From Candidatus Reconcilbacillus cellulovorans (GTDB lineage: Bacteria; Bacillota; Bacilli; Paenibacillales; Reconciliibacillaceae): DNA of 64,000 nucleotides. The position numbers were made by a program, and so were the translations under genes. Location of the stretch: positions 1,035 through 65,034 of the forward strand of contig MOXJ01000012.1 of assembly GCA_002507565.1 (NCBI GenBank), written 5' to 3'. Positions 1 through 64,000 of this stretch are shown here, in pieces; within the stretch, counting starts at the first letter, position 1, and every line of letters begins with the position of its first letter. Under the pieces are notes generated by a model. It had not been told where the DNA came from. It saw only the letters and a list, made by a program, of their open reading frames with translations, and did not search any database.

Positions 1-580
1 GCAGCTGATTGATGAAAATGGCGATACATTTCGATTTGCTGATCGCGCCGGCGAGCTTGCGCAACGCCTGAGACATCAGCCGCGCCTGCAGCCCGACGAA
101 CGAATCGCCCATTTCTCCGTCGATCTCGGCTTTCGGCACTAGCGCGGCGACCGAGTCGACGACGATAATGTCGACGGCGCCGCTGCGCACGAGCGCTTCC
201 GCGATTTCCAACGCCTGCTCGCCGGTATCCGGCTGGGACAACAGCAGTTCGTCGATGTTGATGCCGAGTTTTTTCGCATAAACCGGATCGAGCGCGTGTT
301 CCGCGTCGATAAACGCCGCCTGGCCGCCGATGCGCTGTACCTCGGCGATCGCGTGCAAGGCGACCGTCGTTTTGCCCGACGATTCCGGGCCGAAAATTTC
401 AATGATGCGCCCGCGCGGAAAACCGCCCACGCCGAGCGCGATGTCGAGCGCGAGCGATCCGGTCGACACCGTCTCCACCTGAACGTTGGCCGATTCTCCC
501 AGTCTCATGACGGCGCCCTTACCGAACGTTTTTTCAATCTGGCGGAGCGCCTGTTCCAATGCCGCGCGACGATCGGTCAA
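1..580 (-). CDS. recA: Recombinase RecA (partial; 3' end lies beyond the left window edge)
   Basis: The minus-strand frame is open to position 1. It translates as [29 protein letters not shown]...[20 protein letters not shown]...[32 protein letters not shown], which carries the Walker A motif and RecA core. TTG at 580 with an upstream GGGGA gives the canonical N-terminus. An in-frame ATG at 601 is an alternative start. The gene is missing from the ORF track because it is truncated. Confidence 0.95.
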
Positions 581-620
581 TGGCTTCACATCCCCGTGCA
601 TTCGGATTTTTTCAAGAAGA

Positions 621-649
621 ATCATATCGCGTTTCGCGGGCTTTGCCAA
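621..649 (-). promoter_or_regulatory. Putative sigma-A promoter of recA (-35 TTGGCA, 17-nt spacer, -10 TATGAT)
   Basis: On the minus strand TTGGCA is at 649-644 and TATGAT at 626-621, with an exact 17-nt spacer. The promoter lies between the Cheo box and the recA start. Confidence 0.45.
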
Positions 650-659
650 GCGAGTCGAC

Positions 660-673
660 CGAACAAACATTCG
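660..673 (-). promoter_or_regulatory. LexA operator (Cheo box) upstream of recA
   Basis: The minus strand reads CGAATGTTTGTTCG. This matches the Gram-positive SOS box consensus CGAACnnnnGTTCG with one deviation (C to T at position 5). It sits just upstream of the predicted recA -35. Confidence 0.6.
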
Positions 674-686
674 AGGACCCGCCGGC

Positions 687-726
687 AAAAAAACACCGCA
701 ACAAAGCCTTGCGCTTCGTTACGGTG
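687..726 (-). terminator. Rho-independent terminator after cinA
   Basis: The minus strand reads CACCGTAAC-(15 nt loop with an internal AAGC/GCTT pair)-GTTGCGGTG followed by TTTTTTT. The stem is 9 bp with one G-U pair. Confidence 0.8.
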
Positions 727-802
727 CTTCCGCAACCAAATTCTATTATAAGACATGCGGCGACGGCGGACAAGAAGGCGATTTTGACAAATTCGTGAAC
801 AT

Positions 803-2038
803 TCATCGCAAACAGCGCCACAAGCGGTACAATGCCGCCTTAGCCGCCCGCCATTTGATCGTTTCGCGGTTTCCGGTCCATTTTTCCTCAAACGCCCGCG
901 AACCGTCCGGACCGGCGACTCCAACGTAGACGAGCCCGGGCGGTTTGCCTTCCAATTCGGCCGGCCCGGCCACGCCGGTCACCGACAACGCCCAGTCGGT
1001 GCGGAAACGGCTGCGCGTATTTTCCGCCAACCGCAACGCGGTCTGTTCGCTGACCTCTCCAGGACCGTCGATGCGGAGCAGTTCGTCCGGAACGTGCAGC
1101 CAGTCGCGTTTGACGGCCTTGTCGTAACAGACGATGCCGCCGATAAAGACGCGGGAACTGCCGGGGACGTTCGTCACGAGGTGGGCGAGCAGCCCGCCGG
1201 AGCAACTTTCGGCTACCGCGAGCGTTTCGTTCCTTGTCGTGAGCAGGCGGACGACGGCGGCTTCGATCGGGATGTCCTCTTCCGCGTACAAAAATTCGCC
1301 GACCCGTTCGCGAATGGTCCGTTCGACGGCCGCCCATTTCCGCTCGGCCTCCGCGTAAGTTGCAGCCCGCGTCGACAGCCGCACGGCGACTTCCCCTTCT
1401 TTTGCGTAGGGCGCGATCGTCGGATCCGTCTGGGTATCGATCAAGTCAAGCAGGCGTTGTTCGAGTAGAGATTCTCCGATTCCGGAAAACTTCAGCATCT
1501 TTGAGTAGATCGGAAGATCTGGATTCATCTTGGCTAACCATGGTTTCGCATATTTCTCGAACATGGGCTGTAGTTCGCGCGGCGGACCGGGCAACAGTAC
1601 GAACAGCGCGCCGCCTTCCTCCAGAGCCTCGCCGACGGCGTGGCCGACGTCGTTCGGCAAAGGAGTACTTCCTTCCATAATGAGCGCCTGGCGGCGGTTG
1701 CTTTCGGGCATCTCCTGGCCGCGTGCGCGAAAATGCGCCTCGATTTTTTCGAGAGCCGGAGGGTAAACCTTCAGCTCCCTCCCGAGCACCCGCGCCATAA
1801 CTTCTTTCGTCAGGTCGTCCCGAGTCGGCCCGAGCCCCCCGGTCGTCACGACGAGATCGGCGCGCGACCGCGCGGTTCGGATCGCTTCAGCAATCCGTTC
1901 CGCGTTGTCGCCGACGACCGTATGCCAATAGACGCCGATGCCGAGCGCCGCCAACTCACGGGATAAATATTGCGCGTTCGTGTTCACGATCTGACCCATC
2001 AACAGCTCGGTGCCGACGGCGATAATTTCCGCCCGCAT
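803..2038 (-). CDS. cinA: Competence/damage-inducible protein CinA
   Basis: 411-aa ORF. The N-terminus MRAEIIAVGTELLMGQIVNTNAQYLSRELAALGI is the typical CinA MoCF-binding domain, and a C-terminal PncC-like domain follows. The gene sits directly upstream of recA, as in Bacillus. Confidence 0.93.
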   Translation of the reverse strand: MRAEIIAVGTELLMGQIVNTNAQYLSRELAALGIGVYWHTVVGDNAERIAEAIRTARSRADLVVTTGGLGPTRDDLTKEVMARVLGRELKVYPPALEKIEAHFRARGQEMPESNRRQALIMEGSTPLPNDVGHAVGEALEEGGALFVLLPGPPRELQPMFEKYAKPWLAKMNPDLPIYSKMLKFSGIGESLLEQRLLDLIDTQTDPTIAPYAKEGEVAVRLSTRAATYAEAERKWAAVERTIRERVGEFLYAEEDIPIEAAVVRLLTTRNETLAVAESCSGGLLAHLVTNVPGSSRVFIGGIVCYDKAVKRDWLHVPDELLRIDGPGEVSEQTALRLAENTRSRFRTDWALSVTGVAGPAELEGKPPGLVYVGVAGPDGSRAFEEKWTGNRETIKWRAAKAALYRLWRCLR

Positions 2039-2056
2039 GTTTGAAAGTTCGCCTCC

Positions 2057-2644
2057 CTATGGACGATGGCGCGGAAACCGCAACAAATCCCGGTTTTTCA
2101 CGAAATAGACGACTCCCGAAACGATCGTCACACCGGCCGCCGTCCAGCTCGCGATCAAGTCGAACGGAAAATCAATAAACAAAAAAGGAAAATTGTTCAA
2201 CATAATTGCAATAATGGCCACAATCTGCGTAGCAGTTTTCCATTTCCCCCATTTATCAGCCGGAATCACTTTTCCTTCAAGAAGCGCAAGCTGCCGCAAA
2301 CCGGTCACCGCAAACTCGCGGCTGATGATGACGATCGCGATCCACGCTGCCAGCTTGCGCATTTCGACAAGCGAAATGAGGACGGACGCGTTGAGCAGTT
2401 TGTCCGCCAGTGGGTCGAGCAGTTTGCCGAGATTTGTTTCCATCCGGTGCGAACGCGCGATGTAACCGTCGAGTTTGTCGGTGCTGGCCGCGACGACGAA
2501 CACGACGGTCGCGATCAACTGATTCCAGCTGACGCTGTATTCGCCCAGCCGAAGAGGCGGCAGATCCCACCGGACGAGCAAAATGAAAATGATGACGGGC
2601 ACGAGAAAAATGCGGGCGATCGTGATCGCATTGGCCAGGTTCAT
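2057..2644 (-). CDS. pgsA: CDP-diacylglycerol--glycerol-3-phosphate 3-phosphatidyltransferase
   Basis: 195-aa ORF with the CDP-alcohol phosphatidyltransferase motif (ASTDKLDGYIAR...LGKLLDPLADKL). It lies in pgsA-cinA-recA synteny and has an ATGA overlap with rimO. Confidence 0.93.
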   Translation of the reverse strand: MNLANAITIARIFLVPVIIFILLVRWDLPPLRLGEYSVSWNQLIATVVFVVAASTDKLDGYIARSHRMETNLGKLLDPLADKLLNASVLISLVEMRKLAAWIAIVIISREFAVTGLRQLALLEGKVIPADKWGKWKTATQIVAIIAIMLNNFPFLFIDFPFDLIASWTAAGVTIVSGVVYFVKNRDLLRFPRHRP

Positions 2645-3969
2645 GCCACTCCCTCCCCGGCCAAATCGAACTCCAGCGAATGCGTGATGCGGACTTTACG
2701 GATGTCGCCGATCGCCGCACGGTCAAGACCGCTTACGAACACCTCGCCGTCGACTTCCGGTGCGTCGTACTGCGTCCGGCCGACATAAACGCCGTTTTTC
2801 CGGTCGAACCGGTCGACGATCACGTCCAATTCCCGTCCGACGAACCGCGCATTGCGCTCGGCCGCGATTTCGCGCTGGACTTCCATCAGCTCCGCCTGGC
2901 GGCGCTCCTTGATGTCTTCGGGTACTTGGTCGGGCAGACGCGCCGCGGGCGTGCCCTCTTCTCGCGAATAGGCAAACACGCCGAGTCGGTCGAACTTGAT
3001 CTCACGAACGAACGAAACGAGCCGCTCGAAATCTTCCTCCGTTTCGCCGGGAAACCCGACGATGAAGCTTGTGCGCAGCGCCACGTCGGGAATGCGCTCG
3101 CGGATTTTGTCGATCAGTTCCCGGATGTCGCGCTCCCGGCCGGGACGGCGCATCCGTCGCAAGATGCGGTCGACGCAGTGCTGCAGCGGCATGTCGACGT
3201 ATTTGCAGATTTTCGGGTTGGAAGCGATCGTGTCGATCAGTTCGTCCGTAAAAAAACCGGGGTAGGCGTAATGAAGCCGTATCCACCGGACACCGGGAAT
3301 TTCGCCGATTCGGTTGAGCAATTCCGGCAACATGAGTCTTCCGTAAAGATCGCGGCCGTAATTCGTGGAATCCTGGGCGATCAAGTTGATTTCCTTGGCC
3401 CCTTGGGCGCACAGGGATTCGACTTCCGCGACGATCGACTCGACCGATCGACTGCGGAACGCCCCGCGCATGAGCGGAATGCTGCAGAACGTGCAGCCGT
3501 TGTCGCAACCTTCCGCGATTTTGACGTAGACGCTGTGGCGCGGACCGGACAGCCTGCGCGGCAACAACCGGTCGTAGTTGAAGGCGGGATGCCCGACGAA
3601 CGACGGTTTACCGCCCGCCAGCGCCGCGTCGACGATTTCGGCGATCCGGTCGAATTCGCCCGTGCCGATGATGCCGTCGATCTCCGGAATTTCCCGCATC
3701 AATTCGTCCTTGTACCGCTGGACGAGACATCCGGCCACGATCAATGCTTTCAGCTTCCCTTTTTGCTTAAGCTCCGCCAATTCCAGAATCGTTTGCACCG
3801 ACTCTTCTTTGGCGGCGTCGATAAAACCGCAGGTATTGACGACGACGACCGTCGCTTCACGGAGATGTTTGACCGGCTGATGGCCGTGGCGATGGAGCAG
3901 CCCTTCCATAATTTCCGAATCGACCAAATTTTTTTCGCAGCCCAGTGTGACCAGTTTGACTTTCTCCAT
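2641..3969 (-). CDS. rimO: Ribosomal protein S12 methylthiotransferase RimO (radical SAM, MiaB family)
   Basis: 442-aa ORF. It has the N-terminal MTTase motif (VTLGCEKNLVDSE), the radical-SAM CxxxCxxC motif (EGCDNGCTFCSIP) and a C-terminal TRAM-like region. Confidence 0.88.
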   Translation of the reverse strand: MEKVKLVTLGCEKNLVDSEIMEGLLHRHGHQPVKHLREATVVVVNTCGFIDAAKEESVQTILELAELKQKGKLKALIVAGCLVQRYKDELMREIPEIDGIIGTGEFDRIAEIVDAALAGGKPSFVGHPAFNYDRLLPRRLSGPRHSVYVKIAEGCDNGCTFCSIPLMRGAFRSRSVESIVAEVESLCAQGAKEINLIAQDSTNYGRDLYGRLMLPELLNRIGEIPGVRWIRLHYAYPGFFTDELIDTIASNPKICKYVDMPLQHCVDRILRRMRRPGRERDIRELIDKIRERIPDVALRTSFIVGFPGETEEDFERLVSFVREIKFDRLGVFAYSREEGTPAARLPDQVPEDIKERRQAELMEVQREIAAERNARFVGRELDVIVDRFDRKNGVYVGRTQYDAPEVDGEVFVSGLDRAAIGDIRKVRITHSLEFDLAGEGVA

Positions 3970-4030
3970 CCCGAGTGACCCCCATCGATGCGCTCAAGCG
4001 AAGCGACGTCGCCTTTTGCGTCGTGTTTGA

Positions 4031-4522
4031 TCAGCGATAATTGACGAACTGAAGCGGAATCGGCAGGTCCGCGCTCTGCAGCATGCGGATGACGGCCTGA
4101 AGTTCGTCTTTGCTTTTGCCGGAAACGCGGACTTCGTCGTTGCGGATCTGCGTCTTGACCTTGAATTTGGCATCACGGATCAAAGAGCTGATTTTTTTCG
4201 CCGTCTCAGCGTCGATGCCTTGTTTCAGTGCAATTCGCTGCCGGACCGTTCCGTGCGCCGCAGGCTCCGGTTTGCCGTATTCCAGCGCTTTCAAGGAAAC
4301 GCGCCGGCGAGCCAGTTTCGACTGCAAAATGTCGACGACGCTTCTCAGCTTTGCTTCGTCGTCGGAAACGACGACGAGCGCGTCCTTCTCCCGCTCGATC
4401 CGGCTTCGACTGCCTTTGAAATCGAAACGCGTCTCGATTTCCCGCATGGCCTGGTCGACGGCGTTTTGCACTTCTTGCATATCAATTTTAGATACGATAT
4501 CAAATGAATATTCAGACGCCAT
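4031..4522 (-). CDS. yajQ: YajQ-family nucleotide-binding protein (UPF0234)
   Basis: 163-aa ORF. MASEYSFDIVSKIDMQEVQNAVDQAMREIETRFDFKGS is the hallmark N-terminus of the YajQ/YitK family. Confidence 0.88.
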   Translation of the reverse strand: MASEYSFDIVSKIDMQEVQNAVDQAMREIETRFDFKGSRSRIEREKDALVVVSDDEAKLRSVVDILQSKLARRRVSLKALEYGKPEPAAHGTVRQRIALKQGIDAETAKKISSLIRDAKFKVKTQIRNDEVRVSGKSKDELQAVIRMLQSADLPIPLQFVNYR

Positions 4523-4548
4523 GAATCAACGTCAACTCCTTTTTCCCG

Positions 4549-5406
4549 TTACCGACTCCCAACCGGAGAAACCTGCGCATCAGACCGCTCCAGATTAATC
4601 TGAAACCGCTTTGGATTTACTGAATTGCCGGTATCAAGCAAAACGCCGTTAACCGCTACCGTGACTGCAGCAGGACGTCCGAGCACGAGTTGAAGACTGG
4701 AATCGAATTCCCAAACCTTCCGATCACCGGCTTTGAAAATGCCTTGATCGACTAGTTCCGCTTTGCCGGAGCCGGTAAGTTTCATAATCTGCACCCAACA
4801 TTCGTCGCGGACGACGTTCACTTCGACGCGCAACACGTCGGTGTTGGATACGGCGTAATGTTCGTAACGCCCGACCGTTTGTTGGCGCATGACGACAGCC
4901 GAAGGCTTCGGCGTCGACGAAACGGTCGGCGTCGGCGAAGCCGGTGAAACTGTTCCGCTTACGCCCTGCTTCGGTGTGCTTTCGGAAATCCGTTCGCGGT
5001 CGGGCGGGGAGTTCCGATGCATTTTTTCCGAAACAAAATAATACGACACGCCGAGAATCAACGCAACGAAAACCAACATCAGGAGTCTCGTCGTCAAGAC
5101 GCCCAAACGCTCGAAACGCCGCGCGTCCCGTGAGCGGGCGCGCGGCCGCCCGACGGTCGGTTCGGGATGAAGAGGGGGCAATACGCTTTCATACATACGC
5201 ACGACCTGCGCCGGATCGAGTCCGACGGCTTCCGCATAGGCCTTGACGAAAGCGCGCGCGTAGAAACTGCCCGGAAGCACGCGGAAATCCCCTTGCTCGA
5301 TCGCCTGAAGATAACGCTTGCGGATTTTCGTCAGTTCCTCCACGTCATCCAGCGTCATGTTCCGTTCCAATCTCGCCTGCTGCAACAGCCGACCCAATTC
5401 CTGCAC
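4549..5406 (-). CDS. rodZ: RodZ-like cytoskeleton protein (HTH plus transmembrane; YmfM equivalent)
   Basis: 285-aa ORF with a GTG start behind a GAGGAGGTGA SD. It has an N-terminal Xre-type HTH (LGRLLQQARLERNMTLDDVEELTKIRKRYLQAIEQGDF), a transmembrane segment and a C-terminal DUF4115-like region. Confidence 0.85.
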   Translation of the reverse strand: MQELGRLLQQARLERNMTLDDVEELTKIRKRYLQAIEQGDFRVLPGSFYARAFVKAYAEAVGLDPAQVVRMYESVLPPLHPEPTVGRPRARSRDARRFERLGVLTTRLLMLVFVALILGVSYYFVSEKMHRNSPPDRERISESTPKQGVSGTVSPASPTPTVSSTPKPSAVVMRQQTVGRYEHYAVSNTDVLRVEVNVVRDECWVQIMKLTGSGKAELVDQGIFKAGDRKVWEFDSSLQLVLGRPAAVTVAVNGVLLDTGNSVNPKRFQINLERSDAQVSPVGSR

Positions 5407-5418
5407 ATGTTCACCTCC

Positions 5419-6186
5419 TCACCATCCGTCTTCGTCCTCCCACTTCAGATTGTCGTACGTAATCACTTCGTCCGGCGTGTTGCGCAACTCGATGATGTAA
5501 TCAAAAGCGTCGTAATCCCAACGCGATTCACGCACGAAAATATCGGGATGTTCGATCACTTTTGTGGAAGGCATGGCCATGATCTCTTCCAGAAGACGGA
5601 AATGTTTCTCGTTTGCGCGGATCGTCGACACGATGCCGTCGATGATGAACACATTGTCCGGATTCATCTCTTCCTCGGAAAGCTGGCTGCGTACCGTCTG
5701 TCTGAGCAAAGTCGAGGACACGAACGTCCAACGCTTGTTGGCGCAGACGCTGCCCGCGATGATCGATTCGGTTTTTCCCACGCGCGGCATGCCGCGCACG
5801 CCGACGACTTGATGGCCTTCGCGCTTGAAAATTTCTCCCAGAAAATCAATCAAAAGTCCGAGTTCGTCGCGAGTAAAACGGAATGTCTTGCGGTCGTCGG
5901 AATCGCGGGAAATAAATCGCCCGTGCCGCACCGCCAACACATCGACGAGCCGGGGTTCGCGCAGGGCGGTCACGGTTATGTTTTCGACTTTTTTGAGCAT
6001 TTCGCCCATTAACCGGATCTTTTCTTCGTCGTCGGTTTGGAGCAACAACCCGCGCGTCCTGTCGTCCACGCCGTTGATCGTCAAAATATTGATTTCCAGC
6101 ATGCCCATCAGGGAAGCGATGTCGCCGAGCAACCCCGGACGGTTTTTATGTATGCGGTATTCCATGTACCATTGCTTGACCGACAA
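5419..6186 (-). CDS. YmfK-like protein (ACT-like N-terminus, DUF3388 family)
   Basis: 255-aa ORF with a TTG start behind a GAAGGAG SD. The gene sits in the position of B. subtilis ymfK, between ymfJ and ymfM. The N-terminal sequence RIHKNRPGLLGDIASLMGMLEINILTINGV looks ACT-like. Confidence 0.75.
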   Translation of the reverse strand: MSVKQWYMEYRIHKNRPGLLGDIASLMGMLEINILTINGVDDRTRGLLLQTDDEEKIRLMGEMLKKVENITVTALREPRLVDVLAVRHGRFISRDSDDRKTFRFTRDELGLLIDFLGEIFKREGHQVVGVRGMPRVGKTESIIAGSVCANKRWTFVSSTLLRQTVRSQLSEEEMNPDNVFIIDGIVSTIRANEKHFRLLEEIMAMPSTKVIEHPDIFVRESRWDYDAFDYIIELRNTPDEVITYDNLKWEDEDGW

Positions 6187-6255
6187 AGCGCTCGCTCCTT
6201 CGCGGTATGGCGTTCCATTTTTTTATTGTACACGAACCGCCTCCGCGTTGCACGC

Positions 6256-6292
6256 AAAAAAATTTCGGGCCGCCGACCGCAGTCGACGGCCC
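6256..6292 (-). terminator. Rho-independent terminator after the ymfJ-like gene
   Basis: The minus strand reads GGGCCGTCGAC-TGCG-GTCGGCGGCCC (one mismatch) followed by GAAATTTTTTT. Confidence 0.8.
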
Positions 6293-6310
6293 TTTGCGCC
6301 GGGCGGACGG

Positions 6311-6562
6311 TTACGAACGCTCGACAAATTTGATGATGACCCGCGCCAACGTTTTACGCTCGTCTTCGGTCGCGACGTCCCACAATTCTTTCAGCAAACG
6401 CTCTTCCCGGTTTTCCGGGTCGACTTTTTCCGCTAAAAAGTTGCCGATCTGGTAAGCGAGCTGGGCGATCGCTTCGTCGCTCATGCCCGCCTTCTTGGCC
6501 TGTTCGACACGGGATTCCAGGAATGTTTTCCATTTTTCGAAATCTTTTAGAATGGTCGGCAT
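6311..6562 (-). CDS. YmfJ-like small protein (DUF3243)
   Basis: 83-aa ORF behind an AAAGGAGG SD. The sequence DFEKWKTFLE...LAYQIGNFLAEKVDPENREERLLKELW and its synteny match ymfJ. Confidence 0.8.
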   Translation of the reverse strand: MPTILKDFEKWKTFLESRVEQAKKAGMSDEAIAQLAYQIGNFLAEKVDPENREERLLKELWDVATEDERKTLARVIIKFVERS

Positions 6563-6622
6563 CGGACAGCCTCCTTTGCGGGTAGAATCGGTCTTAGTCT
6601 GCTCCCCCGCATTCGCCCTTAT

Positions 6623-7354
6623 TCAAGCCGTCCATCCGCCGTCGAGCACGATGATCTGGCCGGTGATGTATCCAGATTCAGGAAGAGCCAAAAAATGCAC
6701 CCACGAGGCGATTTCTTCCGGACGCGCAAATCGACCCGCCGGAATTTCGCCGAGGAGTTCGCGGCGCTCGTCCGCGTCGAGTACGGCGTTCATGCGAGTG
6801 TCGACCGCGCCGGGCGCAATGGCGTTGACAGTAATGCCCGACGGCGCAAGTTCTTTGGCCAGCGCTTTCGTCAACGCATTTACCCCGCCTTTTGCGGCGG
6901 AATACGCGGCTTCGCAGGAGGCGCCGCAGATCCCCCATACGGAACTGATGTTGATGATGCGGCCGTACTTGTTGGCCAGCATCCCGTCCAAAAACGCCCT
7001 CGTGCACAGAAACACCGATTTCAGGTTGGCGTCGATGACGTCGTCCCAAGAAGACTCGTCCATATCGCCCAACAGGCCGAAGTACGCCGCTCCCGCGTTG
7101 TTGACGAGAACGTCGGGACGAAAACCGGCGCAGGTTAGCTGTTCTTTCATCCGTGCAACCTCATCGGAACGGCGCAAGTCGGCGCATACCGTCTCGACGC
7201 GCACGCCGTAGCGACGGCAACGTCGCTCGACTTCTTGGGCCGCCTGTTCCGAGCGGAAATAATGAATCGCCACATCGAATCCACGACTGGCGAGCAGTTC
7301 GGCAACCGCCGAACCGATTCCACCGCTGGCCCCGGTGATCAGTGCGTTACGCAC
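6623..7354 (-). CDS. ymfI: Short-chain dehydrogenase/reductase (YmfI / FabG-like 3-oxoacyl-ACP reductase)
   Basis: The ORF track extends this gene to 7432. GTG at 7354 sits behind GGTGGAG and gives the canonical SDR N-terminus, RNALITGASGGIGSA. The active-site motif SAAKGG and NAIAPGAV are present. The longer version would overlap ymfH. Confidence 0.88.
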   Translation of the reverse strand: MRNALITGASGGIGSAVAELLASRGFDVAIHYFRSEQAAQEVERRCRRYGVRVETVCADLRRSDEVARMKEQLTCAGFRPDVLVNNAGAAYFGLLGDMDESSWDDVIDANLKSVFLCTRAFLDGMLANKYGRIINISSVWGICGASCEAAYSAAKGGVNALTKALAKELAPSGITVNAIAPGAVDTRMNAVLDADERRELLGEIPAGRFARPEEIASWVHFLALPESGYITGQIIVLDGGWTA

Positions 7355-8639
7355 CTTCGGTCTCCACCACCGACATTGCGAGTCGGTCGTCGTCGGGCGA
7401 CACCGTCTGCCGAAACAGCTGCCAGGCTTCATCCGCGGTCAGAGCGTCCAGATGATCCAGCACATCAAACAATGACCAGCCGCGCATGCCGAGCCGAAGC
7501 CATTCGTTGGCCGCTTCGGGAGACTGGATCATTCGAAGGAAACTCCCTGTTTTCTTTCTCCTTGCCCGCTCGAACGCATGCTCCGGAACGCCGGATTCGA
7601 CCGCGCGCCTGATCTCGTCGCGCACACGCCGCGCCCAGGCTTCGGGATTCGGCGTTTCGCCGCCGACGATGACATGGGCGAAATCGGTTCCGCAATGGAA
7701 ATCGGCCGAAAAAACATCGGTCGCCAATCCTTCCCGGTACAAACGGTCGTAAAAATCCGTGCTTTTGCCGAGGGCCGCTTCCAAAACGAGCCGTACCGCG
7801 ATTTCCCGGCGAAGCGGTTCGATTCCTTCCGGTTCCGGGGCCGCCGATTTCCAGCCGATCATGCATCTTGGCATGGACACCGGCATTCGAATACGGCGTT
7901 CCCTTTCCACCGTCGTCTCCGGCTCTTCAGGCTTCTCCCGTTCGGGCGCCCGAAACGGCGGAAAGGATCGGGCCGCGAGACGGTTGCGGACATGATCCAG
8001 AACGGCTTCCGGCTCGACGCCGCCGGCGACGACGAGACGCATGTTGGATGGGTGATAGAAAAGTTCGTGACATCGAACCAAATCGTCTTTCGTGATCGCG
8101 GCGACGGATTCCGCAGTACCCGCAATGTCCGTCCGGACCGGATGGTGTCGATACATCGCCTGCAACAAGCCCTGATGGCATTGCCAGTCGGGATGATCGC
8201 GGTACATCATGATTTCTTGCGTGATGACGCTTTTTTCTTTGCTGACCGTCGCCTCTGTAAACCGCGGCGTCAATACGGCCTCAAGCAGCACGTCGAGCAA
8301 CTCTTGAACATCATCGGTCGCCGAAAAAAGATATGCCGTCCGCTCGTGGCCGGTAAACGCGTTGGCGGACGCACCTCTGGCCGCATATTGCGCGAAAACG
8401 CCGCCGCTCGGCCCCTCGAACAGTTGATGTTCCAAAAAATGCGCGATTCCTGCGGGAAACGCGAATCGTTCGCCGGTATCGCCGGTGCGGACGCGGCAAT
8501 CGAGCGATCCGAACCGGACGCCGACAACGGCGTAAACCTTTCGGTAACCGCGCTTCGGCCATACCGTCACGATCAGGCCGCCGGGCAGTCGATCCTCGAC
8601 CCACCTTTCGTCCAACGCTTCGCGCCGAAACTCCTTCAT
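7347..8639 (-). CDS. ymfH: M16-family (insulinase/pitrilysin-like) peptidase, YmfH equivalent
   Basis: The ORF runs 7347-8654. ATG at 8639 has the better SD (GGGGGCG). The sequence carries the HxxEH zinc motif (AHFLEHQLFEG) and sits in ymfF-ymfH synteny. Confidence 0.85.
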   Translation of the reverse strand: MKEFRREALDERWVEDRLPGGLIVTVWPKRGYRKVYAVVGVRFGSLDCRVRTGDTGERFAFPAGIAHFLEHQLFEGPSGGVFAQYAARGASANAFTGHERTAYLFSATDDVQELLDVLLEAVLTPRFTEATVSKEKSVITQEIMMYRDHPDWQCHQGLLQAMYRHHPVRTDIAGTAESVAAITKDDLVRCHELFYHPSNMRLVVAGGVEPEAVLDHVRNRLAARSFPPFRAPEREKPEEPETTVERERRIRMPVSMPRCMIGWKSAAPEPEGIEPLRREIAVRLVLEAALGKSTDFYDRLYREGLATDVFSADFHCGTDFAHVIVGGETPNPEAWARRVRDEIRRAVESGVPEHAFERARRKKTGSFLRMIQSPEAANEWLRLGMRGWSLFDVLDHLDALTADEAWQLFRQTVSPDDDRLAMSVVETEGA

Positions 8640-8660
8640 GACGATCGCCCCCATCGCTTT

Positions 8661-10010
8661 TTACGACGACGTCGCCGATGCCGGCGCCGGCCGACTGCGA
8701 CCGCGCAAAAAATAGACGATATCCGCTTCGACGGTAGCCGCGACTTTTCGGACGCCGTCCGCCGTCACCTCGGCCACTTCTTCGCTCAGCCGCTCTGGAT
8801 CGCGCTGCCGGCCGGAAAGCACGCCGTTATAGTCAAACGCGGCGATTTCATGCGGCGAATCGCGCAACGCCCGAAGCTGGCGGACGATCATCCGTTTCGT
8901 CCATTCGAGGTCTGAATCCGCAAACCGTCCCTCGCGCAGCGCGTCCAACTGCTCAAGGACGATCGCTTCCGCCTGTTGCCGCTTGTCGGGGGCGATGCCC
9001 GCCTGAACGACGAGAACGCCCTTGTGTCCGTCCAGGCCTGAAAAGGCATAATACGCAAGCCCCGCTTTTTCGCGGACATTGCGGAAAAGCAGAGAATGGG
9101 GGAAAGCACCGAGCAGGCCGTTATAGACGAGGAGAGCCGGATATTCATCATCGGCGTACGTAACTCCGGTGTGACAACCGATGCAAAGCTTGCCCTGCGC
9201 GATGTCCATCTCTTCCTCGATGCGGCGGACGCCGTCTGGGCCGGACGTTCCTGGCGATGCGGACTGCGGATGATATAACGGCTTCTCGGCAGACGTCGTG
9301 CCGATGCCGAACACCTCGCCGAAGGCGTCGGCCGTCCACCGTTCCGCGTCGTCCGGATCGACGGCGCCGACGACGTATACGTCCAGCGGAACGCCGTCCA
9401 TCCATTGGCGGTACGACGCATACAGCGTTTCCGAAGTAATGGCGTCGATGCGGTCCGGAAGGCCGAGAGGAGACAAAGCGTAAGGTTGCCCCTCGAACAT
9501 GAAGTGAACGCACCGTTCGGCCGCATAGCGCGTTTTGTCGTTGACAATCGCCGCCTGGCGTTCGCGCAGCGTCCGCTTTTCTTCTTCAACGTAGTCGCGT
9601 CGAAACGCTCCGCCTTCCGTCGCCGGATCGGTCAGCAGCGCCCCGAGCAACGAAAACGCCTCGGCCGTCGGCGAAAAGCGGTCGGGTTTACGGCCGACCA
9701 AAAACCGTTCGTCCGTCAGGTCCATCCGAAAACGAACGAGCTGGCAATCGCCCCGCTTTTGAATGTCGAACTCAATCGACGCTCCGAACAGTTCGTCCAG
9801 CCTGCGGCGCAAACGGACGGTCTCCGGGATTTGCCTCGTTCCCCTTCGAAGCACGAACGGCACGAGTGCGGTCGGCGTCACGGCGTCCGCGTCCAGCGGA
9901 CGGCCGATCATCACCGAAACGCTGCAGGTTTTGAACCGGTCGACGCGAAACACGTGCAGCCGCACGCGACCGAGGTCCCGGCGCTCAAATTGTCCCTCCA
10001 CCACGGTCAT
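8661..10010 (-). CDS. ymfF: M16-family peptidase-like protein, YmfF equivalent (no HxxEH motif noticed)
   Basis: The ORF track extends this gene to 10154, overlapping sleB. ATG at 10010 follows a GAAGGGAGAG SD. Insulinase-fold repeats are present, and the gene is paired with ymfH as in Bacillus. Confidence 0.8.
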   Translation of the reverse strand: MTVVEGQFERRDLGRVRLHVFRVDRFKTCSVSVMIGRPLDADAVTPTALVPFVLRRGTRQIPETVRLRRRLDELFGASIEFDIQKRGDCQLVRFRMDLTDERFLVGRKPDRFSPTAEAFSLLGALLTDPATEGGAFRRDYVEEEKRTLRERQAAIVNDKTRYAAERCVHFMFEGQPYALSPLGLPDRIDAITSETLYASYRQWMDGVPLDVYVVGAVDPDDAERWTADAFGEVFGIGTTSAEKPLYHPQSASPGTSGPDGVRRIEEEMDIAQGKLCIGCHTGVTYADDEYPALLVYNGLLGAFPHSLLFRNVREKAGLAYYAFSGLDGHKGVLVVQAGIAPDKRQQAEAIVLEQLDALREGRFADSDLEWTKRMIVRQLRALRDSPHEIAAFDYNGVLSGRQRDPERLSEEVAEVTADGVRKVAATVEADIVYFLRGRSRPAPASATSS

Positions 10011-10026
10011 CTCTCCCTTCGGTCCT

Positions 10027-10803
10027 TCAGCGGGTGAAAATGTGTTTGCCGATCCGCTTGTACTGCGGCCGCGACCAGATCCATTTCGAGGTCGCCGTCG
10101 CCGGATTGAAATAGTATAGGCAGCCGTCCGTCGGATCCCAGCCGTTGGCGGCATCCAGCACGGCGCGCCGCGATTCGGCGTCCGGCGGCAGCCAGGCCTG
10201 CCCGTCGGAGACCGCCGTAAACGCTCCAGGCTGGAAAATGACGCCCGCGACCGTGTCCGGAAAAAGCGGAGAGCGCACGCGGTTCAAAATCACCGCCGCG
10301 ACCGCGACTTTCCCGATATACGGCTCGCCTCGCGCTTCTCCGTGCACGACATGGGTCATCAAACGAATCTCCTGTTCGGTCAGGCCCATCCTTCCCGACC
10401 GCGAACCCGCCCGCGGAACCGCAGAAGCCGCCCGCACCGGTTCGCGCGGCGTCATTTCAGGCCGCCAGTGGCGGGTAGCTTGCCAAAGCTTCAGTTTCGT
10501 CTTCGGTCCGACGATCCCGTCGACGCGGAGACCGAAACGGCTCTGGAACCAACGGACCGCCGCCAGCGTCTTCGGCCCGAAAACGCCGTCGACTCGTCCA
10601 TGGTAAAATCCCAGCAGTTTGAGGCGCCCTTGTAGTTCGTAGACGTCTTCCCCGCGGGAGCCGTAACGGATGATAGCCGCGGAAAACGTCTCCCGGATTT
10701 CCGGTTCTGCCCCGCCGGAGCCGCTCCGCGTCGCCTTGGCGTGAAGACCGGCCGAAAGCGCCAGCGTGAGGGCGACCGACGCGGCGACAAGTCGCAACTT
10801 CAT
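10027..10803 (-). CDS. sleB: Spore cortex-lytic enzyme SleB (signal peptide, PG_binding_1, hydrolase_2)
   Basis: 258 aa. It has a signal peptide MKLRLVAASVALTLALSAGLHA and a peptidoglycan-binding repeat (GEDVYELQGRLKLLGFYHGRVDGVFGPKT). The C-terminus GEARGEPYIGKVAVAAVILNRV...YYFNPATATSKWIWSRPQYKRIGKHIF is nearly colinear with B. subtilis SleB. Confidence 0.9.
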   Translation of the reverse strand: MKLRLVAASVALTLALSAGLHAKATRSGSGGAEPEIRETFSAAIIRYGSRGEDVYELQGRLKLLGFYHGRVDGVFGPKTLAAVRWFQSRFGLRVDGIVGPKTKLKLWQATRHWRPEMTPREPVRAASAVPRAGSRSGRMGLTEQEIRLMTHVVHGEARGEPYIGKVAVAAVILNRVRSPLFPDTVAGVIFQPGAFTAVSDGQAWLPPDAESRRAVLDAANGWDPTDGCLYYFNPATATSKWIWSRPQYKRIGKHIFTR

Positions 10804-10834
10804 CGGATCACCTTTCCCTCGCGCAGTTTGCGCT

Positions 10835-10864
10835 TATTATGAGAAAGGCGGTTCCGACTTATGC
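10835..10864 (-). promoter_or_regulatory. Putative forespore sigma-G-type promoter of sleB
   Basis: The minus strand reads GCATA-(18 nt)-CATAATA. This matches the sigma-G consensus (G[AC]ATA, then 17-18 nt, then CATxxTA). It lies between the ftsK terminator and the sleB start. B. subtilis sleB is sigma-G dependent. Confidence 0.4.
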
Positions 10865-10865
10865 G

Positions 10866-10915
10866 AAAAAACCCGTAGCTGGACGCGGCCGCCCTCGCAC
10901 GCGCCGCCTCCAGCT
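10866..10915 (-). terminator. Rho-independent terminator after ftsK/spoIIIE
   Basis: The minus strand reads AGCTGGA-GGCGGC...GCCGC-G-TCCAGCT, a long GC-rich hairpin, followed by ACGGGTTTTTT. Confidence 0.7.
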
Positions 10916-10918
10916 CCT

Positions 10919-13396
10919 TCATCGCCGCTGAACCCACTCTTCGAGCGTCATCCGCACCTCGCGCGGTTTCGTTCCTTCATAGGGACCGACAATGCCGCCT
11001 GCTTCCATCGCGTCGATCAGCCGTGCAGCCCTGGCGTAACCAATCCTCAGCCGCCGCTGCAACAGAGAAACCGACGCCTGGCGCGACTCGAGCACGATGC
11101 GCACCGCGCGGTCATACAGCTCGTCGTCGACTTCGGCCGCCGTCTCGCTTTCCGCCGTTTCGGGCACGATGCTTTCCTCATAGCGGACTTCGCCGCGCGC
11201 TTGGCCGCGCACATAGGCGACGACTTCCTCGACTTCCCGGTCGGACACGAACGCTCCCTGGATGCGCACCGGTTTGGACGAACCCATGGGCAAAAACAAC
11301 ATGTCGCCGCGCCCCAGCAGCTTTTCGGCGCCCGCCATATCGAGGATCGTTCGGGAATCGACTTGCGACGATACGCCGAATGCGATGCGCGAGGGAATGT
11401 TCGCCTTGATGACGCCGGTGATGACGTCAACGGACGGACGCTGCGTCGCCAGAATGAGATGAATGCCCGCCGCACGCGCCATTTGCGCAAGCCGGCAGAT
11501 GGAGTCTTCGACGTCACCGGCGGCGACCATCATCAAATCGGCCAACTCGTCGACGACAACGACGATGTACGGCAGCGGCTCCCCTTCGCCGGCTTCGCGC
11601 AACCATTGGTTGTACCCTTCGATATTTCGTGTACCTGATTTAGAAAAAACTTCATAACGCCTTTCCATTTCCGCCACGATTTTTTTAAGCGCCATCGCGG
11701 CGCGCTTCGGATCCGTCACGACGGGCGCGAGAAGATGCGGAATTCCGTTGTAGACGTTCATCTCGACCATTTTCGGGTCGATCATCAGAAATCGGACCTC
11801 ATCCGGCCGCGCCTTGTACAGGATGCTGACGATCATGCCGTTGATGCACACGGACTTGCCCGACCCCGTCGCCCCGGCGACGAGCAGATGCGGCATCCGG
11901 GCCAAGTTGGCGATAACGGCTTGGCCGGAAATGTCACGTCCGAGCGCAACCGTCAGCTTGGATGGAGATTCCTGGAAGGCCGGGCTTTCGATCACTTCCC
12001 TGAGGGTCACCACAGAAATCTCGTTGTTCGGCACCTCGATGCCGATCGCCGATTTTCCCGGAATCGGCGCCTCCATCCGGATATCCTTGGCGGCGAGAGC
12101 AAGCGCGATGTCGTCCGTCAGATTGACGATCCGGCTCACCTTGACGCCGACGGCGGGCTGCAGCTCAAACCGGGTCACGGCCGGACCGCGGACCACTTCA
12201 AGCACTTTCGCCTTCACTCCGAAACTTTCTAAAGTTTCTTCCAATTTCCTCGACATCGCCGCGTAATCCGTCGGCTGGGCCGACCGGACGGAGACGACGG
12301 GCGGCTGCAATAGTTCGAGCGGCGGCAGCTCGTAAGCCGGGTTTGCTCCTTCTGCCGCACCGACCTCAAAGCCGCCGTCGGAGTCGGGCGAGGTTTCCTC
12401 CTGCGGCGAAACACGCACGCGGATCGTCGCCGGCTTGCCGGACGCAAAACCGGCGAGCGGCCGGTTACGATCGAGGCGATTAGCCGCCTCAGACGCCGCA
12501 ACAGGCGCCGAAAACCGGCGAACCGCCCCGGAATCGGCGTGAGCCGCTTCGTCGTATGGAAGTCTCAAGGCACCCGCATGCTGTTGAAAATCTCGAAAAA
12601 TCGGCAATTCGGCGGCGGCTTCGCCCGTCTTCTCCGCTTTTGCGGCTTCCTCTTTTGCGTCTTCTTTTTTGGCGGTTTCCCAGCCGCTTATCCATTCGTC
12701 CCAATCGTCGGCACCGGCAACCGATCCGGGCGGAACAGAACGCTCTTCTCCGGCTGCGCGTCCTTCGGAGACGTCGGCCCGACCCCCGCGCCGGGCAACC
12801 TTCTTTTTGCGCCATGCAAGCAGCTTCCGCCGGACGGCGGCAACCGCTTCCACATAGGAGACGCGAAATACGAGCACGATGCCGATCGCGACGAGCGTAT
12901 ACACGATCAGCTGGGCGCCCGGTTGGTCAAAGAGCGCGAACAACGCGGCGTACATCACCGCTCCGACGATGCCGCCGCCGACTTCCCCGCGCAAAATGCC
13001 GTCGGGTCGCGTCAGCCCGTCCGTCATGACGCGCCACGTCTCCTCGAGGATGAATGCGGCGCTCAACCGTTCGCGGCCGGGATCGAGCCAGGCGAACAAC
13101 CGGATATGGTTTTCCAGCAAAAACGCAAGCGCGAACAACAGCAAGCCGATTTTCCGCGGCGTTCGGAATTTCGGCCAGCCGCGGTGAATCATGGCGTAAA
13201 GCCCGACGGCCACGGCTGCCAGCGGGACCATCCAGTCGCCGACACCGACGAAAAAGCGAAGCAAATAAGTCAACGATCGGGGGACCGCTCCGGTTTGGGA
13301 CCACACCAGTACGGACAGCGTCAAGATGACGATGCCGTAAAGTTCGTACTTCAGCCCCACCGCAAACGAAGGGCGCTTTTTTTTCCGACCGGCCAT
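10919..13396 (-). CDS. ftsK: DNA translocase FtsK/SpoIIIE
   Basis: 825 aa. It has N-terminal transmembrane helices, a long charged linker, the motor domain with Walker A ([14 protein letters not shown]) and a C-terminal gamma domain ([22 protein letters not shown]). Confidence 0.95.
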
Positions 13397-13414
13397 GCCG
13401 CCACCCCCAACCGC

Positions 13415-13423
13415 ATTATACCA
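13415..13423 (-). promoter_or_regulatory. Possible extended -10 element (TGGTATAAT) in front of ftsK
   Basis: The minus strand reads TGGTATAAT, a perfect TGnTATAAT match, 18 nt upstream of the ftsK ATG. There is no good -35 at 17 nt, and the resulting leader would be very short. Confidence 0.3.
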
Positions 13424-13444
13424 TAAAAACGAACGCGTGTTGGG

Positions 13445-13666
13445 TCAAAAAGGCAACCGGAGTCCCAGTTCCGCGCCCGGCTGACAGTTCGGATTCAAAT
13501 ATGCGTAAGGATCAGGGCTGATCAGGCGTACGACGCGCACGCGAACGGCGTCGAGACGCTCGACCTCCAGCAGCGAGCCGTTGCCTAACGGAATTTCAAA
13601 GCGGGGATTCGGCGAAGGAAACGGCTGGCCGAAAACGACGTCAATCGGCACGATCGTGTGGATCAC
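13445..13666 (-). CDS. ylzJ: YlzJ-like small protein
   Basis: The ORF runs 13445-13675. The second GTG (13666) is better spaced from the AAAAGG SD and gives [12 protein letters not shown]. Its position between tepA and spoIIIE/ftsK matches B. subtilis ylzJ. It overlaps the tepA 3' end. Confidence 0.7.
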
Positions 13667-14381
13667 GGTCCTCACCCTTTTTTCGTCTGGCGATCAGGCG
13701 GTTCAGCTCGCCGAGCGCGTCGCCGAGGCCGCCGACCCGGTCGATCAGCCCGCAGCGGACCGCTTCGGGTCCGATGATCGTCGTGCCGATGTCGCGGGCG
13801 AGTTCGCCGGTCGTAAACATCAACCGTTTCAGCGTTTCCTCGGTTACGCGCGAATGCCGGACGATAAAACGCACAACGCGCTCTTGCATTTTTTCCAGAT
13901 ATTCAAACGTCTGCGGCACACCGATGACGAGACCGTTCAGGCGGATAGGGTGAATCGTCATGGTCGCCGTCTCGGCGATAAAAGACACGTCGCCGCTTAC
14001 GGCGATCGGAACGCCAATGCTGTGACCGCCTCCGAGAACCAGTGTCACCTTGGGCTTCGTCATCGAAGCGACCATCTCCGCAATAGCCAAACCGGCTTCG
14101 ACGTCGCCGCCGACTGTATTGAGCACCACCAATACGCCTTTGATGTTGGGATTCTGTTCGGCCGCCACCAGTTGAGGGATCAGATGCTCGTATTTGGTCG
14201 TCTTGTTTTGGGGAGGCAAGACGAGGTGGCCCTCGACCTGACCGATGACCGTCATGCAAAAAATCGGGGATTCCATAGCGGCGACGGCGGTTTGTCCCAG
14301 CTGGCGGATATGCTCTCCGACGGCGGTCGATTCGACGCCAGGCGCGTTCGGCTCGTCCGATCCGTTCAGTCGTTCATTCAC
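13641..14381 (-). CDS. tepA: ClpP-family protease-like protein TepA (translocation-enhancing protein)
   Basis: 246 aa with a GTG start behind a GAAGGGGGA SD. The sequence [33 protein letters not shown] closely parallels B. subtilis TepA. Confidence 0.88.
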
Positions 14382-14433
14382 GGCGTTTCCCCCTTCCCGC
14401 TTCGAAGATGTCTTCGGCGGCTAGTATGCGCCG

Positions 14434-14478
14434 AAAACAAAGGCCGGGATTCTTTCCGCGGAAAGATCTCCCGGCCTT
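14434..14478 (-). terminator. Rho-independent terminator after RNase J
   Basis: The minus strand reads AAGGCCGGGAGATCTTTCCGCGGAAAGAATCCCGGCCTT, a long and nearly perfect hairpin, followed by TGTTTT. Confidence 0.85.
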
Positions 14479-14513
14479 GTGCGACTGACGTTCAAACGGC
14501 CCGAAGGAATGAT

Positions 14514-16196
14514 TCAGACCTCCATGATGATCGGCAGAATCATCGGACGGCGACGTGTCTGTTCGTACAGAAAACGTCCCAGCGCGTCTCTGACGTTGGT
14601 TTTAAGCGACGCCCACTCAGTGACGTTCTCGCCCATGAGGCGGGTGAGCGTGTTGGTGACGATTTTGTTTGCTTCTTCCAGCAATGCCTCCGATTCGCGA
14701 ACATACACGAATCCTCGGGAAATGATGTCGGGTCCCGATAGAATCGTGCCGTCCTGTTTGCTGAGCGTGACCACGACCACGAGGATGCCGTCCTGGGACA
14801 TCAGTTTCCGGTCGCGCAGCACGATGTTGCCGACGTCGCCGACGCCGAGCCCGTCGATCAGCACGTTGCCGGCAGGCACTTTCGGGCCTAGCCGCGCCTG
14901 CCCGTTTTGGATCTCGACCGTGTCGCCGTTGTCGATCAGGAAAATGCGATCGCGATCGATGCCGACCGACTCGGCGAGCAACCCGTGCATCCGCAACATT
15001 CGGTATTCGCCGTGAACGGGAATGAAATATTTCGGGCGCATCAGGTTGAGCATCAGCTTCAACTCTTCCTGGCTGCCGTGTCCGGAAACGTGCACGCCGG
15101 AGACCGATCCCGGCCCGTAAATAACATGCGCCCCTTGCCGCATCAACTCGTCGACCGTCCGTCCGACATAACGCTCATTGCCCGGAATCGGCGTCGCCGC
15201 GATGACGACGGTGTCGCCCGGCAAAATATCCAGCTTTTTGTGCGCCGATCGGGCCATCCGCGTCAGCGCGGACATCGGCTCGCCCTGGCTTCCGGTCGAC
15301 AATATGACGATGCGTTCGGGCGGCAACCGGTGAACGTCCTCGAGTTCGATAAACGTTCCGTCCGGAATTTCGAGATATCCCAGTTCATGCGCGATGTTCA
15401 CGACGTTCACCATACTGCGGCCGACGATCGCCACTTTCCGGCGCGTGTTGTACGCGGCCTCGAACACCTGCTGAATGCGCGCGACGTTAGAAGCAAACGT
15501 CGCCACGATTACGCGCTGTTTCGCCTTGCGGAAAATGTCCTCCAACTCGGCGCCGACCGTCTTTTCCGAGCCGGTAAATCCCGGCCGCTCGGCGTTCGTG
15601 CTGTCGGACATCAGGACGAGCACGCCGCGCCTGCCGATTTCGGCCATTCGGTACAGATCGGCGAACTGATCGTTGACCGGCGTATGGTCGAACTTGAAAT
15701 CACCGGTATGGACGACGAGCCCTTCCGGAGTGTCGAGGCAGATGCCGACCGAGTCCGGAATGCTGTGATTCGTCCGGAAAAAGCTTGCCTTGATCGAGCC
15801 GAACGTCAAAACGGAATCGGCCGTAATGACATAGCGCTTCGTCTCGCCCAACAAATGGGCCTCTTTCAGCTTCGCTTCCACGAGACCCATCGTCAGCCGC
15901 GTCGCATACACCGGAACGTTCAGATGTTTCAGCACGTACGGCAAACCGCCGATATGGTCTTCGTGGCCGTGCGTCAACAAAATCGCGCGCACTTTCTCCC
16001 GATTTTCCACAAGATAGGAAATATCGGGGATGACGATGTCGATGCCCAGCATTTCTTCTTCCGGAAATTTCAATCCGGCGTCGATGACGACGATGTCGTT
16101 GCCGTACTGGACGACATACATGTTTTTCCCAATTTCACTCATGCCGCCCAGAGCAAAAATGGACAATTTCTCCTGGCTCTGCTGTTTGCGGGGCAA
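14514..16196 (-). CDS. rnj: Ribonuclease J (beta-CASP metallo-beta-lactamase RNase)
   Basis: The ORF runs 14514-16259. TTG at 16196 follows AAGGAGGAAA with a 6-nt gap and gives a typical RNase J N-terminus (KLSIFALGGMSEIGKNMYVV). The HxHxDH motif (LTHGHEDHIGG) is present. Confidence 0.93.
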   Translation of the reverse strand: MPRKQQSQEKLSIFALGGMSEIGKNMYVVQYGNDIVVIDAGLKFPEEEMLGIDIVIPDISYLVENREKVRAILLTHGHEDHIGGLPYVLKHLNVPVYATRLTMGLVEAKLKEAHLLGETKRYVITADSVLTFGSIKASFFRTNHSIPDSVGICLDTPEGLVVHTGDFKFDHTPVNDQFADLYRMAEIGRRGVLVLMSDSTNAERPGFTGSEKTVGAELEDIFRKAKQRVIVATFASNVARIQQVFEAAYNTRRKVAIVGRSMVNVVNIAHELGYLEIPDGTFIELEDVHRLPPERIVILSTGSQGEPMSALTRMARSAHKKLDILPGDTVVIAATPIPGNERYVGRTVDELMRQGAHVIYGPGSVSGVHVSGHGSQEELKLMLNLMRPKYFIPVHGEYRMLRMHGLLAESVGIDRDRIFLIDNGDTVEIQNGQARLGPKVPAGNVLIDGLGVGDVGNIVLRDRKLMSQDGILVVVVTLSKQDGTILSGPDIISRGFVYVRESEALLEEANKIVTNTLTRLMGENVTEWASLKTNVRDALGRFLYEQTRRRPMILPIIMEV

Positions 16197-16290
16197 AAAA
16201 CGTTTCCTCCTTGTCCGTCTCGACGACGCACGCGACGTTTTCCCGTCAACGTCGAACATACGCCTGTCCTACATCCTCCGGCCGTTTGCG

Positions 16291-17181
16291 TCAGATTTGC
16301 TCTACGAGTCGGGCGATAAACGCCGCTTCCTGCTCCGTCACCGGAACGAGCGGCAACCGCACCCCCCCTACGTCGATACCCTTCAACCGCAGCGCATGCT
16401 TCACGGGGGCAGGGCTCGGGACGCGGTGAGGGCAAAAGAACATGCCGTGAAAGACGGGATGCAGCTTCGCATGCAGCTGGGCTGCCTCCGCCGTTCTGCC
16501 GTCCGCGTAGGCTTCCATCATCCGTTTGATGTCGCGTCCCACGAGATGGGCGGCGACACTGACGACTCCGTACGCCCCGATGGCCAGAAACGGCAGTGTC
16601 AAACCGTCGTCCCCGCTGTAGACGCGAAAGCCGGCCGGCGCTGCCTTGATCAGCCGCGTCAAATGGTCGAAATCGCCGTGCGATTCTTTCGTCGCGACGA
16701 TATTCGGAAATTCGGCCAGCCTGAGCGTCGTCTCCGCCTCCAGCATGACGCCCGTTCGCGACGGGATGTTGTACAGCATGAGCGGAAGCGACGTCGATCG
16801 CGCGATCGCGCTGAAATGGCGATAAAGTCCTTCCTGCGAAGGGCGGCTGTAATAAGGGACGACTACGAGCGCGCCGTCGACTCCGGCCCGCTCCGCTTCC
16901 CTCGTCAGATGAATGCTGTGTTCCGTGTCGTAGGTACCGGTGCCGGCAAGAATCCGACACCGGCCTCTGGCCAACCGGACGCATGTCTCGTACAGCCGCA
17001 CTTTCTCTTCATCGGACAGCGTCGGCGATTCTCCCGTCGTGCCGCAAACGACGATACTGTCGGTCTTTTGCTCCTCGATCAGATAGTCCACAAGCTCGGG
17101 CAGGCGGTCCCAGTTCACCTGCAACCGTTCGTCGAACGGCGTGACCATAGCGGTCACCAGCCTGCCGAAATCGGTAGCCAA
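16291..17181 (-). CDS. dapA: 4-hydroxy-tetrahydrodipicolinate synthase
   Basis: 296 aa with a TTG start. FGRLVTAMVTPFDE...VVCGTTGESPTLS...YNIPSRTG are the characteristic DapA motifs. Confidence 0.95.
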   Translation of the reverse strand: MATDFGRLVTAMVTPFDERLQVNWDRLPELVDYLIEEQKTDSIVVCGTTGESPTLSDEEKVRLYETCVRLARGRCRILAGTGTYDTEHSIHLTREAERAGVDGALVVVPYYSRPSQEGLYRHFSAIARSTSLPLMLYNIPSRTGVMLEAETTLRLAEFPNIVATKESHGDFDHLTRLIKAAPAGFRVYSGDDGLTLPFLAIGAYGVVSVAAHLVGRDIKRMMEAYADGRTAEAAQLHAKLHPVFHGMFFCPHRVPSPAPVKHALRLKGIDVGGVRLPLVPVTEQEAAFIARLVEQI

Positions 17182-17247
17182 CGCCTGTCACACCCCTTTC
17201 CGGCACTGATGTCGCGGCGAACGCGCTTCGACCGTACCCCCGACGGT

Positions 17248-18285
17248 CTACCGGCGCCCGATCAAGTATTCGGCGATCTGCACCGCGTTCCATGCCGCAC
17301 CCTTAAGGAGGTTGTCCGACACGATCCACATGTTCAGCGCCCGCGGGTGGAACAGATCGCGCCGCAGACGTCCAACGAACGTCTCCTTTCGCCCGGCCGC
17401 TTCCGTCGCAAGCGGGTACCGCTGGTTTGCGGGATCGTCAACGACGACCACGCCCGGTGCAGCGGACAGCAGTTTTCGCACATCCTCCAGCTCGAAATCG
17501 CGGTCAAGCTCCACGTACACGGATTCGGAGTGTCCGTAGAAAACGGGAACGCGGACGCAGGTCGCGGTCACCCGAATCGAATCGTCCCCTAATATTTTTT
17601 TTGTTTCATTTACCATTTTCATTTCTTCATTGGTGAAGCCGTTATCCCAAAACTTGTCGATTTGCGGGATGACGTTAAACGCAATCGGATGTTTGACGGG
17701 CAACGAGGCGACCGGCAACACTTCCGCCGTCACCGGCTCTCCCGCCAACACGGCCGCGCTCTGGCGGCGCAGTTCCTCGATCGCCCGTGCTCCCGCCCCA
17801 GAAACCGACTGGTACGTGGACACGATGACACGGGAAATGCCGTATGCATCGTACAGCGGTTTGAGCGCGACGACCATCTGGATCGTCGAACAGTTCGGGT
17901 TGGCGATCACGCCGCGATGGTCGGCGATTTTGTCCGCGTTGACCTCCGGCACGACAAGCGGCGTCTGCGGATCCATCCGAAACGCGCTCGTGTTGTCGAT
18001 GCAGACGGCGCCGCGGGCTACCGCCTCTGGCACGAGCTGTCGGCTGACGTCGCCGCCGGCGGAAAACAGGGCGATGTCGACGCCTTCAAACGACTCGGGC
18101 GTCGCTTCCTCGACGGTCCATTCCTTCCCTTTGAAGCGAATCGTCTGGCCCGCCGAACGCCCGGACGCAAGAGGCTTGAACGAGCTGATCGGGAAATCGC
18201 GTTCTTCCAGCATCCGTACCATTTGCCGGCCGACGGCACCCGTCACGCCGACCACTGCGACGCAATAGTTCTCCTTCTTGATCAT
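17248..18285 (-). CDS. asd: Aspartate-semialdehyde dehydrogenase
   Basis: The ORF track extends this gene to 18369. ATG at 18285 follows a GGGAGGAAA SD and gives MIKKENYCVAVVGVTGAVG (NAD-binding). The active-site motif IANPNCSTI is present. Confidence 0.95.
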   Translation of the reverse strand: MIKKENYCVAVVGVTGAVGRQMVRMLEERDFPISSFKPLASGRSAGQTIRFKGKEWTVEEATPESFEGVDIALFSAGGDVSRQLVPEAVARGAVCIDNTSAFRMDPQTPLVVPEVNADKIADHRGVIANPNCSTIQMVVALKPLYDAYGISRVIVSTYQSVSGAGARAIEELRRQSAAVLAGEPVTAEVLPVASLPVKHPIAFNVIPQIDKFWDNGFTNEEMKMVNETKKILGDDSIRVTATCVRVPVFYGHSESVYVELDRDFELEDVRKLLSAAPGVVVVDDPANQRYPLATEAAGRKETFVGRLRRDLFHPRALNMWIVSDNLLKGAAWNAVQIAEYLIGRR

Positions 18286-18314
18286 CTCCGGTTTCCTCCC
18301 CGTCGTGTCCCGCG

Positions 18315-18899
18315 TCACCGTCCCACAAGAAGCGGCTGCAGCTGACGTCCCTGAAGCGCCGCCTCGCACGTCTCAAGGATCAGGTCCATGCGCGCCACCA
18401 GAGAATTCGGTTTCACATGAGGAGCGTCCTGGCCGAACGGCACGAAATAAACGTTTTTACAGATCAGCAGTTTGGCGATGTTGGCGGCGTTCAGCCCGAG
18501 TCCGTCGTTGGTGGATATCGCGAGCACGACCGGCCGCTGGTTGCGAAGCTGCGCCTTGGCCGCCATCAGGACGGGGCTGTCCGTCATCGCATTGGCCAAT
18601 CTGCTGATCGTGTTGCCCGTACAAGGCGCAATGACAAGAACGTCCAGTCGTTTGGACGGTCCGAGCGGTTCCGCTTCTACGATTGAAGCAATGATATCAT
18701 TCCCCGTGAGGTCTTTCAACTGGCGCAGCCAATCGCCCGACTGTCCGAAACGGGTGTCCGTGGTCGCAACCGAATGTGAGACGATTGGAACGACGTTTGC
18801 GCCCGCTTCGACGAATCGGCGGATCTGCGGCAGAACATCCGCAAACGTGCAATGCGAGCCCGTCAAGGCGAAACCGACGGTCAATCGGCTCCAGTTCAT
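18315..18899 (-). CDS. dpaB: Dipicolinate synthase subunit B (SpoVFB)
   Basis: 194 aa. It is a flavoprotein-like protein (VGFALTGSHCTF) that overlaps dpaA by 4 nt and precedes asd, as in Bacillus. Confidence 0.92.
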   Translation of the reverse strand: MNWSRLTVGFALTGSHCTFADVLPQIRRFVEAGANVVPIVSHSVATTDTRFGQSGDWLRQLKDLTGNDIIASIVEAEPLGPSKRLDVLVIAPCTGNTISRLANAMTDSPVLMAAKAQLRNQRPVVLAISTNDGLGLNAANIAKLLICKNVYFVPFGQDAPHVKPNSLVARMDLILETCEAALQGRQLQPLLVGR

Positions 18900-19798
18900 G
18901 CCGACCGCCCCCTCTGCCGGCCGAGTTCCTCCAGCAGAGACCGGACGAGCGCGTCGGCGAGAATGCGTCCGGCCGTTTTCGGCGCTACAAGGCCGGGAAG
19001 GCTCGGGGCCAGGATCGCCTTGATGCCGCGTTTTTCCGCAAACCGAAAATCCGTTCCTCCCGGGCGCGATGCGAGATCGATGATGACCGCTCGGGGAGAC
19101 AGCTCCGCTATCACATGCGCTGTGATTATCATAGTGGGAACCGTGTTAAAAAGCAAGTCCACATCGCGCACATGAAGCGCAAGTTCGTTCGTGTCGAACG
19201 GAACGTATCCGCATTCCCACGCCCTGGCGAATTGCTCCGAACACCGGACGCCGACCTTCACGACGGCTCCAAGTCCCTTGAGCATTCGGGCAAGCGTCAT
19301 GCCGGTACGGCCGAATCCGACTACCATCGACACCGAGCCATGAATCGTCGTGTCCGTATGCTGAATCGCCAGCATGATCGCGCCTTCAGCGGTCGGGACA
19401 GAATTGTAAATCGCCACATCGTCCCGCTCGAGCAGTTCCTCGACGGGAACGCCGCAAGACGCACAAAGCGATTTCAGATAAGGTCTGGCGATTCCGGTAT
19501 AGACCTTGGCCCCTTCGGCCAGACGTTCTAGATGCTCCCGTTTCAATATCAGTTCCTGGCTAGAAAACACCGAATCGACGACGCCTCGCTCGTCGGTTCC
19601 GACGACGGGAAGCACGACCGCGTTGGCGTCCGCAAAAGCCCCGGGTTCCATCGCACACTTCATGGCGCCGCCGTACGGCACCTGAAGATGGTCGAACCCG
19701 ATCAGCACCAGCATGGCGTCCAGTTCGGCGAACCGGCGAATGACTTCCGTTTGCCGGGCATCGCCGCCGACCATGACGATCTTGACGTTCGTCAACAT
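18896..19798 (-). CDS. dpaA: Dipicolinate synthase subunit A (SpoVFA)
   Basis: The ORF runs 18896-19813. ATG at 19798 gives MLTNVKIVMVGGDARQTEVIRRF, colinear with the B. subtilis SpoVFA N-terminus (MLTGLKIAVIGGDARQ). Confidence 0.92.
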   Translation of the reverse strand: MLTNVKIVMVGGDARQTEVIRRFAELDAMLVLIGFDHLQVPYGGAMKCAMEPGAFADANAVVLPVVGTDERGVVDSVFSSQELILKREHLERLAEGAKVYTGIARPYLKSLCASCGVPVEELLERDDVAIYNSVPTAEGAIMLAIQHTDTTIHGSVSMVVGFGRTGMTLARMLKGLGAVVKVGVRCSEQFARAWECGYVPFDTNELALHVRDVDLLFNTVPTMIITAHVIAELSPRAVIIDLASRPGGTDFRFAEKRGIKAILAPSLPGLVAPKTAGRILADALVRSLLEELGRQRGRSA

Positions 19799-19847
19799 CC
19801 GCTGGCTTCGCACCCCTTTCGTTTCGAGCGCCTCGCCTTTTCCTGAG

Positions 19848-19875
19848 CATCCTATGCGGGTGTTGCGAAAGGGGT
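19848..19875 (-). promoter_or_regulatory. Putative mother-cell sigma-K-type promoter of dpaAB
   Basis: The minus strand reads AC-(17 nt)-CATAGGAT, compared with the sigma-K consensus AC-N16/17-CATAnnnTA. It lies about 50 nt upstream of the dpaA start. B. subtilis spoVF is sigma-K dependent. Confidence 0.35.
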
Positions 19876-19899
19876 GACGAACGTCCCGGATGAACGACT

Positions 19900-20352
19900 C
19901 TATCGTCCGGTATGGCCGAAACCGCCGGCACCGCGCTCAGTGGCGGGAAGCTCGTCGACCGGTTCGAACTCGACGTCGGGAACTCGTTGAAAAACAAGTT
20001 GCGCGATGCGGTCGCCGCGCCTGATTGTAAACGGCTCTTCCCCGAGATGAATAAGCAGCACGCGGATTTCTCCGCGATAATCGGCGTCGATCGTCCCCGG
20101 CGAATTGAGACAAGTAATCCCGTACCGGTGAGCGAGGCCGCTTCTCGGCCTCACTTGAGCCTCCAGACCTTCCGGCATTGCAACCGCTACGCCGGTCGGC
20201 ACGAGCGCCCGCTCGCCGGGCCGAAGCACAAGTTCTCCTTCGACGGCGGCGTGTAGGTCGTAACCGCTTGCGGATGCGGACATTTTGCGCGGAAGCGGCA
20301 AATCTTCGTGGCCGGGCAACTGCTTGATCTGAACGCGATAACGATCAGGCAT
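19900..20352 (-). CDS. dut: dUTP diphosphatase
   Basis: 150 aa with trimeric dUTPase motifs ([37 protein letters not shown]). Confidence 0.95.
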
Positions 20353-20373
20353 AACTTTTCCTCCGTCCTTTAT

Positions 20374-21630
20374 TTAGGCGACGATCAAACGACCGCCGTA
20401 AGCGCTCAACGCATCGTCGGCCGGCCCGACAAGCGCCGCCGCAAGCTGGACTCCAAACATCGATTCGGCGGCTTCGTGCACGTCGTGCTGCGTCACCGCC
20501 TCGATTTTCTTCAAAACGTCCTCGATCGGTTCATGACGTCCGAGCAGCAACTCGTTCTTGCCGAGGCGATTCATCCGACTGCTCGTACTTTCAAGGCTCA
20601 ACAACAAATGGCCTTTCAACTGTTCCTTCGCCTTGGACCATTCTTTCTGTGAAAGGCCGTTGCGGCGAATATCGGACAAAATTTCCAGAACCAGCTCCAA
20701 CACTGCGGCAGTCTGTCTGGGCGCCGTGCCGGCGTAAATCGTCAGCAACCCCGAATCCGTATAGGCCGTGTGGTACGAATAGACCGAATACGCCAACCCG
20801 CGGCGTTCGCGGATCTCCTGGAACAACCTGGAACTCATGCTCCCTCCCAGCGCGTTGTTGAGCACCAGCACAGCGTAATAACGCGGATCGTCCAGACGAC
20901 AACCGGGCAAGGCAAGGCAAAGATGGTTCTGTTCGGTCTGCTTGCGATGCACGACCGTTCCGCCCTGGAAAGTCGGGGGGTCCGACGTCACATTCCGGTC
21001 GTCGGGAGGATGGGCCCCGAAATGCCGCTCGACCAATTCGATCGTCCGGCCGACGTCCACATTGCCGGCCGCCGCCACGACGATACGGCCGGACGTATAA
21101 TGATCGCGGATATACGCCAACAGTTCTCCCCGGCCCAACTGTTTCAGATTCCGCTCGGTCCCCAGTACGGCGTAGCCGAGCGGATGGGTGCCGAACGCGG
21201 CCCGCGCGATCAGATCGTGCACCAGGTCGTCCGGGGTGTCGTCGTACATCGCGATTTCTTCCAGGATCACGTTTCGCTCTTTCGCCAATTCCGTCTCGTC
21301 CAGGCGCGATCTGAAAAACATATCCGCCAACACGTCGACGGCGATCGGCAAATGTTCGTCGAGCACTTTGGCATAATAGCAGGTGTATTCTTTCGTCGTA
21401 AACGCGTTGACGTTGCCGCCGATGCTGTCGAACGTTTCGGCGATCTCTTTGGCGCTGAAACGGTCCGTCCCCTTAAACAGCATATGTTCGATGAAGTGAG
21501 ACACTCCGTTCCACGAATCAGGCTCGTATCTCGAACCGGTCTTCACCCAAATGCCGAACGCGACGGACCGACAGGACGACATCGGCTCCAGAACGACGCG
21601 TATTCCGTTGTCCAGACGGTGCCGGATCAA
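20374..21630 (-). CDS. ymxG: M16-family zinc peptidase (YmxG/MlpA equivalent)
   Basis: 418 aa with a TTG start behind a GGAAGGAGGA SD. It has the HxxEH motif (SHFIEHMLFKGT) and sits between ylxY and dpaA. Confidence 0.9.
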   Translation of the reverse strand: MIRHRLDNGIRVVLEPMSSCRSVAFGIWVKTGSRYEPDSWNGVSHFIEHMLFKGTDRFSAKEIAETFDSIGGNVNAFTTKEYTCYYAKVLDEHLPIAVDVLADMFFRSRLDETELAKERNVILEEIAMYDDTPDDLVHDLIARAAFGTHPLGYAVLGTERNLKQLGRGELLAYIRDHYTSGRIVVAAAGNVDVGRTIELVERHFGAHPPDDRNVTSDPPTFQGGTVVHRKQTEQNHLCLALPGCRLDDPRYYAVLVLNNALGGSMSSRLFQEIRERRGLAYSVYSYHTAYTDSGLLTIYAGTAPRQTAAVLELVLEILSDIRRNGLSQKEWSKAKEQLKGHLLLSLESTSSRMNRLGKNELLLGRHEPIEDVLKKIEAVTQHDVHEAAESMFGVQLAAALVGPADDALSAYGGRLIVA

Positions 21631-21634
21631 GCGA

Positions 21635-22651
21635 TCAGTCCTCCTTCCCTCCCGTTTCGTATTTTATCACGGACGGACCGGCGAGTGGACGCTCGGGGTG
21701 AATTCTTGCAGGAGAAATCAGTTCGCTGACGGTGCCGAGCGCCAGCCCTTTGGCGCGGACGACGCGGATAATGTCCGCCAGCGCGGACCTGGATGCCGGC
21801 GTCGGGTGCATAAGGATGAGTGATCCCGGCTCCAGGTGCGCTTTCACTTTACGGACGACGGCATCTGGAGGAGGATTTTTCCAGTCCACCGTATCGATGG
21901 TCCACAAAATTGTTTTTAACCCTAGTTCGTAGGCTACCCGAACCGTCGTGTCGTCGTAATCACCCGACGGCGGAGCAAACAGACGATTGTCGACGCCCAG
22001 TCGCTCTTTCAGGATCGTCTGTGTCTTGACGATTTCTTCGCGCTGACGTTCGCGGCTTAAGCGGCTCATGTTCGGGTGCGAGTAGGCGTGATTGGACAGT
22101 TCATGCCCGTCTTCACCGATCCGCCGAGCGGTCTCCAAGTGACGGGACAGCCACGACCCGTCGAAAAAAAACGTCGCCCTTACGCCGCTTTCCCGAAACG
22201 TCTCCAACATGGCCGGCAAATGTTCGTCGCCCCAAGCCACATTGACCATCAGCGCCGCCATCGGCTTGCGGGGATTGCCTTTGTAAATCGGAAGGGGCCC
22301 GAGGTCGTCCAGGCCGACTTTCGGCGGTACCTCGCGAAACACCCAAGGAATGCCGGCTTCGACGCCGCGGCGCTTGGCTTCTTCGAAAGTTTTTTCTACG
22401 TCGACTTCCAGCCCGTTATAGCCGGGAATCGCCTTCCAAACCCGATCCGCGCGGGCGTCGATCGGCGGGATGTACAGATTCGACGCTTCCTGCCGGATCC
22501 GCGACAACAGCTCCGCGTCGGCCATCGCCGTCTTGCGTTCCGTTCCGTCCGCCATTCGCGCGGACAGCCATACGACGCACGCCGCAAGCGCGAACCCGAC
22601 GACTCCGGCGATGCCGATCAGCCGACGCTGATCGCTTCGTATATTCCCCAT
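21635..22651 (-). CDS. ylxY: Polysaccharide deacetylase family sporulation protein (YlxY equivalent)
   Basis: 338 aa with an N-terminal transmembrane segment and a NodB homology domain (MVNVAWGDEH...HAYSHPNMS...ILMHP). It lies directly downstream of pnp, as in Bacillus. Confidence 0.88.
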   Translation of the reverse strand: MGNIRSDQRRLIGIAGVVGFALAACVVWLSARMADGTERKTAMADAELLSRIRQEASNLYIPPIDARADRVWKAIPGYNGLEVDVEKTFEEAKRRGVEAGIPWVFREVPPKVGLDDLGPLPIYKGNPRKPMAALMVNVAWGDEHLPAMLETFRESGVRATFFFDGSWLSRHLETARRIGEDGHELSNHAYSHPNMSRLSRERQREEIVKTQTILKERLGVDNRLFAPPSGDYDDTTVRVAYELGLKTILWTIDTVDWKNPPPDAVVRKVKAHLEPGSLILMHPTPASRSALADIIRVVRAKGLALGTVSELISPARIHPERPLAGPSVIKYETGGKED

Positions 22652-22690
22652 TTGGGCGTTTCCCTCCGCGAACGACCGCGTTTTGTCCCA

Positions 22691-22717
22691 TGTCTATGCG
22701 GACTGTCCGAAGGGAAT
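22691..22717 (-). promoter_or_regulatory. Possible sigma-E/K-like promoter upstream of ylxY
   Basis: The minus strand reads ATT-(16 nt)-CATAGACA, which resembles the mother-cell -10 element CATACA-T. It lies between the pnp terminator and the ylxY start. This is a weak call. Confidence 0.25.
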
Positions 22718-22729
22718 GCCGCAGGGTCG

Positions 22730-22759
22730 AAAAATGAAAAAAGCCCCTCGTCGGAGCTT
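22730..22759 (-). terminator. Rho-independent terminator after pnp
   Basis: The minus strand reads AAGCTCC-GACGA-GGGGCTT (7 bp including one G-U pair) followed by TTTTTCATTTTT. Confidence 0.72.
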
Positions 22760-22764
22760 TCCGA

Positions 22765-24945
22765 TCAGCGCCTGCCCGACAGACGCGGTCCCGGGGTCTT
22801 GTGTCCAGGCAGCTTCGGCCCCTGCCCGCGTTGCGGCTGGGAGGGTTTCGGCGGAACGGGCAGCACCGCCTTGCGCGACAGGTTGATGCGTCCTTGCGGG
22901 TCGATTTCGGTCACTTTCACGGTCACCGTGTCGCCGATCGACAGTACGTCTTCGACGCGCGACACGCGTTCATGTGCCAGCTGAGAAATGTGGATGAGCC
23001 CTTCCTTGCCCGGCAATACTTCGACGAACGCGCCGAACTTCTCGATCCGCTTGACGGTCCCGAGATAGGTCTCGCCGACGACGACGTCGCGCACGATCCC
23101 CTCGATGATCTGTTTCGCCTTTTCGTTCATCTCGATGTTCGGAGACGTGATGTAGATCGTGCCGTCCTGCTCGATGTCGATCTTGACGCCGGTTTCTTCG
23201 ATGATCCGGTTGATGATTTTGCCGCCGGCGCCGATGACTTCGCGGATCTTGTCGGGATGGATGCGCATCGTCGTGATTTTCGGCGCATACGGCGAAAGCG
23301 TCTTGCGCGGTTCGGCGATCGTCGCCAGCATTTTATCGAGAATGTAGAGACGACCGACGCGCGCCTGCTCCAACGCTTGCCGCATGATCTCGCGGTCGAT
23401 GCCGGGGATCTTGATGTCCATCTGGATCGCGGTGACGCCTTGAGCGGTCCCGGCGACCTTGAAGTCCATATCGCCGTAATGGTCCTCGAGCCCCTGAATG
23501 TCGGACAAAATCGAAAAACGATCGCCTTCCTTGATCAAGCCCATCGCGATACCGGCGACCGGAGCTTTGATCGGCACGCCCGCGTCCATGAGCGCAAGCG
23601 TGCTGGCACAAATGCTCGCCTGCGACGTCGAACCGTTCGATTCCAGCACTTCGGACACAAGCCGAATCGTATACGGAAACTCGCGTTCCGAAGGAATCAC
23701 CATCTCCAGCGCTCGTTCGCCGAGGGCGCCATGGCCGATTTCGCGCCGGCTGGGCGCACGGATCGGGCGCGCCTCACCGGTGCTAAACGGCGGGAAATTG
23801 TAATGGTGCATGAACCGCTTCGATTCCTCTACGCCGAGGTCGTCGAGAATTTGCATGTCGCCGAGCGCCCCCAGCGTGCAGACGCTGAGCGCTTGCGTCT
23901 GGCCGCGAATAAACAGGCCGGATCCGTGCGTCCGCGGCAAAAGCCCGACTTCGCACTCGATCGGGCGGATTTCGTCGAGCCGGCGGCCGTCCGGCCGGAT
24001 GCGGTCGACAAGAATCATGCGGCGCACTTCGGTTTTGACGATATCATGGAGCACGTCCTTGACATCGGCCAGTTTCTCGGGCGTTTCCGCATACAATTCC
24101 GTGAAATGGGCGATCGTTTCCTGCTGAATGGCGTCGATCGCGTCTTGGCGGGACTGTTTCTCCGGAATGCGCAGCGCCTCGACCAGGCGGTCACCGGCGT
24201 AAGCACGGACCGCAGCATCGACTTCGGGATCGATCTGGCGCTCCGGAACTTCCATTTTCGGCTTGCCGGCCTCGCGGACCAGTTCTTCCTGCAGCTCGCA
24301 GACGCGCTTGACCTCTTCGTGACCGAACATGATCGCCTCAAGCAACACATCTTCAGGAACTTCCCGCGCTTCTCCCTCGACCATCATGATGGCGTCTTTC
24401 GTGCCGGCGACGACGACGAACAAGTCGCACGCCTGCGTCTGCGCCACCGTCGGGTTAATGACGAACTGCCCGTCCACTCTGGCGACGATGACGCCGCCGA
24501 TCGGGCCGTTGAACGGAATGTCCGAAATCGACAGCGCAGCGGATGTGCCGATCATCGCCGCGATTTCCGGAGCGCAGTCTTGGTCGACGCTCAGCACGAG
24601 GTCGACGACTTGCACCTCGTGGCGAAAATGGCTCGGAAACAGCGGTCGGATCGGCCTGTCCGTCAACCGGCTGGCAAGAATCGCCTTCTGGCTGGGCCGT
24701 CCCTCGCGTTTGATGAAACCGCCGGGAATTTTGCCGACGGCATAAAACCGTTCCTCGTAGTTGACCGTCAGTGGAAAAAAGTCGACTTCCTTCGGTTCCT
24801 TCGACGCCGTTACTGTGCATAGCACGGCGGTGTCGCCGTACCGGGCGAGAACGGCAGCGTTGGCCTGTTTCGCCAATCGCCCAGTTTCCAGGACGAGCGG
24901 CCTGCCGGCCAACTCCATGCGCACTTTTTTCTCCGTCGTGTTCAT
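22765..24945 (-). CDS. pnp: Polyribonucleotide nucleotidyltransferase (PNPase)
   Basis: The ORF track extends this gene to 25053, through the rpsO terminator. ATG at 24945 gives [32 protein letters not shown], the typical PNPase start. It has two RNase PH domains plus KH and S1 domains, and a Pro/Lys/Gly-rich C-terminal tail. Confidence 0.95.
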
Positions 24946-24978
24946 CGATTCCGATTTGGCCTCCCGATGCGAAATTGC

Positions 24979-25011
24979 CGGCACCGGTCTGCGCTCGGGC
25001 ACCCGGTGCCG
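24979..25011 (-). other. GC-rich stem-loop in the pnp 5' leader
   Basis: (C)GGCACCGG at 24979-24987 pairs with CCGGTGCC(G) at 25003-25011. This gives a 9-bp stem with a 15-nt loop and no U-tract. It lies between the rpsO terminator and the pnp SD. Confidence 0.35.
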
Positions 25012-25023
25012 TTTCGAGATTTG

Positions 25024-25062
25024 AAAAAAAGCAACCATGGTGGAAAACTCCACGACGGTTGC
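25024..25062 (-). terminator. Rho-independent terminator after rpsO (rpsO-pnp intergenic)
   Basis: The minus strand reads GCAACC-GTC-GTGGA-GTTT-TCCAC-CAT-GGTTGC followed by TTTTTTT, 20 nt after the rpsO TAA. Confidence 0.8.
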
Positions 25063-25081
25063 CGTTCGACGGGTGTCGCCG

Positions 25082-25351
25082 TTACCGGCGCAGCCCGAGA
25101 CGTTCGATGAGCGAAGTATACCGCTTGATGTCCGTTTTCCGCAAGTATTCCAGAAGTCTCCTGCGTTGACCGACCATTTTCAGCAGTCCGCGGCGCGAAT
25201 GGTGGTCTTTCTTGTGCACGCGAAGATGCTCGGTCAGCTGTTCGATCTGCTCGGTCAGAATCGCGACCTGGACTTCCGGCGAACCGGTATCCGATTCGTG
25301 CGTGCGGAACTGCCGGATGATTTCCTGTTTGCGCTCCTGCGTAAGCGCCAA
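25082..25351 (-). CDS. rpsO: 30S ribosomal protein S15
   Basis: 89 aa with a TTG start behind a GGGAGGTGA SD. The sequence is [57 protein letters not shown]. Confidence 0.97.
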
Positions 25352-25451
25352 CGTGCGTCACCTCCCGTTGCGTGACACCTCCCGCCCAGTCGCCGCCGGT
25401 GACAAACGGACGACCGCGCGGGGGAACGAGTCGTTGCCTTTTAACAGTCAA

Positions 25452-25480
25452 ATTGTATCACATCTTCGGACAAAGCGCAA
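25452..25480 (-). promoter_or_regulatory. Putative sigma-A promoter of rpsO (-35 TTGCGC, 17 nt, TGa-TACAAT extended -10)
   Basis: On the minus strand TTGCGC is at 25480-25475 and TACAAT at 25457-25452, preceded by TGA. It lies about 100 nt upstream of the rpsO start. Confidence 0.55.
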
Positions 25481-25506
25481 AGAGGCCGGGCGATGATCCA
25501 AGGCGA

Positions 25507-26673
25507 TCATCCGATTGTCTTCGCGCTCTCTTTGCCATTTGGTTTCCAGATGCGATAACGGCCGCTCAACATCAGAAGCGCGAACATATACAGACAATTG
25601 TCGTAATAGCGGCGCGGTCCTTTGCGAAGCGGCGTGTTCCAGAACCGTTCGACGAATTTGTAGGCATGGGGACCCTTTGCGGCAAGCGATGCCGCGGCAT
25701 TCGTCGCCAGCAGTCCGACGGGATGAAGCGCCTTTTCCTCATATGGCGTCCCGTCGATCGCGTACCGGCGATAATCTTCCGGAGGCTTGTCCGCGAAAAA
25801 AGCTTGAACGCGGTCGGCGATTTCCCGTAGCCTGTCGTCCGCGCGGAACCATTCCCAATCAAGCGCAATGTTGGCGACCACCCGGTACGAATCGCTGAAA
25901 AAATCGCCATGCCCCCGCACGGGATTCGGTGTCCCGTCGAAAAAGGCATATTCCGGCGCAAGCCCGGTCTCAGGGTGGCATGCTTTCTTTAGATACATTC
26001 TACTGGCTTCCGCCGCCTCTTTCCAGAACGGACGGTCTTCGGGATCCGTCCATAATGAAAATAATTCATAAAAATGAGGTAAATGGTAAGAAGGATCGGT
26101 AAAATCGCATTCCGGAATGAACTTGATCAATCGGTTGGCCGGATCCCACATCGGATAGCCGGGGCCGGATTCGCCCTGATGCAGGCATGTCCGCAGCAGG
26201 CGACGCGCCTGAACGCCGTAGTCGAACGGCGGTTCACCGTCGCCCCACCGATGCGAAGCAAACAGAAGCGCCATGGCGAAATATTCCTCGCCGTCCGGCG
26301 CCGGGCCGTTTGCGCGTCGCGTTCCGTCGGGGTTGCACGACCAGGCGAAATACCCCGCGTGAACGCCGTCCTTCATGAACATATACGTCATCGCCCATTT
26401 CCAGAGCCGGTCGAACACGTCCTTGCGGTCGAATTGTACGGCCATCATCATACCGTAAGACATTCCCTCGGTGCGCACGTCCAGGTTGCCCGTGTCCAGG
26501 ATAAAGCCCATGTCGTCGCCCACGGGATAATAAATGCGCGTGTCGTCGTCGCCTTCGAACAAGCTGCGCCACGTCTCCTGCAGTCTGTCGTCGATCTGTT
26601 GTTCATCGATGCCGCACTCCGCCAGCACGTTACGGTACTGCCCGGTGAAAAAAGCTCCCTGCGATTGCTCCAC
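25507..26673 (-). CDS. Glycoside hydrolase family 8, reducing-end xylose-releasing exo-oligoxylanase (Rex)-like; cytoplasmic
   Basis: The ORF track extends this gene to 26799. GTG at 26673 follows a GAAAGGAGA SD and gives EQSQGAFFTGQYRNVL. The sequence ...YYPVGDDMGFILDTGNLDVRTEGMSYGMMMAVQFDRKDVFDRLWKW...GYFAWSC.PDG...GPAPDGEEYFA... is colinear with the Bacillus halodurans Rex (BH2105) sequence as I recall it. There is no signal peptide. Confidence 0.85.
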   Translation of the reverse strand: MEQSQGAFFTGQYRNVLAECGIDEQQIDDRLQETWRSLFEGDDDTRIYYPVGDDMGFILDTGNLDVRTEGMSYGMMMAVQFDRKDVFDRLWKWAMTYMFMKDGVHAGYFAWSCNPDGTRRANGPAPDGEEYFAMALLFASHRWGDGEPPFDYGVQARRLLRTCLHQGESGPGYPMWDPANRLIKFIPECDFTDPSYHLPHFYELFSLWTDPEDRPFWKEAAEASRMYLKKACHPETGLAPEYAFFDGTPNPVRGHGDFFSDSYRVVANIALDWEWFRADDRLREIADRVQAFFADKPPEDYRRYAIDGTPYEEKALHPVGLLATNAAASLAAKGPHAYKFVERFWNTPLRKGPRRYYDNCLYMFALLMLSGRYRIWKPNGKESAKTIG

Positions 26674-26802
26674 GTTCGATATCTCCTTTCGCACCGTTTT
26701 TCGCGAGGGTGCCCGATCCTTCGCCGTACCCCGTGCGAACATTGTGCGCCGCAACGATGCCGGGGAAAACCCGAGAAAATTAAGATCGTACCCCCGCAAA
26801 CT

Positions 26803-27999
26803 TTAAGGAGCGTACAGGGCGGCCAGTAAAATACCGAGGCACTCCTGATAAATTTGTTCAAGCTGGGAAAGCGGAAGCGGATTGACGCCCATTCCGGCTT
26901 CGATCGTGAAGCCGGGACGACGCCATTCCATGATGAACCAATCCTTGTATCCGGCATAACTTTCGATATACCGAATAGGCGTATATCCGCTGACGCGCGC
27001 GAACTCGACGGCGAGCCGCTCCGACTCCGGCGGTTCGAAGCCCATGAAGCCCCAATAGATGACGCGGCCTTGCGTATGAAATGCCAGCACGCGGTGAAAA
27101 TCGCTTTCCCGCGTCAATTGTGCCATGGCGACCGCTTCCGGTTCGGTCAGCGGCGCGGTGCCCGGGTAATCGCGCGGCGCAGGCCCTTTGGCGGGCGAAC
27201 GCGCGACTTCACGCTCCCAGAAGGCCGGAAACTGGTCGTTCAGATCGACGCCGCGAATGTTGGCTTTCCAGCGAGAAAAATCCATACTGCCGCCGTTGAT
27301 GGCGACGACCCGGTCGCGATAGGGCTGCTCTCGCGGAGGGCCGTGAATGACGAGATCGACGCCGTCGGGGTTCACCATCGGCACCGCCGACAACGTCGCT
27401 ATGCGGTAATAAGGCGCCATGACGAGTCCCCGGACGGCCGTACCGTTCGTCAGGGCAAGCGCGTACTCGTTTAAAAAACGGACGAGCACCGGCGTCGTGA
27501 TCCATTCGTTGGCGTGAAACGCGCCGTTTACATGAACGCGTCTTCCTCCCCGGCCGATCCGCAATTCTTCGATCGGCTTGCCCAGGACGGATCGGCCGAT
27601 CGCGCGCCGGCGGACAAACGGATAGACTTCCGTCAGGCGGTCGAGATCCTCGGCGAGCGCGGCGGAATCATAGGCCCGCATCGGCCGGACGACCGGCCGC
27701 GTGACGCGAACGGGTACGCGGACGATTTGCCCGACGGCGAGCGTATTCGGCCGAATGCCGGGATTCAGCGCGAACAAGGCGTTCAGCGCCGTACCGTACC
27801 TCTGCGCAATCAACCACAGGCTTTCTCCCGCAACCACGCGGTGTTCAGCAACGGTATAACCGGGAATGCTGACCGTTGATCCGGGCAAAAGGCGCGACGG
27901 ATCGACGCCGGGATTCGAATCGAGAATCAGCTCGAGCGGAACGGCGAACAAGCGGCTGTACAGCCAAAACGAATCGCCGGGGCGGACGGTGACGCGCAT
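26803..27999 (-). CDS. LysM-LysM-M14 peptidase (gamma-D-glutamyl-meso-diaminopimelate peptidase I-like)
   Basis: 398 aa. It has two N-terminal LysM repeats (VRPGDSFWLYSRLF...; VVAGESLWLIAQRYG...) followed by an M14 zinc-carboxypeptidase domain (VHVNGAFHANEWITTPVL, ...VLAFHTQG). Confidence 0.82.
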   Translation of the reverse strand: MRVTVRPGDSFWLYSRLFAVPLELILDSNPGVDPSRLLPGSTVSIPGYTVAEHRVVAGESLWLIAQRYGTALNALFALNPGIRPNTLAVGQIVRVPVRVTRPVVRPMRAYDSAALAEDLDRLTEVYPFVRRRAIGRSVLGKPIEELRIGRGGRRVHVNGAFHANEWITTPVLVRFLNEYALALTNGTAVRGLVMAPYYRIATLSAVPMVNPDGVDLVIHGPPREQPYRDRVVAINGGSMDFSRWKANIRGVDLNDQFPAFWEREVARSPAKGPAPRDYPGTAPLTEPEAVAMAQLTRESDFHRVLAFHTQGRVIYWGFMGFEPPESERLAVEFARVSGYTPIRYIESYAGYKDWFIMEWRRPGFTIEAGMGVNPLPLSQLEQIYQECLGILLAALYAP

Positions 28000-28093
28000 G
28001 CGGCTTGCCTCCCGTTTTCAGTCGGTCTTCTTTTTTCATTCTTATGGGAAGAAGCCGGCGCGGATGACCGCCTGACACATCATATCCGACACG

Positions 28094-28768
28094 TCATATC
28101 CAAAGGCTGACGTACCACGTTAAAAGCGCCTCGCCCCAGACGAACGCGGCCAACGCGCCCAAGGAGAGAAATGGGCCAAACGGCAAAAATATAGATCGAT
28201 CGCCGCCCGACGCGGCAATCCGGAACAGACCGTACAGACTGCCGGCCGCCGAGGCGAAAAACAAGCACAAGAACGCGAGCTTAAGTCCCAAAACGGAACC
28301 GAGCGCAAACATCATCTTCACGTCGCCGCCGCCGACGCCTTGCCGGCGTCCGAAACGCTCAAACGCCAGCCCGACCGCAAACAACGCCGCCGCTCCGGCC
28401 AACGCGCCGAGAGCGTAATGCCAAAACGGCTCGGGGCGAACGAACAGCCGCAACGCCGCAAACAGCGCCGCAAAAGGAAACACGACGACGTTCAAAATCA
28501 GCCGGCACCTTAGATCCGTCGCCGTACAAACAGCGCAAAAAACGAGAAGTGCCGCTCCGACGACGCGTTCTTCCGTCTCCGATACGGCTGTGAAAATCGC
28601 CCAAAACCAAAAGGCCGTCACCAAACCGACGGCCGTTGTCCAAACCGCTCCGCTTTTTTCTTCATTGCAGTCGTCGCGGAACCGCAAAAGCCGCCTTGCG
28701 ATTTCGTCCGCAGCCGCGCCGATCGCAAAGCCGCCCGCGACGAGGGCCGAACCGACGAAAACCTCCAT
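28094..28768 (-). CDS. pilD: Prepilin peptidase (A24 family), short form without the N-terminal methyltransferase/tetra-Cys region
   Basis: 224 aa, polytopic. The two catalytic Asp motifs are present (CTATDLRCRLI and GGGDVKMMFALG). The first cytoplasmic loop is only about 20 aa and contains a single Cys. Confidence 0.88.
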   Translation of the reverse strand: MEVFVGSALVAGGFAIGAAADEIARRLLRFRDDCNEEKSGAVWTTAVGLVTAFWFWAIFTAVSETEERVVGAALLVFCAVCTATDLRCRLILNVVVFPFAALFAALRLFVRPEPFWHYALGALAGAAALFAVGLAFERFGRRQGVGGGDVKMMFALGSVLGLKLAFLCLFFASAAGSLYGLFRIAASGGDRSIFLPFGPFLSLGALAAFVWGEALLTWYVSLWI

Positions 28769-28792
28769 CCCGCCTTCGCCCTCCGACGCCGC

Positions 28793-29869
28793 TCAGCTGT
28801 CGATCTTCCGTCCGAGCGACTCGCGGGACGAAGAGATCGAAAGCGATTGCGACAGCGCCAAACTTTTTTCCAGCCATGTGTTCAGCTGACGGAAGGTGTC
28901 GATGGGAAGCGAAATCGTTTGTTGGCTGTCGCCGATCGACATCTGAATGATCAGCTCGTTTTCACTTTCGGTGCAGATCGCCCGATAATGTACGGTATTG
29001 CCCTTCCACTCTTCCTGCCATTGGCACATATAACTGCTCGTAAATTGCTTCAACTTTTCATTCCTCCTAAACAGGTTGATAATTTTATTTTCCGTCGCTG
29101 GAATCTGCTCGGACGACTCGGTTTTCGACTCGGTTTGCGTGCTTAGGGTCGCTAGCGGCTCAGGCGCGGTTTCCGGTTCGGCCGCAACGGCCGGTTCCCC
29201 AAAGCCTTCTAGCTCGGGAAGAGCCGGCAATTCCAATTCCTCCTGCTCGCGCCGTTCTATCGTTTCGTCCAACTCGACATCGCTTTCGGCAACTGCCGTC
29301 AACGATTCGTCCAACACTCCGGCATACGCCGCGGGATTCCGTTCGTCGCCTACGCCGCCGGGATCGTCGTTCGTCCCGTCCGCGCCGGCAACACCAACAC
29401 TGGCTTCCGCCGAGGACGAATCAGCGGCTGCGGCCGACGCCGGCCGCGGCAGTTCGATCACGTTGTCGAACTTTTTCATTTCCGCCTGCCGGCGTTTTTC
29501 CAGGGCAGGGATTGCAGTCGTGCGAATTACCTCGTTGACGCGGTCGGGCTTGAAAGGTTTCATCAAATAACCGTTGGCGCCCGCTTTCATGGCGTCGGAA
29601 ATTTGCTCTTGCTGGCTCATCGCCGAACAAACGAGCACGACGGCATGCGGGTCGATCATGCGGATTTCGCGGATCGCCTCGATGCCGTCCATTTCGGGCA
29701 TGGTGATGTCCATAATGATGACGTCGGGTTTCAGTTCCCGGAACAGAGTGACGGCCTGCCTCCCGTTGTCCGCCTCGCCGACGACCTCGTGCCCGGCCTG
29801 GACCAGGATGTCCGTCAACATCTTGCGCATAAACTTGGTGTCGTCGACGACCAACATCCGATACGGCAT
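28793..29869 (-). CDS. CheY-like receiver fused to an acidic linker and an unrecognised C-terminal domain of about 110 aa
   Basis: The ORF track extends this gene to 30034. ATG at 29869 lies 9 nt after AAAGGGG. ATG at 29878 forms an ATGA overlap with the upstream stop codon and is an alternative start. The receiver MPYRMLVVDDTKFMRKMLTDIL...IIMDITMPEMDGIEAIREI...CSAMSQQ...YLMKPF closely resembles B. subtilis CheY. I recognise no motif in the remaining 240 aa. Confidence 0.85.
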   Translation of the reverse strand: MPYRMLVVDDTKFMRKMLTDILVQAGHEVVGEADNGRQAVTLFRELKPDVIIMDITMPEMDGIEAIREIRMIDPHAVVLVCSAMSQQEQISDAMKAGANGYLMKPFKPDRVNEVIRTTAIPALEKRRQAEMKKFDNVIELPRPASAAAADSSSAEASVGVAGADGTNDDPGGVGDERNPAAYAGVLDESLTAVAESDVELDETIERREQEELELPALPELEGFGEPAVAAEPETAPEPLATLSTQTESKTESSEQIPATENKIINLFRRNEKLKQFTSSYMCQWQEEWKGNTVHYRAICTESENELIIQMSIGDSQQTISLPIDTFRQLNTWLEKSLALSQSLSISSSRESLGRKIDS

Positions 29870-29874
29870 CGTCG

Positions 29875-31683
29875 TCATCCCCTTTCTACTTTGGCGACAA
29901 AAATGTTCAGACCTTCCGTTATCGGGATTCCCGTCGGCGGCTGCTCGTACAGCAGGGCGTCGTGATAAATTTGCAGGCGCGACGTTTCGAACGGCAACAC
30001 CTCCTGATCCGGCTGGATGTTGGGTCCCGGCCACGAAGGTCCGGCATATTCGATCGGAGGTTCTCCTCCCATACTCGGCGGCTCGCCGCGCACCGCGTGC
30101 AGTTCGACGGCCGTACCGCCGGGGTTTTCGCCGTGAATCCCTCCGGAAATAAACAGTTTCGACACGACGCCGTACATCTTCACCTGGCGCTTGGAGAATA
30201 GAAAAGCACGGATCTCCGCGTCCGCGTTCCGTTCGTTGGTGTTGTCGCCGAGCACGACGTTACTGGAGGCGACCAACACAAGTGGAATCGGCGTTCCACC
30301 GCTCAGGCCGTTGATCGAGCGCATTCGCTTCAAATCGACATCCCCGTCGACGTAAACCGTGCCGCGCAACCGGATATCGCCGAAAATCGTCAAGTTGCCT
30401 TTAATATACATGCTTCCGTCCGAAAGTTCAAAACCGTCGTTGAAAAACACGTCGCCCTCAATGTATGCGAACTTGTCGGGCGGAAGCACGATCTTTCCCG
30501 AAAGGTCGGCGGCGATTTGCTGGGGCGCGGTCAATTGGACGAAAAGCGATCCGTTCTGCAGTCGAAGCTCCGGCACCCGAGCTCCACCCGTTCGCTGTAA
30601 CCGCAGCGAACCTTCTTTGATAAGAAGATCGGCGCTCGAAGAAGAACTCGTCCCAACCGTCAGCACGCTGCCGTCGATCACAAGTGATGTATTGGAAAAA
30701 CGGACGCTGCCGGAAAGCCAGTCGGTATCGGATGAGACCACATGTTCGAATTCGCCCTCGGGCCAATCCAGATCAAAAGATTGTCCTTCCCGCATCGCAA
30801 AAACGGATGACTTGCGCGCGACATAATCTGCCGGACGCAATTCGGGGTCGTCGGATTCGAGCGATAAATCTTCAAACGGAAACATTTGCGACGAAAAATA
30901 GCCAACGTCGAAATCACGGGACGAATGCGTCGTGCGCGAATACGGACCCGACGTCTCCGACTTAAAAAAGCGATCGCCTCCGGGCGTCCGGCCGTCGACG
31001 CGGATAAACCCCCGCAACGCCGGAAAATCCGATATAAAGCCGTATAACGAACCCGGCGCGCTGATGACCTGCGCCTCGTTGGCAACGCGCAGGTCGCCGT
31101 CGCGTACGAGCACGTCGCCGACGATATACGGCGAGCCGTTCAGCGACAAGTCGCCGCGCGCGCTGACGGGATACCGGAAAACGGGGTGAACCGTTCCGAC
31201 GTAGACCGTCATCGTCTTGGCCACGGATACCGACGGTCGTCGATCGAACGATCCGATCGACCGAACGACGATCTTGCGGACGTAGGGAACGTCGGGATCG
31301 GTCTCCGGACGGCCCGCCGGACTCGACGTTTCGCGGTTTTCCAGCACTTCGAGACGATACTTTCCACTCTGGACGGCGTATTCTTTCCCGTCCCAGGCGT
31401 CGACGGCGTCCAATCTTGAACTTGCCAGCGCGACCGCGTCGCGGTAAACCAGACCGGCGTTGTTGATGTCGTCCGCGACTTTGCGGATTTGGGCCAAGAC
31501 GCGGTCGAGCCCGCTTTGAGCAAGCATTTCCGCCCGAACCGCCGCCTCCGTCGACGCCGTCCGGACGGCGCTTTCTCGAACGACGCCAAGCAAAACAAGT
31601 CCGACGATGCTGATGACCGCCAGGGCAAACAGCGCCACGGCCAACGCCGCACCCGACTCCGAAACTGTCGAACGCCGCGGCAC
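29875..31683 (-). CDS. Large PilX_N/GspK-like minor pilin (602 aa) with a predicted beta-helix-like body
   Basis: GTG start behind a GGGGGGAA SD. The N-terminus SESGAALAVALFALAVISIVGLVLLGVV resembles the PilX N-terminal/GspK hydrophobic segment (no Glu5). The C-terminal part has repetitive GD-x-hydrophobic segments (IEGDVFFNDG, IKGNLTIFGDIRLRGTVYVDGDVDL). Confidence 0.65.
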   Translation of the reverse strand: MPRRSTVSESGAALAVALFALAVISIVGLVLLGVVRESAVRTASTEAAVRAEMLAQSGLDRVLAQIRKVADDINNAGLVYRDAVALASSRLDAVDAWDGKEYAVQSGKYRLEVLENRETSSPAGRPETDPDVPYVRKIVVRSIGSFDRRPSVSVAKTMTVYVGTVHPVFRYPVSARGDLSLNGSPYIVGDVLVRDGDLRVANEAQVISAPGSLYGFISDFPALRGFIRVDGRTPGGDRFFKSETSGPYSRTTHSSRDFDVGYFSSQMFPFEDLSLESDDPELRPADYVARKSSVFAMREGQSFDLDWPEGEFEHVVSSDTDWLSGSVRFSNTSLVIDGSVLTVGTSSSSSADLLIKEGSLRLQRTGGARVPELRLQNGSLFVQLTAPQQIAADLSGKIVLPPDKFAYIEGDVFFNDGFELSDGSMYIKGNLTIFGDIRLRGTVYVDGDVDLKRMRSINGLSGGTPIPLVLVASSNVVLGDNTNERNADAEIRAFLFSKRQVKMYGVVSKLFISGGIHGENPGGTAVELHAVRGEPPSMGGEPPIEYAGPSWPGPNIQPDQEVLPFETSRLQIYHDALLYEQPPTGIPITEGLNIFVAKVERG

Positions 31684-31686
31684 GGT

Positions 31687-32202
31687 TCATTCCCCCCGTC
31701 CTACCGGTATGCGCGAACGGATGTTCAGCACGGGCGACGTCGCGCCGACCGGCCGATACTCCAGATCGATCACCACATGATGATGACCTTCGGCGATCAG
31801 TTTCCCCGAGGAAATTTCAAAAGCAGGTGCAAGCGCGAACACTTTCGGCGGACCGGACGGCATAATCGGATCGACGCGGATTTGCCCGCCGTCGAATCGC
31901 ATTTCATACCAGGCGATATACTGTTTCGGATCCGCAGACGGCTTGACGAACCGAATCGACCGCTGCGTCGTATCGGCCTGTTCGACGTAAATCGCGTCGC
32001 CCAGCTCGGTCACGATGCGGCTGAAAAGCAGGTCGCCCTGGTTGCGCATGGTCGTTTCGATCGTAACGCGCTTGTAGATGGACATCGCCATTAAGACGAA
32101 CGAGTAGATGATCGTCGTCACCATCGTCATGATCATGAGCGCGACCAACGTTTCAAGCAACGTCAGGCCCCGTTCGTCTTTCCGCCGACCGATTCGCCGC
32201 AT
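31687..32202 (-). CDS. Minor pilin with prepilin-type N-terminal cleavage/methylation motif (GspJ/PilW-like)
   Basis: 171 aa. The N-terminus is MRRIGRRKDERG|LTLLETLVALMIMTMV, with Gly at -1, Glu at +5 and a hydrophobic helix. Confidence 0.82.
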   Translation of the reverse strand: MRRIGRRKDERGLTLLETLVALMIMTMVTTIIYSFVLMAMSIYKRVTIETTMRNQGDLLFSRIVTELGDAIYVEQADTTQRSIRFVKPSADPKQYIAWYEMRFDGGQIRVDPIMPSGPPKVFALAPAFEISSGKLIAEGHHHVVIDLEYRPVGATSPVLNIRSRIPVGRGE

Positions 32203-32209
32203 GTTCCGC

Positions 32210-32677
32210 TCATCCTTTCGCGATCATCGCGTCGACATAGGTGGACAGGCGCGGCACGGCGGCGGGAGAAACGGCGCCGGCCTCCGCCCAGAAGACGCGG
32301 ACGGTCATCGCGATCAGCCGTTCGTCCGCGTCCGGCCGCAACACGACCTGATAGCGGTAAGTCGTGCCGTTGATCACCGTATCGTTCAAAAGTCCGGCCA
32401 ACGGGCCGGCAGAAGCGGCGGTGAACGTGGCGGTGCCGGCCGACGCGACATAGGCGCGAAGCGGGTCGTACTCAGCCGGTTTTTTGAACGCCTCGCGGAG
32501 TTCCGCCGCCTTGTACCTCGCCAGATGAACCGCGATCGTCCGACGGTTCTGTTCTGCCGATCGTTCCATTGCCGACAAGATGTAAGCGGCCATCGTCACC
32601 GTCACCACGCTCATGATGATAACGGCGATCAGGATTTCGACCAGGGTCAAGCCGGATTCGCCGCGAAGCCGGCGCAT
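32210..32677 (-). CDS. Minor pilin with prepilin-type N-terminal cleavage/methylation motif (GspI/PilV-like)
   Basis: 155 aa behind a strong GAAAGGAGGGAGA SD. The N-terminus is MRRLRGESG|LTLVEILIAVIIMSVV. Confidence 0.82.
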   Translation of the reverse strand: MRRLRGESGLTLVEILIAVIIMSVVTVTMAAYILSAMERSAEQNRRTIAVHLARYKAAELREAFKKPAEYDPLRAYVASAGTATFTAASAGPLAGLLNDTVINGTTYRYQVVLRPDADERLIAMTVRVFWAEAGAVSPAAVPRLSTYVDAMIAKG

Positions 32678-32717
32678 CGTTTCTCCCTCCTTTCGCGACG
32701 GAAACCGTCATAACGCT

Positions 32718-35096
32718 TCAGTACCGCTTCTGATTGTAATCAAGGTCAACGCGAAGCGGCGTCGGCAGCGTGATCGTGACTCCGTCGTCGTCGACGAGGC
32801 GCAGAAAGACGTAATAAGTTCCCCTCGTCTGTCCGGGAGCTGTCGTCACGCGGAATTTCAGCGCGTTCAGCTTATGCCAGTCGCCCGGTTGCAGCCGTGC
32901 CGCATCGGACTGTGTCGAAACGGCGTAATACATTTCCACGACCCGGAATCCCGGCTGATTGAAACGCGGCGTCACCGGATGCGATGTTCGGACTTCGACG
33001 AGCACCGGCTTATCGCTCGGCGAACCGGGCGAGCTCGGATCGAGCGCGACCAGCGAGCCTTGCGGGCCGGGATTGACGACGAACAACCCGGGACCGGCCT
33101 GCGCACTGCCGCCGGTCGACGTCGCCTCGACGCGGATCCGGTGCCATCCCCACCGAGCGGAAGCATCCGGATATACGTCGCTCAGGCGGAACGACGCCGT
33201 ATAGACGTTGCCGTTTTGTTGAATACCTGAAGCGTCGACGACGAGCGACGGCGACGAAGCGTCGTCCAACCAGACGCGTATGCGCGTGACGGGGCTGCTG
33301 TCTTCCGTGGCGACGACCGTGATCCGGCCGTCGTCCGCCGGCTTCGGAATATCGAACTGGAATGCGACCTGCGGCGGCGTGCTGTCAAGCAACACCGTCT
33401 GCCGGTAGGCGTTGCCGCCGATCGGGAACCCCGCGATCGCATTCGTGACGGCGCGTGCCTCAACCGTGACGGAACCGTCGGGCAACGCGACGGGTCGGCC
33501 GGGCATCCAGTTCGTCCAAACGCCACCGTTTATCCGGTACTGATAACCGGCGATATAATTCGCGCGGAAATCTTCGTTCAAATATTGGGTTTCAGGCGGA
33601 AGACGGCCCGCCGAACCGGAAATCGCGGTCACCTTGCCGGGGCCGAGATGCCAACCGGACGAGAGAATCTGTCCGCCCGCACCGTCGGTGAGCTGAAGCG
33701 ACGGCGCCGTCGGCGTCAACGTCCAACGCTTCACGTCGCCGTTATGGTAGCGCACCGCGACGATCGTGTCGTCGGCGATCCCGTCGCCGGGATCGGCGTC
33801 TTCAAACCAGATGTCCCGCACTCCGCCGGTACCGCTGGCGGGAATACGCCACTGCGCGGCTCCGTCGCCGGCGCGGTAACGCGTCACCGTTCCGTCCGCT
33901 TCGCCGACGTACGTATTACCATAGCGGTCGACGGCACGGACATAGACTTGCACCGATGCACCCAGCTTGATGTTGACCTCGCGCACCTGGCCGCAATCGT
34001 CGAGGTAGCGCACGACAGCGTCGGTCAGAGTATAGTTGCCGGAACCTGGCGGCGGCGTGAGCGAGACGGTCACCGTTTTTTCGGAACCCGGCCCGAACGG
34101 ATAGACGAAACTGCCCAGCACGTCGATGACGACGACGCCGTTTTCCAACCGCACCGTCGACGGATTGTCTCCGGACAGAGAAAAACCGTTCGGCAACGGT
34201 TGGCGAACGACCGTCGACGTAATCGTACCGTTCGACTGGATTTCTTCCGTAATCGCTTCAAATACGCTTTCCAATTCGGAGGTATCGCCGGCCTGATACA
34301 TCTTGCCGCCCGTTTTTTGCGCGATCTGTTGCAGCAAGTTCAGGTCGACATCTTGCGAACCCGGTTGGGCAAGCGCGATCGTATAGACGACAATGTTGCG
34401 GTTTTTCATCGAATCGGCGTCGGCGAGTGCTTCTTGACGGGCTTTTGATTCGTCGTACTTAGCTTTCCCGTCCTTATTGTCCGTATAGTAGTTCGCATAG
34501 CCGTCCGTCAGTAAAATCGCCACGCGCATCCGGTTCTGCGGCGAATTTCTAAGCATTTCTTCTGCCAATGTCAAACCATGGTCGATATTCGTATATCCAT
34601 TTGCATAAAAATTGTTAATTTTGTTCCTTATATCACCGTAATTTGTAGTTAACTGACTTTCAACCGAGGCAGTCGTAGAAAACTTGATCAATCCTACCCG
34701 GTCGCCGGCGTTGGCCGCTTGAATTTTGTCCAGGAGCCGTTTGGAGGCCTTCTTCAGCGCTAGAAGACGGGTATCCTCGCCGGTTTGAGGCCTTTGGTTA
34801 TAAACCCCATAATTCATACTGCCCGACACGTCCAGCACCAACGCGATATCCGCCGGCTGGCGCGACGGCCGCGGCGGCGGCGGGCTGCCCGACGGCGTCA
34901 GCGTATACGTGATACGCACCGTTTCATCGGAAGCGACCGACGATTTTTCGACGACGGCCGTTCCGGTCAATTGAAAGTGCGGCGTGCACGACGGATCGGC
35001 CGCTGCCGCACCGGACGGGACGACGCCGATAAGCGTCATCGCCAGTACCAGCACAAACAAGGCGGGAAACGCCCGATAACGCCGTTTTGCCTTCAT
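32718..35096 (-). CDS. Secreted 792-aa von Willebrand factor A (vWA) domain protein, candidate pilus-associated adhesin
   Basis: It has a Sec signal peptide (MKAKRRYRAFPALFVLVLAMTLIGVVPSGAAAA) and a MIDAS motif (DIALVLDVSGSM at aa 83-94) within a vWA fold of about 190 aa. A long beta-rich C-terminal region follows. I saw no LPxTG and no prepilin motif. Confidence 0.8.
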   Translation of the reverse strand: MKAKRRYRAFPALFVLVLAMTLIGVVPSGAAAADPSCTPHFQLTGTAVVEKSSVASDETVRITYTLTPSGSPPPPRPSRQPADIALVLDVSGSMNYGVYNQRPQTGEDTRLLALKKASKRLLDKIQAANAGDRVGLIKFSTTASVESQLTTNYGDIRNKINNFYANGYTNIDHGLTLAEEMLRNSPQNRMRVAILLTDGYANYYTDNKDGKAKYDESKARQEALADADSMKNRNIVVYTIALAQPGSQDVDLNLLQQIAQKTGGKMYQAGDTSELESVFEAITEEIQSNGTITSTVVRQPLPNGFSLSGDNPSTVRLENGVVVIDVLGSFVYPFGPGSEKTVTVSLTPPPGSGNYTLTDAVVRYLDDCGQVREVNIKLGASVQVYVRAVDRYGNTYVGEADGTVTRYRAGDGAAQWRIPASGTGGVRDIWFEDADPGDGIADDTIVAVRYHNGDVKRWTLTPTAPSLQLTDGAGGQILSSGWHLGPGKVTAISGSAGRLPPETQYLNEDFRANYIAGYQYRINGGVWTNWMPGRPVALPDGSVTVEARAVTNAIAGFPIGGNAYRQTVLLDSTPPQVAFQFDIPKPADDGRITVVATEDSSPVTRIRVWLDDASSPSLVVDASGIQQNGNVYTASFRLSDVYPDASARWGWHRIRVEATSTGGSAQAGPGLFVVNPGPQGSLVALDPSSPGSPSDKPVLVEVRTSHPVTPRFNQPGFRVVEMYYAVSTQSDAARLQPGDWHKLNALKFRVTTAPGQTRGTYYVFLRLVDDDGVTITLPTPLRVDLDYNQKRY

Positions 35097-35131
35097 GAAC
35101 GTTCACCCCTTCTTTCCGCTAAGTTTTCGGT

Positions 35132-36358
35132 TTAAAGTTTCAGCATTCTGGAGATCACGGCAAACGCTTCGGCCCGCGTTAATAGACCGTCCGGGCGGAA
35201 CGTGCCGTCAGGATAACCGCCGATAATCCCTGCAGCGGTCACCCGTGCAAGGCTGTCGCGCAAGCCTTGCGGCAAACCGCCGGTATCGCGGAATGCCAAC
35301 GCGGCCGGTTGCGGCGAAACATTCGCGGATCGCATCGCGGCGTCCGTCCATTGCGCCATTTCGATGCGGCGCATGTATGCGTTCGGTTGGAACAGCGGCG
35401 AAGACGGCGTCGTCGACAAGATCCCTTTCCTCTGAAGCGCTTCGACGATGGAAGAAGCCCAATGATTTTCCAAATCGGTGTACGCTTTCGCCTTAGCTCC
35501 CGCCGCTGCCGAAAGACCGAGCGACCGGGCGAGCAGCGCGGCGAATTCGGCGCGCGTCAGGCGTCCGTCGGGACGGACGGTGCCGTCTTCATATCCTTCG
35601 ATAATCCCGCGTTCCATCAGATCGACGACGACCTCTTTCGCCCAATGGTCGACGATATCCGCGGGAAGACGGCTTAACGCCTTGCGCTTGGTAAGGGCGG
35701 CGGAAAACGCGGGAACTTTCTGCGGTATGTCGTCCTGCCGCCGGATTTCTTGCGGATTCGTATCGGTATCGACGTCGGAATTCCCGAAAACGTCGCCGTA
35801 CAAGCTGAACACCGTGCCTTCACGGACTTTCGGGACGTTTCGGCGCGCCGCCTCGGCATCGGTCGGAATGTCGGCCCATGGCATGACTCCCAGATAGGAG
35901 CGCGTTTTGAACGCTTCTTGGGATTCAGCCGCGAAAAACGAACGGACGGAACTGTCGATATCGGTCACGGCGTAAACGACTTTGCCGCTTGCATCGACCC
36001 ACAGTTCATCCCAGCCTGCTGCCAGATCGTTACCGCTGCGCGAGACGACGCCGGTCCAGACGCGCACATAGGCGGGCCGGTCTTTCGCAGGCGCTTCCAG
36101 CACGACGGCGTACGGATCGGCCGACACGACCGTTCCAGGCGCCCATCCGTCGGTATTGAACGTCGCAGTACGATAAATTTGCAGTCGCTCCTCCGACGGT
36201 TTTCCGCGAGCCTCGGCAAACGGTGAAAAGCTTGCTCCGAACGCTTCTTTCGGCATCGGCCACAGCGCCCACCAAGCCAATAAGGATAAAACGACCGCCC
36301 ACGCCACAACGGCGCAAACCGTCATCCGGTCCCTGCACAACACCGCGGATTTCGTCAT
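35132..36358 (-). CDS. Membrane-anchored protein with three C-terminal S-layer homology (SLH) repeats
   Basis: 408 aa. It has an N-terminal transmembrane segment (CAVVAWAVVLSLLAWWALW) and an unknown domain of about 190 aa. Three SLH-like repeats follow (DIVDHWAKEVVVDLMERGIIEGYEDGTVRPDGRLTRAEFA; YTDLENHWASSIVEALQRKGIL; GLRDSLARVTAAGIIGGYPDGTFRPDGLLTRAEA). The start codon lies 1 nt after the pilT stop. Confidence 0.78.
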   Translation of the reverse strand: MTKSAVLCRDRMTVCAVVAWAVVLSLLAWWALWPMPKEAFGASFSPFAEARGKPSEERLQIYRTATFNTDGWAPGTVVSADPYAVVLEAPAKDRPAYVRVWTGVVSRSGNDLAAGWDELWVDASGKVVYAVTDIDSSVRSFFAAESQEAFKTRSYLGVMPWADIPTDAEAARRNVPKVREGTVFSLYGDVFGNSDVDTDTNPQEIRRQDDIPQKVPAFSAALTKRKALSRLPADIVDHWAKEVVVDLMERGIIEGYEDGTVRPDGRLTRAEFAALLARSLGLSAAAGAKAKAYTDLENHWASSIVEALQRKGILSTTPSSPLFQPNAYMRRIEMAQWTDAAMRSANVSPQPAALAFRDTGGLPQGLRDSLARVTAAGIIGGYPDGTFRPDGLLTRAEAFAVISRMLKL

Positions 36359-36359
36359 G

Positions 36360-37433
36360 TCAATAGCTCTCTCCTTCCCCGACGCTCATTTCGTATTCGC
36401 GAATCACGTCGCGATGAATGAGGCCCGCCTCCGCCAGTTGCCGCAAACTCGCCGACAGCGTCTGCATCCCGTATTGCCGGCCGGTCTGGATGACCGAACG
36501 AATTTGATAAATTTTTTCTTGTCGGATGAGATTGGCGACCGCCGGAGTGTTAACGAGAATTTCCAGAGCTAACACGCGCCCTGTTCCGTCCAATCGCGGA
36601 ACGAGCCTCTGCGACAGAACGCCGAGTAAGACCGAAGCGAGCTGAATCCGGATTTGACGCTGCTGTTCCGTCGGAAACACATCGATGATGCGGTCGACGG
36701 TCTGCGGGGCGTCCGGCGTATGGAGCGTCGCCATGACCAGATGGCCGGTTTCCGCCGCCGTAATGGCGGTCCGGATCGTTTCCAAGTCGCGCATTTCGCC
36801 GACCAGAATGACGTCGGGGTCCTGGCGCAATGCCGCACGCAAGCCATTGGCAAACGACAACGTGTCGACGCCGATTTCCCGCTGGACGATCAGACTCATT
36901 TTATTCTGATGAATATATTCGATCGGGTCTTCCAGCGTGATGATGTGCCTTTTCTGCGTTTCGTTGATATAGTCGACGATGGCGGCGAGCGTCGTCGATT
37001 TGCCGCTGCCCGTCGGCCCGGTGACAAGAAGGAGCCCTTGTTGTTTTTGGGCGAATTCTTTGACGAGCGGGGGCAGCTGCAAGGCATCGATGCTCGGGAT
37101 ACGGCGCGCCAACACGCGAAACGCCATCGCCACCGTCCGGCGCTGGCGGAACACGTTGACGCGGAAATGCCCTACCCCCGGAAGGGAAAACGAAAAATCA
37201 TACTCGCCCTTCCGTAAAAATTGCTGAAACTGCTCTTCCGACATCACTTCCTTGGCCATCCGCAACGTGTCTTCCGCCGTCAGCGGCCTGGTACCGATCC
37301 TTTCCAGCCTGCCGTGCAGACGCAGAAGGGGCTCGATGCCGGCGCTGATGTGCAGGTCGGAAGCTCCGGATTCAAAGGCGGCGGCCAACAGTTCCTTGAC
37401 GGACAATCCCTTGACGGAAACCGGTTGCGCCAT
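36360..37433 (-). CDS. pilT: Type IV pilus retraction ATPase PilT
   Basis: 357 aa with ASDLHI, Walker A (TGPTGSGKSTTLAA), ITLEDPIEY, ILVGEMRDLETI and ATLHT motifs, typical of the PilT family. Confidence 0.92.
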   Translation of the reverse strand: MAQPVSVKGLSVKELLAAAFESGASDLHISAGIEPLLRLHGRLERIGTRPLTAEDTLRMAKEVMSEEQFQQFLRKGEYDFSFSLPGVGHFRVNVFRQRRTVAMAFRVLARRIPSIDALQLPPLVKEFAQKQQGLLLVTGPTGSGKSTTLAAIVDYINETQKRHIITLEDPIEYIHQNKMSLIVQREIGVDTLSFANGLRAALRQDPDVILVGEMRDLETIRTAITAAETGHLVMATLHTPDAPQTVDRIIDVFPTEQQRQIRIQLASVLLGVLSQRLVPRLDGTGRVLALEILVNTPAVANLIRQEKIYQIRSVIQTGRQYGMQTLSASLRQLAEAGLIHRDVIREYEMSVGEGESY

Positions 37434-37448
37434 GCATGCATCGCCCTT

Positions 37449-38108
37449 TCACGGCTCGGGTCCGACGCGAATCGGCATCGGATCGGGGAAAAACGTTTTC
37501 AGGTCAGGCGCATAATACGCGCTCAGCGTCAATTGACAGGTATACAATCGTTTGTCGGCATTCAACTTGACCGGCGGAGCGGCGTCCGCCTGCAGCTCGA
37601 CCCGGTCGATCCGGACGAGCCGCCTCATGGTCTGGATTTCCTCCAGCAACCGCCTGATTTGCGTCCATTCGCCTTTAACCGAGGTTTTCAGCTGAAGCTG
37701 TGCAACCGTTGGAGCCGCCGACGGCCGACCGTTCTCCTGTCCGCCCGTCTGGGAAGCAGGCGTATCGGAACCGGTCGAGACGGGCTGGAAATTGTAGTCC
37801 GAAAACTGAAGACGCGTCACCGACTCCAGCATGCGCAGATCCTGAACGAGCCGGTCGCGGTAAGGCTCTTCCGGAACGGCCTCACGCACCTTTTCCAGTT
37901 CAACGCGGACTCTGCCCGCCGACTGCTGTGCAACATTCGGACGGGCGGTCAGCAGTTGAAATTCTTTGCGTTTTTGTTCCAACTGCGCATTCAGATCGGA
38001 CCGCCGTTCTTGCAGCGGCATGATCCACCATACGTAAACGCCTGCCGCCAGAAGCGCGACGATGACAAACAACCCCCAACGCAAAAGCGGCGTATTCGGC
38101 ACGCTCAC
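37449..38108 (-). CDS. pilO: Type IV pilus assembly protein PilO-like
   Basis: 219 aa with a GTG start in a GTGA overlap with pilN. It has one N-terminal transmembrane segment followed by a coiled coil (LQERRSDLNAQLEQKRKEFQLL). It sits after pilM-pilN. Confidence 0.72.
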   Translation of the reverse strand: MSVPNTPLLRWGLFVIVALLAAGVYVWWIMPLQERRSDLNAQLEQKRKEFQLLTARPNVAQQSAGRVRVELEKVREAVPEEPYRDRLVQDLRMLESVTRLQFSDYNFQPVSTGSDTPASQTGGQENGRPSAAPTVAQLQLKTSVKGEWTQIRRLLEEIQTMRRLVRIDRVELQADAAPPVKLNADKRLYTCQLTLSAYYAPDLKTFFPDPMPIRVGPEP

Positions 38109-38791
38109 GTCCGGCTCGCCCCCCCTTGCGGCGACGCCGTCGGCGTGTTCGCTCCCGTCTGCGGCGCCGGAGTCGGGTTCGGGCTTATACTCGGACTCGG
38201 CGACGGCTGGATAATGCGGATGCGGATCGTCGCTTGTACGACGGGCAGCCAGTCGCCTGCCGGAGAAGCCGGCGCCAACGATGGAGTCGGAAGCGGCACG
38301 CGGGAGACGCCCGTGATCTCTACACCGGCAAACGTCGGTTCCTGCCGCAGCGCTTCCACTCCGCGGACAAGCGCGTCCGCCGTCGCGAAGCCGACCGTCA
38401 CCGTCATTTCTTTGCCGTCAAAGTAAACAAGGCCGTTTAAATTCGAGTAAGCGGGCAGTTTGGCGATTAGCCGATCGAGAACGTCGGTCGCGGACGGACC
38501 ACTGCCGCGAAGGACGGACGGTAATGCAAGCCATTCGGCGACCGTGGTTTCCGATATGGTGTTGTTCCGCGCCTTCAACAACTCGTCGATGCGCGCCTGC
38601 ATCGCATTGAGCTCCGCCTGCGTCGTCCGGACGTCCCGATCGGCGTCGTACCAAAGCCAGCCGGTCACGCCGAACGCGACGACGGCGAACAGCGCCAGAT
38701 ACACGACCCACGGGATCGTCGGCGACGAGGGGGTTCGCGTCAAATCCTGCAACAGATTGATTTCGATGGAACGAAATTTGACGGGTTCCAT
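38105..38791 (-). CDS. pilN: Type IV pilus assembly protein PilN-like
   Basis: 228 aa. The conserved cytoplasmic INLL motif (RSIEINLLQD) is followed by a transmembrane segment and a coiled coil. The C-terminal tail is Pro/Ser-rich. Confidence 0.75.
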   Translation of the reverse strand: MEPVKFRSIEINLLQDLTRTPSSPTIPWVVYLALFAVVAFGVTGWLWYDADRDVRTTQAELNAMQARIDELLKARNNTISETTVAEWLALPSVLRGSGPSATDVLDRLIAKLPAYSNLNGLVYFDGKEMTVTVGFATADALVRGVEALRQEPTFAGVEITGVSRVPLPTPSLAPASPAGDWLPVVQATIRIRIIQPSPSPSISPNPTPAPQTGANTPTASPQGGASRT

Positions 38792-38809
38792 GTCGTGCCC
38801 CTTTCGGCG

Positions 38810-39781
38810 TTACGCCCCTTTCAGCGCCAGACCGATCGCCACCGCATACGGGTCGTACTCCGCGGTGTTTTCGAAAAAAAGATACAACACCCGCTCCATC
38901 GGCAGCGGACGGATCAGCTCGCGGAGCGACTCGTCGAGAAACTCCGGAAGCCGCTTGACTTCCGCATTGTCGAACGCCATGTAAATCCGCCGAATTTCCC
39001 CGTGGTCGGAGGACATCGAATAGCGATAGTAGTTCATCAGCCGGCTCAATTCGATGGACAACGACCGGCCGAACAAAGCCAACGGGTCGCCGCCCTGCTC
39101 CAGCCAGATGTTCCGCGAAGAGCGGAACGAACGGAACAAAACGGGGACGCTGTCGGCGAAAATGCTTACGTCGACGCGCTCGGCTTCGACGTACAGCAAC
39201 ATGAACCTGTCCGGGGCTTCCTCCCCGGTGATCGCCGCGTGCCGAGCGAGCAACCTGAGCAACGCAAGCGGCACGAGATCGACGGCGACCGGCTCGAGTC
39301 CCGCAGAACGGACCGTTCGGACGAGTTCTTCTACGACATCGCGGGGCGTCGCGAAAATGAGCACTTCGTCCTTCCCAGCTTCCGCCGCGGGACCGAGCCT
39401 TACGAAGTCGAATACGGGATTTTGGAACGGCAGCGGCGTTCCCCCGTGCAGGTCGACGTCGATCAAATGCCGCAGTTCGCGGTCTTTAACCGACGGAAAC
39501 GCCGCCTTGCGAAGCGCGACGCTCGACAGCGGAACGGCGACGTTGACGCCGGTTCCGCGCAAATCCGCATCTTTGACCATCGTGCGCAACGCCTCGGCCG
39601 CCGCTTGCGCATCAGCTATGCGCCCTTCGCGCATGCACCCGTCGGGGAGCGGGGCGGAAAATCGCCGGGTGACGGCGACTCTGGAATCGGACGGACGGAT
39701 TTCGACAAGTTTCGCCTCCTGATCCGACAGCGACAGGCCGTAGGCGTACCGGCTTTTTTTCCAGCCCCAGTTGATGCGCAT
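38810..39781 (-). CDS. pilM: Type IV pilus assembly ATPase-fold protein PilM
   Basis: The ORF track extends this gene to 39991, through pilA. ATG at 39781 follows a GAGGAGG SD. The protein is an actin-like fold protein of 323 aa and is immediately followed by pilN. Confidence 0.8.
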   Translation of the reverse strand: MRINWGWKKSRYAYGLSLSDQEAKLVEIRPSDSRVAVTRRFSAPLPDGCMREGRIADAQAAAEALRTMVKDADLRGTGVNVAVPLSSVALRKAAFPSVKDRELRHLIDVDLHGGTPLPFQNPVFDFVRLGPAAEAGKDEVLIFATPRDVVEELVRTVRSAGLEPVAVDLVPLALLRLLARHAAITGEEAPDRFMLLYVEAERVDVSIFADSVPVLFRSFRSSRNIWLEQGGDPLALFGRSLSIELSRLMNYYRYSMSSDHGEIRRIYMAFDNAEVKRLPEFLDESLRELIRPLPMERVLYLFFENTAEYDPYAVAIGLALKGA

Positions 39782-39858
39782 GGCGAACCTCCTCGACGTG
39801 CGTATGGGATGACAGCGGCCGCCCCTGCCGACTGACCAACAGGCGGACCGGGCGAGCG

Positions 39859-39879
39859 GCCGAAAAAGCCGTCTTCGGC
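39859..39879 (-). terminator. Weak candidate terminator/attenuator just after pilA
   Basis: The minus strand reads GCCG-AAGA-CGGC-TTTTT, or alternatively GCCGAA-(9 nt)-TTCGGC, starting 3 nt after the pilA stop. The stem is short, so this could at best be a partial terminator. Confidence 0.3.
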
Positions 39880-39881
39880 GA

Positions 39882-40376
39882 TTACGGCGTGTTGCTCGGT
39901 GACGGCGATGTGCCGCCGCCAATCGACACTGTTTTAATTTCTTCTTCGGTTTTGTTATCAAAGTATTTGGTATTTCCACTAGCATCAACAAGCGTAATAC
40001 GATAGGTCAGACTACCATTGCTTGAATTTTGGGTAACAGTTACTTTAGTTGCTGTTGGATGGTAAGTGCTGTTGTTGGTTCCTTGCGGGTCTTTAGGCTC
40101 TTTGTCCAAATATCCCGCACTTACAATCTGTTCCAGAGTAATTGTTTGCACGTTTCCACCTGTTGTATCGGGATTAAACCCTTCCGTCGTCACTTTAAAC
40201 CGTGCACCGTCAATAATCATTTGGGCATTCGCGCGGTGCGCCTCTTTCTTCGTCTTATTGATAATCCCACCGATCGACGGAATGGCGATCGCCGCAATGA
40301 TCGCCAAGATGACGATAACCGCAAGCAATTCGATCAACGTCAAACCGCGCTGATCGCGGTACAGCCGTTTGAGCAT
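39882..40376 (-). CDS. pilA: Major type IV pilin (prepilin-type N-terminal cleavage/methylation domain)
   Basis: ATG at 40376 follows an AAAGGAGGA SD and gives MLKRLYRDQRG|LTLIELLAVIVILAIIAAIAIPS. The protein is 164 aa with no Cys and has a GGGTSPSPSNTP tail. In-frame upstream ATGs at 40454 (strong GGGAGGTGA SD) and at 40493 (ATGA overlap with pilC) are alternative starts. Confidence 0.88.
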   Translation of the reverse strand: MLKRLYRDQRGLTLIELLAVIVILAIIAAIAIPSIGGIINKTKKEAHRANAQMIIDGARFKVTTEGFNPDTTGGNVQTITLEQIVSAGYLDKEPKDPQGTNNSTYHPTATKVTVTQNSSNGSLTYRITLVDASGNTKYFDNKTEEEIKTVSIGGGTSPSPSNTP

Positions 40377-40489
40377 CGAAAATCGTCCTCCTTTTCCGTT
40401 GGATTCGTGATACTGTCGATTTCGCAACAGCCGTAACCGGCTTCGCTTGTTCATCTCGTTCACCTCCCTTCCGGTGTGTGTTTCGGGTT

Positions 40490-41701
40490 TCATCTCAAGA
40501 AATTCTCATACATCTTGAACATCGGCGACATCATCGCGGCGACGATGACGCCGACGACGGAAGCGACGACGAGCAGCAACAGCGGTTCCACCAATGCTTT
40601 CAGGCGGTCGACGCTTTGTTCCACGTCGTGTTCGTAAAAATCGGCGATTTTGGCAAGCATTTTGTCGATTTGGCCGGTTTCCTCGCCGATGACGAGCATC
40701 TGCACCACCATCGCAGGAAAAAAACCGCTTTCCGCAAGCGGCTGCGACAGCCACTTGCCCTCGCGCAACCGCTCACCGGCCAGCGCAAGAGCGCGGGTAA
40801 TCGCGGCGTCGCCGACAGCCCGGGCCGTCACCTCGAGCGCTTGCAAAATCGGCACGGCGCCGGACAGAAGCGACGACAACGTGCGGGCCATGCGCGCGAT
40901 CGCCGCTTTTTTCATGACCGGCCCGAAGATCGGCAGGCGAAAACGGACGATCCCCCACCATACCTTCCCTTTTTCCGACTTGCGGATCAACCGGAAAACG
41001 ATCCAGAGCCCGGCCGCAAGCGGTAGCACGAGCCACCATACTTTTCCCGCCAACCGGCTTGCGCCGATGACGGTTTTCGTGATCCACGGCAATTCGGCGC
41101 CTTGTTCGGCGAACAAGCTTTCGAACGTCGGCACGATGCGTACGAGCAGAAAAATGACGACGCAGATCGCAAGAACGAGAACGACGATCGGATACGTCAT
41201 CGCCGACTTGACTTTCTGGACGATCTTGTGCTCGCGCTCGTAATGGTCGGCCATTCGGTCGAGCACGTCGTCGAGCGTGCCGCCGGCCTCGCCGGAAACG
41301 ATCATATTGACGAACATGTCGGGAAAAATCGATTTATGGTCGGACATCGCCTCCGACAGCTGCCGGCCCGTCCGCACCTGATCGGCGACGTCGGCGATCG
41401 CCTGACGCAATTTGCGGTTTTTCGTCTGTTCGACAAGAACCGCAAGCGACCGGTCGATCGGAACGCCGGCGCGAATCAGGGTGGCGAACTGTCGGCTGAA
41501 CATGACGAATTCCGACAGCTTGACGGGACGGCCGATCTGAATGTCGCGGTTCCACACCGACGGGCGCGCTTCTTCGACTTTGCGCACCGACAGGTTTTGA
41601 CTGCGCAGTTCCGCGACTGCGGCGTACTTGTTGATCGCTTGAAGCGTACCTTTCACTTTTTTACCGCTTTCGGTCACCGCTTCGTAGGAAAACAACGGCA
41701 T
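40490..41701 (-). CDS. pilC: Type IV pilus platform protein PilC (GspF family)
   Basis: The ORF runs 40490-41731. ATG at 41701 follows a GGAGGAGGGG SD and gives MPLFSYEAVTESGKKVKGTLQA. Two T2SSF repeats with transmembrane segments are present. Confidence 0.9.
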   Translation of the reverse strand: MPLFSYEAVTESGKKVKGTLQAINKYAAVAELRSQNLSVRKVEEARPSVWNRDIQIGRPVKLSEFVMFSRQFATLIRAGVPIDRSLAVLVEQTKNRKLRQAIADVADQVRTGRQLSEAMSDHKSIFPDMFVNMIVSGEAGGTLDDVLDRMADHYEREHKIVQKVKSAMTYPIVVLVLAICVVIFLLVRIVPTFESLFAEQGAELPWITKTVIGASRLAGKVWWLVLPLAAGLWIVFRLIRKSEKGKVWWGIVRFRLPIFGPVMKKAAIARMARTLSSLLSGAVPILQALEVTARAVGDAAITRALALAGERLREGKWLSQPLAESGFFPAMVVQMLVIGEETGQIDKMLAKIADFYEHDVEQSVDRLKALVEPLLLLVVASVVGVIVAAMMSPMFKMYENFLR

Positions 41702-41747
41702 CGCGGCCCCTCCTCCGCCCAACGGAAGCAAAACCGTCAGGTTCGCC

Positions 41748-43466
41748 TTAATCCTCGGCGACGGCGCGCAACACCTCTTCGACGGTCGTCAACCCGAAGC
41801 GCGCCTTGGAAAGACCGTCGAACAGCATCGTCCGGTATCCCTGTTCAGACAAATAACGACGCATTTCGTCGACGGGGCGGTTCTGGGCGATCATCCGCCG
41901 CAGCGGCTCGTCCACGGTCAGCACCTCGTGAATGGCGATCCGCCCCCGATAGCCAGATTTGTTGCAGCTAGAACAGCCTTTGCCGCGCCAGACGGTCGCC
42001 GGCTGATGAACGAACGACAGGCCGACGCCGCGACCGCCGGCGGCGTTTTTCGCCTCGGCCGACACGAGGCCGTGCGCTTCGAACAACCGGATTTCTTCCG
42101 GCTTTGCGGCGACTTGCTGGCCGCACTCCCTGCATACGCGCCGGACGAGACGCTGCGCCACGACGCAGACAAGCGACGACGCGATCAGATACGGATCGAC
42201 GCCCATGTCGACCAGCCGCGTGATCGTGGCGACCGCGCTGTTGGTGTGAATCGTGCTCAGGACAAGATGGCCGGTCAGCGACGCGCGTACGGCGATTTCC
42301 GCCGTTTCGACGTCGCGGATCTCGCCGACCATGACGATGTCCGGGTCCTGGCGCAAAATCGACCGCAGCCCGGAAGCGAACGTCAATCCGATTTGCGCGT
42401 TCACCTGCACTTGCGTGATGCCGGGCAGGCGGTATTCGACCGGATCTTCGATCGTGATAATTTTCAGCTCGTCGCTGTTGATCTCGTTCAGGACCGAGTA
42501 GAGCGTCGACGTTTTCCCGCTGCCCGTCGGCCCGGAAATGAGAATGATGCCGTTCGGTTTCCGGATAACTTTCGAAAAAACGGAGAAGTTGTCTTCACTC
42601 AGTCCGAGTTCGGACAATTTTTTGATGCCGGCCGACTGATCGAGCAGACGGAGAACGATGCTTTCGCCGTAAACGGTCGGCAGCGTGGATAAACGGATGT
42701 CGATCCGCCGGCCGTCGACCTGCATCTGGATCCTGCCGTCCTGCGGCAGGCGCCGCTCGGCGATGTTGAGTTTGGCTAAAATTTTGAGGCGCGTCGTCAA
42801 GGCGTCCTGCAAATGTTTCGGCAACGCGCGCTCCGTGTAGAGCACGCCGTCGATGCGGTATTTGACGACGACCTGGCGTTCCTGCGGATCGATGTGAATG
42901 TCGCTGGCCTGGCGCTGGACGGCCGCTCGGATGATCTGGTCGACGAGCTTGACGATCGGCGAATCCGCCGCCAAGAGCGACTCGTCCTCCGCGTCGGCGT
43001 CGGCCGCACCGCCGCTTTCTTCCAGGTCGAGCCATTGCTCCAGCTTCTTCATCCCGTAATAGCGGATGATCGCCTGCTCGATGTCGCTGCGAACGGCGAT
43101 GACCGGCTGGATGCTCATGCCCGTCGCCATTCGAATTTCTTCGATCGCTTCGTAGTTCAGCGGATCCTCCATTGCTAGCTTCAGCTTGCCGTGCTTGCAG
43201 TCTACCGGGATGACGCAATGCTTTTTGGCGAGTTCTTCGGAAACCCGCTTGACCGCCTGCAGATCGGGCGGCGTTTCCTGCAAGTTCACGACAGGAAATC
43301 CGAGCTGAAACTCCAAAACTTCGACAAGCTGCCGCTCCGTGATCCAACCGCGTTCGACCAAAATGTGGCCGAGTTTTTTCTTCGTATCGGCCTGCACCCG
43401 AATCGCTTCTTCCAGTTGGCTTTCGGTGATCAGGCCGTTCATGACCAGCAACTCCCCGAGACGCAT
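41748..43466 (-). CDS. pilB: Type IV pilus extension ATPase PilB (GspE family) with an N-terminal MshEN-type domain
   Basis: The ORF runs 41748-43511, with ATG at 43466 behind AAAGGGGG. The N-terminus is RLGELLVMNGLITESQLEEAIRVQ, followed by a second copy of the motif. It has Walker A (SGPTGSGKTSTLYS), VGEIRD and a tetra-Cys cluster (CRECG...CSSCNKSGYRGR). Confidence 0.93.
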   Translation of the reverse strand: MRLGELLVMNGLITESQLEEAIRVQADTKKKLGHILVERGWITERQLVEVLEFQLGFPVVNLQETPPDLQAVKRVSEELAKKHCVIPVDCKHGKLKLAMEDPLNYEAIEEIRMATGMSIQPVIAVRSDIEQAIIRYYGMKKLEQWLDLEESGGAADADAEDESLLAADSPIVKLVDQIIRAAVQRQASDIHIDPQERQVVVKYRIDGVLYTERALPKHLQDALTTRLKILAKLNIAERRLPQDGRIQMQVDGRRIDIRLSTLPTVYGESIVLRLLDQSAGIKKLSELGLSEDNFSVFSKVIRKPNGIILISGPTGSGKTSTLYSVLNEINSDELKIITIEDPVEYRLPGITQVQVNAQIGLTFASGLRSILRQDPDIVMVGEIRDVETAEIAVRASLTGHLVLSTIHTNSAVATITRLVDMGVDPYLIASSLVCVVAQRLVRRVCRECGQQVAAKPEEIRLFEAHGLVSAEAKNAAGGRGVGLSFVHQPATVWRGKGCSSCNKSGYRGRIAIHEVLTVDEPLRRMIAQNRPVDEMRRYLSEQGYRTMLFDGLSKARFGLTTVEEVLRAVAED

Positions 43467-43560
43467 CGTCGCCGGCCCCCTTTCGCGCGCGTTCGTTTCA
43501 GGCCGCTCCAATTACACCGCTTGATCCCATTTCGCCGTAAACGGCGGGGGGATGGTGCCG

Positions 43561-44502
43561 TCATGCGCCTGACCTTTGCCGCTCCTCGCCGGACGGTGCC
43601 CTCCTGATGATTTCCGGGCGGGGTGCGTAATAGTCTTTCGAAATGATCACCTGTGCTCCGTTCTGCCGGCGCGCCAGAACCGTCACGTACAGCCCCGGCC
43701 TGCCCGCCTCGCGCACCGTCTGGCCTTCCCGTAGGGCAAAGTCGACAAGCATCAACGTCGAAGGAAGAACTTCTTCCGTCTTCACTTCGATCTCCGGAGC
43801 AGCCCATCCCGGAGACGGCAAGCCCGAGAACAAAACGACGGTCTTGTCGCCTTCCCGACGGACATCAAGCGTGACTGCAAAATCGAACGGATTATAAAAC
43901 GTCAAATTTCGTCGACCCGGCTCGAACATCGCGTCAAACCCCGGCGTAACATAAGTCGGCATTTGCGGATGCAGGTGCCGTTCGCCGGTTATCAGCCCTG
44001 CCCGGACCGCAGCCTCATAGAGAAGCGAGGCGACCTGCGACATTGCGGTTTCGGATGCCGAACCGACTGACTGCAGTTTGTCGCGGTAGACTTCCTGTAG
44101 CGAAAAGGCTTCGCCCGGCTTCAACGACATTCCTTTCAACGCATCCAACCATGCCGTCGCCTGCTGTTCGACAACAGCAAAACTCCTCGCCTCGGCGAGC
44201 GTTCTCGCCGAAGCCTGTCCGGAAGACAGCGCGGGTTCCGTCTGCCGCTGCGAACGGTCGGGCGAGGCCTGAGGCTTCGGCGCGACCGACGCCGATGCCG
44301 GTGAAGGACTTTGCGCCGTCTTCTTCACCGGCGAGACGCCCGACAACCATCCCGGCCGATCGAGCGCACCGAGCGACCAGGCGGAATATAACAAGAAAGC
44401 AGTTACCATACCCGCCAAAGCAACAATGGTAAGAACGATCCCCCCGCGCGGACGCCGGGAGACCGTCGAACGCGCATTCGTTCGCCTTCGCCTTGGTTCC
44501 AC
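43561..44502 (-). CDS. Membrane-anchored VanW-like domain protein, first gene of the pilus operon
   Basis: 313 aa with a GTG start behind GGGGGA. It has an N-terminal transmembrane segment and a Ser/Pro-rich linker. The segment SQVASLLYEAAVRAGLITGERHLHPQMPTYVTPGFDAMFEPGRRNLTFYNPFDFAVTL runs parallel to the VanW/YoaR core (CQVS.TL.NAAL.AGLEIVER..HS..V.Y...G.DATV....DLKF.N). Confidence 0.65.
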   Translation of the reverse strand: MEPRRRRTNARSTVSRRPRGGIVLTIVALAGMVTAFLLYSAWSLGALDRPGWLSGVSPVKKTAQSPSPASASVAPKPQASPDRSQRQTEPALSSGQASARTLAEARSFAVVEQQATAWLDALKGMSLKPGEAFSLQEVYRDKLQSVGSASETAMSQVASLLYEAAVRAGLITGERHLHPQMPTYVTPGFDAMFEPGRRNLTFYNPFDFAVTLDVRREGDKTVVLFSGLPSPGWAAPEIEVKTEEVLPSTLMLVDFALREGQTVREAGRPGLYVTVLARRQNGAQVIISKDYYAPRPEIIRRAPSGEERQRSGA

Positions 44503-44538
44503 CGCAACCGTTCCCCCAAAAATCGCCTTCGCAATCGT

Positions 44539-44583
44539 AGGCTAACATAAAAACGGGCAATTGAAAATAATGCATATGTATTA
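44539..44583 (-). promoter_or_regulatory. Promoter of the pilus operon with an abutting 16-bp palindromic operator (copy 1)
   Basis: The minus strand reads TAATACATATGCATTA (44583-44568), then TTTTCA (-35), then 17 nt, then TAGCCT (-10, 44544-44539). The architecture and spacing are the same as in copy 2 at 45510-45554. Confidence 0.55.
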
Positions 44584-44592
44584 AGCTGTCTG

Positions 44593-45432
44593 TCATATGC
44601 CTTTCAGAACCCGCAGAATGAATGATGCCTTTGAGTTGACATTCAATTTGGCATGGATTTTAGAAACGTAGACGCGGACCGTATTTTCACTGATGCCGAG
44701 CATCTGGCCGATGCGTCTGGTGTCGTAGTCCAACAGCCAGTAAAACGCGATCTCCCGTTCTCTGGGACTGAATTCGTACTGGTTCAGAAGCTCCATCAAC
44801 TCGGCATCCGAAAACCATGACTTGTGATTGGAATTTTTTCGTTGAAAATTCGTTTCAATGACGGACGCGATCGACGCAAGGGCGGCGTAGGCCAGCAGCG
44901 CCGAGATCCGCCGCGATGCGAACAGGGCGACCATCGCCACCGGGCGTAGGTCTTCGTTCCACACCGGCACGCAGAGCGTCATCCAATCTTTCATCACGTC
45001 GAGATAATGGTCGTTTCCCAATATGAACGCTGAACGCCGCAATTCGATCGCCGCCGAGACCGCATTCGTACCCGCGCTCGAAATCGACAGCGAGGAACCG
45101 ACGCCGATTTTTAACATCCGCTCCGATTGTTCCAGCGACTCGGAATCGCCGCTGATGTGGAGAACGACGCCGTAAGCATCCGTGATAGTCAAAAGATGGG
45201 GGAAAAAGAAACGCTGAGGGGATGAGGAGATCCATTCTTCGGCAATATCCAGCACCGAGCGGTTTTTCGCCATCAAACGGTCCAGCATTTGCCCATGAAG
45301 CCGGAAGCGGACGGAGGTGAGACTCGGAGCGATGCCCTGCTGGCGTGATTTGTCGTGCAACCACTCGATCTCTTTCGGAGAGAGGCCGACGACTTTCAAA
45401 AACTCCCTGTCTTTTGTTTTGCCCGAAAACAC
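44593..45432 (-). CDS. LuxR/GerE-family transcriptional regulator with an N-terminal sensory (GAF-like?) domain
   Basis: 279 aa with a GTG start behind an AAGGGAGG SD. The C-terminal HTH is SPREREIAFYWLLDYDTRRIGQMLGISENTVRVYVSKIHAKLNV. The N-terminal 200 aa include a GTNAVSAAIE-type segment, and I cannot assign that domain firmly. Confidence 0.82.
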   Translation of the reverse strand: MFSGKTKDREFLKVVGLSPKEIEWLHDKSRQQGIAPSLTSVRFRLHGQMLDRLMAKNRSVLDIAEEWISSSPQRFFFPHLLTITDAYGVVLHISGDSESLEQSERMLKIGVGSSLSISSAGTNAVSAAIELRRSAFILGNDHYLDVMKDWMTLCVPVWNEDLRPVAMVALFASRRISALLAYAALASIASVIETNFQRKNSNHKSWFSDAELMELLNQYEFSPREREIAFYWLLDYDTRRIGQMLGISENTVRVYVSKIHAKLNVNSKASFILRVLKGI

Positions 45433-45509
45433 ATAACAGCCTCCCTTTCCGACACATCCACCCGCTTCTGGGAATCGAAGCGTTTATCCTCCTCCTCGAC
45501 CTGAGATTC

Positions 45510-45554
45510 ATTCTAAAAGATTTTTTCAACACTTTAAATAATGCATATGGATTA
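45510..45554 (-). promoter_or_regulatory. Promoter of the LuxR-type gene with an abutting 16-bp palindromic operator (copy 2)
   Basis: The minus strand reads TAATCCATATGCATTA (45554-45539), then TTTAAA (-35), then 17 nt, then TAGAAT (-10, 45515-45510). The palindrome overlaps the ribF stop codon. Confidence 0.55.
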
Positions 45555-46535
45555 ATCCAAAGCGACTATCGATTTCGCCGCCTTCACATCACGCGCGATT
45601 TGCCGAATGAGTTCCTCCGCGGAAGGAAACCGGCGTTCCTCCCGAAGATAGTCCTCGAACTCGACGATAAGCCGGGAACCATACAGCGTCCCGGCAAAGT
45701 CGAGAATATGGACTTCAAGAACCGATTCCGCTCCTTCGGTTCTCCCGTCGACAAACGTCGGCCGGGAGCCGATATTCATGACGGCGATGCGGCGGAGTCC
45801 GTCTGGCGTCGTCGCGCGAACGGCGTACACGCCGCCCGCCGGGACGACGTAAGGCTCGTCCGGCACCAGGTTGGCGGTCGGAAATCCGATGCGTCTTCCC
45901 CTCCCGTCGCCGCGAACGACCGTTCCCGCCAGCAAATACGGCCGTCCCAGCATCGACGCCGCCGCCCGCACATTGCCCGTCCGCAGGCATTCGCGTATGA
46001 GCGAGCTGCTGACTTTGCGGCCGTTTTCATAAATGGGACGCACGACTTCTACGGCAAACCGCCCGCTCGCCAACGAACAGAGCGTATCCGGCGTCGCCTC
46101 AGCCCGAAAACCGAACGTAAAGTCGAAACCGACCGTCACCGTATCCGGAGCAAGCGGGATCAAAATTCGCTCGACGAAGGCCGCCGCAGACAATCGCGCA
46201 AACACCTCGTCGAACCGGACGACCAAAACGAGATCGACGCCTAACTCGCGAAAACGGCGCAGCTTTTCGCCGAGCGGCGTCAGGTTGCACGCGTACTCCC
46301 GCTGGCCGAAAACAAACCGCGGATGGGGATGAAACGTCATGACCGCGGAAAAAAGATTCAGCGTCCGGGCCGTTCGGACCGCACGCGCGATCACTTCCCT
46401 GTGCCCGAGGTGAACCCCGTCGAAATCGCCGATCGCCAACGAAAGCTTCCGGTTTGTCGAGTCCTCCGGGCTTGAACCGTCGTCGCTGCGCAATGCGGAA
46501 GTTACGGAATCATAACTGTAATGTCGGACGATCAA
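45552..46535 (-). CDS. ribF: Bifunctional riboflavin kinase / FMN adenylyltransferase
   Basis: The ORF runs 45552-46544 (GTG). TTG at 46535 is better spaced from the GAAGGAG SD. The motifs are LAIGDFDGVHLGHREVI, GFDFTFG and GFPTANL. Confidence 0.93.
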   Translation of the reverse strand: MIVRHYSYDSVTSALRSDDGSSPEDSTNRKLSLAIGDFDGVHLGHREVIARAVRTARTLNLFSAVMTFHPHPRFVFGQREYACNLTPLGEKLRRFRELGVDLVLVVRFDEVFARLSAAAFVERILIPLAPDTVTVGFDFTFGFRAEATPDTLCSLASGRFAVEVVRPIYENGRKVSSSLIRECLRTGNVRAAASMLGRPYLLAGTVVRGDGRGRRIGFPTANLVPDEPYVVPAGGVYAVRATTPDGLRRIAVMNIGSRPTFVDGRTEGAESVLEVHILDFAGTLYGSRLIVEFEDYLREERRFPSAEELIRQIARDVKAAKSIVALD

Positions 46536-46548
46536 TCCGGTCACTCCT

Positions 46549-47499
46549 TCAGTCGCTTTCGCCGCCGGCGGTGAATATTTTTTCAGGCCTGAGCATTTCG
46601 CTGGCCCTATCGATCCTGAACAACCCGATGAACACGCGGCCGGGACCGTAGACCCGCACGATTCCGCTCTCTGAAACGTCGATACCCTGTGATAAGGAGA
46701 CTAGGCCAAGCGGAATCGGCCTACCCACGGAAGCCGATGCAGCTGCCGCGCCGGTCAAGGCGACGGAGGGGAAGTGCCCGACCGCCCGGTCGATGGGCAC
46801 AAGTCTTTCTTTCCACCCGCCGTCAGCGGACTGGGATTCAAGCTCTTCCATCATCACACAGGCCCCTCGGTCAAACGGTCCGACCGCCGTTCGGACGAGC
46901 GCCCGCATCGTGGCCGGCACACCGAGTTTCCGCCCGATGTCCGTGCAGAGCGAACGGACATAGGTGCCTTTGGAGCAGATGACTTCAAATCTTGCCGTCG
47001 GGTAGGGCTTGTCCGGATAAACGGAAACGTTGCGGATCGCGTAAACGGTGACGACGCGGCTTTTCCGCTCGACCGTCTTGCCTTCGCGCGCCCATTCGTA
47101 CAGCCGTTTACCGCCCACCTTGACGGCGGAATAAAGCGGCGGCGTCTGCTCGATACGCCCGACGAACGAAAGAATGGTCGCTCGAATGTCGGATTCCCCA
47201 ATTTCGACGCAGTCGACGCGTTCGACGACCGTCCCCGTGTCGTCCTCGGTATCCGTCGCGTAGCCGAACACCATCGTCACGTCGTACGTTTTCGGGAGAA
47301 GCTGCAAATATTCCACCAGCCGAGTCGCGCGCCCGAGACAAAGCGGTAAAACGCCCGTCGCGGCCGGATCGAGCGTCCCCGAGTGTCCGATCCGCCTAAG
47401 GCCGAGCAACCGGCGCACGCGCGCAACGACATCGTGGGACGTCCAGTCTGCCGGCTTCCAAACAGGAAGAACGCCTTCCAAGCGTCGTTCCGTTCTCAC
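46549..47499 (-). CDS. truB: tRNA pseudouridine(55) synthase TruB
   Basis: 316 aa. The sequence is GVLPVWKPADWTSHDVVARVRRLLGLRRIGHSGTLDPAATGVLPLCLGRATR, and the catalytic Asp motif is present. Confidence 0.95.
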   Translation of the reverse strand: MRTERRLEGVLPVWKPADWTSHDVVARVRRLLGLRRIGHSGTLDPAATGVLPLCLGRATRLVEYLQLLPKTYDVTMVFGYATDTEDDTGTVVERVDCVEIGESDIRATILSFVGRIEQTPPLYSAVKVGGKRLYEWAREGKTVERKSRVVTVYAIRNVSVYPDKPYPTARFEVICSKGTYVRSLCTDIGRKLGVPATMRALVRTAVGPFDRGACVMMEELESQSADGGWKERLVPIDRAVGHFPSVALTGAAAASASVGRPIPLGLVSLSQGIDVSESGIVRVYGPGRVFIGLFRIDRASEMLRPEKIFTAGGESD

Positions 47500-48497
47500 C
47501 TGAGCGCCCGCCTCACTTCTCGGACGACGGCGTCGACGACGCCGTCCATCTGGCCTTTGACCAACGCGCCGGACGCTCGGGTATGACCGCCGCCGCCGAA
47601 TTTTTTGGCGATTTCCGCCACGTCGACCGGACCGTTCGACCGGAAACTGACCTTGACCGTCCCGTCGTCGGCCTGTCTGAACAAAAGCCCGACCTCGACG
47701 CCCGCGATGTTGAGCGCATAGTTGACGAGCCCATCCACGTCCGCCTGGACGGCTCCGGCGGCTGCCATGTCGTCCAACGTAATACGGATCCAGGCGACCC
47801 GGTTGTCGGCCGACCGCGACAAGGAATTGAGGCCGCGCTTGAGCAGCTCGACCTGGGAAAACGTCATGGTTTCCAACAGCCGCCCGGCGAGCCGGTGACC
47901 CTCGACTCCGACGGCGAGCAAGTCGGCGGCAATGCGCAGCACGCGTTCCGTCGTGTTGGAATACCGGAATCCCCCCGTATCGGTCAAAAGGCCGGTATAG
48001 ATCAGTTCCCCTCCCGTGCTGTCGACGGAAACGCCCAGAACGGACGCGAGGTCGTACAAGATCTCCGCCGTCGCGCTGGCGCCGGGCTCGACAAGGGCGA
48101 CAGTGCCGTAGCGGTCGTTGGTCGAATGATGATCGATGTTGAGGACGAGCGCGTCGTCGGCCAGCAAATCCCGCACCCTGCCGACCCGGTCCATGTCGGC
48201 GCAGTCGACGAAAACGGCATACCGGAACGGTTCGGACGGACCGAACGAATCGGGCTGCCGGATGGCGTCGGCTTTCCGTAAAAACCGGAACTTCTCGGGG
48301 ATCGGATCTTGATTGACCATTTCATATTGTTTTCCAAACCCGTCGAGCAGCCAGCCGACCGCGAGCGTCGAACTGACGGCGTCCCCGTCCGGACTGACGT
48401 GAGACGCCACTAGAAAACGATCATGCGCCTTCAGAAAATCCGCCGCCATTTCCAACATTCGTTTGTAGGCGGCATCGGGACGAACGATGGCGTTCAC
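47496..48497 (-). CDS. nrnA: DHH-DHHA1 family phosphoesterase (NrnA-like oligoribonuclease/pAp phosphatase)
   Basis: 333 aa with DHH motifs (SHVSPDGDAVSS, FVDCAD, IDHHSTN) and the DHHA1 motif GGGHTRASG. Confidence 0.85.
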   Translation of the reverse strand: MNAIVRPDAAYKRMLEMAADFLKAHDRFLVASHVSPDGDAVSSTLAVGWLLDGFGKQYEMVNQDPIPEKFRFLRKADAIRQPDSFGPSEPFRYAVFVDCADMDRVGRVRDLLADDALVLNIDHHSTNDRYGTVALVEPGASATAEILYDLASVLGVSVDSTGGELIYTGLLTDTGGFRYSNTTERVLRIAADLLAVGVEGHRLAGRLLETMTFSQVELLKRGLNSLSRSADNRVAWIRITLDDMAAAGAVQADVDGLVNYALNIAGVEVGLLFRQADDGTVKVSFRSNGPVDVAEIAKKFGGGGHTRASGALVKGQMDGVVDAVVREVRRALR

Positions 48498-48500
48498 ACA

Positions 48501-48851
48501 CTATACATCCTTTTCCTGAATTTCTTTTAACAATTGATCGATCCGCATGCCGCGTTCAATGGACGGATCGATACGAAAATGGAGTTCAGGCACTTTCCGC
48601 AGGTTGATGCGCCGCCCGATCTCGGAGCGCAAAAAACCCGCGGCGTTGTCCAGCACCTGAAGCGTCCTCGCCTTTTCTTCCTCATCGCCCATGACGGTCA
48701 GATAAACGGTGGCGATGGACAGGTCATTCGTCATTTCGACGGCCGTCAGCGTGACGAAGCCGATGCGGGGATCTTTCAGCTCGGTCTGCAGAAGACGGCT
48801 GAGCTCTTTCTTGATCTGCTCGCCGACGCGGCCGGCACGAATGTTCGGCAT
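48501..48851 (-). CDS. rbfA: 30S ribosome-binding factor RbfA
   Basis: 116 aa. The sequence RAGRVGEQIKKELSRLLQTELKDPRIGFVTLTAVEMTNDLSIATVY is typical of RbfA. Confidence 0.95.
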   Translation of the reverse strand: MPNIRAGRVGEQIKKELSRLLQTELKDPRIGFVTLTAVEMTNDLSIATVYLTVMGDEEEKARTLQVLDNAAGFLRSEIGRRINLRKVPELHFRIDPSIERGMRIDQLLKEIQEKDV

Positions 48852-48857
48852 CGGCGT

Positions 48858-51641
48858 TCACCTCTGGACTGCTTCCATCGCATAGGCTTCAATGATGTCG
48901 CCTTCCTTGATGTCCTGGAATTTTTCTAGCATTAAGCCGCATTCGTAGCCTTGCTGCACTTCCCGGACGTCGTCCTTGAAGCGTTTAAGCGACTCAATGC
49001 GTCCGTCATGCACGACCACGCCGTCGCGGATGAGCCGTGCCTGGGCGCCGCGCACGACTTTGCCTTCGATAACCATGCAGCCGGCGACGGTGCCGACTTT
49101 GCTGATCCGGAACAGGTTGCGCACTTCCGCTCGGCCGAGCACGTTCTCGCGGTATTCCGGCTCGAGCATCCCCTTCATCGCCGCCTCGATCTCTTCGATC
49201 GCTTTGTAGATGACGTTGTGCAGCCGGATGTCCACTTTTTCGCGCTCGGCGATCTGCTTCGCCGACGGCTCCGGACGGACGTTGAAGCCGATGATGATCG
49301 CGTTCGAGGCCGACGCCAGCGTAATGTCCGACTCGGTAATCGCGCCGACCGCCGCGTGCAGGATACGCACGCGGACGCCTTCGACGTCGATTTTCTCGAG
49401 GGAGGAGCGGAGCGCTTCGACCGACCCCTGAACGTCCGCTTTCAGAATGACGTTCAGCTCTTTCATCGAGCCTTCCTGAATCTGCTTGTACAGCTCGTCG
49501 AGCGTCACGCGTTTCTGGGCGACCATCTCGGTCTGGCGCTGGGCAGCCGCGCGTTTCTCAGCGATTTCGCGCGCCTTGCGCTCATCTTCGAAGACCATAA
49601 ACGGATCACCGGCGAGCGGCACGTCCGTCAAGCCGGTGATTTCGACCGGCGTCGACGGTCCCGCTTCCTTCACGCGGCGGCCGCGGTCGTTCGTCATCGC
49701 GCGGACGCGACCGAAACAGGTTCCGGCGACCAACACGTCGCCGACCTTAAGCGTGCCGTTCTGGACGAGGACGCGCGCGACCGGTCCTTTCCCCTTGTCG
49801 AGCTCGGCTTCCAGCACCGTGCCGCGTGCGCGTTTGTTCGGATTGGCCTTCAGCTCCTGGACTTCCGCCACTAACAGGATCATGTCCAGCAAATGGTCGA
49901 GTCCGATTTTTTGTTTGGCGGAAATGTTGACGAAAATAGTGTCTCCTCCCCATTCTTCCGGAACAAGCCCGTAAGCCGTTAGATCCTGGCGTATTTTGTC
50001 TGGATTGGCCTCGGGTTTGTCGATCTTGTTGACGGCGACGATGATCGGCACATTGGCCGCCTTGGCGTGGTTGATCGCCTCGACGGTCTGCGGCATGACG
50101 CCGTCGTCGGCCGCGACGACGAGCACCGTGATGTCGGTCACCTTCGCACCGCGCGCGCGCATGCTCGTAAACGCTTCGTGCCCTGGCGTATCGAGAAACG
50201 TGATTTTCTTGTCGCCGACCTCGACCTGATAGGCGCCGATATGCTGCGTGATGCCGCCGGCTTCGCTCGCCGTCACGTTGGTATGGCGGATGGCGTCGAG
50301 CAGCGTCGTCTTGCCGTGGTCGACATGCCCCATGACGGTGACGACCGGCGGCCGCGGCTTGAGGTCGGCGGGATCGTCGGTTTCCTCAAGCAGTTCGAAT
50401 TTTTCTTCCTCGACCGGAAGGCGCAAGTCGACCTCGACGCCGAACTCGGCGCAGACGAGCTGAATCGCATCCAGGTCGAGTTCCTGGTTGATCGTCGCCA
50501 TAATGCCGAGAGCCATCAGCTTTTTAATGACTTCGGACAGGTCGCGATGCAACGTCTTGGCGAACTCGCCGACGGTCATCGGTCCTTTGACGATGATTTT
50601 CTTCGGCAACGTGTCGGCTTTCGCTTTAGCCGCGTCGGCTTTCTTCGAGGTGCTCCCCTTGCCCTTGGAAGGTTTGAGGCGATCCTTGAACTCTTCCTCG
50701 AATCGGTCGAACCCTTTGCGGGTCTTCACGTCGTCCAAGTCGGCGTCGTGCTTGGCGTGTTTGGCGGATTTGGCGACGTTGCGCGCGTCTTGCTTCGCGA
50801 CCGGAGTCGACTCGAACACTTTTTTCAGCTGAGCTTCAAGCCGGTTGCCGCCGAATCGCGGACGACCGTCGCGCGGGCGGTCGCGTCGGCCCGCGCCGTC
50901 CGGACTTCGTTCGGAACGGCCCGCTTGTTGCTGAGGGCCTTGCGGTTTCGGCGGACGCCCCGCCGCCGCACGATCCGCTCCCCGTTCGGCCTCGCGCGAT
51001 GGGCCGTGGCGTCGGTCCGGCCGCTGGTCGTGTCGACCGTCCGGGCGCTGATCCGGACGCCCCCCTTGGGACGAAACGGTTGCCGCCGGCGCCTTCTGCG
51101 GCAGCCCACCGGAAGCTGCTGGGCGCCGGTCGCGGTCGTGCCGGCGATCAGGGCGCTGTTGCACCTGCGCCCGGTCCGGCTGGGCCTGACGGTCCTGACC
51201 TTGTTGCTGAGACTGCGGTTGCGATTGCGGCTGAGTCTGTTGCTGCGGCTGCTGTTGTGGCTGCGAAGCCGGTGGCCGGACGTTCGGCTTCTGAGCAGCT
51301 CCCGAAGGCTGAGGCTTCGCGCGCATTTGCGGCGTCGCTGCCGCCTGCCCGTTGCGCCGGCGGTTCTCGTCAACCGCCGGTTTGGGGGGCGCGGACGTCT
51401 CGACGGCGGCTCTGGCTTTGGCCTCGGCTTCCGCCAACGCCTGAGCCGCACGCTTGGCCGCGGCGTTCGCTTTCACTTCCCGGAAAAACCGCTCGACGGC
51501 CTCGATCGCTTCCGGCTCCATCACGCTCATATGGTTGGCGACGGGAACGTTCATCCTCTTGAGGATCGTCAAAATCTCCCGACTGCTCATGTTGAGCGAC
51601 TTGGCGTATTCATAGACACGGATTTTCTCCTGTTGGCTCAA
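48858..51641 (-). CDS. infB: Translation initiation factor IF-2
   Basis: 927 aa with a TTG start behind a GGAGGTGGA SD. It has a long Gln/Pro/Arg-rich N-terminal region, a GTPase domain ([26 protein letters not shown]) and C-terminal IF2 domains. Confidence 0.96.
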
Positions 51642-51964
51642 TCGGTTCCACCTCCGCCGATTTCCGCAAAGCCCTTTCGGATCAGATTCGCGAAATTGTC
51701 ATCCGTTACCGCGACCGCCACCCGCTCAGGTTTGCCGATGCTGTGGCCGAGCTCCCAACGCGAATAGCCCTGCAAGAGCTGAACGCCGTAGAAAGCGCAT
51801 TTTTCGCGGATTTTCTTGTACGTGTTCTCCGAAATATCTTCCGACACGATGACGAGCCGGGCCTTGCCGGAACGGACGGCACCCACCACCGCATCCTCGC
51901 CGCTGATGACCTTTCCCGCCCGCATGGCCAGTCCCAGTCTGGAAAGCGTCACATCACGCCTCAT
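51638..51964 (-). CDS. ylxQ: L7Ae-family RNA-binding protein YlxQ
   Basis: The ORF track extends this gene to 52012. ATG at 51964 gives [45 protein letters not shown], colinear with B. subtilis YlxQ. It overlaps ylxR by 11 nt. Confidence 0.85.
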
Positions 51965-52250
51965 CGAACCTTTCACAGGGAACCCCCTCATATTTCGAGC
52001 GAATCTCGGCAAACTGCGCTTCCAGTTCCGCGTACATGTCCGGCGTGATCGCGACCTTCAAGGCGCGTTCGAGCGCCTTCGACTTGCGAGCCTGTTGGAA
52101 ACCTTCCCATCTTCCGCACAGATAGGCTCCTCTGCCGTTTTTCTTGCCTGTCGGATCAAGTTCCACCCGACCTTCAGGCGTTCGAACGACGCGAACCATT
52201 TCTCTTTTCGACAAGGTTTTCTGGCATACGATGCACTTGCGCTGCGGCAC
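51954..52250 (-). CDS. ylxR: YlxR/RnpM family protein (DUF448)
   Basis: 98 aa with a GTG start. The sequence RKCIVCQKTLSKREMVRVVRTPEGRVELDPTGKKNGRGAYLC is the DUF448 signature. It sits between nusA and ylxQ. Confidence 0.88.
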   Translation of the reverse strand: MPQRKCIVCQKTLSKREMVRVVRTPEGRVELDPTGKKNGRGAYLCGRWEGFQQARKSKALERALKVAITPDMYAELEAQFAEIRSKYEGVPCERFDEA

Positions 52251-52297
52251 TTTTTTCGGTTTGATGGCGGGTCACCTGCCTTAGGGCCATTCATGCC

Positions 52298-53398
52298 TTA
52301 CGACCATTCGTCGGCGTCGTCCGCACGGACGGGTTCTTCGCCGAAGGGGCTCCAGCCGAATTCTTGCGCCGCCTGCGTCTCGCTCTTGATGTCGATTTTC
52401 CAGCCCGTCAATTTCGCGGCAAGGCGCGCGTTCTGCCCCTTGACGCCGATCGCCAGAGACAGCTGATGGTCCGGCACGACGACACGGGCGACTTTCGACT
52501 CTTCGAGAATCTGGACATCCGTCACTTTCGACGGGCTGAGCGCGTTCGCCACATAAGTCGCGACGTCTTCGGACCACGGGATGATGTCGATTTTTTCGCC
52601 GCGCAATTCGTTGACAACCGCCTGCACCCTCGCGCCGCGGGGGCCGACGCATGCCCCGACGGGGTCGACTTCCGGATGACGGGAATAAACGGCGATTTTC
52701 GATCGGACGCCCGGTTCACGGGCGACCGATTTGATTTCGACGACCCCGTCGTAGATTTCAGGAACTTCTAATTCAAACAACCGTTTCAAAAGCCCGGGAT
52801 GGGTGCGCGACAGCAGAATCTGCGGGCCTTTCGTCGTGTTTTCGACCTTCAGGATGAACGCCTTGACGCGCTCGCCGGAACGAAACGCCTCGCCCGGCAT
52901 CGTCTCCGATAGCGGCAACACCGCTTCCGCCTTGCCGAGATCGACGTAGACGTTCCGCGCGTCGGTCCGCTGGACGGTACCAGTGACGATGTCCTGTTCC
53001 CGATCGACGAACACGTTATAAATCATTTCGCGCTCCGCCTCGCGGATGCGCTGCGTGACGACCTGCTTGGCGGTCTGGGCGGCGATCCGGCCGAAATCGC
53101 GCGGCGTTACCTCGATCTCGACGATGTCGTCCGGCTGGTAGTTCGGATTGATCTCGCGCGCCGCATGCACGGAAATCTCCAGACGGGGATCCGTCACTTC
53201 CTCGACGACCGTCTTGCGGGCGTACACCTTGATCGCTCCGGTCGTGCGGTCGATGTCGACGCGGACGTTCTGGGCCGTGTTGAAATTGCGCTTGTAGCTC
53301 GAGATGAGCGCGGCCTCGATCGCTTCCAGCAACACTTCACGCGAAATGCCCTTCTCGCGTTCCAGTTCGGACAGCGCTTCGATAAAATCGGCATTCAT
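52298..53398 (-). CDS. nusA: Transcription termination/antitermination factor NusA
   Basis: 366 aa. It starts MNADFIEALSELEREKGISREVLLEAIEAALISSYKR and has S1 plus two KH domains. Confidence 0.96.
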   Translation of the reverse strand: MNADFIEALSELEREKGISREVLLEAIEAALISSYKRNFNTAQNVRVDIDRTTGAIKVYARKTVVEEVTDPRLEISVHAAREINPNYQPDDIVEIEVTPRDFGRIAAQTAKQVVTQRIREAEREMIYNVFVDREQDIVTGTVQRTDARNVYVDLGKAEAVLPLSETMPGEAFRSGERVKAFILKVENTTKGPQILLSRTHPGLLKRLFELEVPEIYDGVVEIKSVAREPGVRSKIAVYSRHPEVDPVGACVGPRGARVQAVVNELRGEKIDIIPWSEDVATYVANALSPSKVTDVQILEESKVARVVVPDHQLSLAIGVKGQNARLAAKLTGWKIDIKSETQAAQEFGWSPFGEEPVRADDADEWS

Positions 53399-53439
53399 CC
53401 GGCGGATTTCCCCCTTTCGCTTTCAAGGCGGCATCGCGA

Positions 53440-53916
53440 CTAGAACAAGATTGCCAGCCGGGCCTCGGCGATTTGGTCGACCTTCACGGCGACGCGGTTT
53501 TTCTTGCGGCCGTGCGAAATTACGACCGCGGTCTCGCCGTCGTAAGATTCCAAAATGCCTTCGAACTCCTTTTTTCCGCCAATCGGCTCGCGCGTCGTGA
53601 TGCGCACGGCTTTACCGACGGCGCGCCGATAATCTTCCGGCTTGCGCAGCGGACGTTCGGCGCCTGGCGAAGACACCTCGAGAATATAGGCGTTCGGAAT
53701 CGGATCTTCTTCATCCAGCTTGCGGCTCAAATATTCGCTGATCCGTCCGCATTCCTCGACATCGATGCCGCCTTCCTTGTCGACCAGAACGCGCAACACC
53801 CAGTTCGGGCCTTCCTTGACGTATTCGACGTCCACCAGTTCGAACGGTTCCTGCTCTACGACCGGCCGCATCAGCGTTTCGACCAGTTCCTTGATTTTTT
53901 CTCCGTGAACGACCAC
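53440..53916 (-). CDS. rimP: Ribosome maturation factor RimP
   Basis: The ORF runs 53440-53976, with GTG at 53916 behind a GGGAGG SD. The sequence PFELVDVEYVKEGPNWVLRVLVDKEGGIDVEECGRISEYLSRKLDEEDPI is typical of RimP. Confidence 0.9.
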   Translation of the reverse strand: MVVHGEKIKELVETLMRPVVEQEPFELVDVEYVKEGPNWVLRVLVDKEGGIDVEECGRISEYLSRKLDEEDPIPNAYILEVSSPGAERPLRKPEDYRRAVGKAVRITTREPIGGKKEFEGILESYDGETAVVISHGRKKNRVAVKVDQIAEARLAILF

Positions 53917-53950
53917 GGACCGCCATCCTCCCGAATCGCCGCAGGCGGGC

Positions 53951-53980
53951 AAAATGGAAAGAGTGGGTTTCCCCACTCTT
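53951..53980 (-). terminator. Leader stem-loop / attenuator upstream of rimP-nusA-infB (may also serve as the polC terminator)
   Basis: The minus strand reads AAGAGTGGG-GAAA-CCCACTCTT (9 bp with a GNRA loop) followed by TCCATTTT. It lies between the predicted promoter and the rimP SD. Confidence 0.55.
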
Positions 53981-54016
53981 GCACGACTCCGGCGTTATCG
54001 CGTAGGTACAAGGTTT

Positions 54017-54045
54017 ATCATATCACAAACCGCCAAATTCGGCAA
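54017..54045 (-). promoter_or_regulatory. Putative sigma-A promoter of the rimP-nusA-infB operon
   Basis: On the minus strand TTGCCG is at 54045-54040, followed by a 17-nt spacer and TGA-TATGAT (extended -10, 54022-54017). It lies immediately after the polC stop. Confidence 0.5.
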
Positions 54046-54048
54046 CCG

Positions 54049-57000
54049 TCAAAACAGCGACAGCTGGTTCGTCTCCGGCATACCGTCGAAACAGCCGAAA
54101 CCGGCGAGCAATTCCACAACGGTCTTGGACACGCGCGTCCTCATCTGGAAATCTTCGACCGACAGGAACGGACCGTCGCGGCGCGCCGCCGCGATGTTGT
54201 TCGCAGCGCTCTCGCCGATGCCGGCGACGGCGGAAAACGGCGGGATGAGCGCATCGCCGTCGATCAAAAACCGCGTCGCGTCCGACCGGTATAGGTCGAT
54301 CGACCGGAACGAGAAGCCTCGGGCGGTCATTTCGAGCGCCATTTCCAACACAGGGATCATGTTTTTTTCCTTTGCGGTCGCCTGCGAACCTTTTTCCTCG
54401 ATCTCTTCGAGTCTGCGCCGAATCGCGTCGTAGCCTCTGACGCACAGCTCGACGTCGAAATCCTCCGCCCGCACGGTGAAAAACGCCGCATAAAAAGCGA
54501 CGGGATGATACACTTTATAGTACGCCGTCCGGACGGCGCTCGTGACGTAGGCGGCGGCATGCGCTTTCGGAAACATGTATTCGATCTTGAGACACGAGTC
54601 GATGTACCACTGCGGCACGCCGTGGCGTTTCATCGCCTCGATCCATTCCGGCGTAAGACCTTTGCCCTTGCGGACGCTTTCCGTAATCTGAAACGCAAGC
54701 GAGGCGTCCATGCCTGCCTTGTAGATGAGATACAGCATGATTTCGTCTCGACAGCCGATGACGGTCTCGATCGTGCAGACGCCGCTTCGGATCAGTTCCT
54801 GCGCATTGCCGATCCAGACGCCGGTGCCGTGCGACAGCCCGGAAATCTGCAGCAGGTCGGAAAACGTCTTGGGCTGGCACTCCTCCAGCATCTGGCGGAC
54901 GAACTTCGTGCCCATTTCCGGAATGCCGTACGTCGCCACCGGGCTGCGGATCTGTTCCGGCGTCACGCCCAGCGCCTCCGTCGACCGGAAAATGCTCAGC
55001 ACTTTTTTGTCGTTCATCGGGATCGTCGTCGGGTCGACGCCGGTCAGTTCGTACAGCATGCGCATCATCGTCGGGTCGTCGTGGCCGAGAATGTCGAGCT
55101 TGAGCAGATTGTCCTCAAACGCGTGGTAGTCGAAATGAGTCGTCTTCCACTCCGACGACGTGTCGTCCGCCGGGTATTGAACCGGTGTCACGTCTTCCAC
55201 TTCGATGTAGTCCGGCACGACGACGATCCCGCCGGGATGCTGGCCGGTGCTGCGCTTGACGCCGGTACACCCGGCGGCCAGGCGCTCCAGTTCGGCCGCC
55301 CGCCATTTCTTGCCGTGGTCTTCCTCGTATTTTTTGACGAAGCCGAACGCGGTCTTGTCCGCGACCGTGCCGATCGTGCCGGCGCGGAAGACGTTCTTTT
55401 CGCCGAACAGTTCTTTCGTGTACTGGTGGGCGCGCGCCTGGTATTCGCCGGAAAAATTCAGGTCGATGTCCGGCACTTTGTCGCCCTTGAAGCCGAGAAA
55501 AGTCTCAAACGGGATGTCCTGACCGTCGCCCTTCATCGTCGCACCGCATTTCGGGCACGGCTTGTCCTCTAGATCAAAGCCGCTTCGGACGCTGCCGTCG
55601 GTGAACCATTCGCTGTACTTGCACGCTGGGCACAAGTAATGCGGCGGCAACGGATTGACTTCGGAGATGCCGAGCATCGTCGCGACGATCGACGAGCCGA
55701 CAGAACCGCGCGAGCCGACGAGGTAGCCGTCTTCGTTCGATTTTTTGACCAGACGTTCGCAGATCAGATAGTTGACAGCGTATCCCGCCTTGATGATCGG
55801 AACAAGTTCCTTTTCCAACCGCGCGGCGACGACTTCCGGCAGTGGGTCGCCGTACATGCGCTTGGCGGCCTCGTAACATTTGGCGCGCATTTCCTCGCCG
55901 GCGCCTTCCATTTTCGGAACAAACAATTGTTTCGGGAAGAGGTCGAACGTCTCGAACTTTTGGGCCAGTTCCCGCGTGTTTTTGACGACGACTTCGTATG
56001 CGACGTCTTCGCCGAGCTCGGCGAATTCCCGCAACATCTCCGCCGTCGTGCGGAAATGGACGTCCGGCTTGCGCTGTTCTTTCAGCGGGCTGAAGCCGGT
56101 GATGTTGTGGATCGTGATGTCGCGGAAAATCTTGTCGCGCGGGTGGATATAATGCGCGTTGCCCGTCGCGATCACCGGCTTGCCGAGTTTTTTGCCGAGC
56201 TCGACGATTTTCCGGTTGGCGTTGACGAGCGCCTCGCGGCTGCCGACCAGCCCCTTGTCGACGAGATGCAAAAACAAGTCCGGCGGCTGGATCTCGAGCA
56301 CGTCGTAAAACTCGGCGATGCGCTCGGCTTCCTCCTCGCTTTTATTCAGCACGGCTTCGAACAGCTCGCCTTTTTCGCACCCCGAGGCGACGAGGATCCC
56401 CTCGCGGTATTCCGCCAGCTTGCTTTTCGGAATGCACGGCACCTTGTTGAAATACTCCGTATGCGACAGCGAAACGAGTTTGAACAGATTTTTCTTGCCC
56501 TGCGCATTCAGTGCGTACAGGCAGCAGTGAAACGGACGCTGGTTGGACAAATCCTTGCCGACATGGGCGTTCAGTTCGTTCAGGTTGCCGAATCCGCGTT
56601 CAACGGCGTCTTTCAGCATATGGAACAAAATTTCACCAAGCGCCCGGCTGTCGTCGATCGCCCGGTGATGCTGATCGAGCCGCACTTCGAATTTTTCCGC
56701 CAACGTGTTCAGCTTGTGATTCTTCAGCGTCGGATAAAAAAGCCGGGCTAATTCCAGCGTGTCGAGCACGGGATTGGCGGGAACCGGCAGGCCGAGCCTA
56801 CGGCAGCATTCGTTCAGAAAGCCGGTGTCGAACCGCGCGTTGTGGGCGACCAGGACGGCGTCGCCGACAAATTCCAGAAACTTCGGCAATACCTGTTCGA
56901 TATCCGGGGCGCCGGCCACCATGTCGTCGGTGATGCGCGTCAGTTCGCGAATGTGCGGCGGAATCGGCTCGTGCGGATTGACGAACGTCGCGAATTCGTC

Positions 57001-58341
57001 GACGACGCGACCGCCGCGCATCTTGACGGCGGCGATTTCGATGATGCGGTTCTGCGTGACGGATAGACCGGTCGTCTCGATGTCGAAGACGACGTAATCG
57101 GTCTGCTGCAGGTCGCGGTCTTCGGCGTTCACCACGATCGGCACGCCGTCGTCGACGACGTTGGCTTCCATGCCGTAAATCAGTTTGATGCCGTATTTTT
57201 TCGCCGCCTTATACGCTTCCGGAAACGCCTGCACGTTGGCGTGGTCGGTGATCGCGATCGCCTCGTGTCCCCAGGCCGCCGCAGTCCGGATATAATCTTC
57301 GGCCGAAGCGACGGCATCCATCGTGCTCATCGTCGTATGTAGGTGAAATTCGACTCGTTTTTCCGGCGCGTCGTCGGTCCGCTCGGGCGGCGGTTCGATT
57401 TCGACTCCGTCGCTAGGCACAAGCACGAGTTCCGGCGGGTTCATGAACCGGTCGTACTCGACGCGGCCGCGCAGGCGGAGCCACATGCCTTCGCGCAACG
57501 CCGAAAAAAGGCGAAGCTCGTCCTTCGTTTTGGCGAACAATTTCGCATAGATCGAATCGGTGTAGTCGGTAACGGCCAGTTGAAACAACGCCGAACCGTT
57601 TTTCAGCTCGCGGCGCTCCAGGCGGAAGACGACGCCTTCGATGGTGACGCGTTTTTCTTCGTCCCGGATGTCCGCCATGCGGACCGGCGTCTCGCCGTCG
57701 AGCCTGGCGCCGAACGCAAACCGTTTTTCCGGTTCCGGCCCTTTCGAGGCCTCTTGCGCCTCCGTCAGTTCCCGAGCCAGCGCCCGGTCTTCCGCTTCGA
57801 CTTGGCGGTAAAACTGTTCGTAATCCGGTTGTGCGTCGCCGACGGTCAGCCGCACCTGATAGTCGCGACCGAATGATTTTTTAAAAAATTCCCTTATATG
57901 TAAGTGAATCTCTTTCCTCCTAGCCATTTCCAACCCGAACGCGTCCGGCAATTCCACCGTTAGAAGGCCGGGTCGGACATCGACGGATGCCTTGGCCAGC
58001 CAACCGTTGACGGACGCGAGTTCATGCTGCGCCCATTCGGTAAACTGACTCCAGTACTCATTCACCAGCGCCGCGTCGTCGACGGACGCGTCGTACAGCA
58101 TGACGAACCGGATGCGCTGCACATGGCGGAATTTGTCGCGGACCGCGCGACAAAATCGGCGATAAACGTCCTGCGGGATGAGCCTCGGGCCGCGCATGAC
58201 GATTGTCCAGGCGTTCTCCGCTTTCGACACTTCGACGCGTTCGACGCAGACGTCCGCAAAATGCGCCGCCTCGCCTTCCGCCAACTCCGCCGCGGACAAC
58301 AGCCGCTCGAACCGCTCGCGCTTTTCCCCCGGATGGCTCAC
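54049..58341 (-). CDS. polC: DNA polymerase III PolC-type alpha subunit
   Basis: The ORF track extends this gene to 58515, overlapping proS. GTG at 58341 follows a GGGGAGGGG SD, and ATG at 58359 is an alternative start. It has an OB fold, a PHP domain, a 3'-5' exonuclease domain (YVVFDIETTGLS) and the polymerase core. Confidence 0.95.
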   Translation of the reverse strand: MSHPGEKRERFERLLSAAELAEGEAAHFADVCVERVEVSKAENAWTIVMRGPRLIPQDVYRRFCRAVRDKFRHVQRIRFVMLYDASVDDAALVNEYWSQFTEWAQHELASVNGWLAKASVDVRPGLLTVELPDAFGLEMARRKEIHLHIREFFKKSFGRDYQVRLTVGDAQPDYEQFYRQVEAEDRALARELTEAQEASKGPEPEKRFAFGARLDGETPVRMADIRDEEKRVTIEGVVFRLERRELKNGSALFQLAVTDYTDSIYAKLFAKTKDELRLFSALREGMWLRLRGRVEYDRFMNPPELVLVPSDGVEIEPPPERTDDAPEKRVEFHLHTTMSTMDAVASAEDYIRTAAAWGHEAIAITDHANVQAFPEAYKAAKKYGIKLIYGMEANVVDDGVPIVVNAEDRDLQQTDYVVFDIETTGLSVTQNRIIEIAAVKMRGGRVVDEFATFVNPHEPIPPHIRELTRITDDMVAGAPDIEQVLPKFLEFVGDAVLVAHNARFDTGFLNECCRRLGLPVPANPVLDTLELARLFYPTLKNHKLNTLAEKFEVRLDQHHRAIDDSRALGEILFHMLKDAVERGFGNLNELNAHVGKDLSNQRPFHCCLYALNAQGKKNLFKLVSLSHTEYFNKVPCIPKSKLAEYREGILVASGCEKGELFEAVLNKSEEEAERIAEFYDVLEIQPPDLFLHLVDKGLVGSREALVNANRKIVELGKKLGKPVIATGNAHYIHPRDKIFRDITIHNITGFSPLKEQRKPDVHFRTTAEMLREFAELGEDVAYEVVVKNTRELAQKFETFDLFPKQLFVPKMEGAGEEMRAKCYEAAKRMYGDPLPEVVAARLEKELVPIIKAGYAVNYLICERLVKKSNEDGYLVGSRGSVGSSIVATMLGISEVNPLPPHYLCPACKYSEWFTDGSVRSGFDLEDKPCPKCGATMKGDGQDIPFETFLGFKGDKVPDIDLNFSGEYQARAHQYTKELFGEKNVFRAGTIGTVADKTAFGFVKKYEEDHGKKWRAAELERLAAGCTGVKRSTGQHPGGIVVVPDYIEVEDVTPVQYPADDTSSEWKTTHFDYHAFEDNLLKLDILGHDDPTMMRMLYELTGVDPTTIPMNDKKVLSIFRSTEALGVTPEQIRSPVATYGIPEMGTKFVRQMLEECQPKTFSDLLQISGLSHGTGVWIGNAQELIRSGVCTIETVIGCRDEIMLYLIYKAGMDASLAFQITESVRKGKGLTPEWIEAMKRHGVPQWYIDSCLKIEYMFPKAHAAAYVTSAVRTAYYKVYHPVAFYAAFFTVRAEDFDVELCVRGYDAIRRRLEEIEEKGSQATAKEKNMIPVLEMALEMTARGFSFRSIDLYRSDATRFLIDGDALIPPFSAVAGIGESAANNIAAARRDGPFLSVEDFQMRTRVSKTVVELLAGFGCFDGMPETNQLSLF

Positions 58342-58361
58342 CGGAACCCCTCCCCGCATTC

Positions 58362-59810
58362 TCAGTACGACTTGCCGAAAACGACCGTATACGCCGCCGG
58401 TTCGCCGCAGACGAGGCAACGGGTTTTGGATTCGGGCGGTTCGAACGGAATGTTGCGGCTCGTCGCGCCCGTCGCTTCCCGCACGCGCAGTTCGCAGGAA
58501 TCCTCGCCGCACCAACCGGCGACGCCGAATCCGCGCGTCTCTTCGAGGAAAAGACGGAACTCCTCCAGCGTCTCCACCGGCCGCGTGTGCTCGTGAAGAA
58601 AGCGCTTGGCGCGCTCGTACATGAGACGATGATTTTCCTCCAACATCCGCAGCGTTTCCTCCACCGCGCGTTCCTGCGGCACGGTCCGCTTTTCGCCGGA
58701 GACGCGCGACACCAACACTACGGCGCCGTTTTCCAGATCGCGAGGCCCGAGTTCAAGCCGAACGGGAACGCCGCGCAGCTCGTATTCGTTGAACTTCCAA
58801 CCCGGGCTTTGGTCTGGGGAATCGTCGACTTTGACGCGGACGCCGGCGGTCTTCAGGCGCTCGCCGAGTTCGTGCGTTTTGGCGACGACGGCCTCCCGCG
58901 CCTTCGCCGGACCGATCGGAATGAGCACCGCCTGCGTCGGCGCGATTTTCGGAGGCAGCATAAGGCCGCGATCGTCGCCGTGCGCCATGATGACGGCGCC
59001 GATCAGCCGAGTGCTGACGCCCCATGATGTGGTGTGCGCGTACTGTCGCTTGTTTTCCCGGTCCAGATACTGAATGTTGAACGCCTGCGCGAAATTCGTC
59101 CCCATGTAATGCGACGTCCCCGCCTGGACGGCGCGCCCGTCGCGCATCATCGCCTCAATCGAATACGTTTCCAGCGCGCCGGCGAATTTTTCGAGCCGCG
59201 TCTTTCGGCCGGCAATGACCGGCAGCGCAAGCACGTTTTCGGCGAATTCCCGGTACACGTCGAGCATGCGCAACGTTTCGCGGCGCGCGTCTTCTTCGTT
59301 CTCGTGCGCCGTATGGCCTTCCTGCCACAAAAATTCGGTCGTCCGCAAAAAGGGCAGCGTCCGCTTCTCCCACCGGACGACGTTCGCCCACTGGTTGATC
59401 AGCAGCGGAAGATCGCGATACGACTGAATCCAGCTGGCGAACATATGACCGATGACGGTTTCGGACGTCGGCCGGATCGCAAGGCGTTCCTCGAGCTTTT
59501 CACCGCCTGCCTCGGTCACCCACGGCAGTTCGGGATTGAAACCTTCGACGTGTTCCTTCTCTTTAAGCAAAAAACTTTCCGGAATCAAGAGCGGAAAGTA
59601 GGCGTTGCGGTGTCCCGTCGCCTTGAACCGCGCGTCTAATTCTTTCTGAATGAGCTCCCATATCTCATACCCGTCCGGGCGAAAGACGATGCAGCCGCGC
59701 ACGGGAGCGTAACTCATCAGCTCCGCTTTCGTGATGACGTCGAGATACCATCTCGAGAAATCTTCCGATTGCGGCGTAATTTCCTTGACGAAAGCCTTGT
59801 CCTGCGCCAT
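58362..59810 (-). CDS. proS: Proline--tRNA ligase, archaeal/eukaryote-like architecture (no INS editing domain)
   Basis: 482 aa. The N-terminus is MAQDKAFVKEITPQSEDFSRWYLDVITKAELMSYAPVRGC. The C-terminal domain ends CLVCGEPAAYTVVFGKSY. Both features are typical of the short ProRS type, not the B. subtilis-like ProRS of about 565 aa. Confidence 0.92.
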   Translation of the reverse strand: MAQDKAFVKEITPQSEDFSRWYLDVITKAELMSYAPVRGCIVFRPDGYEIWELIQKELDARFKATGHRNAYFPLLIPESFLLKEKEHVEGFNPELPWVTEAGGEKLEERLAIRPTSETVIGHMFASWIQSYRDLPLLINQWANVVRWEKRTLPFLRTTEFLWQEGHTAHENEEDARRETLRMLDVYREFAENVLALPVIAGRKTRLEKFAGALETYSIEAMMRDGRAVQAGTSHYMGTNFAQAFNIQYLDRENKRQYAHTTSWGVSTRLIGAVIMAHGDDRGLMLPPKIAPTQAVLIPIGPAKAREAVVAKTHELGERLKTAGVRVKVDDSPDQSPGWKFNEYELRGVPVRLELGPRDLENGAVVLVSRVSGEKRTVPQERAVEETLRMLEENHRLMYERAKRFLHEHTRPVETLEEFRLFLEETRGFGVAGWCGEDSCELRVREATGATSRNIPFEPPESKTRCLVCGEPAAYTVVFGKSY

Positions 59811-59840
59811 CGGCGTCGGCCGGCCTCCTTCCTTTCCGCG

Positions 59841-61091
59841 TCAACGGCGGACGAGATTCAAAATGTCGTTATAGGTAACGGCAAGCATCAGCAGCATCAG
59901 CATGGCAAACCCGATAAAATGAACGAGGCTTTCGCGGCTGGGATCGACCGGTTTGCCGCGGATTGCTTCCAGCGCCAGAAACATCAGCCGGCTTCCGTCG
60001 AGCGCCGGAAACGGCAGCAGATTGAAAACGGCGAGGTACAGACTGAGCAAGGCGAACCAGAACGTATATTCCGGCAACCCTTTGGCCGCCTGTTCGCCCG
60101 ACACGCGCACGATGCCGACCGGTCCCGTCAGATCATCGAGCGTAAACCGACCGGACAGAAGCAACCGGAATCCTTCCAAGATCCGCCCGGTCGCGCCGAC
60201 CAAGCTGTTCCACCCGCCTTCAACGACTTCGCCGACGGTCGCGCGCCGCTTGCCGTGCGGCGCCAGCTCGACGCCGATCCGACCGTCCGGTCCCGGCGGC
60301 GGAACGGTCAGCGACCGCACGCTGCCGTCGCGCAACACTTCCCAGACGGTGGGACGGTTTGAATTCCGGATAAGTTCTGACAACGTTTCAAAGTCGTAGC
60401 CGACTTCCCGGCCGTCAATGCGAAGAATGACGTCGCCGGCCTGCAAGCCAGCCCGTTCGGCAGGGCCGCCGCCGACAACGGCGTGAACCCGGTATCGCTC
60501 CGGGATGCCTGCAAGCGCGACCGCAGCCATAAAGAGAACGAACGCCAATAATACATTCATCATCGGCCCTGCGGCGATCGCCATCGCCCGCTGGCCGACC
60601 GTCTTACTGCCAAACTGGCGGTTCCAGGGCGCGATCTGAATCTGCCTGCCGCGCACGACGACATGGGCGTCCGGAAGGACGCGGTACGTCCTACGCTCGT
60701 CGCCGATACGAAGCCGAATGATCAGCTCCCGCTCCAGGTCGACTTCTTCCGCTTCCCCCCGCAGCTCGGCGTTGCGCTCGTCCAGCCGGTCCGTGTAGAT
60801 GCGGCTGATGCAGCCGTCTTTCAGATCGGCGGCTATCGTTTGGCCCGGCCGGACGAAGACGACTTCCGGATCTTCGCCGGCCATCCGGACGAACCCGCCG
60901 ATCGGCAGTAGCCGAAGCGTGTACCATGTTTCTCCCCGACGGAACGAAAACAGCTTCGGTCCGAAGCCGATCGCGAACTCGCGTACCAAAATGCCGGCCC
61001 GTTTCGCGAAATAAAAATGCCCCCATTCGTGAACGGTGACCAGCGTGAAAAACATAAACACGACCAACAAAACGGTCTGCGGTGTGAACAA
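59841..61091 (-). CDS. rseP: RIP metalloprotease RseP/RasP (M50, PDZ)
   Basis: 416 aa with a TTG start behind GGGGAGGTGG. It has the HExxH motif (VHEWGHFYFAK), a PDZ domain and a C-terminal LDG motif (NLLPFPALDGSR). Confidence 0.93.
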   Translation of the reverse strand: MFTPQTVLLVVFMFFTLVTVHEWGHFYFAKRAGILVREFAIGFGPKLFSFRRGETWYTLRLLPIGGFVRMAGEDPEVVFVRPGQTIAADLKDGCISRIYTDRLDERNAELRGEAEEVDLERELIIRLRIGDERRTYRVLPDAHVVVRGRQIQIAPWNRQFGSKTVGQRAMAIAAGPMMNVLLAFVLFMAAVALAGIPERYRVHAVVGGGPAERAGLQAGDVILRIDGREVGYDFETLSELIRNSNRPTVWEVLRDGSVRSLTVPPPGPDGRIGVELAPHGKRRATVGEVVEGGWNSLVGATGRILEGFRLLLSGRFTLDDLTGPVGIVRVSGEQAAKGLPEYTFWFALLSLYLAVFNLLPFPALDGSRLMFLALEAIRGKPVDPSRESLVHFIGFAMLMLLMLAVTYNDILNLVRR

Positions 61092-61224
61092 ACCGCCACC
61101 TCCCCGCGCCTGCGGCGTACGAACCGTCGGCGCTCCTCGGAATTTAGATTAACACGAACGTCTGCTGTCATACAAGCAAGGAAAGCGTCGCAAGCGGGTG
61201 TCCCGGACCGGACGCCCCGACGAC

Positions 61225-62370
61225 TCATCCGGCGCGAAATCGGCTCGCCTCTTCCCTTGCCCAAGCGTCGGCTTCCAAGACCGTCTCCAAATCCGGATCC
61301 GGAATCGGGCGATGCCGACTCAACACCGACTCGACGCACGCCTCGATATCCAGAAAGGACAACTCGCCGCTTAAAAAACGGCGGACGGCGATCTCGTTGG
61401 CCGCGTTGTACACAGCCGGCATCGTACCGCCGATCTTGCCGCTTTCAAACGCCATCGCCAGAGCAGGGAATCGTCGGAAATCAACCGTCCGGAAATGGAG
61501 AGACCCGATTTGCGTCAGATCGAGCCTCGGCGCCGGACTGTCCAGACGGTCGGGATAAGTGAGAGCGTACTGGATCGGCACCCGCATGTCGGGAACCCCG
61601 AGCTGGGCGAGCACGCTGCCGTCGACGAACTCGACGAGGGAATGGACGACGCTTTCCGGATGGAGCAAGACCGCGATGCGTTCGTACGGCACGCCGAACA
61701 GCCAGTGCGCTTCGATCACCTCGAGCCCTTTGTTCGCCATCGTCGCACTGTCTACGGTGATTTTCGCACCCATCGACCAGTTCGGGTGCTGAAGCGCCTC
61801 CTCCACCGTGACACCGACCAGTTCTTCCCGGCTTCGATCGCGGAAACTGCCGCCGGAAGCCGTCAGTACGAGCCGGGCTACGCGGGAAGTGTCGCGGCCG
61901 TTCAGACACTGGAAAATCGCCGAATGTTCGCTATCGACCGGCACGATCGCGACGCCCTTTCGGACGGCGGCGGCCGTCACGAGATGGCCGGCGGCGACAA
62001 GAGCTTCTTTGTTGGCGAGACAAACCTGCTTTCCCGCCTCAACCGCCGCCAAAACGGGCCTCAGCCCCGCACTGCCGACCACGGCAGCGACGACCGTATC
62101 CGCTTCCGTACCGGCGGCCGCCTCGATCAATCCTTCTTCCCCCCACAATATACGCAGGCCGGGAAAAAGAAGGCGCAATCGCTCCGCAGCCTCGCGCGTC
62201 GCGACCGCGGCGGTGCGAGGGCGGAAGGCGGCGATTTGTTGGGCCAGTCGATCGATGTTTGCGCCGGCCGCGAGCACCTCGACGCGGAACCGGTCGGGAT
62301 GCCGCGCGACGACATCCAGCGTCTGTGTCCCGATCGATCCGGTCGATCCCAACACGGCGATGCGCTTCAA
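61225..62370 (-). CDS. dxr: 1-deoxy-D-xylulose 5-phosphate reductoisomerase
   Basis: 381 aa. The sequence is MKRIAVLGSTGSIGTQTLDVV...PVDSEHSAIFQCL... Confidence 0.96.
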   Translation of the reverse strand: MKRIAVLGSTGSIGTQTLDVVARHPDRFRVEVLAAGANIDRLAQQIAAFRPRTAAVATREAAERLRLLFPGLRILWGEEGLIEAAAGTEADTVVAAVVGSAGLRPVLAAVEAGKQVCLANKEALVAAGHLVTAAAVRKGVAIVPVDSEHSAIFQCLNGRDTSRVARLVLTASGGSFRDRSREELVGVTVEEALQHPNWSMGAKITVDSATMANKGLEVIEAHWLFGVPYERIAVLLHPESVVHSLVEFVDGSVLAQLGVPDMRVPIQYALTYPDRLDSPAPRLDLTQIGSLHFRTVDFRRFPALAMAFESGKIGGTMPAVYNAANEIAVRRFLSGELSFLDIEACVESVLSRHRPIPDPDLETVLEADAWAREEASRFRAG

Positions 62371-62398
62371 CTCGCTCCCCCCGTCTCTGGACTCTGTC

Positions 62399-63214
62399 CT
62401 ACATCGGCCACCATGGCAAACTATACACGAAAGGAAAAACGATCAGCCAGCTGTCCGTCCGATCGAGAACACCGCCGTGACCGGGTAAAACGGCCCCGCT
62501 GTCCTTAACCCCCTGTACGCGCTTGTACGCCGACTGGATCAAGTCACCAAGCTGGGCGACGACCGCGAGCAGCGCTCCCCATCCAGCAGCCGCCGGCATT
62601 TCCGGCGCCACTGGAGCGAAAACGGCGAACAAAACGGCGCACGCCGCCGCGACGGCGACGCCGCCAATGGCGCCTTCGACCGTTTTGTTGGGGCTTAGCT
62701 CGGGGATCCATTTGCGGCGACCGAACCATTTCCCGCAAAAATACGCGCCTGAATCCGTCGCCCATACGACCGCGAAGAGGAAAAGCGCAAGCCAAAATCC
62801 CCGCTCGCCGAATTCCCGAATGGCGAGCATGGCGTGAAAACCAATCCCAATGTAAAGGACGCCCAGCAGCGTGAGCGCCGCATCGCGGTAAGTCAGGCGG
62901 TTCCGGCTGACGACGGTGCCGGCGAGCAATAGCGCCACAAGCGCCCATACGCCGAACAAGGCGGATACGGATCCGCCACCTGCGGCTCCGGCGAAGAAAC
63001 GGAACGCCTGATCTCCTTGCACGACGAGAACGAGCGTGGCGACCGTCGAAAAGACATTCGCGAACGGAGAGCGGATTCCGCTGATCCGCTGAAATTCCGC
63101 CGCCGCCACCGCCGCCAAAACGCCTATCAGAATATGATATAACCAACCACCCCATCCCAGAACAAACAAAAACAAAGCCCCCGCCGTTACGCCGGTGACG
63201 ATCCGTCTTATCAT
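62399..63214 (-). CDS. cdsA: Phosphatidate cytidylyltransferase
   Basis: 271 aa, polytopic, with the CTP_transf_1 signature (SAYKRVQGVKDSGAVLPGHGGVLDRTDS). Confidence 0.93.
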   Translation of the reverse strand: MIRRIVTGVTAGALFLFVLGWGGWLYHILIGVLAAVAAAEFQRISGIRSPFANVFSTVATLVLVVQGDQAFRFFAGAAGGGSVSALFGVWALVALLLAGTVVSRNRLTYRDAALTLLGVLYIGIGFHAMLAIREFGERGFWLALFLFAVVWATDSGAYFCGKWFGRRKWIPELSPNKTVEGAIGGVAVAAACAVLFAVFAPVAPEMPAAAGWGALLAVVAQLGDLIQSAYKRVQGVKDSGAVLPGHGGVLDRTDSWLIVFPFVYSLPWWPM

Positions 63215-63975
63215 TCCAAACCTCCGTATCGGCGAACGCGTCGCTGATAGTGGGCGATCGCCTCATAAAAATGGTCTTCGGTGAATTCCGGCCAGTAAGT
63301 GTCCGTAAACCACAATTCCGAGTACGCCATCTGCCAGAGCATGAAATTGCTGACTCGGATTTCGCCGCTCGTGCGGATGACGAGATCGGGATCCGGCAAG
63401 TCACTTGTAAACAGGCAACCGGAAAACCGGCGTTCGTCGATGTCGGAAGGTTCGAGCGCGCCTTCGCGGATCAGGCGCCCCAGCTCGCGCACGGCGTGCA
63501 AAATTTCGAGACGGCTTCCGTAATTCAAGGCGAAATTGAGGATCAGGCCGGTGTTATGCTGCGTCCGGCGGATGGCCTCGTCGACGGGCCGCAGCGTATA
63601 GTCCGGCAGGCCGTCGCGAAAGCCCATCATCCGCACACGGACGTTACGTTCGACCAGCTCGTCGATCATTTGGGGAAAAAACATTTCCGGCAAACGCATC
63701 AAATATTCGACTTCTTCCCGAGGACGTTTCCAATTTTCCGTTGAAAACGCGTACAGAGTTAAGACGCCGATGCCCAACCGGTCCGCCGCCGCGACAATTT
63801 TCCGGATCGTCTGCATGCCGGAATGATGACCGGCGACGCGGGGCAACCCGCGCCGCTTCGCCCAACGACCGTTGCCGTCCATGATGATCGCCACATGGCG
63901 CGGAATGTCGCCGGCCTTCAGACGCTCGACGAAGGACCGTCGACGCCTGAACCACCGGCCGAATCCGATTCCCAT
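63211..63975 (-). CDS. uppS: Isoprenyl transferase (undecaprenyl diphosphate synthase)
   Basis: The ORF runs 63211-63987 (GTG). ATG at 63975 has the better SD (GGTGGGG). The motifs are PRHVAIIMDGNGRWA...LTLYAFSTENWKRP...RTSGEIRVSNFMLWQ. Confidence 0.94.
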   Translation of the reverse strand: MGIGFGRWFRRRRSFVERLKAGDIPRHVAIIMDGNGRWAKRRGLPRVAGHHSGMQTIRKIVAAADRLGIGVLTLYAFSTENWKRPREEVEYLMRLPEMFFPQMIDELVERNVRVRMMGFRDGLPDYTLRPVDEAIRRTQHNTGLILNFALNYGSRLEILHAVRELGRLIREGALEPSDIDERRFSGCLFTSDLPDPDLVIRTSGEIRVSNFMLWQMAYSELWFTDTYWPEFTEDHFYEAIAHYQRRVRRYGGLE

Positions 63976-64000
63976 CGCTCGCCCCACCTATCCGGAGGTT

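Follow-up and report, generated by a model that had tools for sequence, protein, structure and literature searches.

The window analysed here, a stretch of 64,000 nucleotides of Candidatus Reconcilbacillus cellulovorans DNA, carries a pilus operon with a gene for a 792-amino-acid vWA protein. In Paenibacillaceae, this gene is a constant component of the type IVa pilus operon. We propose, at a probability of about one half, that it encodes a non-pilin, PilY1-like tip adhesin of this pilus (Table 1). The proposal is drawn from the conserved tail of the protein and from the way in which PilC/PilY1 docks on PilK via its terminal strand; as the carrier part of the vWA protein is unrelated to the PilY1 propeller, the analogy stands on gene context and the terminal peptide. 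Non-pilin tip adhesins of the PilC/PilY1 type have a central part in adhesion, in surface sensing and in the initiation of pili. In reviews, PilC/PilY1 proteins are assigned to two-membrane bacteria only (PMC10191384), and a study from 2026 puts forward an origin of such adhesins later than the divergence of the Gram-positive Com pili (PMC13533445). In a literature search from which subscription journals were mostly excluded, no paper was found that describes vWA non-pilins for the type IVa pilus operons of Firmicutes.

Table 1. Features of the vWA gene, its product and the neighbouring operon genes (positions in the window; aa, amino acids of the vWA protein unless a protein length is meant)
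Feature	Position	Strand	Basis or remark
Gene for 792-aa Sec-type vWA non-pilin protein	32718..35096	(-)	ORF list, translation, Pfam VWA
Shine-Dalgarno sequence AGGGGTG	35104..35110	(-)	7 nt 5' of the vWA gene ATG; read from sequence
Signal peptide region, aa 1-33	34998..35096	(-)	Basic n-region, 19-residue hydrophobic core, Ala-rich c-region
N-terminal beta-strands before the vWA domain, aa 37-82	34851..34988	(-)	AF2 strands 41-49, 53-55 and 60-70, pLDDT >90
vWA domain, aa 83-288	34233..34850	(-)	Pfam, PDB profile matches, Foldseek
AT-rich patch of the vWA core, hypervariable between strains, aa 91-184	34545..34826	(-)	GC3, codon-usage test, strain comparison
Post-vWA beta-rich region with Cys368, aa 289-380	33957..34232	(-)	AF2 strands
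Middle beta-rich modules, aa 381-566	33399..33956	(-)	Dispensable in natural variants
C-terminal carrier modules, aa 567-782	32751..33398	(-)	Kept in every family member, whatever its length
Peptide VDLDYNQKRY, aa 783-792	32721..32750	(-)	Candidate docking strand for the K-like minor pilin, by analogy with PMC13533445
Minor pilin, 155 aa, I/V-like	32210..32677	(-)	Leader ...ESG/LTLVE (slash marks the cleavage site), Glu5 present; Pfam N_methyl
Minor pilin, 171 aa, J-like by position only	31687..32202	(-)	Leader ...ERG/LTLLE, Glu5 present; Pfam N_methyl, E = 4.4e-6
Large pilin-like protein, 602 aa, K/PilX-like, presumed apical subunit	29875..31683	(-)	...SESG/AALAVALF, without Glu5
SLH-domain protein, 408 aa	35132..36358	(-)	N-terminal anchor, unknown domain, 3 SLH repeats; Pfam SLH, E = 6e-31

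The operon is of type IVa by its PilB, PilT, PilC and PilMNO proteins, and on the minus strand the vWA gene is preceded by pilT and the SLH gene and followed by the genes for the two minor pilins and the large pilin-like protein. The genes are tightly packed: the stop codon of the SLH gene (35134-35132) lies directly 5' of the vWA gene, with a gap of 35 nt and no convincing terminator between the two, and the vWA gene, which starts with ATG and ends with the stop codon at 32718-32720, has its own ribosome-binding site. No Rfam family (e.g., a c-di-GMP riboswitch) was found anywhere in the window, and a search for RNA sequencing runs holding the vWA gene returned none. The similarity of the 155-aa pilin to PilV/GspI is weak (NCBIfam TIGR02523, E = 1.8e-6, below the cut-off). 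The large pilin-like protein without Glu5 is present exactly once per locus examined (including L001, L082, L085, L087 and L088), and its counterpart in locus L091 gives a weak PilX_N match; absence of Glu5 is a hallmark of the apical PilK/GspK subunit (PMC13533445).

The first-pass annotation had placed the vWA gene beside a set of I-, J- and K-type minor pilins. This neighbourhood was recovered in six Paenibacillaceae loci, with the J-like assignment holding by position only. The further suggestion that it mirrors the fimU-pilVWXY1 module holds only loosely, since the vWA gene precedes the minor pilins here and follows them in Clostridium-type loci. Full-length homologues of the vWA protein were found only in Paenibacillaceae-type pilus operons; the homologue of P. 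cremeus (P0002) is not among the loci that were placed on contigs. Three of the loci (L001, L082, L083) keep the order pilB-pilC-pilin-pilMNO-pilT-SLH-vWA-pilin-pilin-large pilin-response regulator-pilD, and the shorter contigs L084, L089 and L090 keep the part of this pilB-to-pilD order that they cover. In Bacillus sp. KH172YL63 (L085), a vWA gene with the same N-terminal module is convergent with the pilin genes, and in Clostridium beijerinckii (L087), strain CFN-8 (L088) and Tepidibacter aestuarii (L091), the vWA gene is the last one, right after the minor pilins. A scan of contigs with generic vWA patterns (DVSGSM, DRVGLIKF) hit unrelated vWA genes only. Altogether, the vWA gene lies beside I/J/K-type minor pilins in the window as well as in 10 other loci. 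The SLH gene is found 5' of the vWA gene in L001, L082, L083, L084, L089 and L090 and is absent from L085, L087, L088 and L091, and the constant partner of the vWA gene is thus the minor pilin set.

The N-terminus of the vWA protein, MKAKRRYR followed by AFPALFVLVLAMTLIGVVP and SGAAAADP, has the n/h/c layout of a predicted Sec/SPase I leader, and the AF2 model shows a helix at aa 10-22 and, after it, a linker of low confidence (aa 23-33). The class III prepilin motif G-F/L-T-L-x-E is absent from the N-terminus, the sole GLTLAE being internal (aa 174), and the protein has no match to Pfam N_methyl. An LPxTG motif with a membrane anchor is likewise absent from the protein (IPASG at aa 418 is internal), whose C-terminus is hydrophilic and ends in ...VDLDYNQKRY (tail sequence ...LRVDLDYNQKRY), and an inspection of operon genes in the 25-45 kb region revealed no sortase gene. 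Sortase- or prepilin-dependent sorting was ruled out by this motif reading. Tat export was rejected because the RR of MKAKRRYRAF is not conserved in homologues, and the protein was also rejected as a lipoprotein: Cys37 lies outside any lipobox, about 15 residues beyond the hydrophobic core. The ORF list, Pfam and motif reading bear out the initial description of the protein as a predicted Sec-type vWA protein with an intact MIDAS and without a prepilin or LPxTG signal.

The vWA domain matches Pfam VWA (PF00092) at aa 83-280 with E = 5e-21 and 76.1 bits (cut-off, 23.8); the match to PF13519 reaches 72.6 bits (cut-off, 27). The motif DVSGS occupies aa 89-93, with D89, S91 and S93 at nt 34818-34832, and the MIDAS is complete, as D89, S91, S93, T169 and D198 are invariant in an alignment of 31 family sequences. 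Among PDB profiles, the domain matches 4rck best (6e-22), followed by the pilin PilB of Streptococcus sanguinis (7b7p, 2.7e-15). The AF2 monomer, which was built on the 31-sequence alignment (pLDDT 88; the single-sequence model, with a pLDDT of 38, was unusable), has a vWA head, regions of beta-strands on either side of it and a beta-rich stalk. The best Foldseek matches of this model are pilus-tip adhesins with a vWA head, namely PitA (7w6b, 1.4e-19) and SpaC (6m48, 2e-18); the alignments to 7w6b and 6m48 cover more than 800 columns, but the TM score is about 0.22-0.25 and the ranking is driven by the vWA domain. Further matches are Mfa5 (6to1, 1.9e-15) and S. sanguinis PilB (7ba2/7b7p, 5e-13).

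Two comparisons define what the vWA protein resembles and what it is not. PilB of S. sanguinis belongs to a Gram-positive type IVa pilus and also has a vWA domain with a MIDAS, grafted on as a module; however, PilB is itself a pilin: it has a class III leader as well as a pilin module and is polymerised into the fibre, whereas the vWA protein has an ordinary signal peptide and lacks a pilin module. SpaC of L. rhamnosus GG, PitA of S. oralis and proteins of the RrgA type carry a vWA head on a beta-rich stalk and are the best overall fold matches of the predicted structure, but their attachment is covalent, via LPXTG and sortase; the vWA protein lacks an LPXTG motif, an anchor and a pilin motif, and its operon encodes a type IV machine.

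Outside the vWA domain, the protein consists of beta-rich modules. The strands at aa 37-82 probably pair with aa 289-380 to form a beta-sandwich that carries the vWA domain. C37 and C368, which lie in these two regions, are the sole cysteines of the protein; both are invariant in a 5-sequence alignment and the consensus residue in the 31-sequence alignment. Together, aa 1-288 and 289-380 form an N-module that is common to vWA proteins of Bacillus and Clostridium pilus loci, and in profile comparison family HMM positions 2-377 match P0006, P0052 and P0178. The middle modules match no Pfam family; a weak match of the OmpL47-type barrel was seen in four of five family members (best E = 0.0012). 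In a natural variant of 615 aa (P0028), HMM positions 14-377 are fused straight to 567-789, and other variants have modules inserted or duplicated at about 370-380 and 560-600. The carrier modules, beta-rich units of about 100 aa each with pLDDT values mostly above 85, are always C-terminal (HMM positions ~565-789) in family proteins that range from 429 to 1233 aa.

The carrier also enters the comparison with PilC/PilY1 (Neisseria PilC; PilY1 of Pseudomonas, Acinetobacter and Myxococcus). Like these proteins, the vWA protein is a large, predicted Sec/SPase I-type non-pilin encoded beside I/J/K minor pilins, with a variable effector part (a vWA domain in P. aeruginosa PilY1), a constant C-terminal carrier and a conserved terminal peptide. 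However, PilC/PilY1 proteins have, at the C-terminus, a beta-propeller with seven blades (IPR008707), of which no signature was found in the vWA protein. In addition, the PilY1 gene follows pilX, whereas the vWA gene precedes the minor pilins, and the host of the vWA protein has one membrane and no secretin. A search with five family C-termini gave no Pfam or NCBIfam match to a PilC/PilY1 domain even at E <= 10, internal repeats were not detected in the C-terminal 500 aa, and no PilY1 structure is among the 50 Foldseek matches listed for the whole monomer. Stray WD40/BamB-like scores (E = 0.025-0.8) occur at aa ~389-470. The first-pass annotation had proposed a search of the C-terminal 500 aa for a beta-propeller; a propeller was rejected on the missing family match, the merely stray scores, the missing repeats and the separable, deletable modules. 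As judged from its sequence, the vWA protein is not a PilY1 homologue.

The second pillar of the analogy is the extreme C-terminus. The pattern V-x-I-D-Y-N-Q-K-R-Y ends nearly all full-length family matches as well as variants of 429-1233 aa with differing middles, although the pattern used to gather the sequences had itself fixed the tail logo at columns -4 and -1. Other clades have tails of their own: in most Clostridium-type proteins (542-1656 aa) the end is [LM]-P-[DE]-[LV]-F, in Bacillus-type proteins ...G-[RK]-W. In PilC/PilY1, the last ~10 residues complete the PilK beta-sheet and are required for piliation and tip retention (PMC13533445). The last block of the AF2 monomer has a mean pLDDT of 54, as expected if the peptide folds on a partner. 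In the model, part of the conserved peptide forms the final strand of the last domain, and only ~6 residues (YNQKRY) extend past the last modelled strand, compared to ~10 described for PilC/PilY1. Large tip-associated proteins that supply a terminal beta-strand to the initiation complex are also represented by TadG/CpaL of Tad (type IVc) pili, in which a vWA-like middle part is common, and by MshQ of MSHA pili. CpaL differs in that it has its own pilin-like N-terminal domain and provides the strand in cis, while the vWA protein lacks a pilin-like N-terminus; MshQ is only a predicted analogue, and neither TadG/CpaL nor MshQ is homologous to the C-terminal part of the vWA protein as far as compared.

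In the proposed mechanism, the protein would be exported by Sec, and its last ~6 to 10 residues would add a beta-strand in trans to the K-like pilin. The two small minor pilins would then join the pair of vWA protein and K-like pilin, which would complete the initiation complex, and the vWA protein would therefore ride at the pilus tip, where a divalent cation could link the MIDAS face to a ligand and retraction driven by pilT would pull on the ligand bond. This would be the PilC/PilY1 mechanism of diderms, realised via an unrelated carrier module. The earlier idea that the protein joins the fibre non-covalently is plausible, with the conserved C-terminal peptide as a candidate for the contact (cf. 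PMC13533445).

An unlikely alternative is that the vWA protein is a cargo rather than a tip subunit: after Sec export, the pilus machine, acting as a T2SS-like piston, would push it through the thick wall and the S-layer, and it would then be released or held at the wall rather than on the fibre. The operon context suits a dedicated cargo equally well as a subunit, and a folded protein of 792 aa far exceeds the size stated to be able to cross peptidoglycan unaided (PMC11580942). A precedent is BsaC (CPE0517) of C. perfringens, likewise a Firmicute Sec-type vWA protein with a surface or extracellular fate tied to type IV pilus genes: its secretion needs PilA3, PilB2, PilC1, PilD and PilMNO, and it is described as secreted cargo (PMC11580942). 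However, BsaC is encoded in the biofilm-matrix operon sipW-bsaA-bsaB-bsaC, away from minor pilins, and its secretion is independent of the minor pilins cpe2279/cpe2280 (PMC11580942), whereas the constant neighbours of the vWA genes across four further genera are I/J/K-type pilins. Moreover, release as a cargo would not explain why proteins with different middles keep an invariant peptide at the extreme C-terminus, and T2SS payloads avoid strand addition because release is required (PMC13533445).

It is rather improbable that the partner of the vWA protein is the N-terminal domain of the SLH protein, in which case it would sit on the wall and serve for adhesion, or else form a collar or guide at the passage of the pilus through wall and S-layer. 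The close pairing of the two genes in the window and its presence in all six Paenibacillaceae loci agree with this, as do the non-covalent anchoring of SLH repeats to secondary wall polymers (PMC8610288) and the Paenibacillus VMSP adhesins, which combine vWA and SLH within one chain. The N-module vWA proteins of Bacillus, Clostridium and Tepidibacter are, however, encoded in pilus loci without an SLH gene, which makes the SLH protein look like an accessory of one lineage. Little credence is given to a role as assembly factor only, which would prime or stabilise the minor pilin initiation complex without adhesion, its MIDAS binding a component of the machine. Initiation is efficient only with PilC/PilY1, the C-terminal part of which suffices for assembly (PMC13533445), and the carrier and tail are the always-kept part of the vWA protein. 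Against this stand the best fold matches, which are adhesins, and the MIDAS residues, which are invariant while the residues flanking them are the most strain-variable, a pattern typical of surfaces exposed to changing external ligands, to phages or to antagonists rather than to a conserved partner inside the machine.

This variability coincides with an atypical base composition. The count of 100 G+C in 240 nt (0.417) given for 34441-34680 by the first-pass annotation was exact; the stretch lies within a wider low-G+C zone (34374-34838) and belongs to the lowest 0.13% of all 240-nt windows (mean 0.597, sd 0.045), and only the major pilin gene falls below it. GC3 is 0.43-0.57 in the patch compared to a mean of 0.70 for the vWA gene. 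At aa 91-180, 43 codons end in G or C versus an expectation of 64.1 conditioned on the encoded residues and on codon usage in 15 neighbouring genes (z = -5.2), and the dip thus also held at synonymous sites; the strongest segment, aa 139-184, reached z = -6.65, the lowest of 200 simulations being -4.91. Homologues of 59-70% G+C have no dip, which makes the atypical composition lineage-specific; together with the codon-usage test, this ruled out amino-acid composition as its sole cause. In the close strain L090, the patch is equally low in GC3 and present as a diverged allele, with raised synonymous differences and an identity of 77.5-83% compared to about 91% elsewhere. Of the 78 strain-variable residues of the protein, 31 fall within aa 95-240 (p = 9e-6).

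The earlier reading of the dip as a vWA core recently acquired as a foreign module is very improbable: G+C and GC3 at aa 91-184 are indeed far lower than elsewhere in the gene or in the genes around it, and other high-G+C homologues lack the dip, but all 31 aligned relatives share both the position of the vWA domain and its MIDAS residues, aa 101-240 are as similar to homologues (39-45% identity) as the rest of the protein, L090 shares the patch as a diverged allele, and homologue searches found no donor. Since the domain is ancestral to the family, the patch looks hypervariable or recombined rather than grafted, and the diverged allele of L090 fits an exchange among alleles. Most likely, the patch was shaped by exchange of diverged alleles, diversifying selection, or both. 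Its residues flank the MIDAS motifs in sequence and may form the ligand-binding face, i.e., the MIDAS-site loops. Exposed parts of pili undergo allele exchange or diversifying selection, and the vWA core and the major pilin gene are where differences between strains and unusual composition cluster; the variation in the vWA core fits an exposed, ligand-contacting part. This suggests ligand or phage pressure on the vWA protein, and the same pressure would account for the atypical major pilin gene.

Beyond this organism, we tentatively suggest, with less confidence than for the tip adhesin itself, that many Firmicute type IVa pili (Paenibacillaceae, Bacillus, Clostridium, Tepidibacter) may carry an unrecognised class of non-pilin tip adhesins, each with a Sec-exported vWA module, a variable stalk and a clade-specific tail (...DYNQKRY, ...LPD[LV]F or ...G[RK]W) whose docking on the K-like pilin would proceed by strand addition. 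Type IV pili matter for virulence in Paenibacillus species (bioRxiv 10.1101/2022.01.24.477451). If the proposal is true, strand addition in trans by large adhesins would not be confined to diderm type IVa and MSHA pili, and it would either predate the split or have arisen by convergence on a different carrier fold. Monoderm type IVa pili would thereby gain a tip adhesin with the same working principle on a different scaffold, which would provide a natural test of the generality of the strand-addition rule.

The vWA gene lies within a type IVa pilus operon on the minus strand. Its genes are arranged as follows: a VanW-like gene, pilB, pilC, the major pilin gene, pilM, pilN, pilO and pilT, then the genes for an SLH-repeat protein, the vWA protein, two minor pilins of 155 and 171 aa, a 602-aa pilin-like protein, a CheY-type response regulator and a prepilin peptidase. 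Glu5 is present in both minor pilins (G↓LTL(V/L)E) and missing from the 602-aa protein (G↓AALAV); its absence characterises the apical subunit of the PilK/GspK type (PMC13533445). The ATG of the vWA gene is preceded, at a distance of 7 nt, by a strong ribosome-binding site (AGGGGTG), and 35 nt separate the gene from its upstream neighbour. Pfam places the vWA domain at aa 83-280 (E = 5e-21). The first-pass annotation had described an intact MIDAS site; indeed, the DVSGS motif (aa 89-93) together with T169 and D198 forms a complete site, which is invariant in an alignment of 31 relatives. Its reading of an ordinary signal peptide and of missing prepilin and LPXTG motifs also holds: the N-terminus has the basic, hydrophobic and then Ala-rich layout of a Sec signal peptide, and sequence inspection revealed no class III (prepilin) motif, lipobox or LPXTG anchor. 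A conserved twin-arginine motif is likewise absent in comparison with the homologs.

Positions of the vWA gene, other operon features and vWA genes in related pilus loci
Feature	Position	Strand	Remarks
vWA protein gene	32718..35096	(-)	792 aa, ATG start; ORF list and translation
Cys37, Cys368	34986-34988 and 33993-33995	(-)	only two cysteines of the vWA protein
SLH protein	35132-36358	(-)	408 aa; N-terminal anchor, unknown ~190-aa domain, three SLH repeats
Major pilin gene	39882-40376	(-)	most atypical composition in the whole window
Response regulator, CheY-type	28793-29866, especially 29043-29551	(-)	long acidic low-complexity linker and unknown C-terminal domain
Prepilin peptidase	28094-28768	(-)	224 aa, Peptidase_A24 domain only
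VanW-domain gene and LuxR/GerE-type helix-turn-helix gene	43561-44502 and 44593-45432	(-)	
vWA gene, Bacillus sp. KH172YL63	L085 10001-12877		convergent with the three pilin genes
vWA gene, Clostridium beijerinckii	L087 10001-12847		last in operon, directly after minor pilins
vWA gene, strain CFN-8	L088 10001-12892		last in operon, directly after minor pilins
vWA gene, Tepidibacter aestuarii	L091 10001-14071		last in operon, directly after minor pilins

Full-length relatives of the vWA protein are few and are found in Paenibacillaceae (P. cremeus, Paenibacillus sp. Soil750, P. dokdonensis and metagenomes); metagenomes from bioreactors and compost contain the window's own sequence. Three Paenibacillaceae loci on long contigs (L001, L082, L083) retain the complete operon order, and three shorter contigs (L084, L089, L090) show the same order in the part they cover, from the SLH gene onward. 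A profile search further identified many proteins that match only the N-terminal ~370 residues, comprising the signal peptide, β-strands, the vWA domain and further β-strands. All four of these relatives examined for context are encoded in type IV pilus loci beside two pilins that have Glu5 and a single large one that lacks it. In C. beijerinckii, strain CFN-8 and T. aestuarii, the operon ends with a pilin, the large pilin without Glu5, a pilin and then the Sec-type vWA protein, which is the position occupied by PilY1 in Pseudomonas. The locus of a fifth, weaker vWA match (P0008) is not a pilus locus.

Apart from the vWA domain, the most telling feature of the protein is its extreme C-terminus. 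Nearly all family members (429-1233 aa) share the terminal sequence V-x-I-D-Y-N-Q-K-R-Y, with FDTEQNNN and FNYK(Y/F)(D/N)LY as variants of the motif. In the tail logo, columns -4 and -1 are fixed by the collecting pattern, and the remaining columns are free. Most of the approximately 100 vWA proteins of the Clostridium type, which span 542-1656 aa and differ in domain content, terminate in [LM]-P-[DE]-[LV]-F, and those of the Bacillus type in G-[RK]-W. A 2026 study revealed that the last ~10 residues of PilC/PilY1 form a β-strand, which is added in trans to PilK and is required both for piliation and for retention at the tip; in T2SS GspK and Tad CpaL, the corresponding strand is provided in cis (PMC13533445).

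The AF2 model of the vWA protein (31-sequence alignment; mean pLDDT 88, pTM 0.57) consists of a signal helix, β-strands at aa 41-70, an α/β vWA fold up to ~aa 288 and β-strands up to ~aa 380, followed by around 30 more strands up to aa 786, several of which are 11-13 residues long; the last residues are of low confidence in this monomer (mean pLDDT 54). C37 and C368 are located in the β-strands that flank the vWA domain and are conserved in the family, being invariant in a 5-sequence alignment and the consensus residues in the 31-sequence alignment. It is plausible that a C37-C368 disulfide clamps the flanking strands. Disulfides are important for force sensing by PilY1. Foldseek ranked pilus-tip adhesins with vWA heads highest, namely PitA, SpaC, Mfa5 and PilB, a type IV pilin of S. 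sanguinis that is also the second-best PDB match by sequence. Within the C-terminal 500 aa, the only Pfam or NCBIfam signal was a weak match to an OmpL47-type barrel, seen in four of the five members, and neither PDB sequence relatives nor internal repeats were detected. In a natural variant of 615 aa, positions 14-377 are joined straight to positions 567-789, other variants carry inserted or duplicated modules at about 370-380 and 560-600, and the last ~220 residues are retained in all of them. Since this region lacks propeller family matches and repeats and contains deletable modules, a closed seven-bladed propeller of the PilY1 type, for which the first-pass annotation had named it as the place to look, is very unlikely.

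The vWA core had also been described as AT-rich and as consistent with acquisition as a module. The underlying hand count of 100 G+C in 240 nt (34441-34680) was exact, and the stretch belongs to the lowest 0.13% of all 240-nt windows, with lower values only in the major pilin gene. Part of the dip is due to amino acid composition, with K, N, Y and I being frequent in the stretch. In its synonymous part, GC3 drops from ~0.72 to 0.43-0.57 across aa 91-180 (z = -5.2 after allowing for amino acids and for the codon usage of neighbouring genes); the strongest deviation is that of aa 139-184 (z = -6.65), and the minimum across 200 simulations was -4.91. The dip is no family trait: homologs from genomes of 59, 60 and 70% G+C lack it at this place. 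The composition is atypical as claimed; however, acquisition of a module is not supported, as the domain occupies the same position in every relative of the 31-sequence alignment. Moreover, the AT-rich segment is no outsider by descent: it is as similar to four homologs (39-45% identity) as the remainder of the protein is.

Of the 78 residues that differ among variants sharing ≥90% identity, 31 fall within aa 95-240 (p = 9e-6). The locus of a close strain (L090) is 91% identical to the window over 11.7 kb, but only 77.5-83% across aa 81-180, where synonymous changes are about two to three times more frequent and GC3 is low in L090, too. Nowhere else in the shared locus is divergence as high as in this segment and the response-regulator linker, the linker region being the most strain-divergent (77-80% versus a mean of 91%). 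In sequence, the variable residues flank the MIDAS motifs, and they may form the ligand-binding face. In our reading, the AT-rich stretch of the vWA core is a patch that is either mosaic or diversifying, not a newly grafted domain. The major pilin gene has a G+C content of 0.47 and a GC3 of 0.49 versus ~0.72 in its neighbours (z = -7.0 given amino acids), and the parallel atypical composition suggests that exposed parts of the pilus undergo exchange or diversification.

Several other features of the operon were observed. A stretch near the response-regulator linker (28845-29151) is also G+C-poor. The VanW-domain gene lies directly upstream of pilB and is kept in Paenibacillus and Bacillus loci (L001, L082, L083, L085). 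The LuxR/GerE-type helix-turn-helix gene, which has a counterpart in L082, is located farther upstream and may encode a regulator of the operon. Prepilin peptidases of homologous loci comprise 257-260 aa including an N-terminal A24_N_bact domain, and that of the close strain is short (227 aa); the enzyme of the window may lack the N-terminal (methyltransferase-associated) part, or its true start may be farther upstream. In C. difficile, pilA1 is controlled by a c-di-GMP riboswitch; no Rfam family, including this riboswitch, was found above threshold in the window (1-64000).

The domain make-up, conserved operon membership, recurring pairing with I/J/K-type pilins, conserved terminal peptide and hypervariable vWA-core patch are direct observations. 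From these we infer, with a probability of about 0.5, that the vWA protein is a pilus-tip adhesin docked via its terminal peptide on the 602-aa K-like pilin. Following export by Sec, the terminal peptide would complete the β-sheet of the K-like pilin, the two small pilins would join this pair, and the resulting complex would prime the fibre and remain at its tip. The MIDAS face would bind a ligand via a divalent cation, and PilT retraction would pull on the bond. A less probable explanation is that the protein is secreted cargo of the pilus, for which C. perfringens BsaC provides a precedent (PMC11580942). In all six Paenibacillaceae loci, an SLH gene lies between pilT and the vWA gene, and its product could serve as a cell-wall anchor for the pilus machine or for the adhesin; the gene is absent from all four Bacillus-, Clostridium- and Tepidibacter-type loci (L085, L087, L088, L091). 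A wall-anchored complex of the vWA and SLH proteins is unlikely. A role of the vWA protein in assembly only is slightly more doubtful still.

As a docked tip adhesin, the vWA protein would act like PilC/PilY1, but it falls outside that family, whose defining propeller it lacks. It also differs from S. sanguinis PilB, a pilin with a fused vWA module, and from the sortase-pilus adhesins, which are closest in fold but carry a covalent sorting signal. The reviews covered place non-pilin tip effectors in diderms only (PMC10191384), and the literature covered, which was incomplete, contained no account of non-pilin vWA proteins encoded in type IVa operons of Firmicutes. The value of the finding lies less in a single gene than in a pattern across Firmicutes and a directly testable tail.

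Follow-up and report, generated by a model that had tools for sequence, protein, structure and literature searches.

The window analysed here, a stretch of 64 kb from Candidatus Reconcilbacillus cellulovorans, carries two near-identical palindromes flanking the gene of a LuxR-type regulator, and these are most likely the operators through which that regulator controls its own gene and the adjacent type IV pilus (pil) operon. This reading of the sequence is preferred because the near-identical sites lie at weak promoters, in a layout that recurs in related Paenibacillaceae. A search of the literature found no description of the regulator or the motif.

Both palindromes are 16 bp long and are read on the minus strand. 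Copy 1 (TAATACATATGCATTA, or TAATACA-TA-TGCATTA; 44568..44583) is the proposed operator of the pil operon and starts 9 nt past the stop codon of the regulator gene. Copy 2 (TAATCCATATGCATTA, or TAATCCA-TA-TGCATTA in a 7-2-7 arrangement; 45539..45554) is the proposed operator at the regulator gene's promoter, and its first three bases are the TAA stop codon of ribF. The preliminary description had placed the two palindromes in matching promoter layouts, and the coordinates, hexamers and 17-nt spacers were all found as described. The 20-nt cores, too, are indeed one base apart (95% identity, repeat family D3), at a distance of 971 bp. With up to two mismatches, TAATNCATATGNATTA has only these two matches in the 64 kb, against 0.02 expected, which agrees with the earlier remark that the motif occurs nowhere else in the window, and none of 100 shuffles held two or more. 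The 20-mer core, allowed up to three mismatches, returned the identical two window matches and none in shuffles. With a G+C content of about 60% in the window, chance can hardly account for two occurrences of an A+T-rich 20-mer. A matrix derived from other genomes alone, with the window left out, ranked the two sites as the top two in the window, with at least 21.8 bits as against 15.3 for the next match; copy 1 was best (26.3 and 24.9 bits on its two strands) and copy 2 second (23.9 bits). That next match, at 32926-32941, was rejected as a third site, as it lies inside a VWA gene and has no promoter elements. The matrix scan of the window found no site upstream of the pilin gene. A generic repeat had been named as the finding that would undo the proposal, and the motif is not generic in the window or in about 210 kb of orthologous loci.

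Each palindrome abuts a predicted promoter, the hexamers of which are guesses made from the consensus. The predicted sigma-A-type promoter of the regulator gene (45510..45538, minus strand) comprises a -35 hexamer TTTAAA (45538-45533), a 17-nt spacer (45532-45516) and a -10 hexamer TAGAAT (45515-45510); it has 9 of 12 consensus matches and was detected by a consensus promoter scan. The predicted promoter of the pil operon (44539..44567, minus strand), with -35 TTTTCA (44567-44562), a 17-nt spacer (44561-44545) and -10 TAGCCT (44544-44539), is weak; its poor -10 puts it under the threshold of the scan, which is what dependence on an activator would lead one to expect. Both -35 hexamers, like the pil -10, are poor matches to the consensus; in the relatives L023 and L024 this -10 is kept as TAGNCT, with the spacer still at 17 nt. 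Reckoned from the predicted promoter elements, each site spans about -51 to -36, with the centre of the dyad at about -43.5 if the predicted starts, near 45503 and 44532 on the minus strand, hold. A terminator scan found no terminator between ribF and the regulator gene.

The gene between the palindromes (44593..45432, minus strand) encodes a protein of 279 aa, with an N-terminal domain of the GAF-like DhaR/AcoR/MimR type (residues ~1-175), a long linker helix (178-203) and a GerE/LuxR helix-turn-helix (HTH) domain (~209-275). Its assignment as a LuxR-type gene was upheld by Pfam, where residues 221-272 match PF00196 with 46.4 bits (cutoff 23.5, E 3e-12), and the HTH helices lie at 223-275 in an AF2 model with a pLDDT of 86.7. 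In the same model, the N-terminal part, earlier proposed as the signal input, would adopt a GAF-like sensor fold over about 175 aa, with DhaR(N) as its nearest counterpart. The best Foldseek match of the protein is 4lrx_C, the E. coli DhaR(N) (E 4.7e-12, TM 0.60, rmsd 3.2 A over 202 columns), which is also matched by the family profile searched against the PDB (E 7.9e-5). Residues 46-204 give a partial match to the NCBIfam DhaR model (E 1.4e-11, 43 bits against a cutoff of 551), and the precomputed matches to PF26965 MimR_N are graded weak. The domain is thus placed as a GAF-like alpha/beta fold homologous to DhaR(N). Homologues of this domain include sigma-54 activators of about 600 aa; the regulator itself has no Pfam match to PF00158 or PF02954, and so no AAA+ sigma-54 domain or Fis-type HTH. 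Pfam likewise gave no match to the receiver domain PF00072, and the NCBIfam response-regulator models match the HTH alone, far under their cutoffs; without a receiver domain, the protein should have no phosphorylation input. Searched by sequence against the PDB, the HTH has its best matches in a response-regulator DNA-binding domain, StyR, GerE and NarL, and VqmA is among both the Foldseek and the PDB sequence matches of the regulator. The recognition helix, SENTVRV, is invariant in the regulator family. The combination of an AcoR/DhaR-type sensor domain with a LuxR HTH is found in hundreds of uncharacterised relatives.

Downstream of copy 1, the pil operon begins with the gene of a VanW-domain protein with an N-terminal membrane anchor (43561..44502; PF04294, E 1.2e-11). 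It is followed by a block of type IV pilus genes (36360..43511), assigned by Pfam and synteny, with all of the genes on the minus strand: pilB (41748-43511), pilC (40490-41731), a prepilin (39882-40493, an N_methyl protein with its probable true start near 40376), pilM (38810-39991), pilN (38105-38791), pilO (37449-38108) and pilT (36360-37433). This gene order confirms the earlier assignment of a VanW-like/pilB operon, and a contig of 97% identity carries the Pfam domains MshEN/T2SSE, T2SSF, N_methyl and PilM_2 in its pil genes. The order regulator, VanW-like, pilB, pilC, pilin, pilM is kept in about 18 Paenibacillaceae loci, in which the gene upstream of the regulator differs, and in L001-L019 the VanW-like gene separates the regulator from pilB. 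In the window that upstream neighbour is ribF (FAD synthetase/riboflavin kinase; 45552..46544, minus strand), which belongs to the context and not to the proposed system, and is found upstream of the regulator in the close relatives L023 and L024 only. The site accompanies the regulator gene rather than ribF. No species-representative genome holds a regulator more than 49% identical to that of the window, and its close relatives are two Logan contigs only; the L023 regulator shares 76% protein identity with it. The regulators of Paenibacillus roseipurpureus and strain LjRoot153 are located on contigs of 5.9 and 8.1 Mb.

The operator itself is conserved across lineages. The consensus of 21 sites, TAATGCA-NN-TGCATTA, consists of inverted heptamers in the 7-2-7 form and thereby appears to have the geometry of NarL/GerE-type sites. 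The palindrome, followed by a -35 (TTKNCA), 17-18 nt and a -10, precedes the regulator gene in 11 lineages (10 besides the window), and the same layout precedes the pil operon in 10, with a proximal site in 9 besides the window. The register of the palindrome is kept even where the regulator is just 42-49% identical to that of the window; in all lineages it ends exactly at the edge of the -35 and overlaps neither the -35 nor the -10. Measured as information content, conservation has maxima at the palindrome, where the lineages begin their -35 and at the -10, with low values across the spacer; within the palindrome, T10, G11 and A13 are invariant. In L023 both sites are perfect palindromes (TAATGCATATGCATTA) and around half of the spacer positions have changed; in L024 copy 2 is identical and copy 1 conserved. 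Among 25 consensus matches with up to three mismatches, 20 fall in promoter zones, which make up 5% of the sequence (p ~4e-22), and shuffled promoter zones held a mean of 0.34 matches. L018 has one site, ahead of the regulator gene, and its VanW-like start lies 28 nt past the regulator's stop codon, so that one palindrome-promoter appears to drive both genes. The palindrome is absent near a Cohnella homologue that is a 90-aa HTH alone (recognition helix SQNTVKVH) and near P0032, a non-pil homologue in another neighbourhood (SEHTVKAY). Relatives often carry extra operator sites upstream. In L005 and L007-L015 of the Paenibacillus clade, the regulator gene is preceded by a degenerate site (4 mismatches, 14.8-15.6 bits), and L004 and L006 have no clear -10 at the regulator's promoter.

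Taken as a whole, the arrangement is probably explained by a dimer of the regulator that acts on both palindromes as a class II-type activator of its own gene and of the pil operon. We infer binding of the regulator to the sites, the positions of the transcription starts, activation over repression and the nature of the signal. The dimer would bind the inverted heptamers of a 16-bp 7-2-7 dyad, the geometry used by NarL/GerE-type HTH dimers, at sites that adjoin the poor -35 of a sigma-A-type promoter, with the centre at about -43.5. Since the site lies directly at a poor -35, the bound dimer would bring in RNA polymerase in the manner of a class II-type activator, and the position of its centre favours this mode of action with positive autoregulation. 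The promoter at copy 2 would then drive the regulator gene, in addition to possible read-through from ribF, and that at copy 1 would drive the operon VanW-like-pilB-pilC-pilin-pilMNO-pilT. A signal to the N-terminal domain, carried by a small ligand or, as in DhaR, by a partner protein, may set the active state. The earlier proposal that one regulator serves both its own gene and the pilus operon is supported by comparative genomics in all of its computationally testable parts. The mechanism itself is conventional, with a dimeric HTH factor on a dyad beside a -35, and the regulator, so far uncharacterised, is of an already known kind.

The same protein on the same sites might instead be a repressor that blocks the UP-element/-35 region, perhaps by looping between the proximal and upstream sites, until a signal releases it, with negative autoregulation and de-repression of pil. 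Some LuxR-family proteins, of the EsaR type, are repressors, and a position just upstream of the -35 could suit one as well; several relatives have two or three sites at spacings of 14, 28-29 or 42 bp, which is also typical of repressor loops. In L004 and L006, moreover, the -35 of the regulator promoter, TTGTCA, is good enough that an activator should be unnecessary, and a further element, TAATGTGTTATTTA, overlaps the -10 region. Against these points, the weak -35 hexamers and weak pil -10 of the window fit activator dependence, the palindrome halts at the edge of the -35 in every lineage without overlapping it, and a centre at about -43.5 is a class II activator position, and repression is accordingly considered rather unlikely. 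The activator model does leave unexplained a further good copy in L007-L014, which directly follows the stop codon of the regulator gene and is itself followed by a terminator. That the palindromes belong to another transcription factor encoded elsewhere, with the adjacent LuxR-type protein having other targets, is a fairly remote prospect. In its favour, the A+T-rich motif is found in promoter regions, a frequent location for the sites of global regulators, but the site accompanies the regulator gene whatever its upstream neighbour, is gone where the recognition helix of the homologue differs and, as a 7-2-7 dyad, suits a dimer of the GerE/NarL type. To our knowledge, the palindrome is unlike the operators of the Bacillota global regulators CodY, Spo0A, SinR, DegU, Fur/PerR, CcpA and Rex.

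It is very improbable that the repeats are not operators at all, being instead direct repeats left by insertion of a cassette, a recombination site, or RNA hairpins or terminators after ribF and the regulator gene. Two direct 20-nt copies do surround a single gene, each right after a stop codon and followed by a T-run. In the minimum-energy fold, however, the palindromes form no hairpin as RNA (z-scores of only -1.6 and -0.8), any stem would consist largely of A and T and close on a loop of 2 nt, and neither a minus-strand terminator-like match nor an Rfam match was found. The hairpin and terminator readings were rejected on these grounds. No integrase or transposase is found among the window ORFs adjoining the repeats, and an insertion scar or recombination site was rejected because the orthologous loci keep degenerate motifs in the -35/-10 register, often with a separate true terminator upstream.

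The preferred reading, a LuxR-type activator at two local operators, can be set beside several known systems. As in LuxR and TraR, the alpha/beta sensor domain is N-terminal and the GerE/LuxR HTH C-terminal, the regulator gene adjoins the target operon and appears autoregulated, with operators before both, and a dyad operator lies against a weak -35; the centre of lux and tra boxes is near -42.5, and that of the sites here at a predicted -43.5 or so. The differences are that the window operator has 16 bp in the 7-2-7 form rather than 18-20 bp, that the host is a Gram-positive member of the Paenibacillaceae and that the sensor is DhaR/AcoR-like instead of an autoinducer-binding domain. Pfam gave no match to PF03472 at E values up to 0.01, no luxI-type gene lies near the regulator, and the Foldseek whole-chain matches to CviR, RhlR, SdiA and QscR are weak (TM 0.2-0.3 for CviR and RhlR). 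The regulator is not an acyl-homoserine-lactone receptor, and the earlier likening to a lux-box-type site applies to the layout alone. NarL/GerE sites share the geometry of two 7-bp half-sites with a 2-bp gap and T-A outer ends. The NarL heptamer is TACYYMT; the half-site here, TAATGCA, differs, as does the regulator in having no receiver domain. In DhaR, AcoR and MimR, a sensor on which the modelled N-terminal ~200 residues superpose is joined to PAS, AAA+ sigma-54 and Fis HTH domains; with a LuxR HTH as its output, the window regulator would act at sigma-A promoters from about -43.5 and not from distant enhancers. VqmA, too, is a one-component protein that joins a sensor to a LuxR HTH, and it recognises a palindrome ahead of an adjacent target; it differs in its PAS domain, its DPO ligand and its targets, and occurs in Vibrio and Vibrio phages.

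Little is understood of how Gram-positive bacteria control the transcription of type IV pilus genes; one example is the c-di-GMP riboswitch that precedes pilA1 in Clostridioides difficile. That riboswitch and the PilS-PilR/sigma-54 system of Pseudomonas are dedicated to pilus control, as is proposed here. The control proposed here differs in being exerted by a one-component LuxR-type factor at the head of the operon, and the window pil locus holds no two-component system, sigma-54 promoter or riboswitch (Rfam found nothing). This work supplies a conserved family of one-component regulators, a probable operator consensus and two predicted target promoters with exact coordinates, which make the regulation of piliation in Paenibacillaceae directly testable, and a first assigned operator and target would aid the annotation of the uncharacterised AcoR/DhaR-sensor-LuxR-HTH relatives. 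A report on Paenibacillus thiaminolyticus names type IV pili as a virulence factor; there, unlike in the window, the pilus locus is tied to an AraC-type regulator (PMC9765702). A bolder and quite doubtful extension is that the family serves throughout the Paenibacillaceae as a master switch dedicated to type IV piliation, with a sensor ruled by a partner protein rather than a small ligand. Either the VanW-like protein or part of the pilus machinery might be this partner, in a role comparable to that of DhaK and DhaL for DhaR, and its control, together with positive autoregulation through the palindrome-promoter, would give a feedback-coupled and possibly bistable Gram-positive piliation switch.

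Several smaller observations concern further matches to the motif. The metagenome matches to the 19-mer TTAATGCATATGCATTATT were rejected as regulon members, being uninformative and attributable to chance: all 25 lie in low-G+C contigs (22-49%) that have no regulator or pil homologues. A match at 4670 in L003 was rejected as a promoter site, as it lies within a coding region. Outside the promoter zones, a 13.5-bit match recurs in L008 and L013. In the window, a possible weak auxiliary site, TAGTCGCTTTGGATTA (45553..45568, minus strand), may lie in the last codons of ribF, where it overlaps copy 2 by 2 bp at an offset of 14 bp. Its counterpart in L023, TAGTCTCTATGCATTA, scores 17.4 bits, and a 14-bp overlapped pair of sites like that of copy 2 and the auxiliary site is present in L011. 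The block GATAGTCG.TT is common to the auxiliary region of the window and L017, which has no ribF upstream.

Read on the minus strand, copy 1 of the palindrome, TAATACATATGCATTA (44583-44568), is followed by a -35-like TTTTCA, a 17-nt spacer and a -10-like TAGCCT ending at 44539, and copy 2, TAATCCATATGCATTA (45554-45539), by a -35-like TTTAAA, a spacer of the same length and a -10-like TAGAAT ending at 45510, exactly as in the preliminary description of two palindromes with the same promoter layout flanking a LuxR-type gene. Its further statement that the motif is absent from the rest of the window also held. A search of the 64-kb window with TAATNCATATGNATTA (up to two mismatches; 0.02 matches expected) returned copies 1 and 2 only and none of 100 shuffles had two matches; a 20-mer search allowing three mismatches found the same two places and nothing in the shuffles. 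A repeat finder listed the copies as a 20-nt direct repeat of 95% identity separated by 971 bp, and at a window G+C content of about 60%, base composition does not account for this A+T-rich repeat.

On the same strand, infB, rbfA, a DHH phosphoesterase gene, truB and ribF (45552-46544) are followed by copy 2, the regulator gene (44593-45432, encoding a 279-aa GerE/LuxR protein), copy 1, a VanW-domain gene (43561-44502), pilB, pilC, a prepilin gene, pilM, pilN, pilO and pilT, beyond which lie genes for an SLH protein, a VWA protein and minor pilins. The TAA stop codon of ribF supplies bases 1-3 of copy 2, copy 1 begins 9 nt past the regulator stop codon, and a terminator scan of the ribF-to-VanW interval found no minus-strand terminator-like element. 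Close homologues of the regulator (42-49% identity, about 281 aa), all with the recognition helix SENTVRV, occur in Paenibacillus, Gorillibacterium and Marinicrinis, and two Logan contigs, L024 and L023, encode proteins 97% and 76% identical to it; the set of species-representative genomes contains no close relative of the source organism. At about 18 of 22 genome loci, the regulator gene is followed by the VanW-like gene, pilB, pilC, pilin and pilM in that order, and ribF lies upstream of the regulator at none of the 22, only in the two close relatives on the Logan contigs. Judged by this gene order, the regulator is tied to the pil operon and not to the housekeeping operon beside it in the window, where the whole pilus cluster stands directly downstream of the infB-rbfA-truB-ribF genes. 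The final ribF codons (tcg ata gtc gct ttg gat, 45552-45571) overlap an operator-like block and contain a weak overlapping candidate site, TAGTCGCTTTGGATTA (45568-45553); a related block, GATAGTCG, occupies the same position at L017, a homologous locus with a gene other than ribF upstream. This conservation suggests that the regulator-pil module and its operator were joined onto the ribF 3' end in the window lineage.

When the homologous loci were searched with the symmetric consensus TAATGCANNTGCATTA (up to three mismatches), nearly all matches fell in two zones, 60-210 bp upstream of the regulator start codon and between the regulator stop codon and the VanW-like gene. Across ten representative lineages, these zones make up 5% of the sequence and hold 20 of the 25 matches (binomial p 4e-22), with composition-matched zone shuffles giving 0.34 on average. 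The aligned sites share one layout at both promoters, a 16-bp dyad abutting a -35-like hexamer (TTGTCA, TTTCAA, TTTTCA or TTTGCG), then 17-18 nt and a -10 (TATAGT or TATATT), which is present in 11 lineages at the regulator promoter and in 10 at the pil promoter. Information peaks at dyad positions T1, A2, A3, T4, T10, G11, A13 and A16, at the first three -35 bases and at the -10, and is about zero in the spacer. In L023, each of the two sites is TAATGCATATGCATTA, a perfect palindrome, and the regulator-promoter spacer agrees with the window at 8 of 17 positions. A weight matrix derived from 16 sites, all in other genomes, ranked the window sites first (26.3/24.9 and 23.9/21.8 bits, one value per strand), the next-best window match, at 15.3 bits, being intragenic and without promoter elements; a metagenome scan for the motif gave chance matches only. 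Locus L018 has one site, before the regulator gene, with the VanW-like gene starting 28 nt past the regulator stop codon, and a single palindrome-promoter appears to serve both genes there. No such palindrome was found at the loci of homologues with a changed recognition helix, a 90-aa Cohnella protein that is an HTH only, encoded ahead of a pil operon, and the more distant P0032 in a non-pil context. The former (Cohnella yongneupensis, L019, 5914-6186) is a stand-alone homologue of the regulator C-terminal domain without the sensor, directly upstream of the VanW-like/pilB operon, and its recognition helix reads SQNTVKVH.

In the regulator itself, Pfam places GerE at residues 221-272 (E 3e-12) and has no match in the N-terminal 200 residues; the NCBIfam DhaR model aligns with residues 46-204, far under its equivalog cutoff, and the precomputed Pfam assignment of the N-domain is PF26965 (MimR_N), flagged weak. 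In an AF2 model that used 23 homologues (mean pLDDT 86.7), an alpha/beta domain reaching about residue 175 is followed by a long helix (178-203) and then a four-helix HTH. The top Foldseek match of the model in the PDB is E. coli DhaR(N) (4lrx_C; E 4.7e-12, TM 0.60, rmsd 3.2 A, 202 columns), with CviR, RhlR, VqmA, CodY and IclR-type sensor-plus-HTH proteins at much lower TM, and the sensor-type fold thus predicted favours the earlier proposal that the N-terminal 200 aa are the signal input. An exhaustive search with the N-domain alone gave 327 clusters at 50% identity, mostly of 270-285 aa (GerE in all nine sampled in this size range), and also returned sigma-54 activators of about 600 aa. From the domain matches, the fold and both searches, the protein is a one-component regulator in which a LuxR HTH is joined to an AcoR/DhaR-type sensor. 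With no receiver domain, it is not a response regulator, and with no PF03472, it is not an acyl-homoserine-lactone receptor; its sensor groups with the N-domains of DhaR, AcoR and MimR, although the sigma-54 module is missing.

With the -10 set at -12 to -7, the dyad of the predicted promoters lies at about -51 to -36, centred near -43.5; class II activators sit close to this position, lux and tra boxes lie at about -42.5, and a 7-2-7 dyad is the geometry of NarL/GerE-type HTH dimers. Dependence on an activator fits, because the window -35 hexamers match only four of six consensus positions each and the pil -10 three of six. Probably a regulator dimer, its subunits inferred to be joined by the sensor domain and the linker helix, would activate the regulator promoter as well as the pil promoter when the N-domain is switched on, basal expression of the regulator possibly coming from ribF read-through. 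The predicted working mode, with the dyad beside the -35, would be like that of LuxR/TraR-type or VqmA-type one-component activators.

The same regulator could sit on the same sites as a repressor, which we regard as unlikely, and binding of the sites by a different factor seems less likely still. It is very improbable that the sites are something other than operators, for example an insertion scar or an RNA hairpin: the RNA folds no better than shuffles, and the motif stays in promoter register in the orthologues. The regulator-operator-target set predicted from these comparisons is well supported and directly testable, and the proposed mechanism is conventional. Full-text literature searches turned up no account of this regulator, of the motif or of LuxR-type control of Gram-positive type IV pili. 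The predicted set should help work on the biology of Gram-positive pili and the annotation of a large domain architecture that is still uncharacterised.

A single near-perfect dyad is evident per promoter in the window; many relatives have extra sites. An upstream extra site ends 12 nt before the proximal dyad (28-29 bp start to start), a third lies 42 bp upstream in L004, L006 and L017, and overlapping dyad pairs offset by 14 bp occur in L011 and L023. In one Paenibacillus clade (L007, L008, L009, L013 and L014, at about 6845-6860), a third good copy, e.g., TCATACATATGCATTA, with opposite-strand scores of up to 20.8 bits, directly follows the regulator stop codon, and a strong intrinsic terminator comes about 60 nt after it; this copy might direct a short regulated transcript or work on the other strand. 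A strongly conserved 5' leader, GAGGCATCCCACCGAAACGGGAGGGAAAATGTCGAGCTTTGAGGGACGG...ATG, which includes a small hairpin, runs from the pil promoter -10 to the VanW-like ATG in L001, L002, L005 and L007-L015 (e.g., L007 7425-7478); it is absent from the window, and Rfam searches of L001 and L007 gave no match to it. In Paenibacillus pectinilyticus (L010, about 7000-7750), the regulator-to-pil spacer carries a long array of tandem repeats of about 60 nt (…ggtcggaaaaaccgattaaatcgctgagga…).

Within the window, a partial site, AAAGGCATATGACAGA (44589-44604; 9 of 14 specified positions), lies in the final regulator codons 21 bp upstream of copy 1, to part of which the repeat finder marked it as complementary. 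The predicted 5' UTR of the regulator (45463-45482, minus strand) contains a 6-bp G+C-rich hairpin, cgcttc-N8-gaagcg, kept in L024 and not in L023. After pilT, positions 28793-36358 encode an SLH-domain protein, a 792-aa VWA-domain protein, two N-methyl-type minor pilins, a 602-aa protein without a Pfam match and then a CheY-like receiver protein whose long tail is of low complexity. The mechanically called pilin ORF (39882-40493) has a 39-residue N-terminal extension; the true start is likely the ATG near 40376, which is preceded by AAAGGAGG and would give the prepilin leader MLKRLYRDQRG/LTLIELL.
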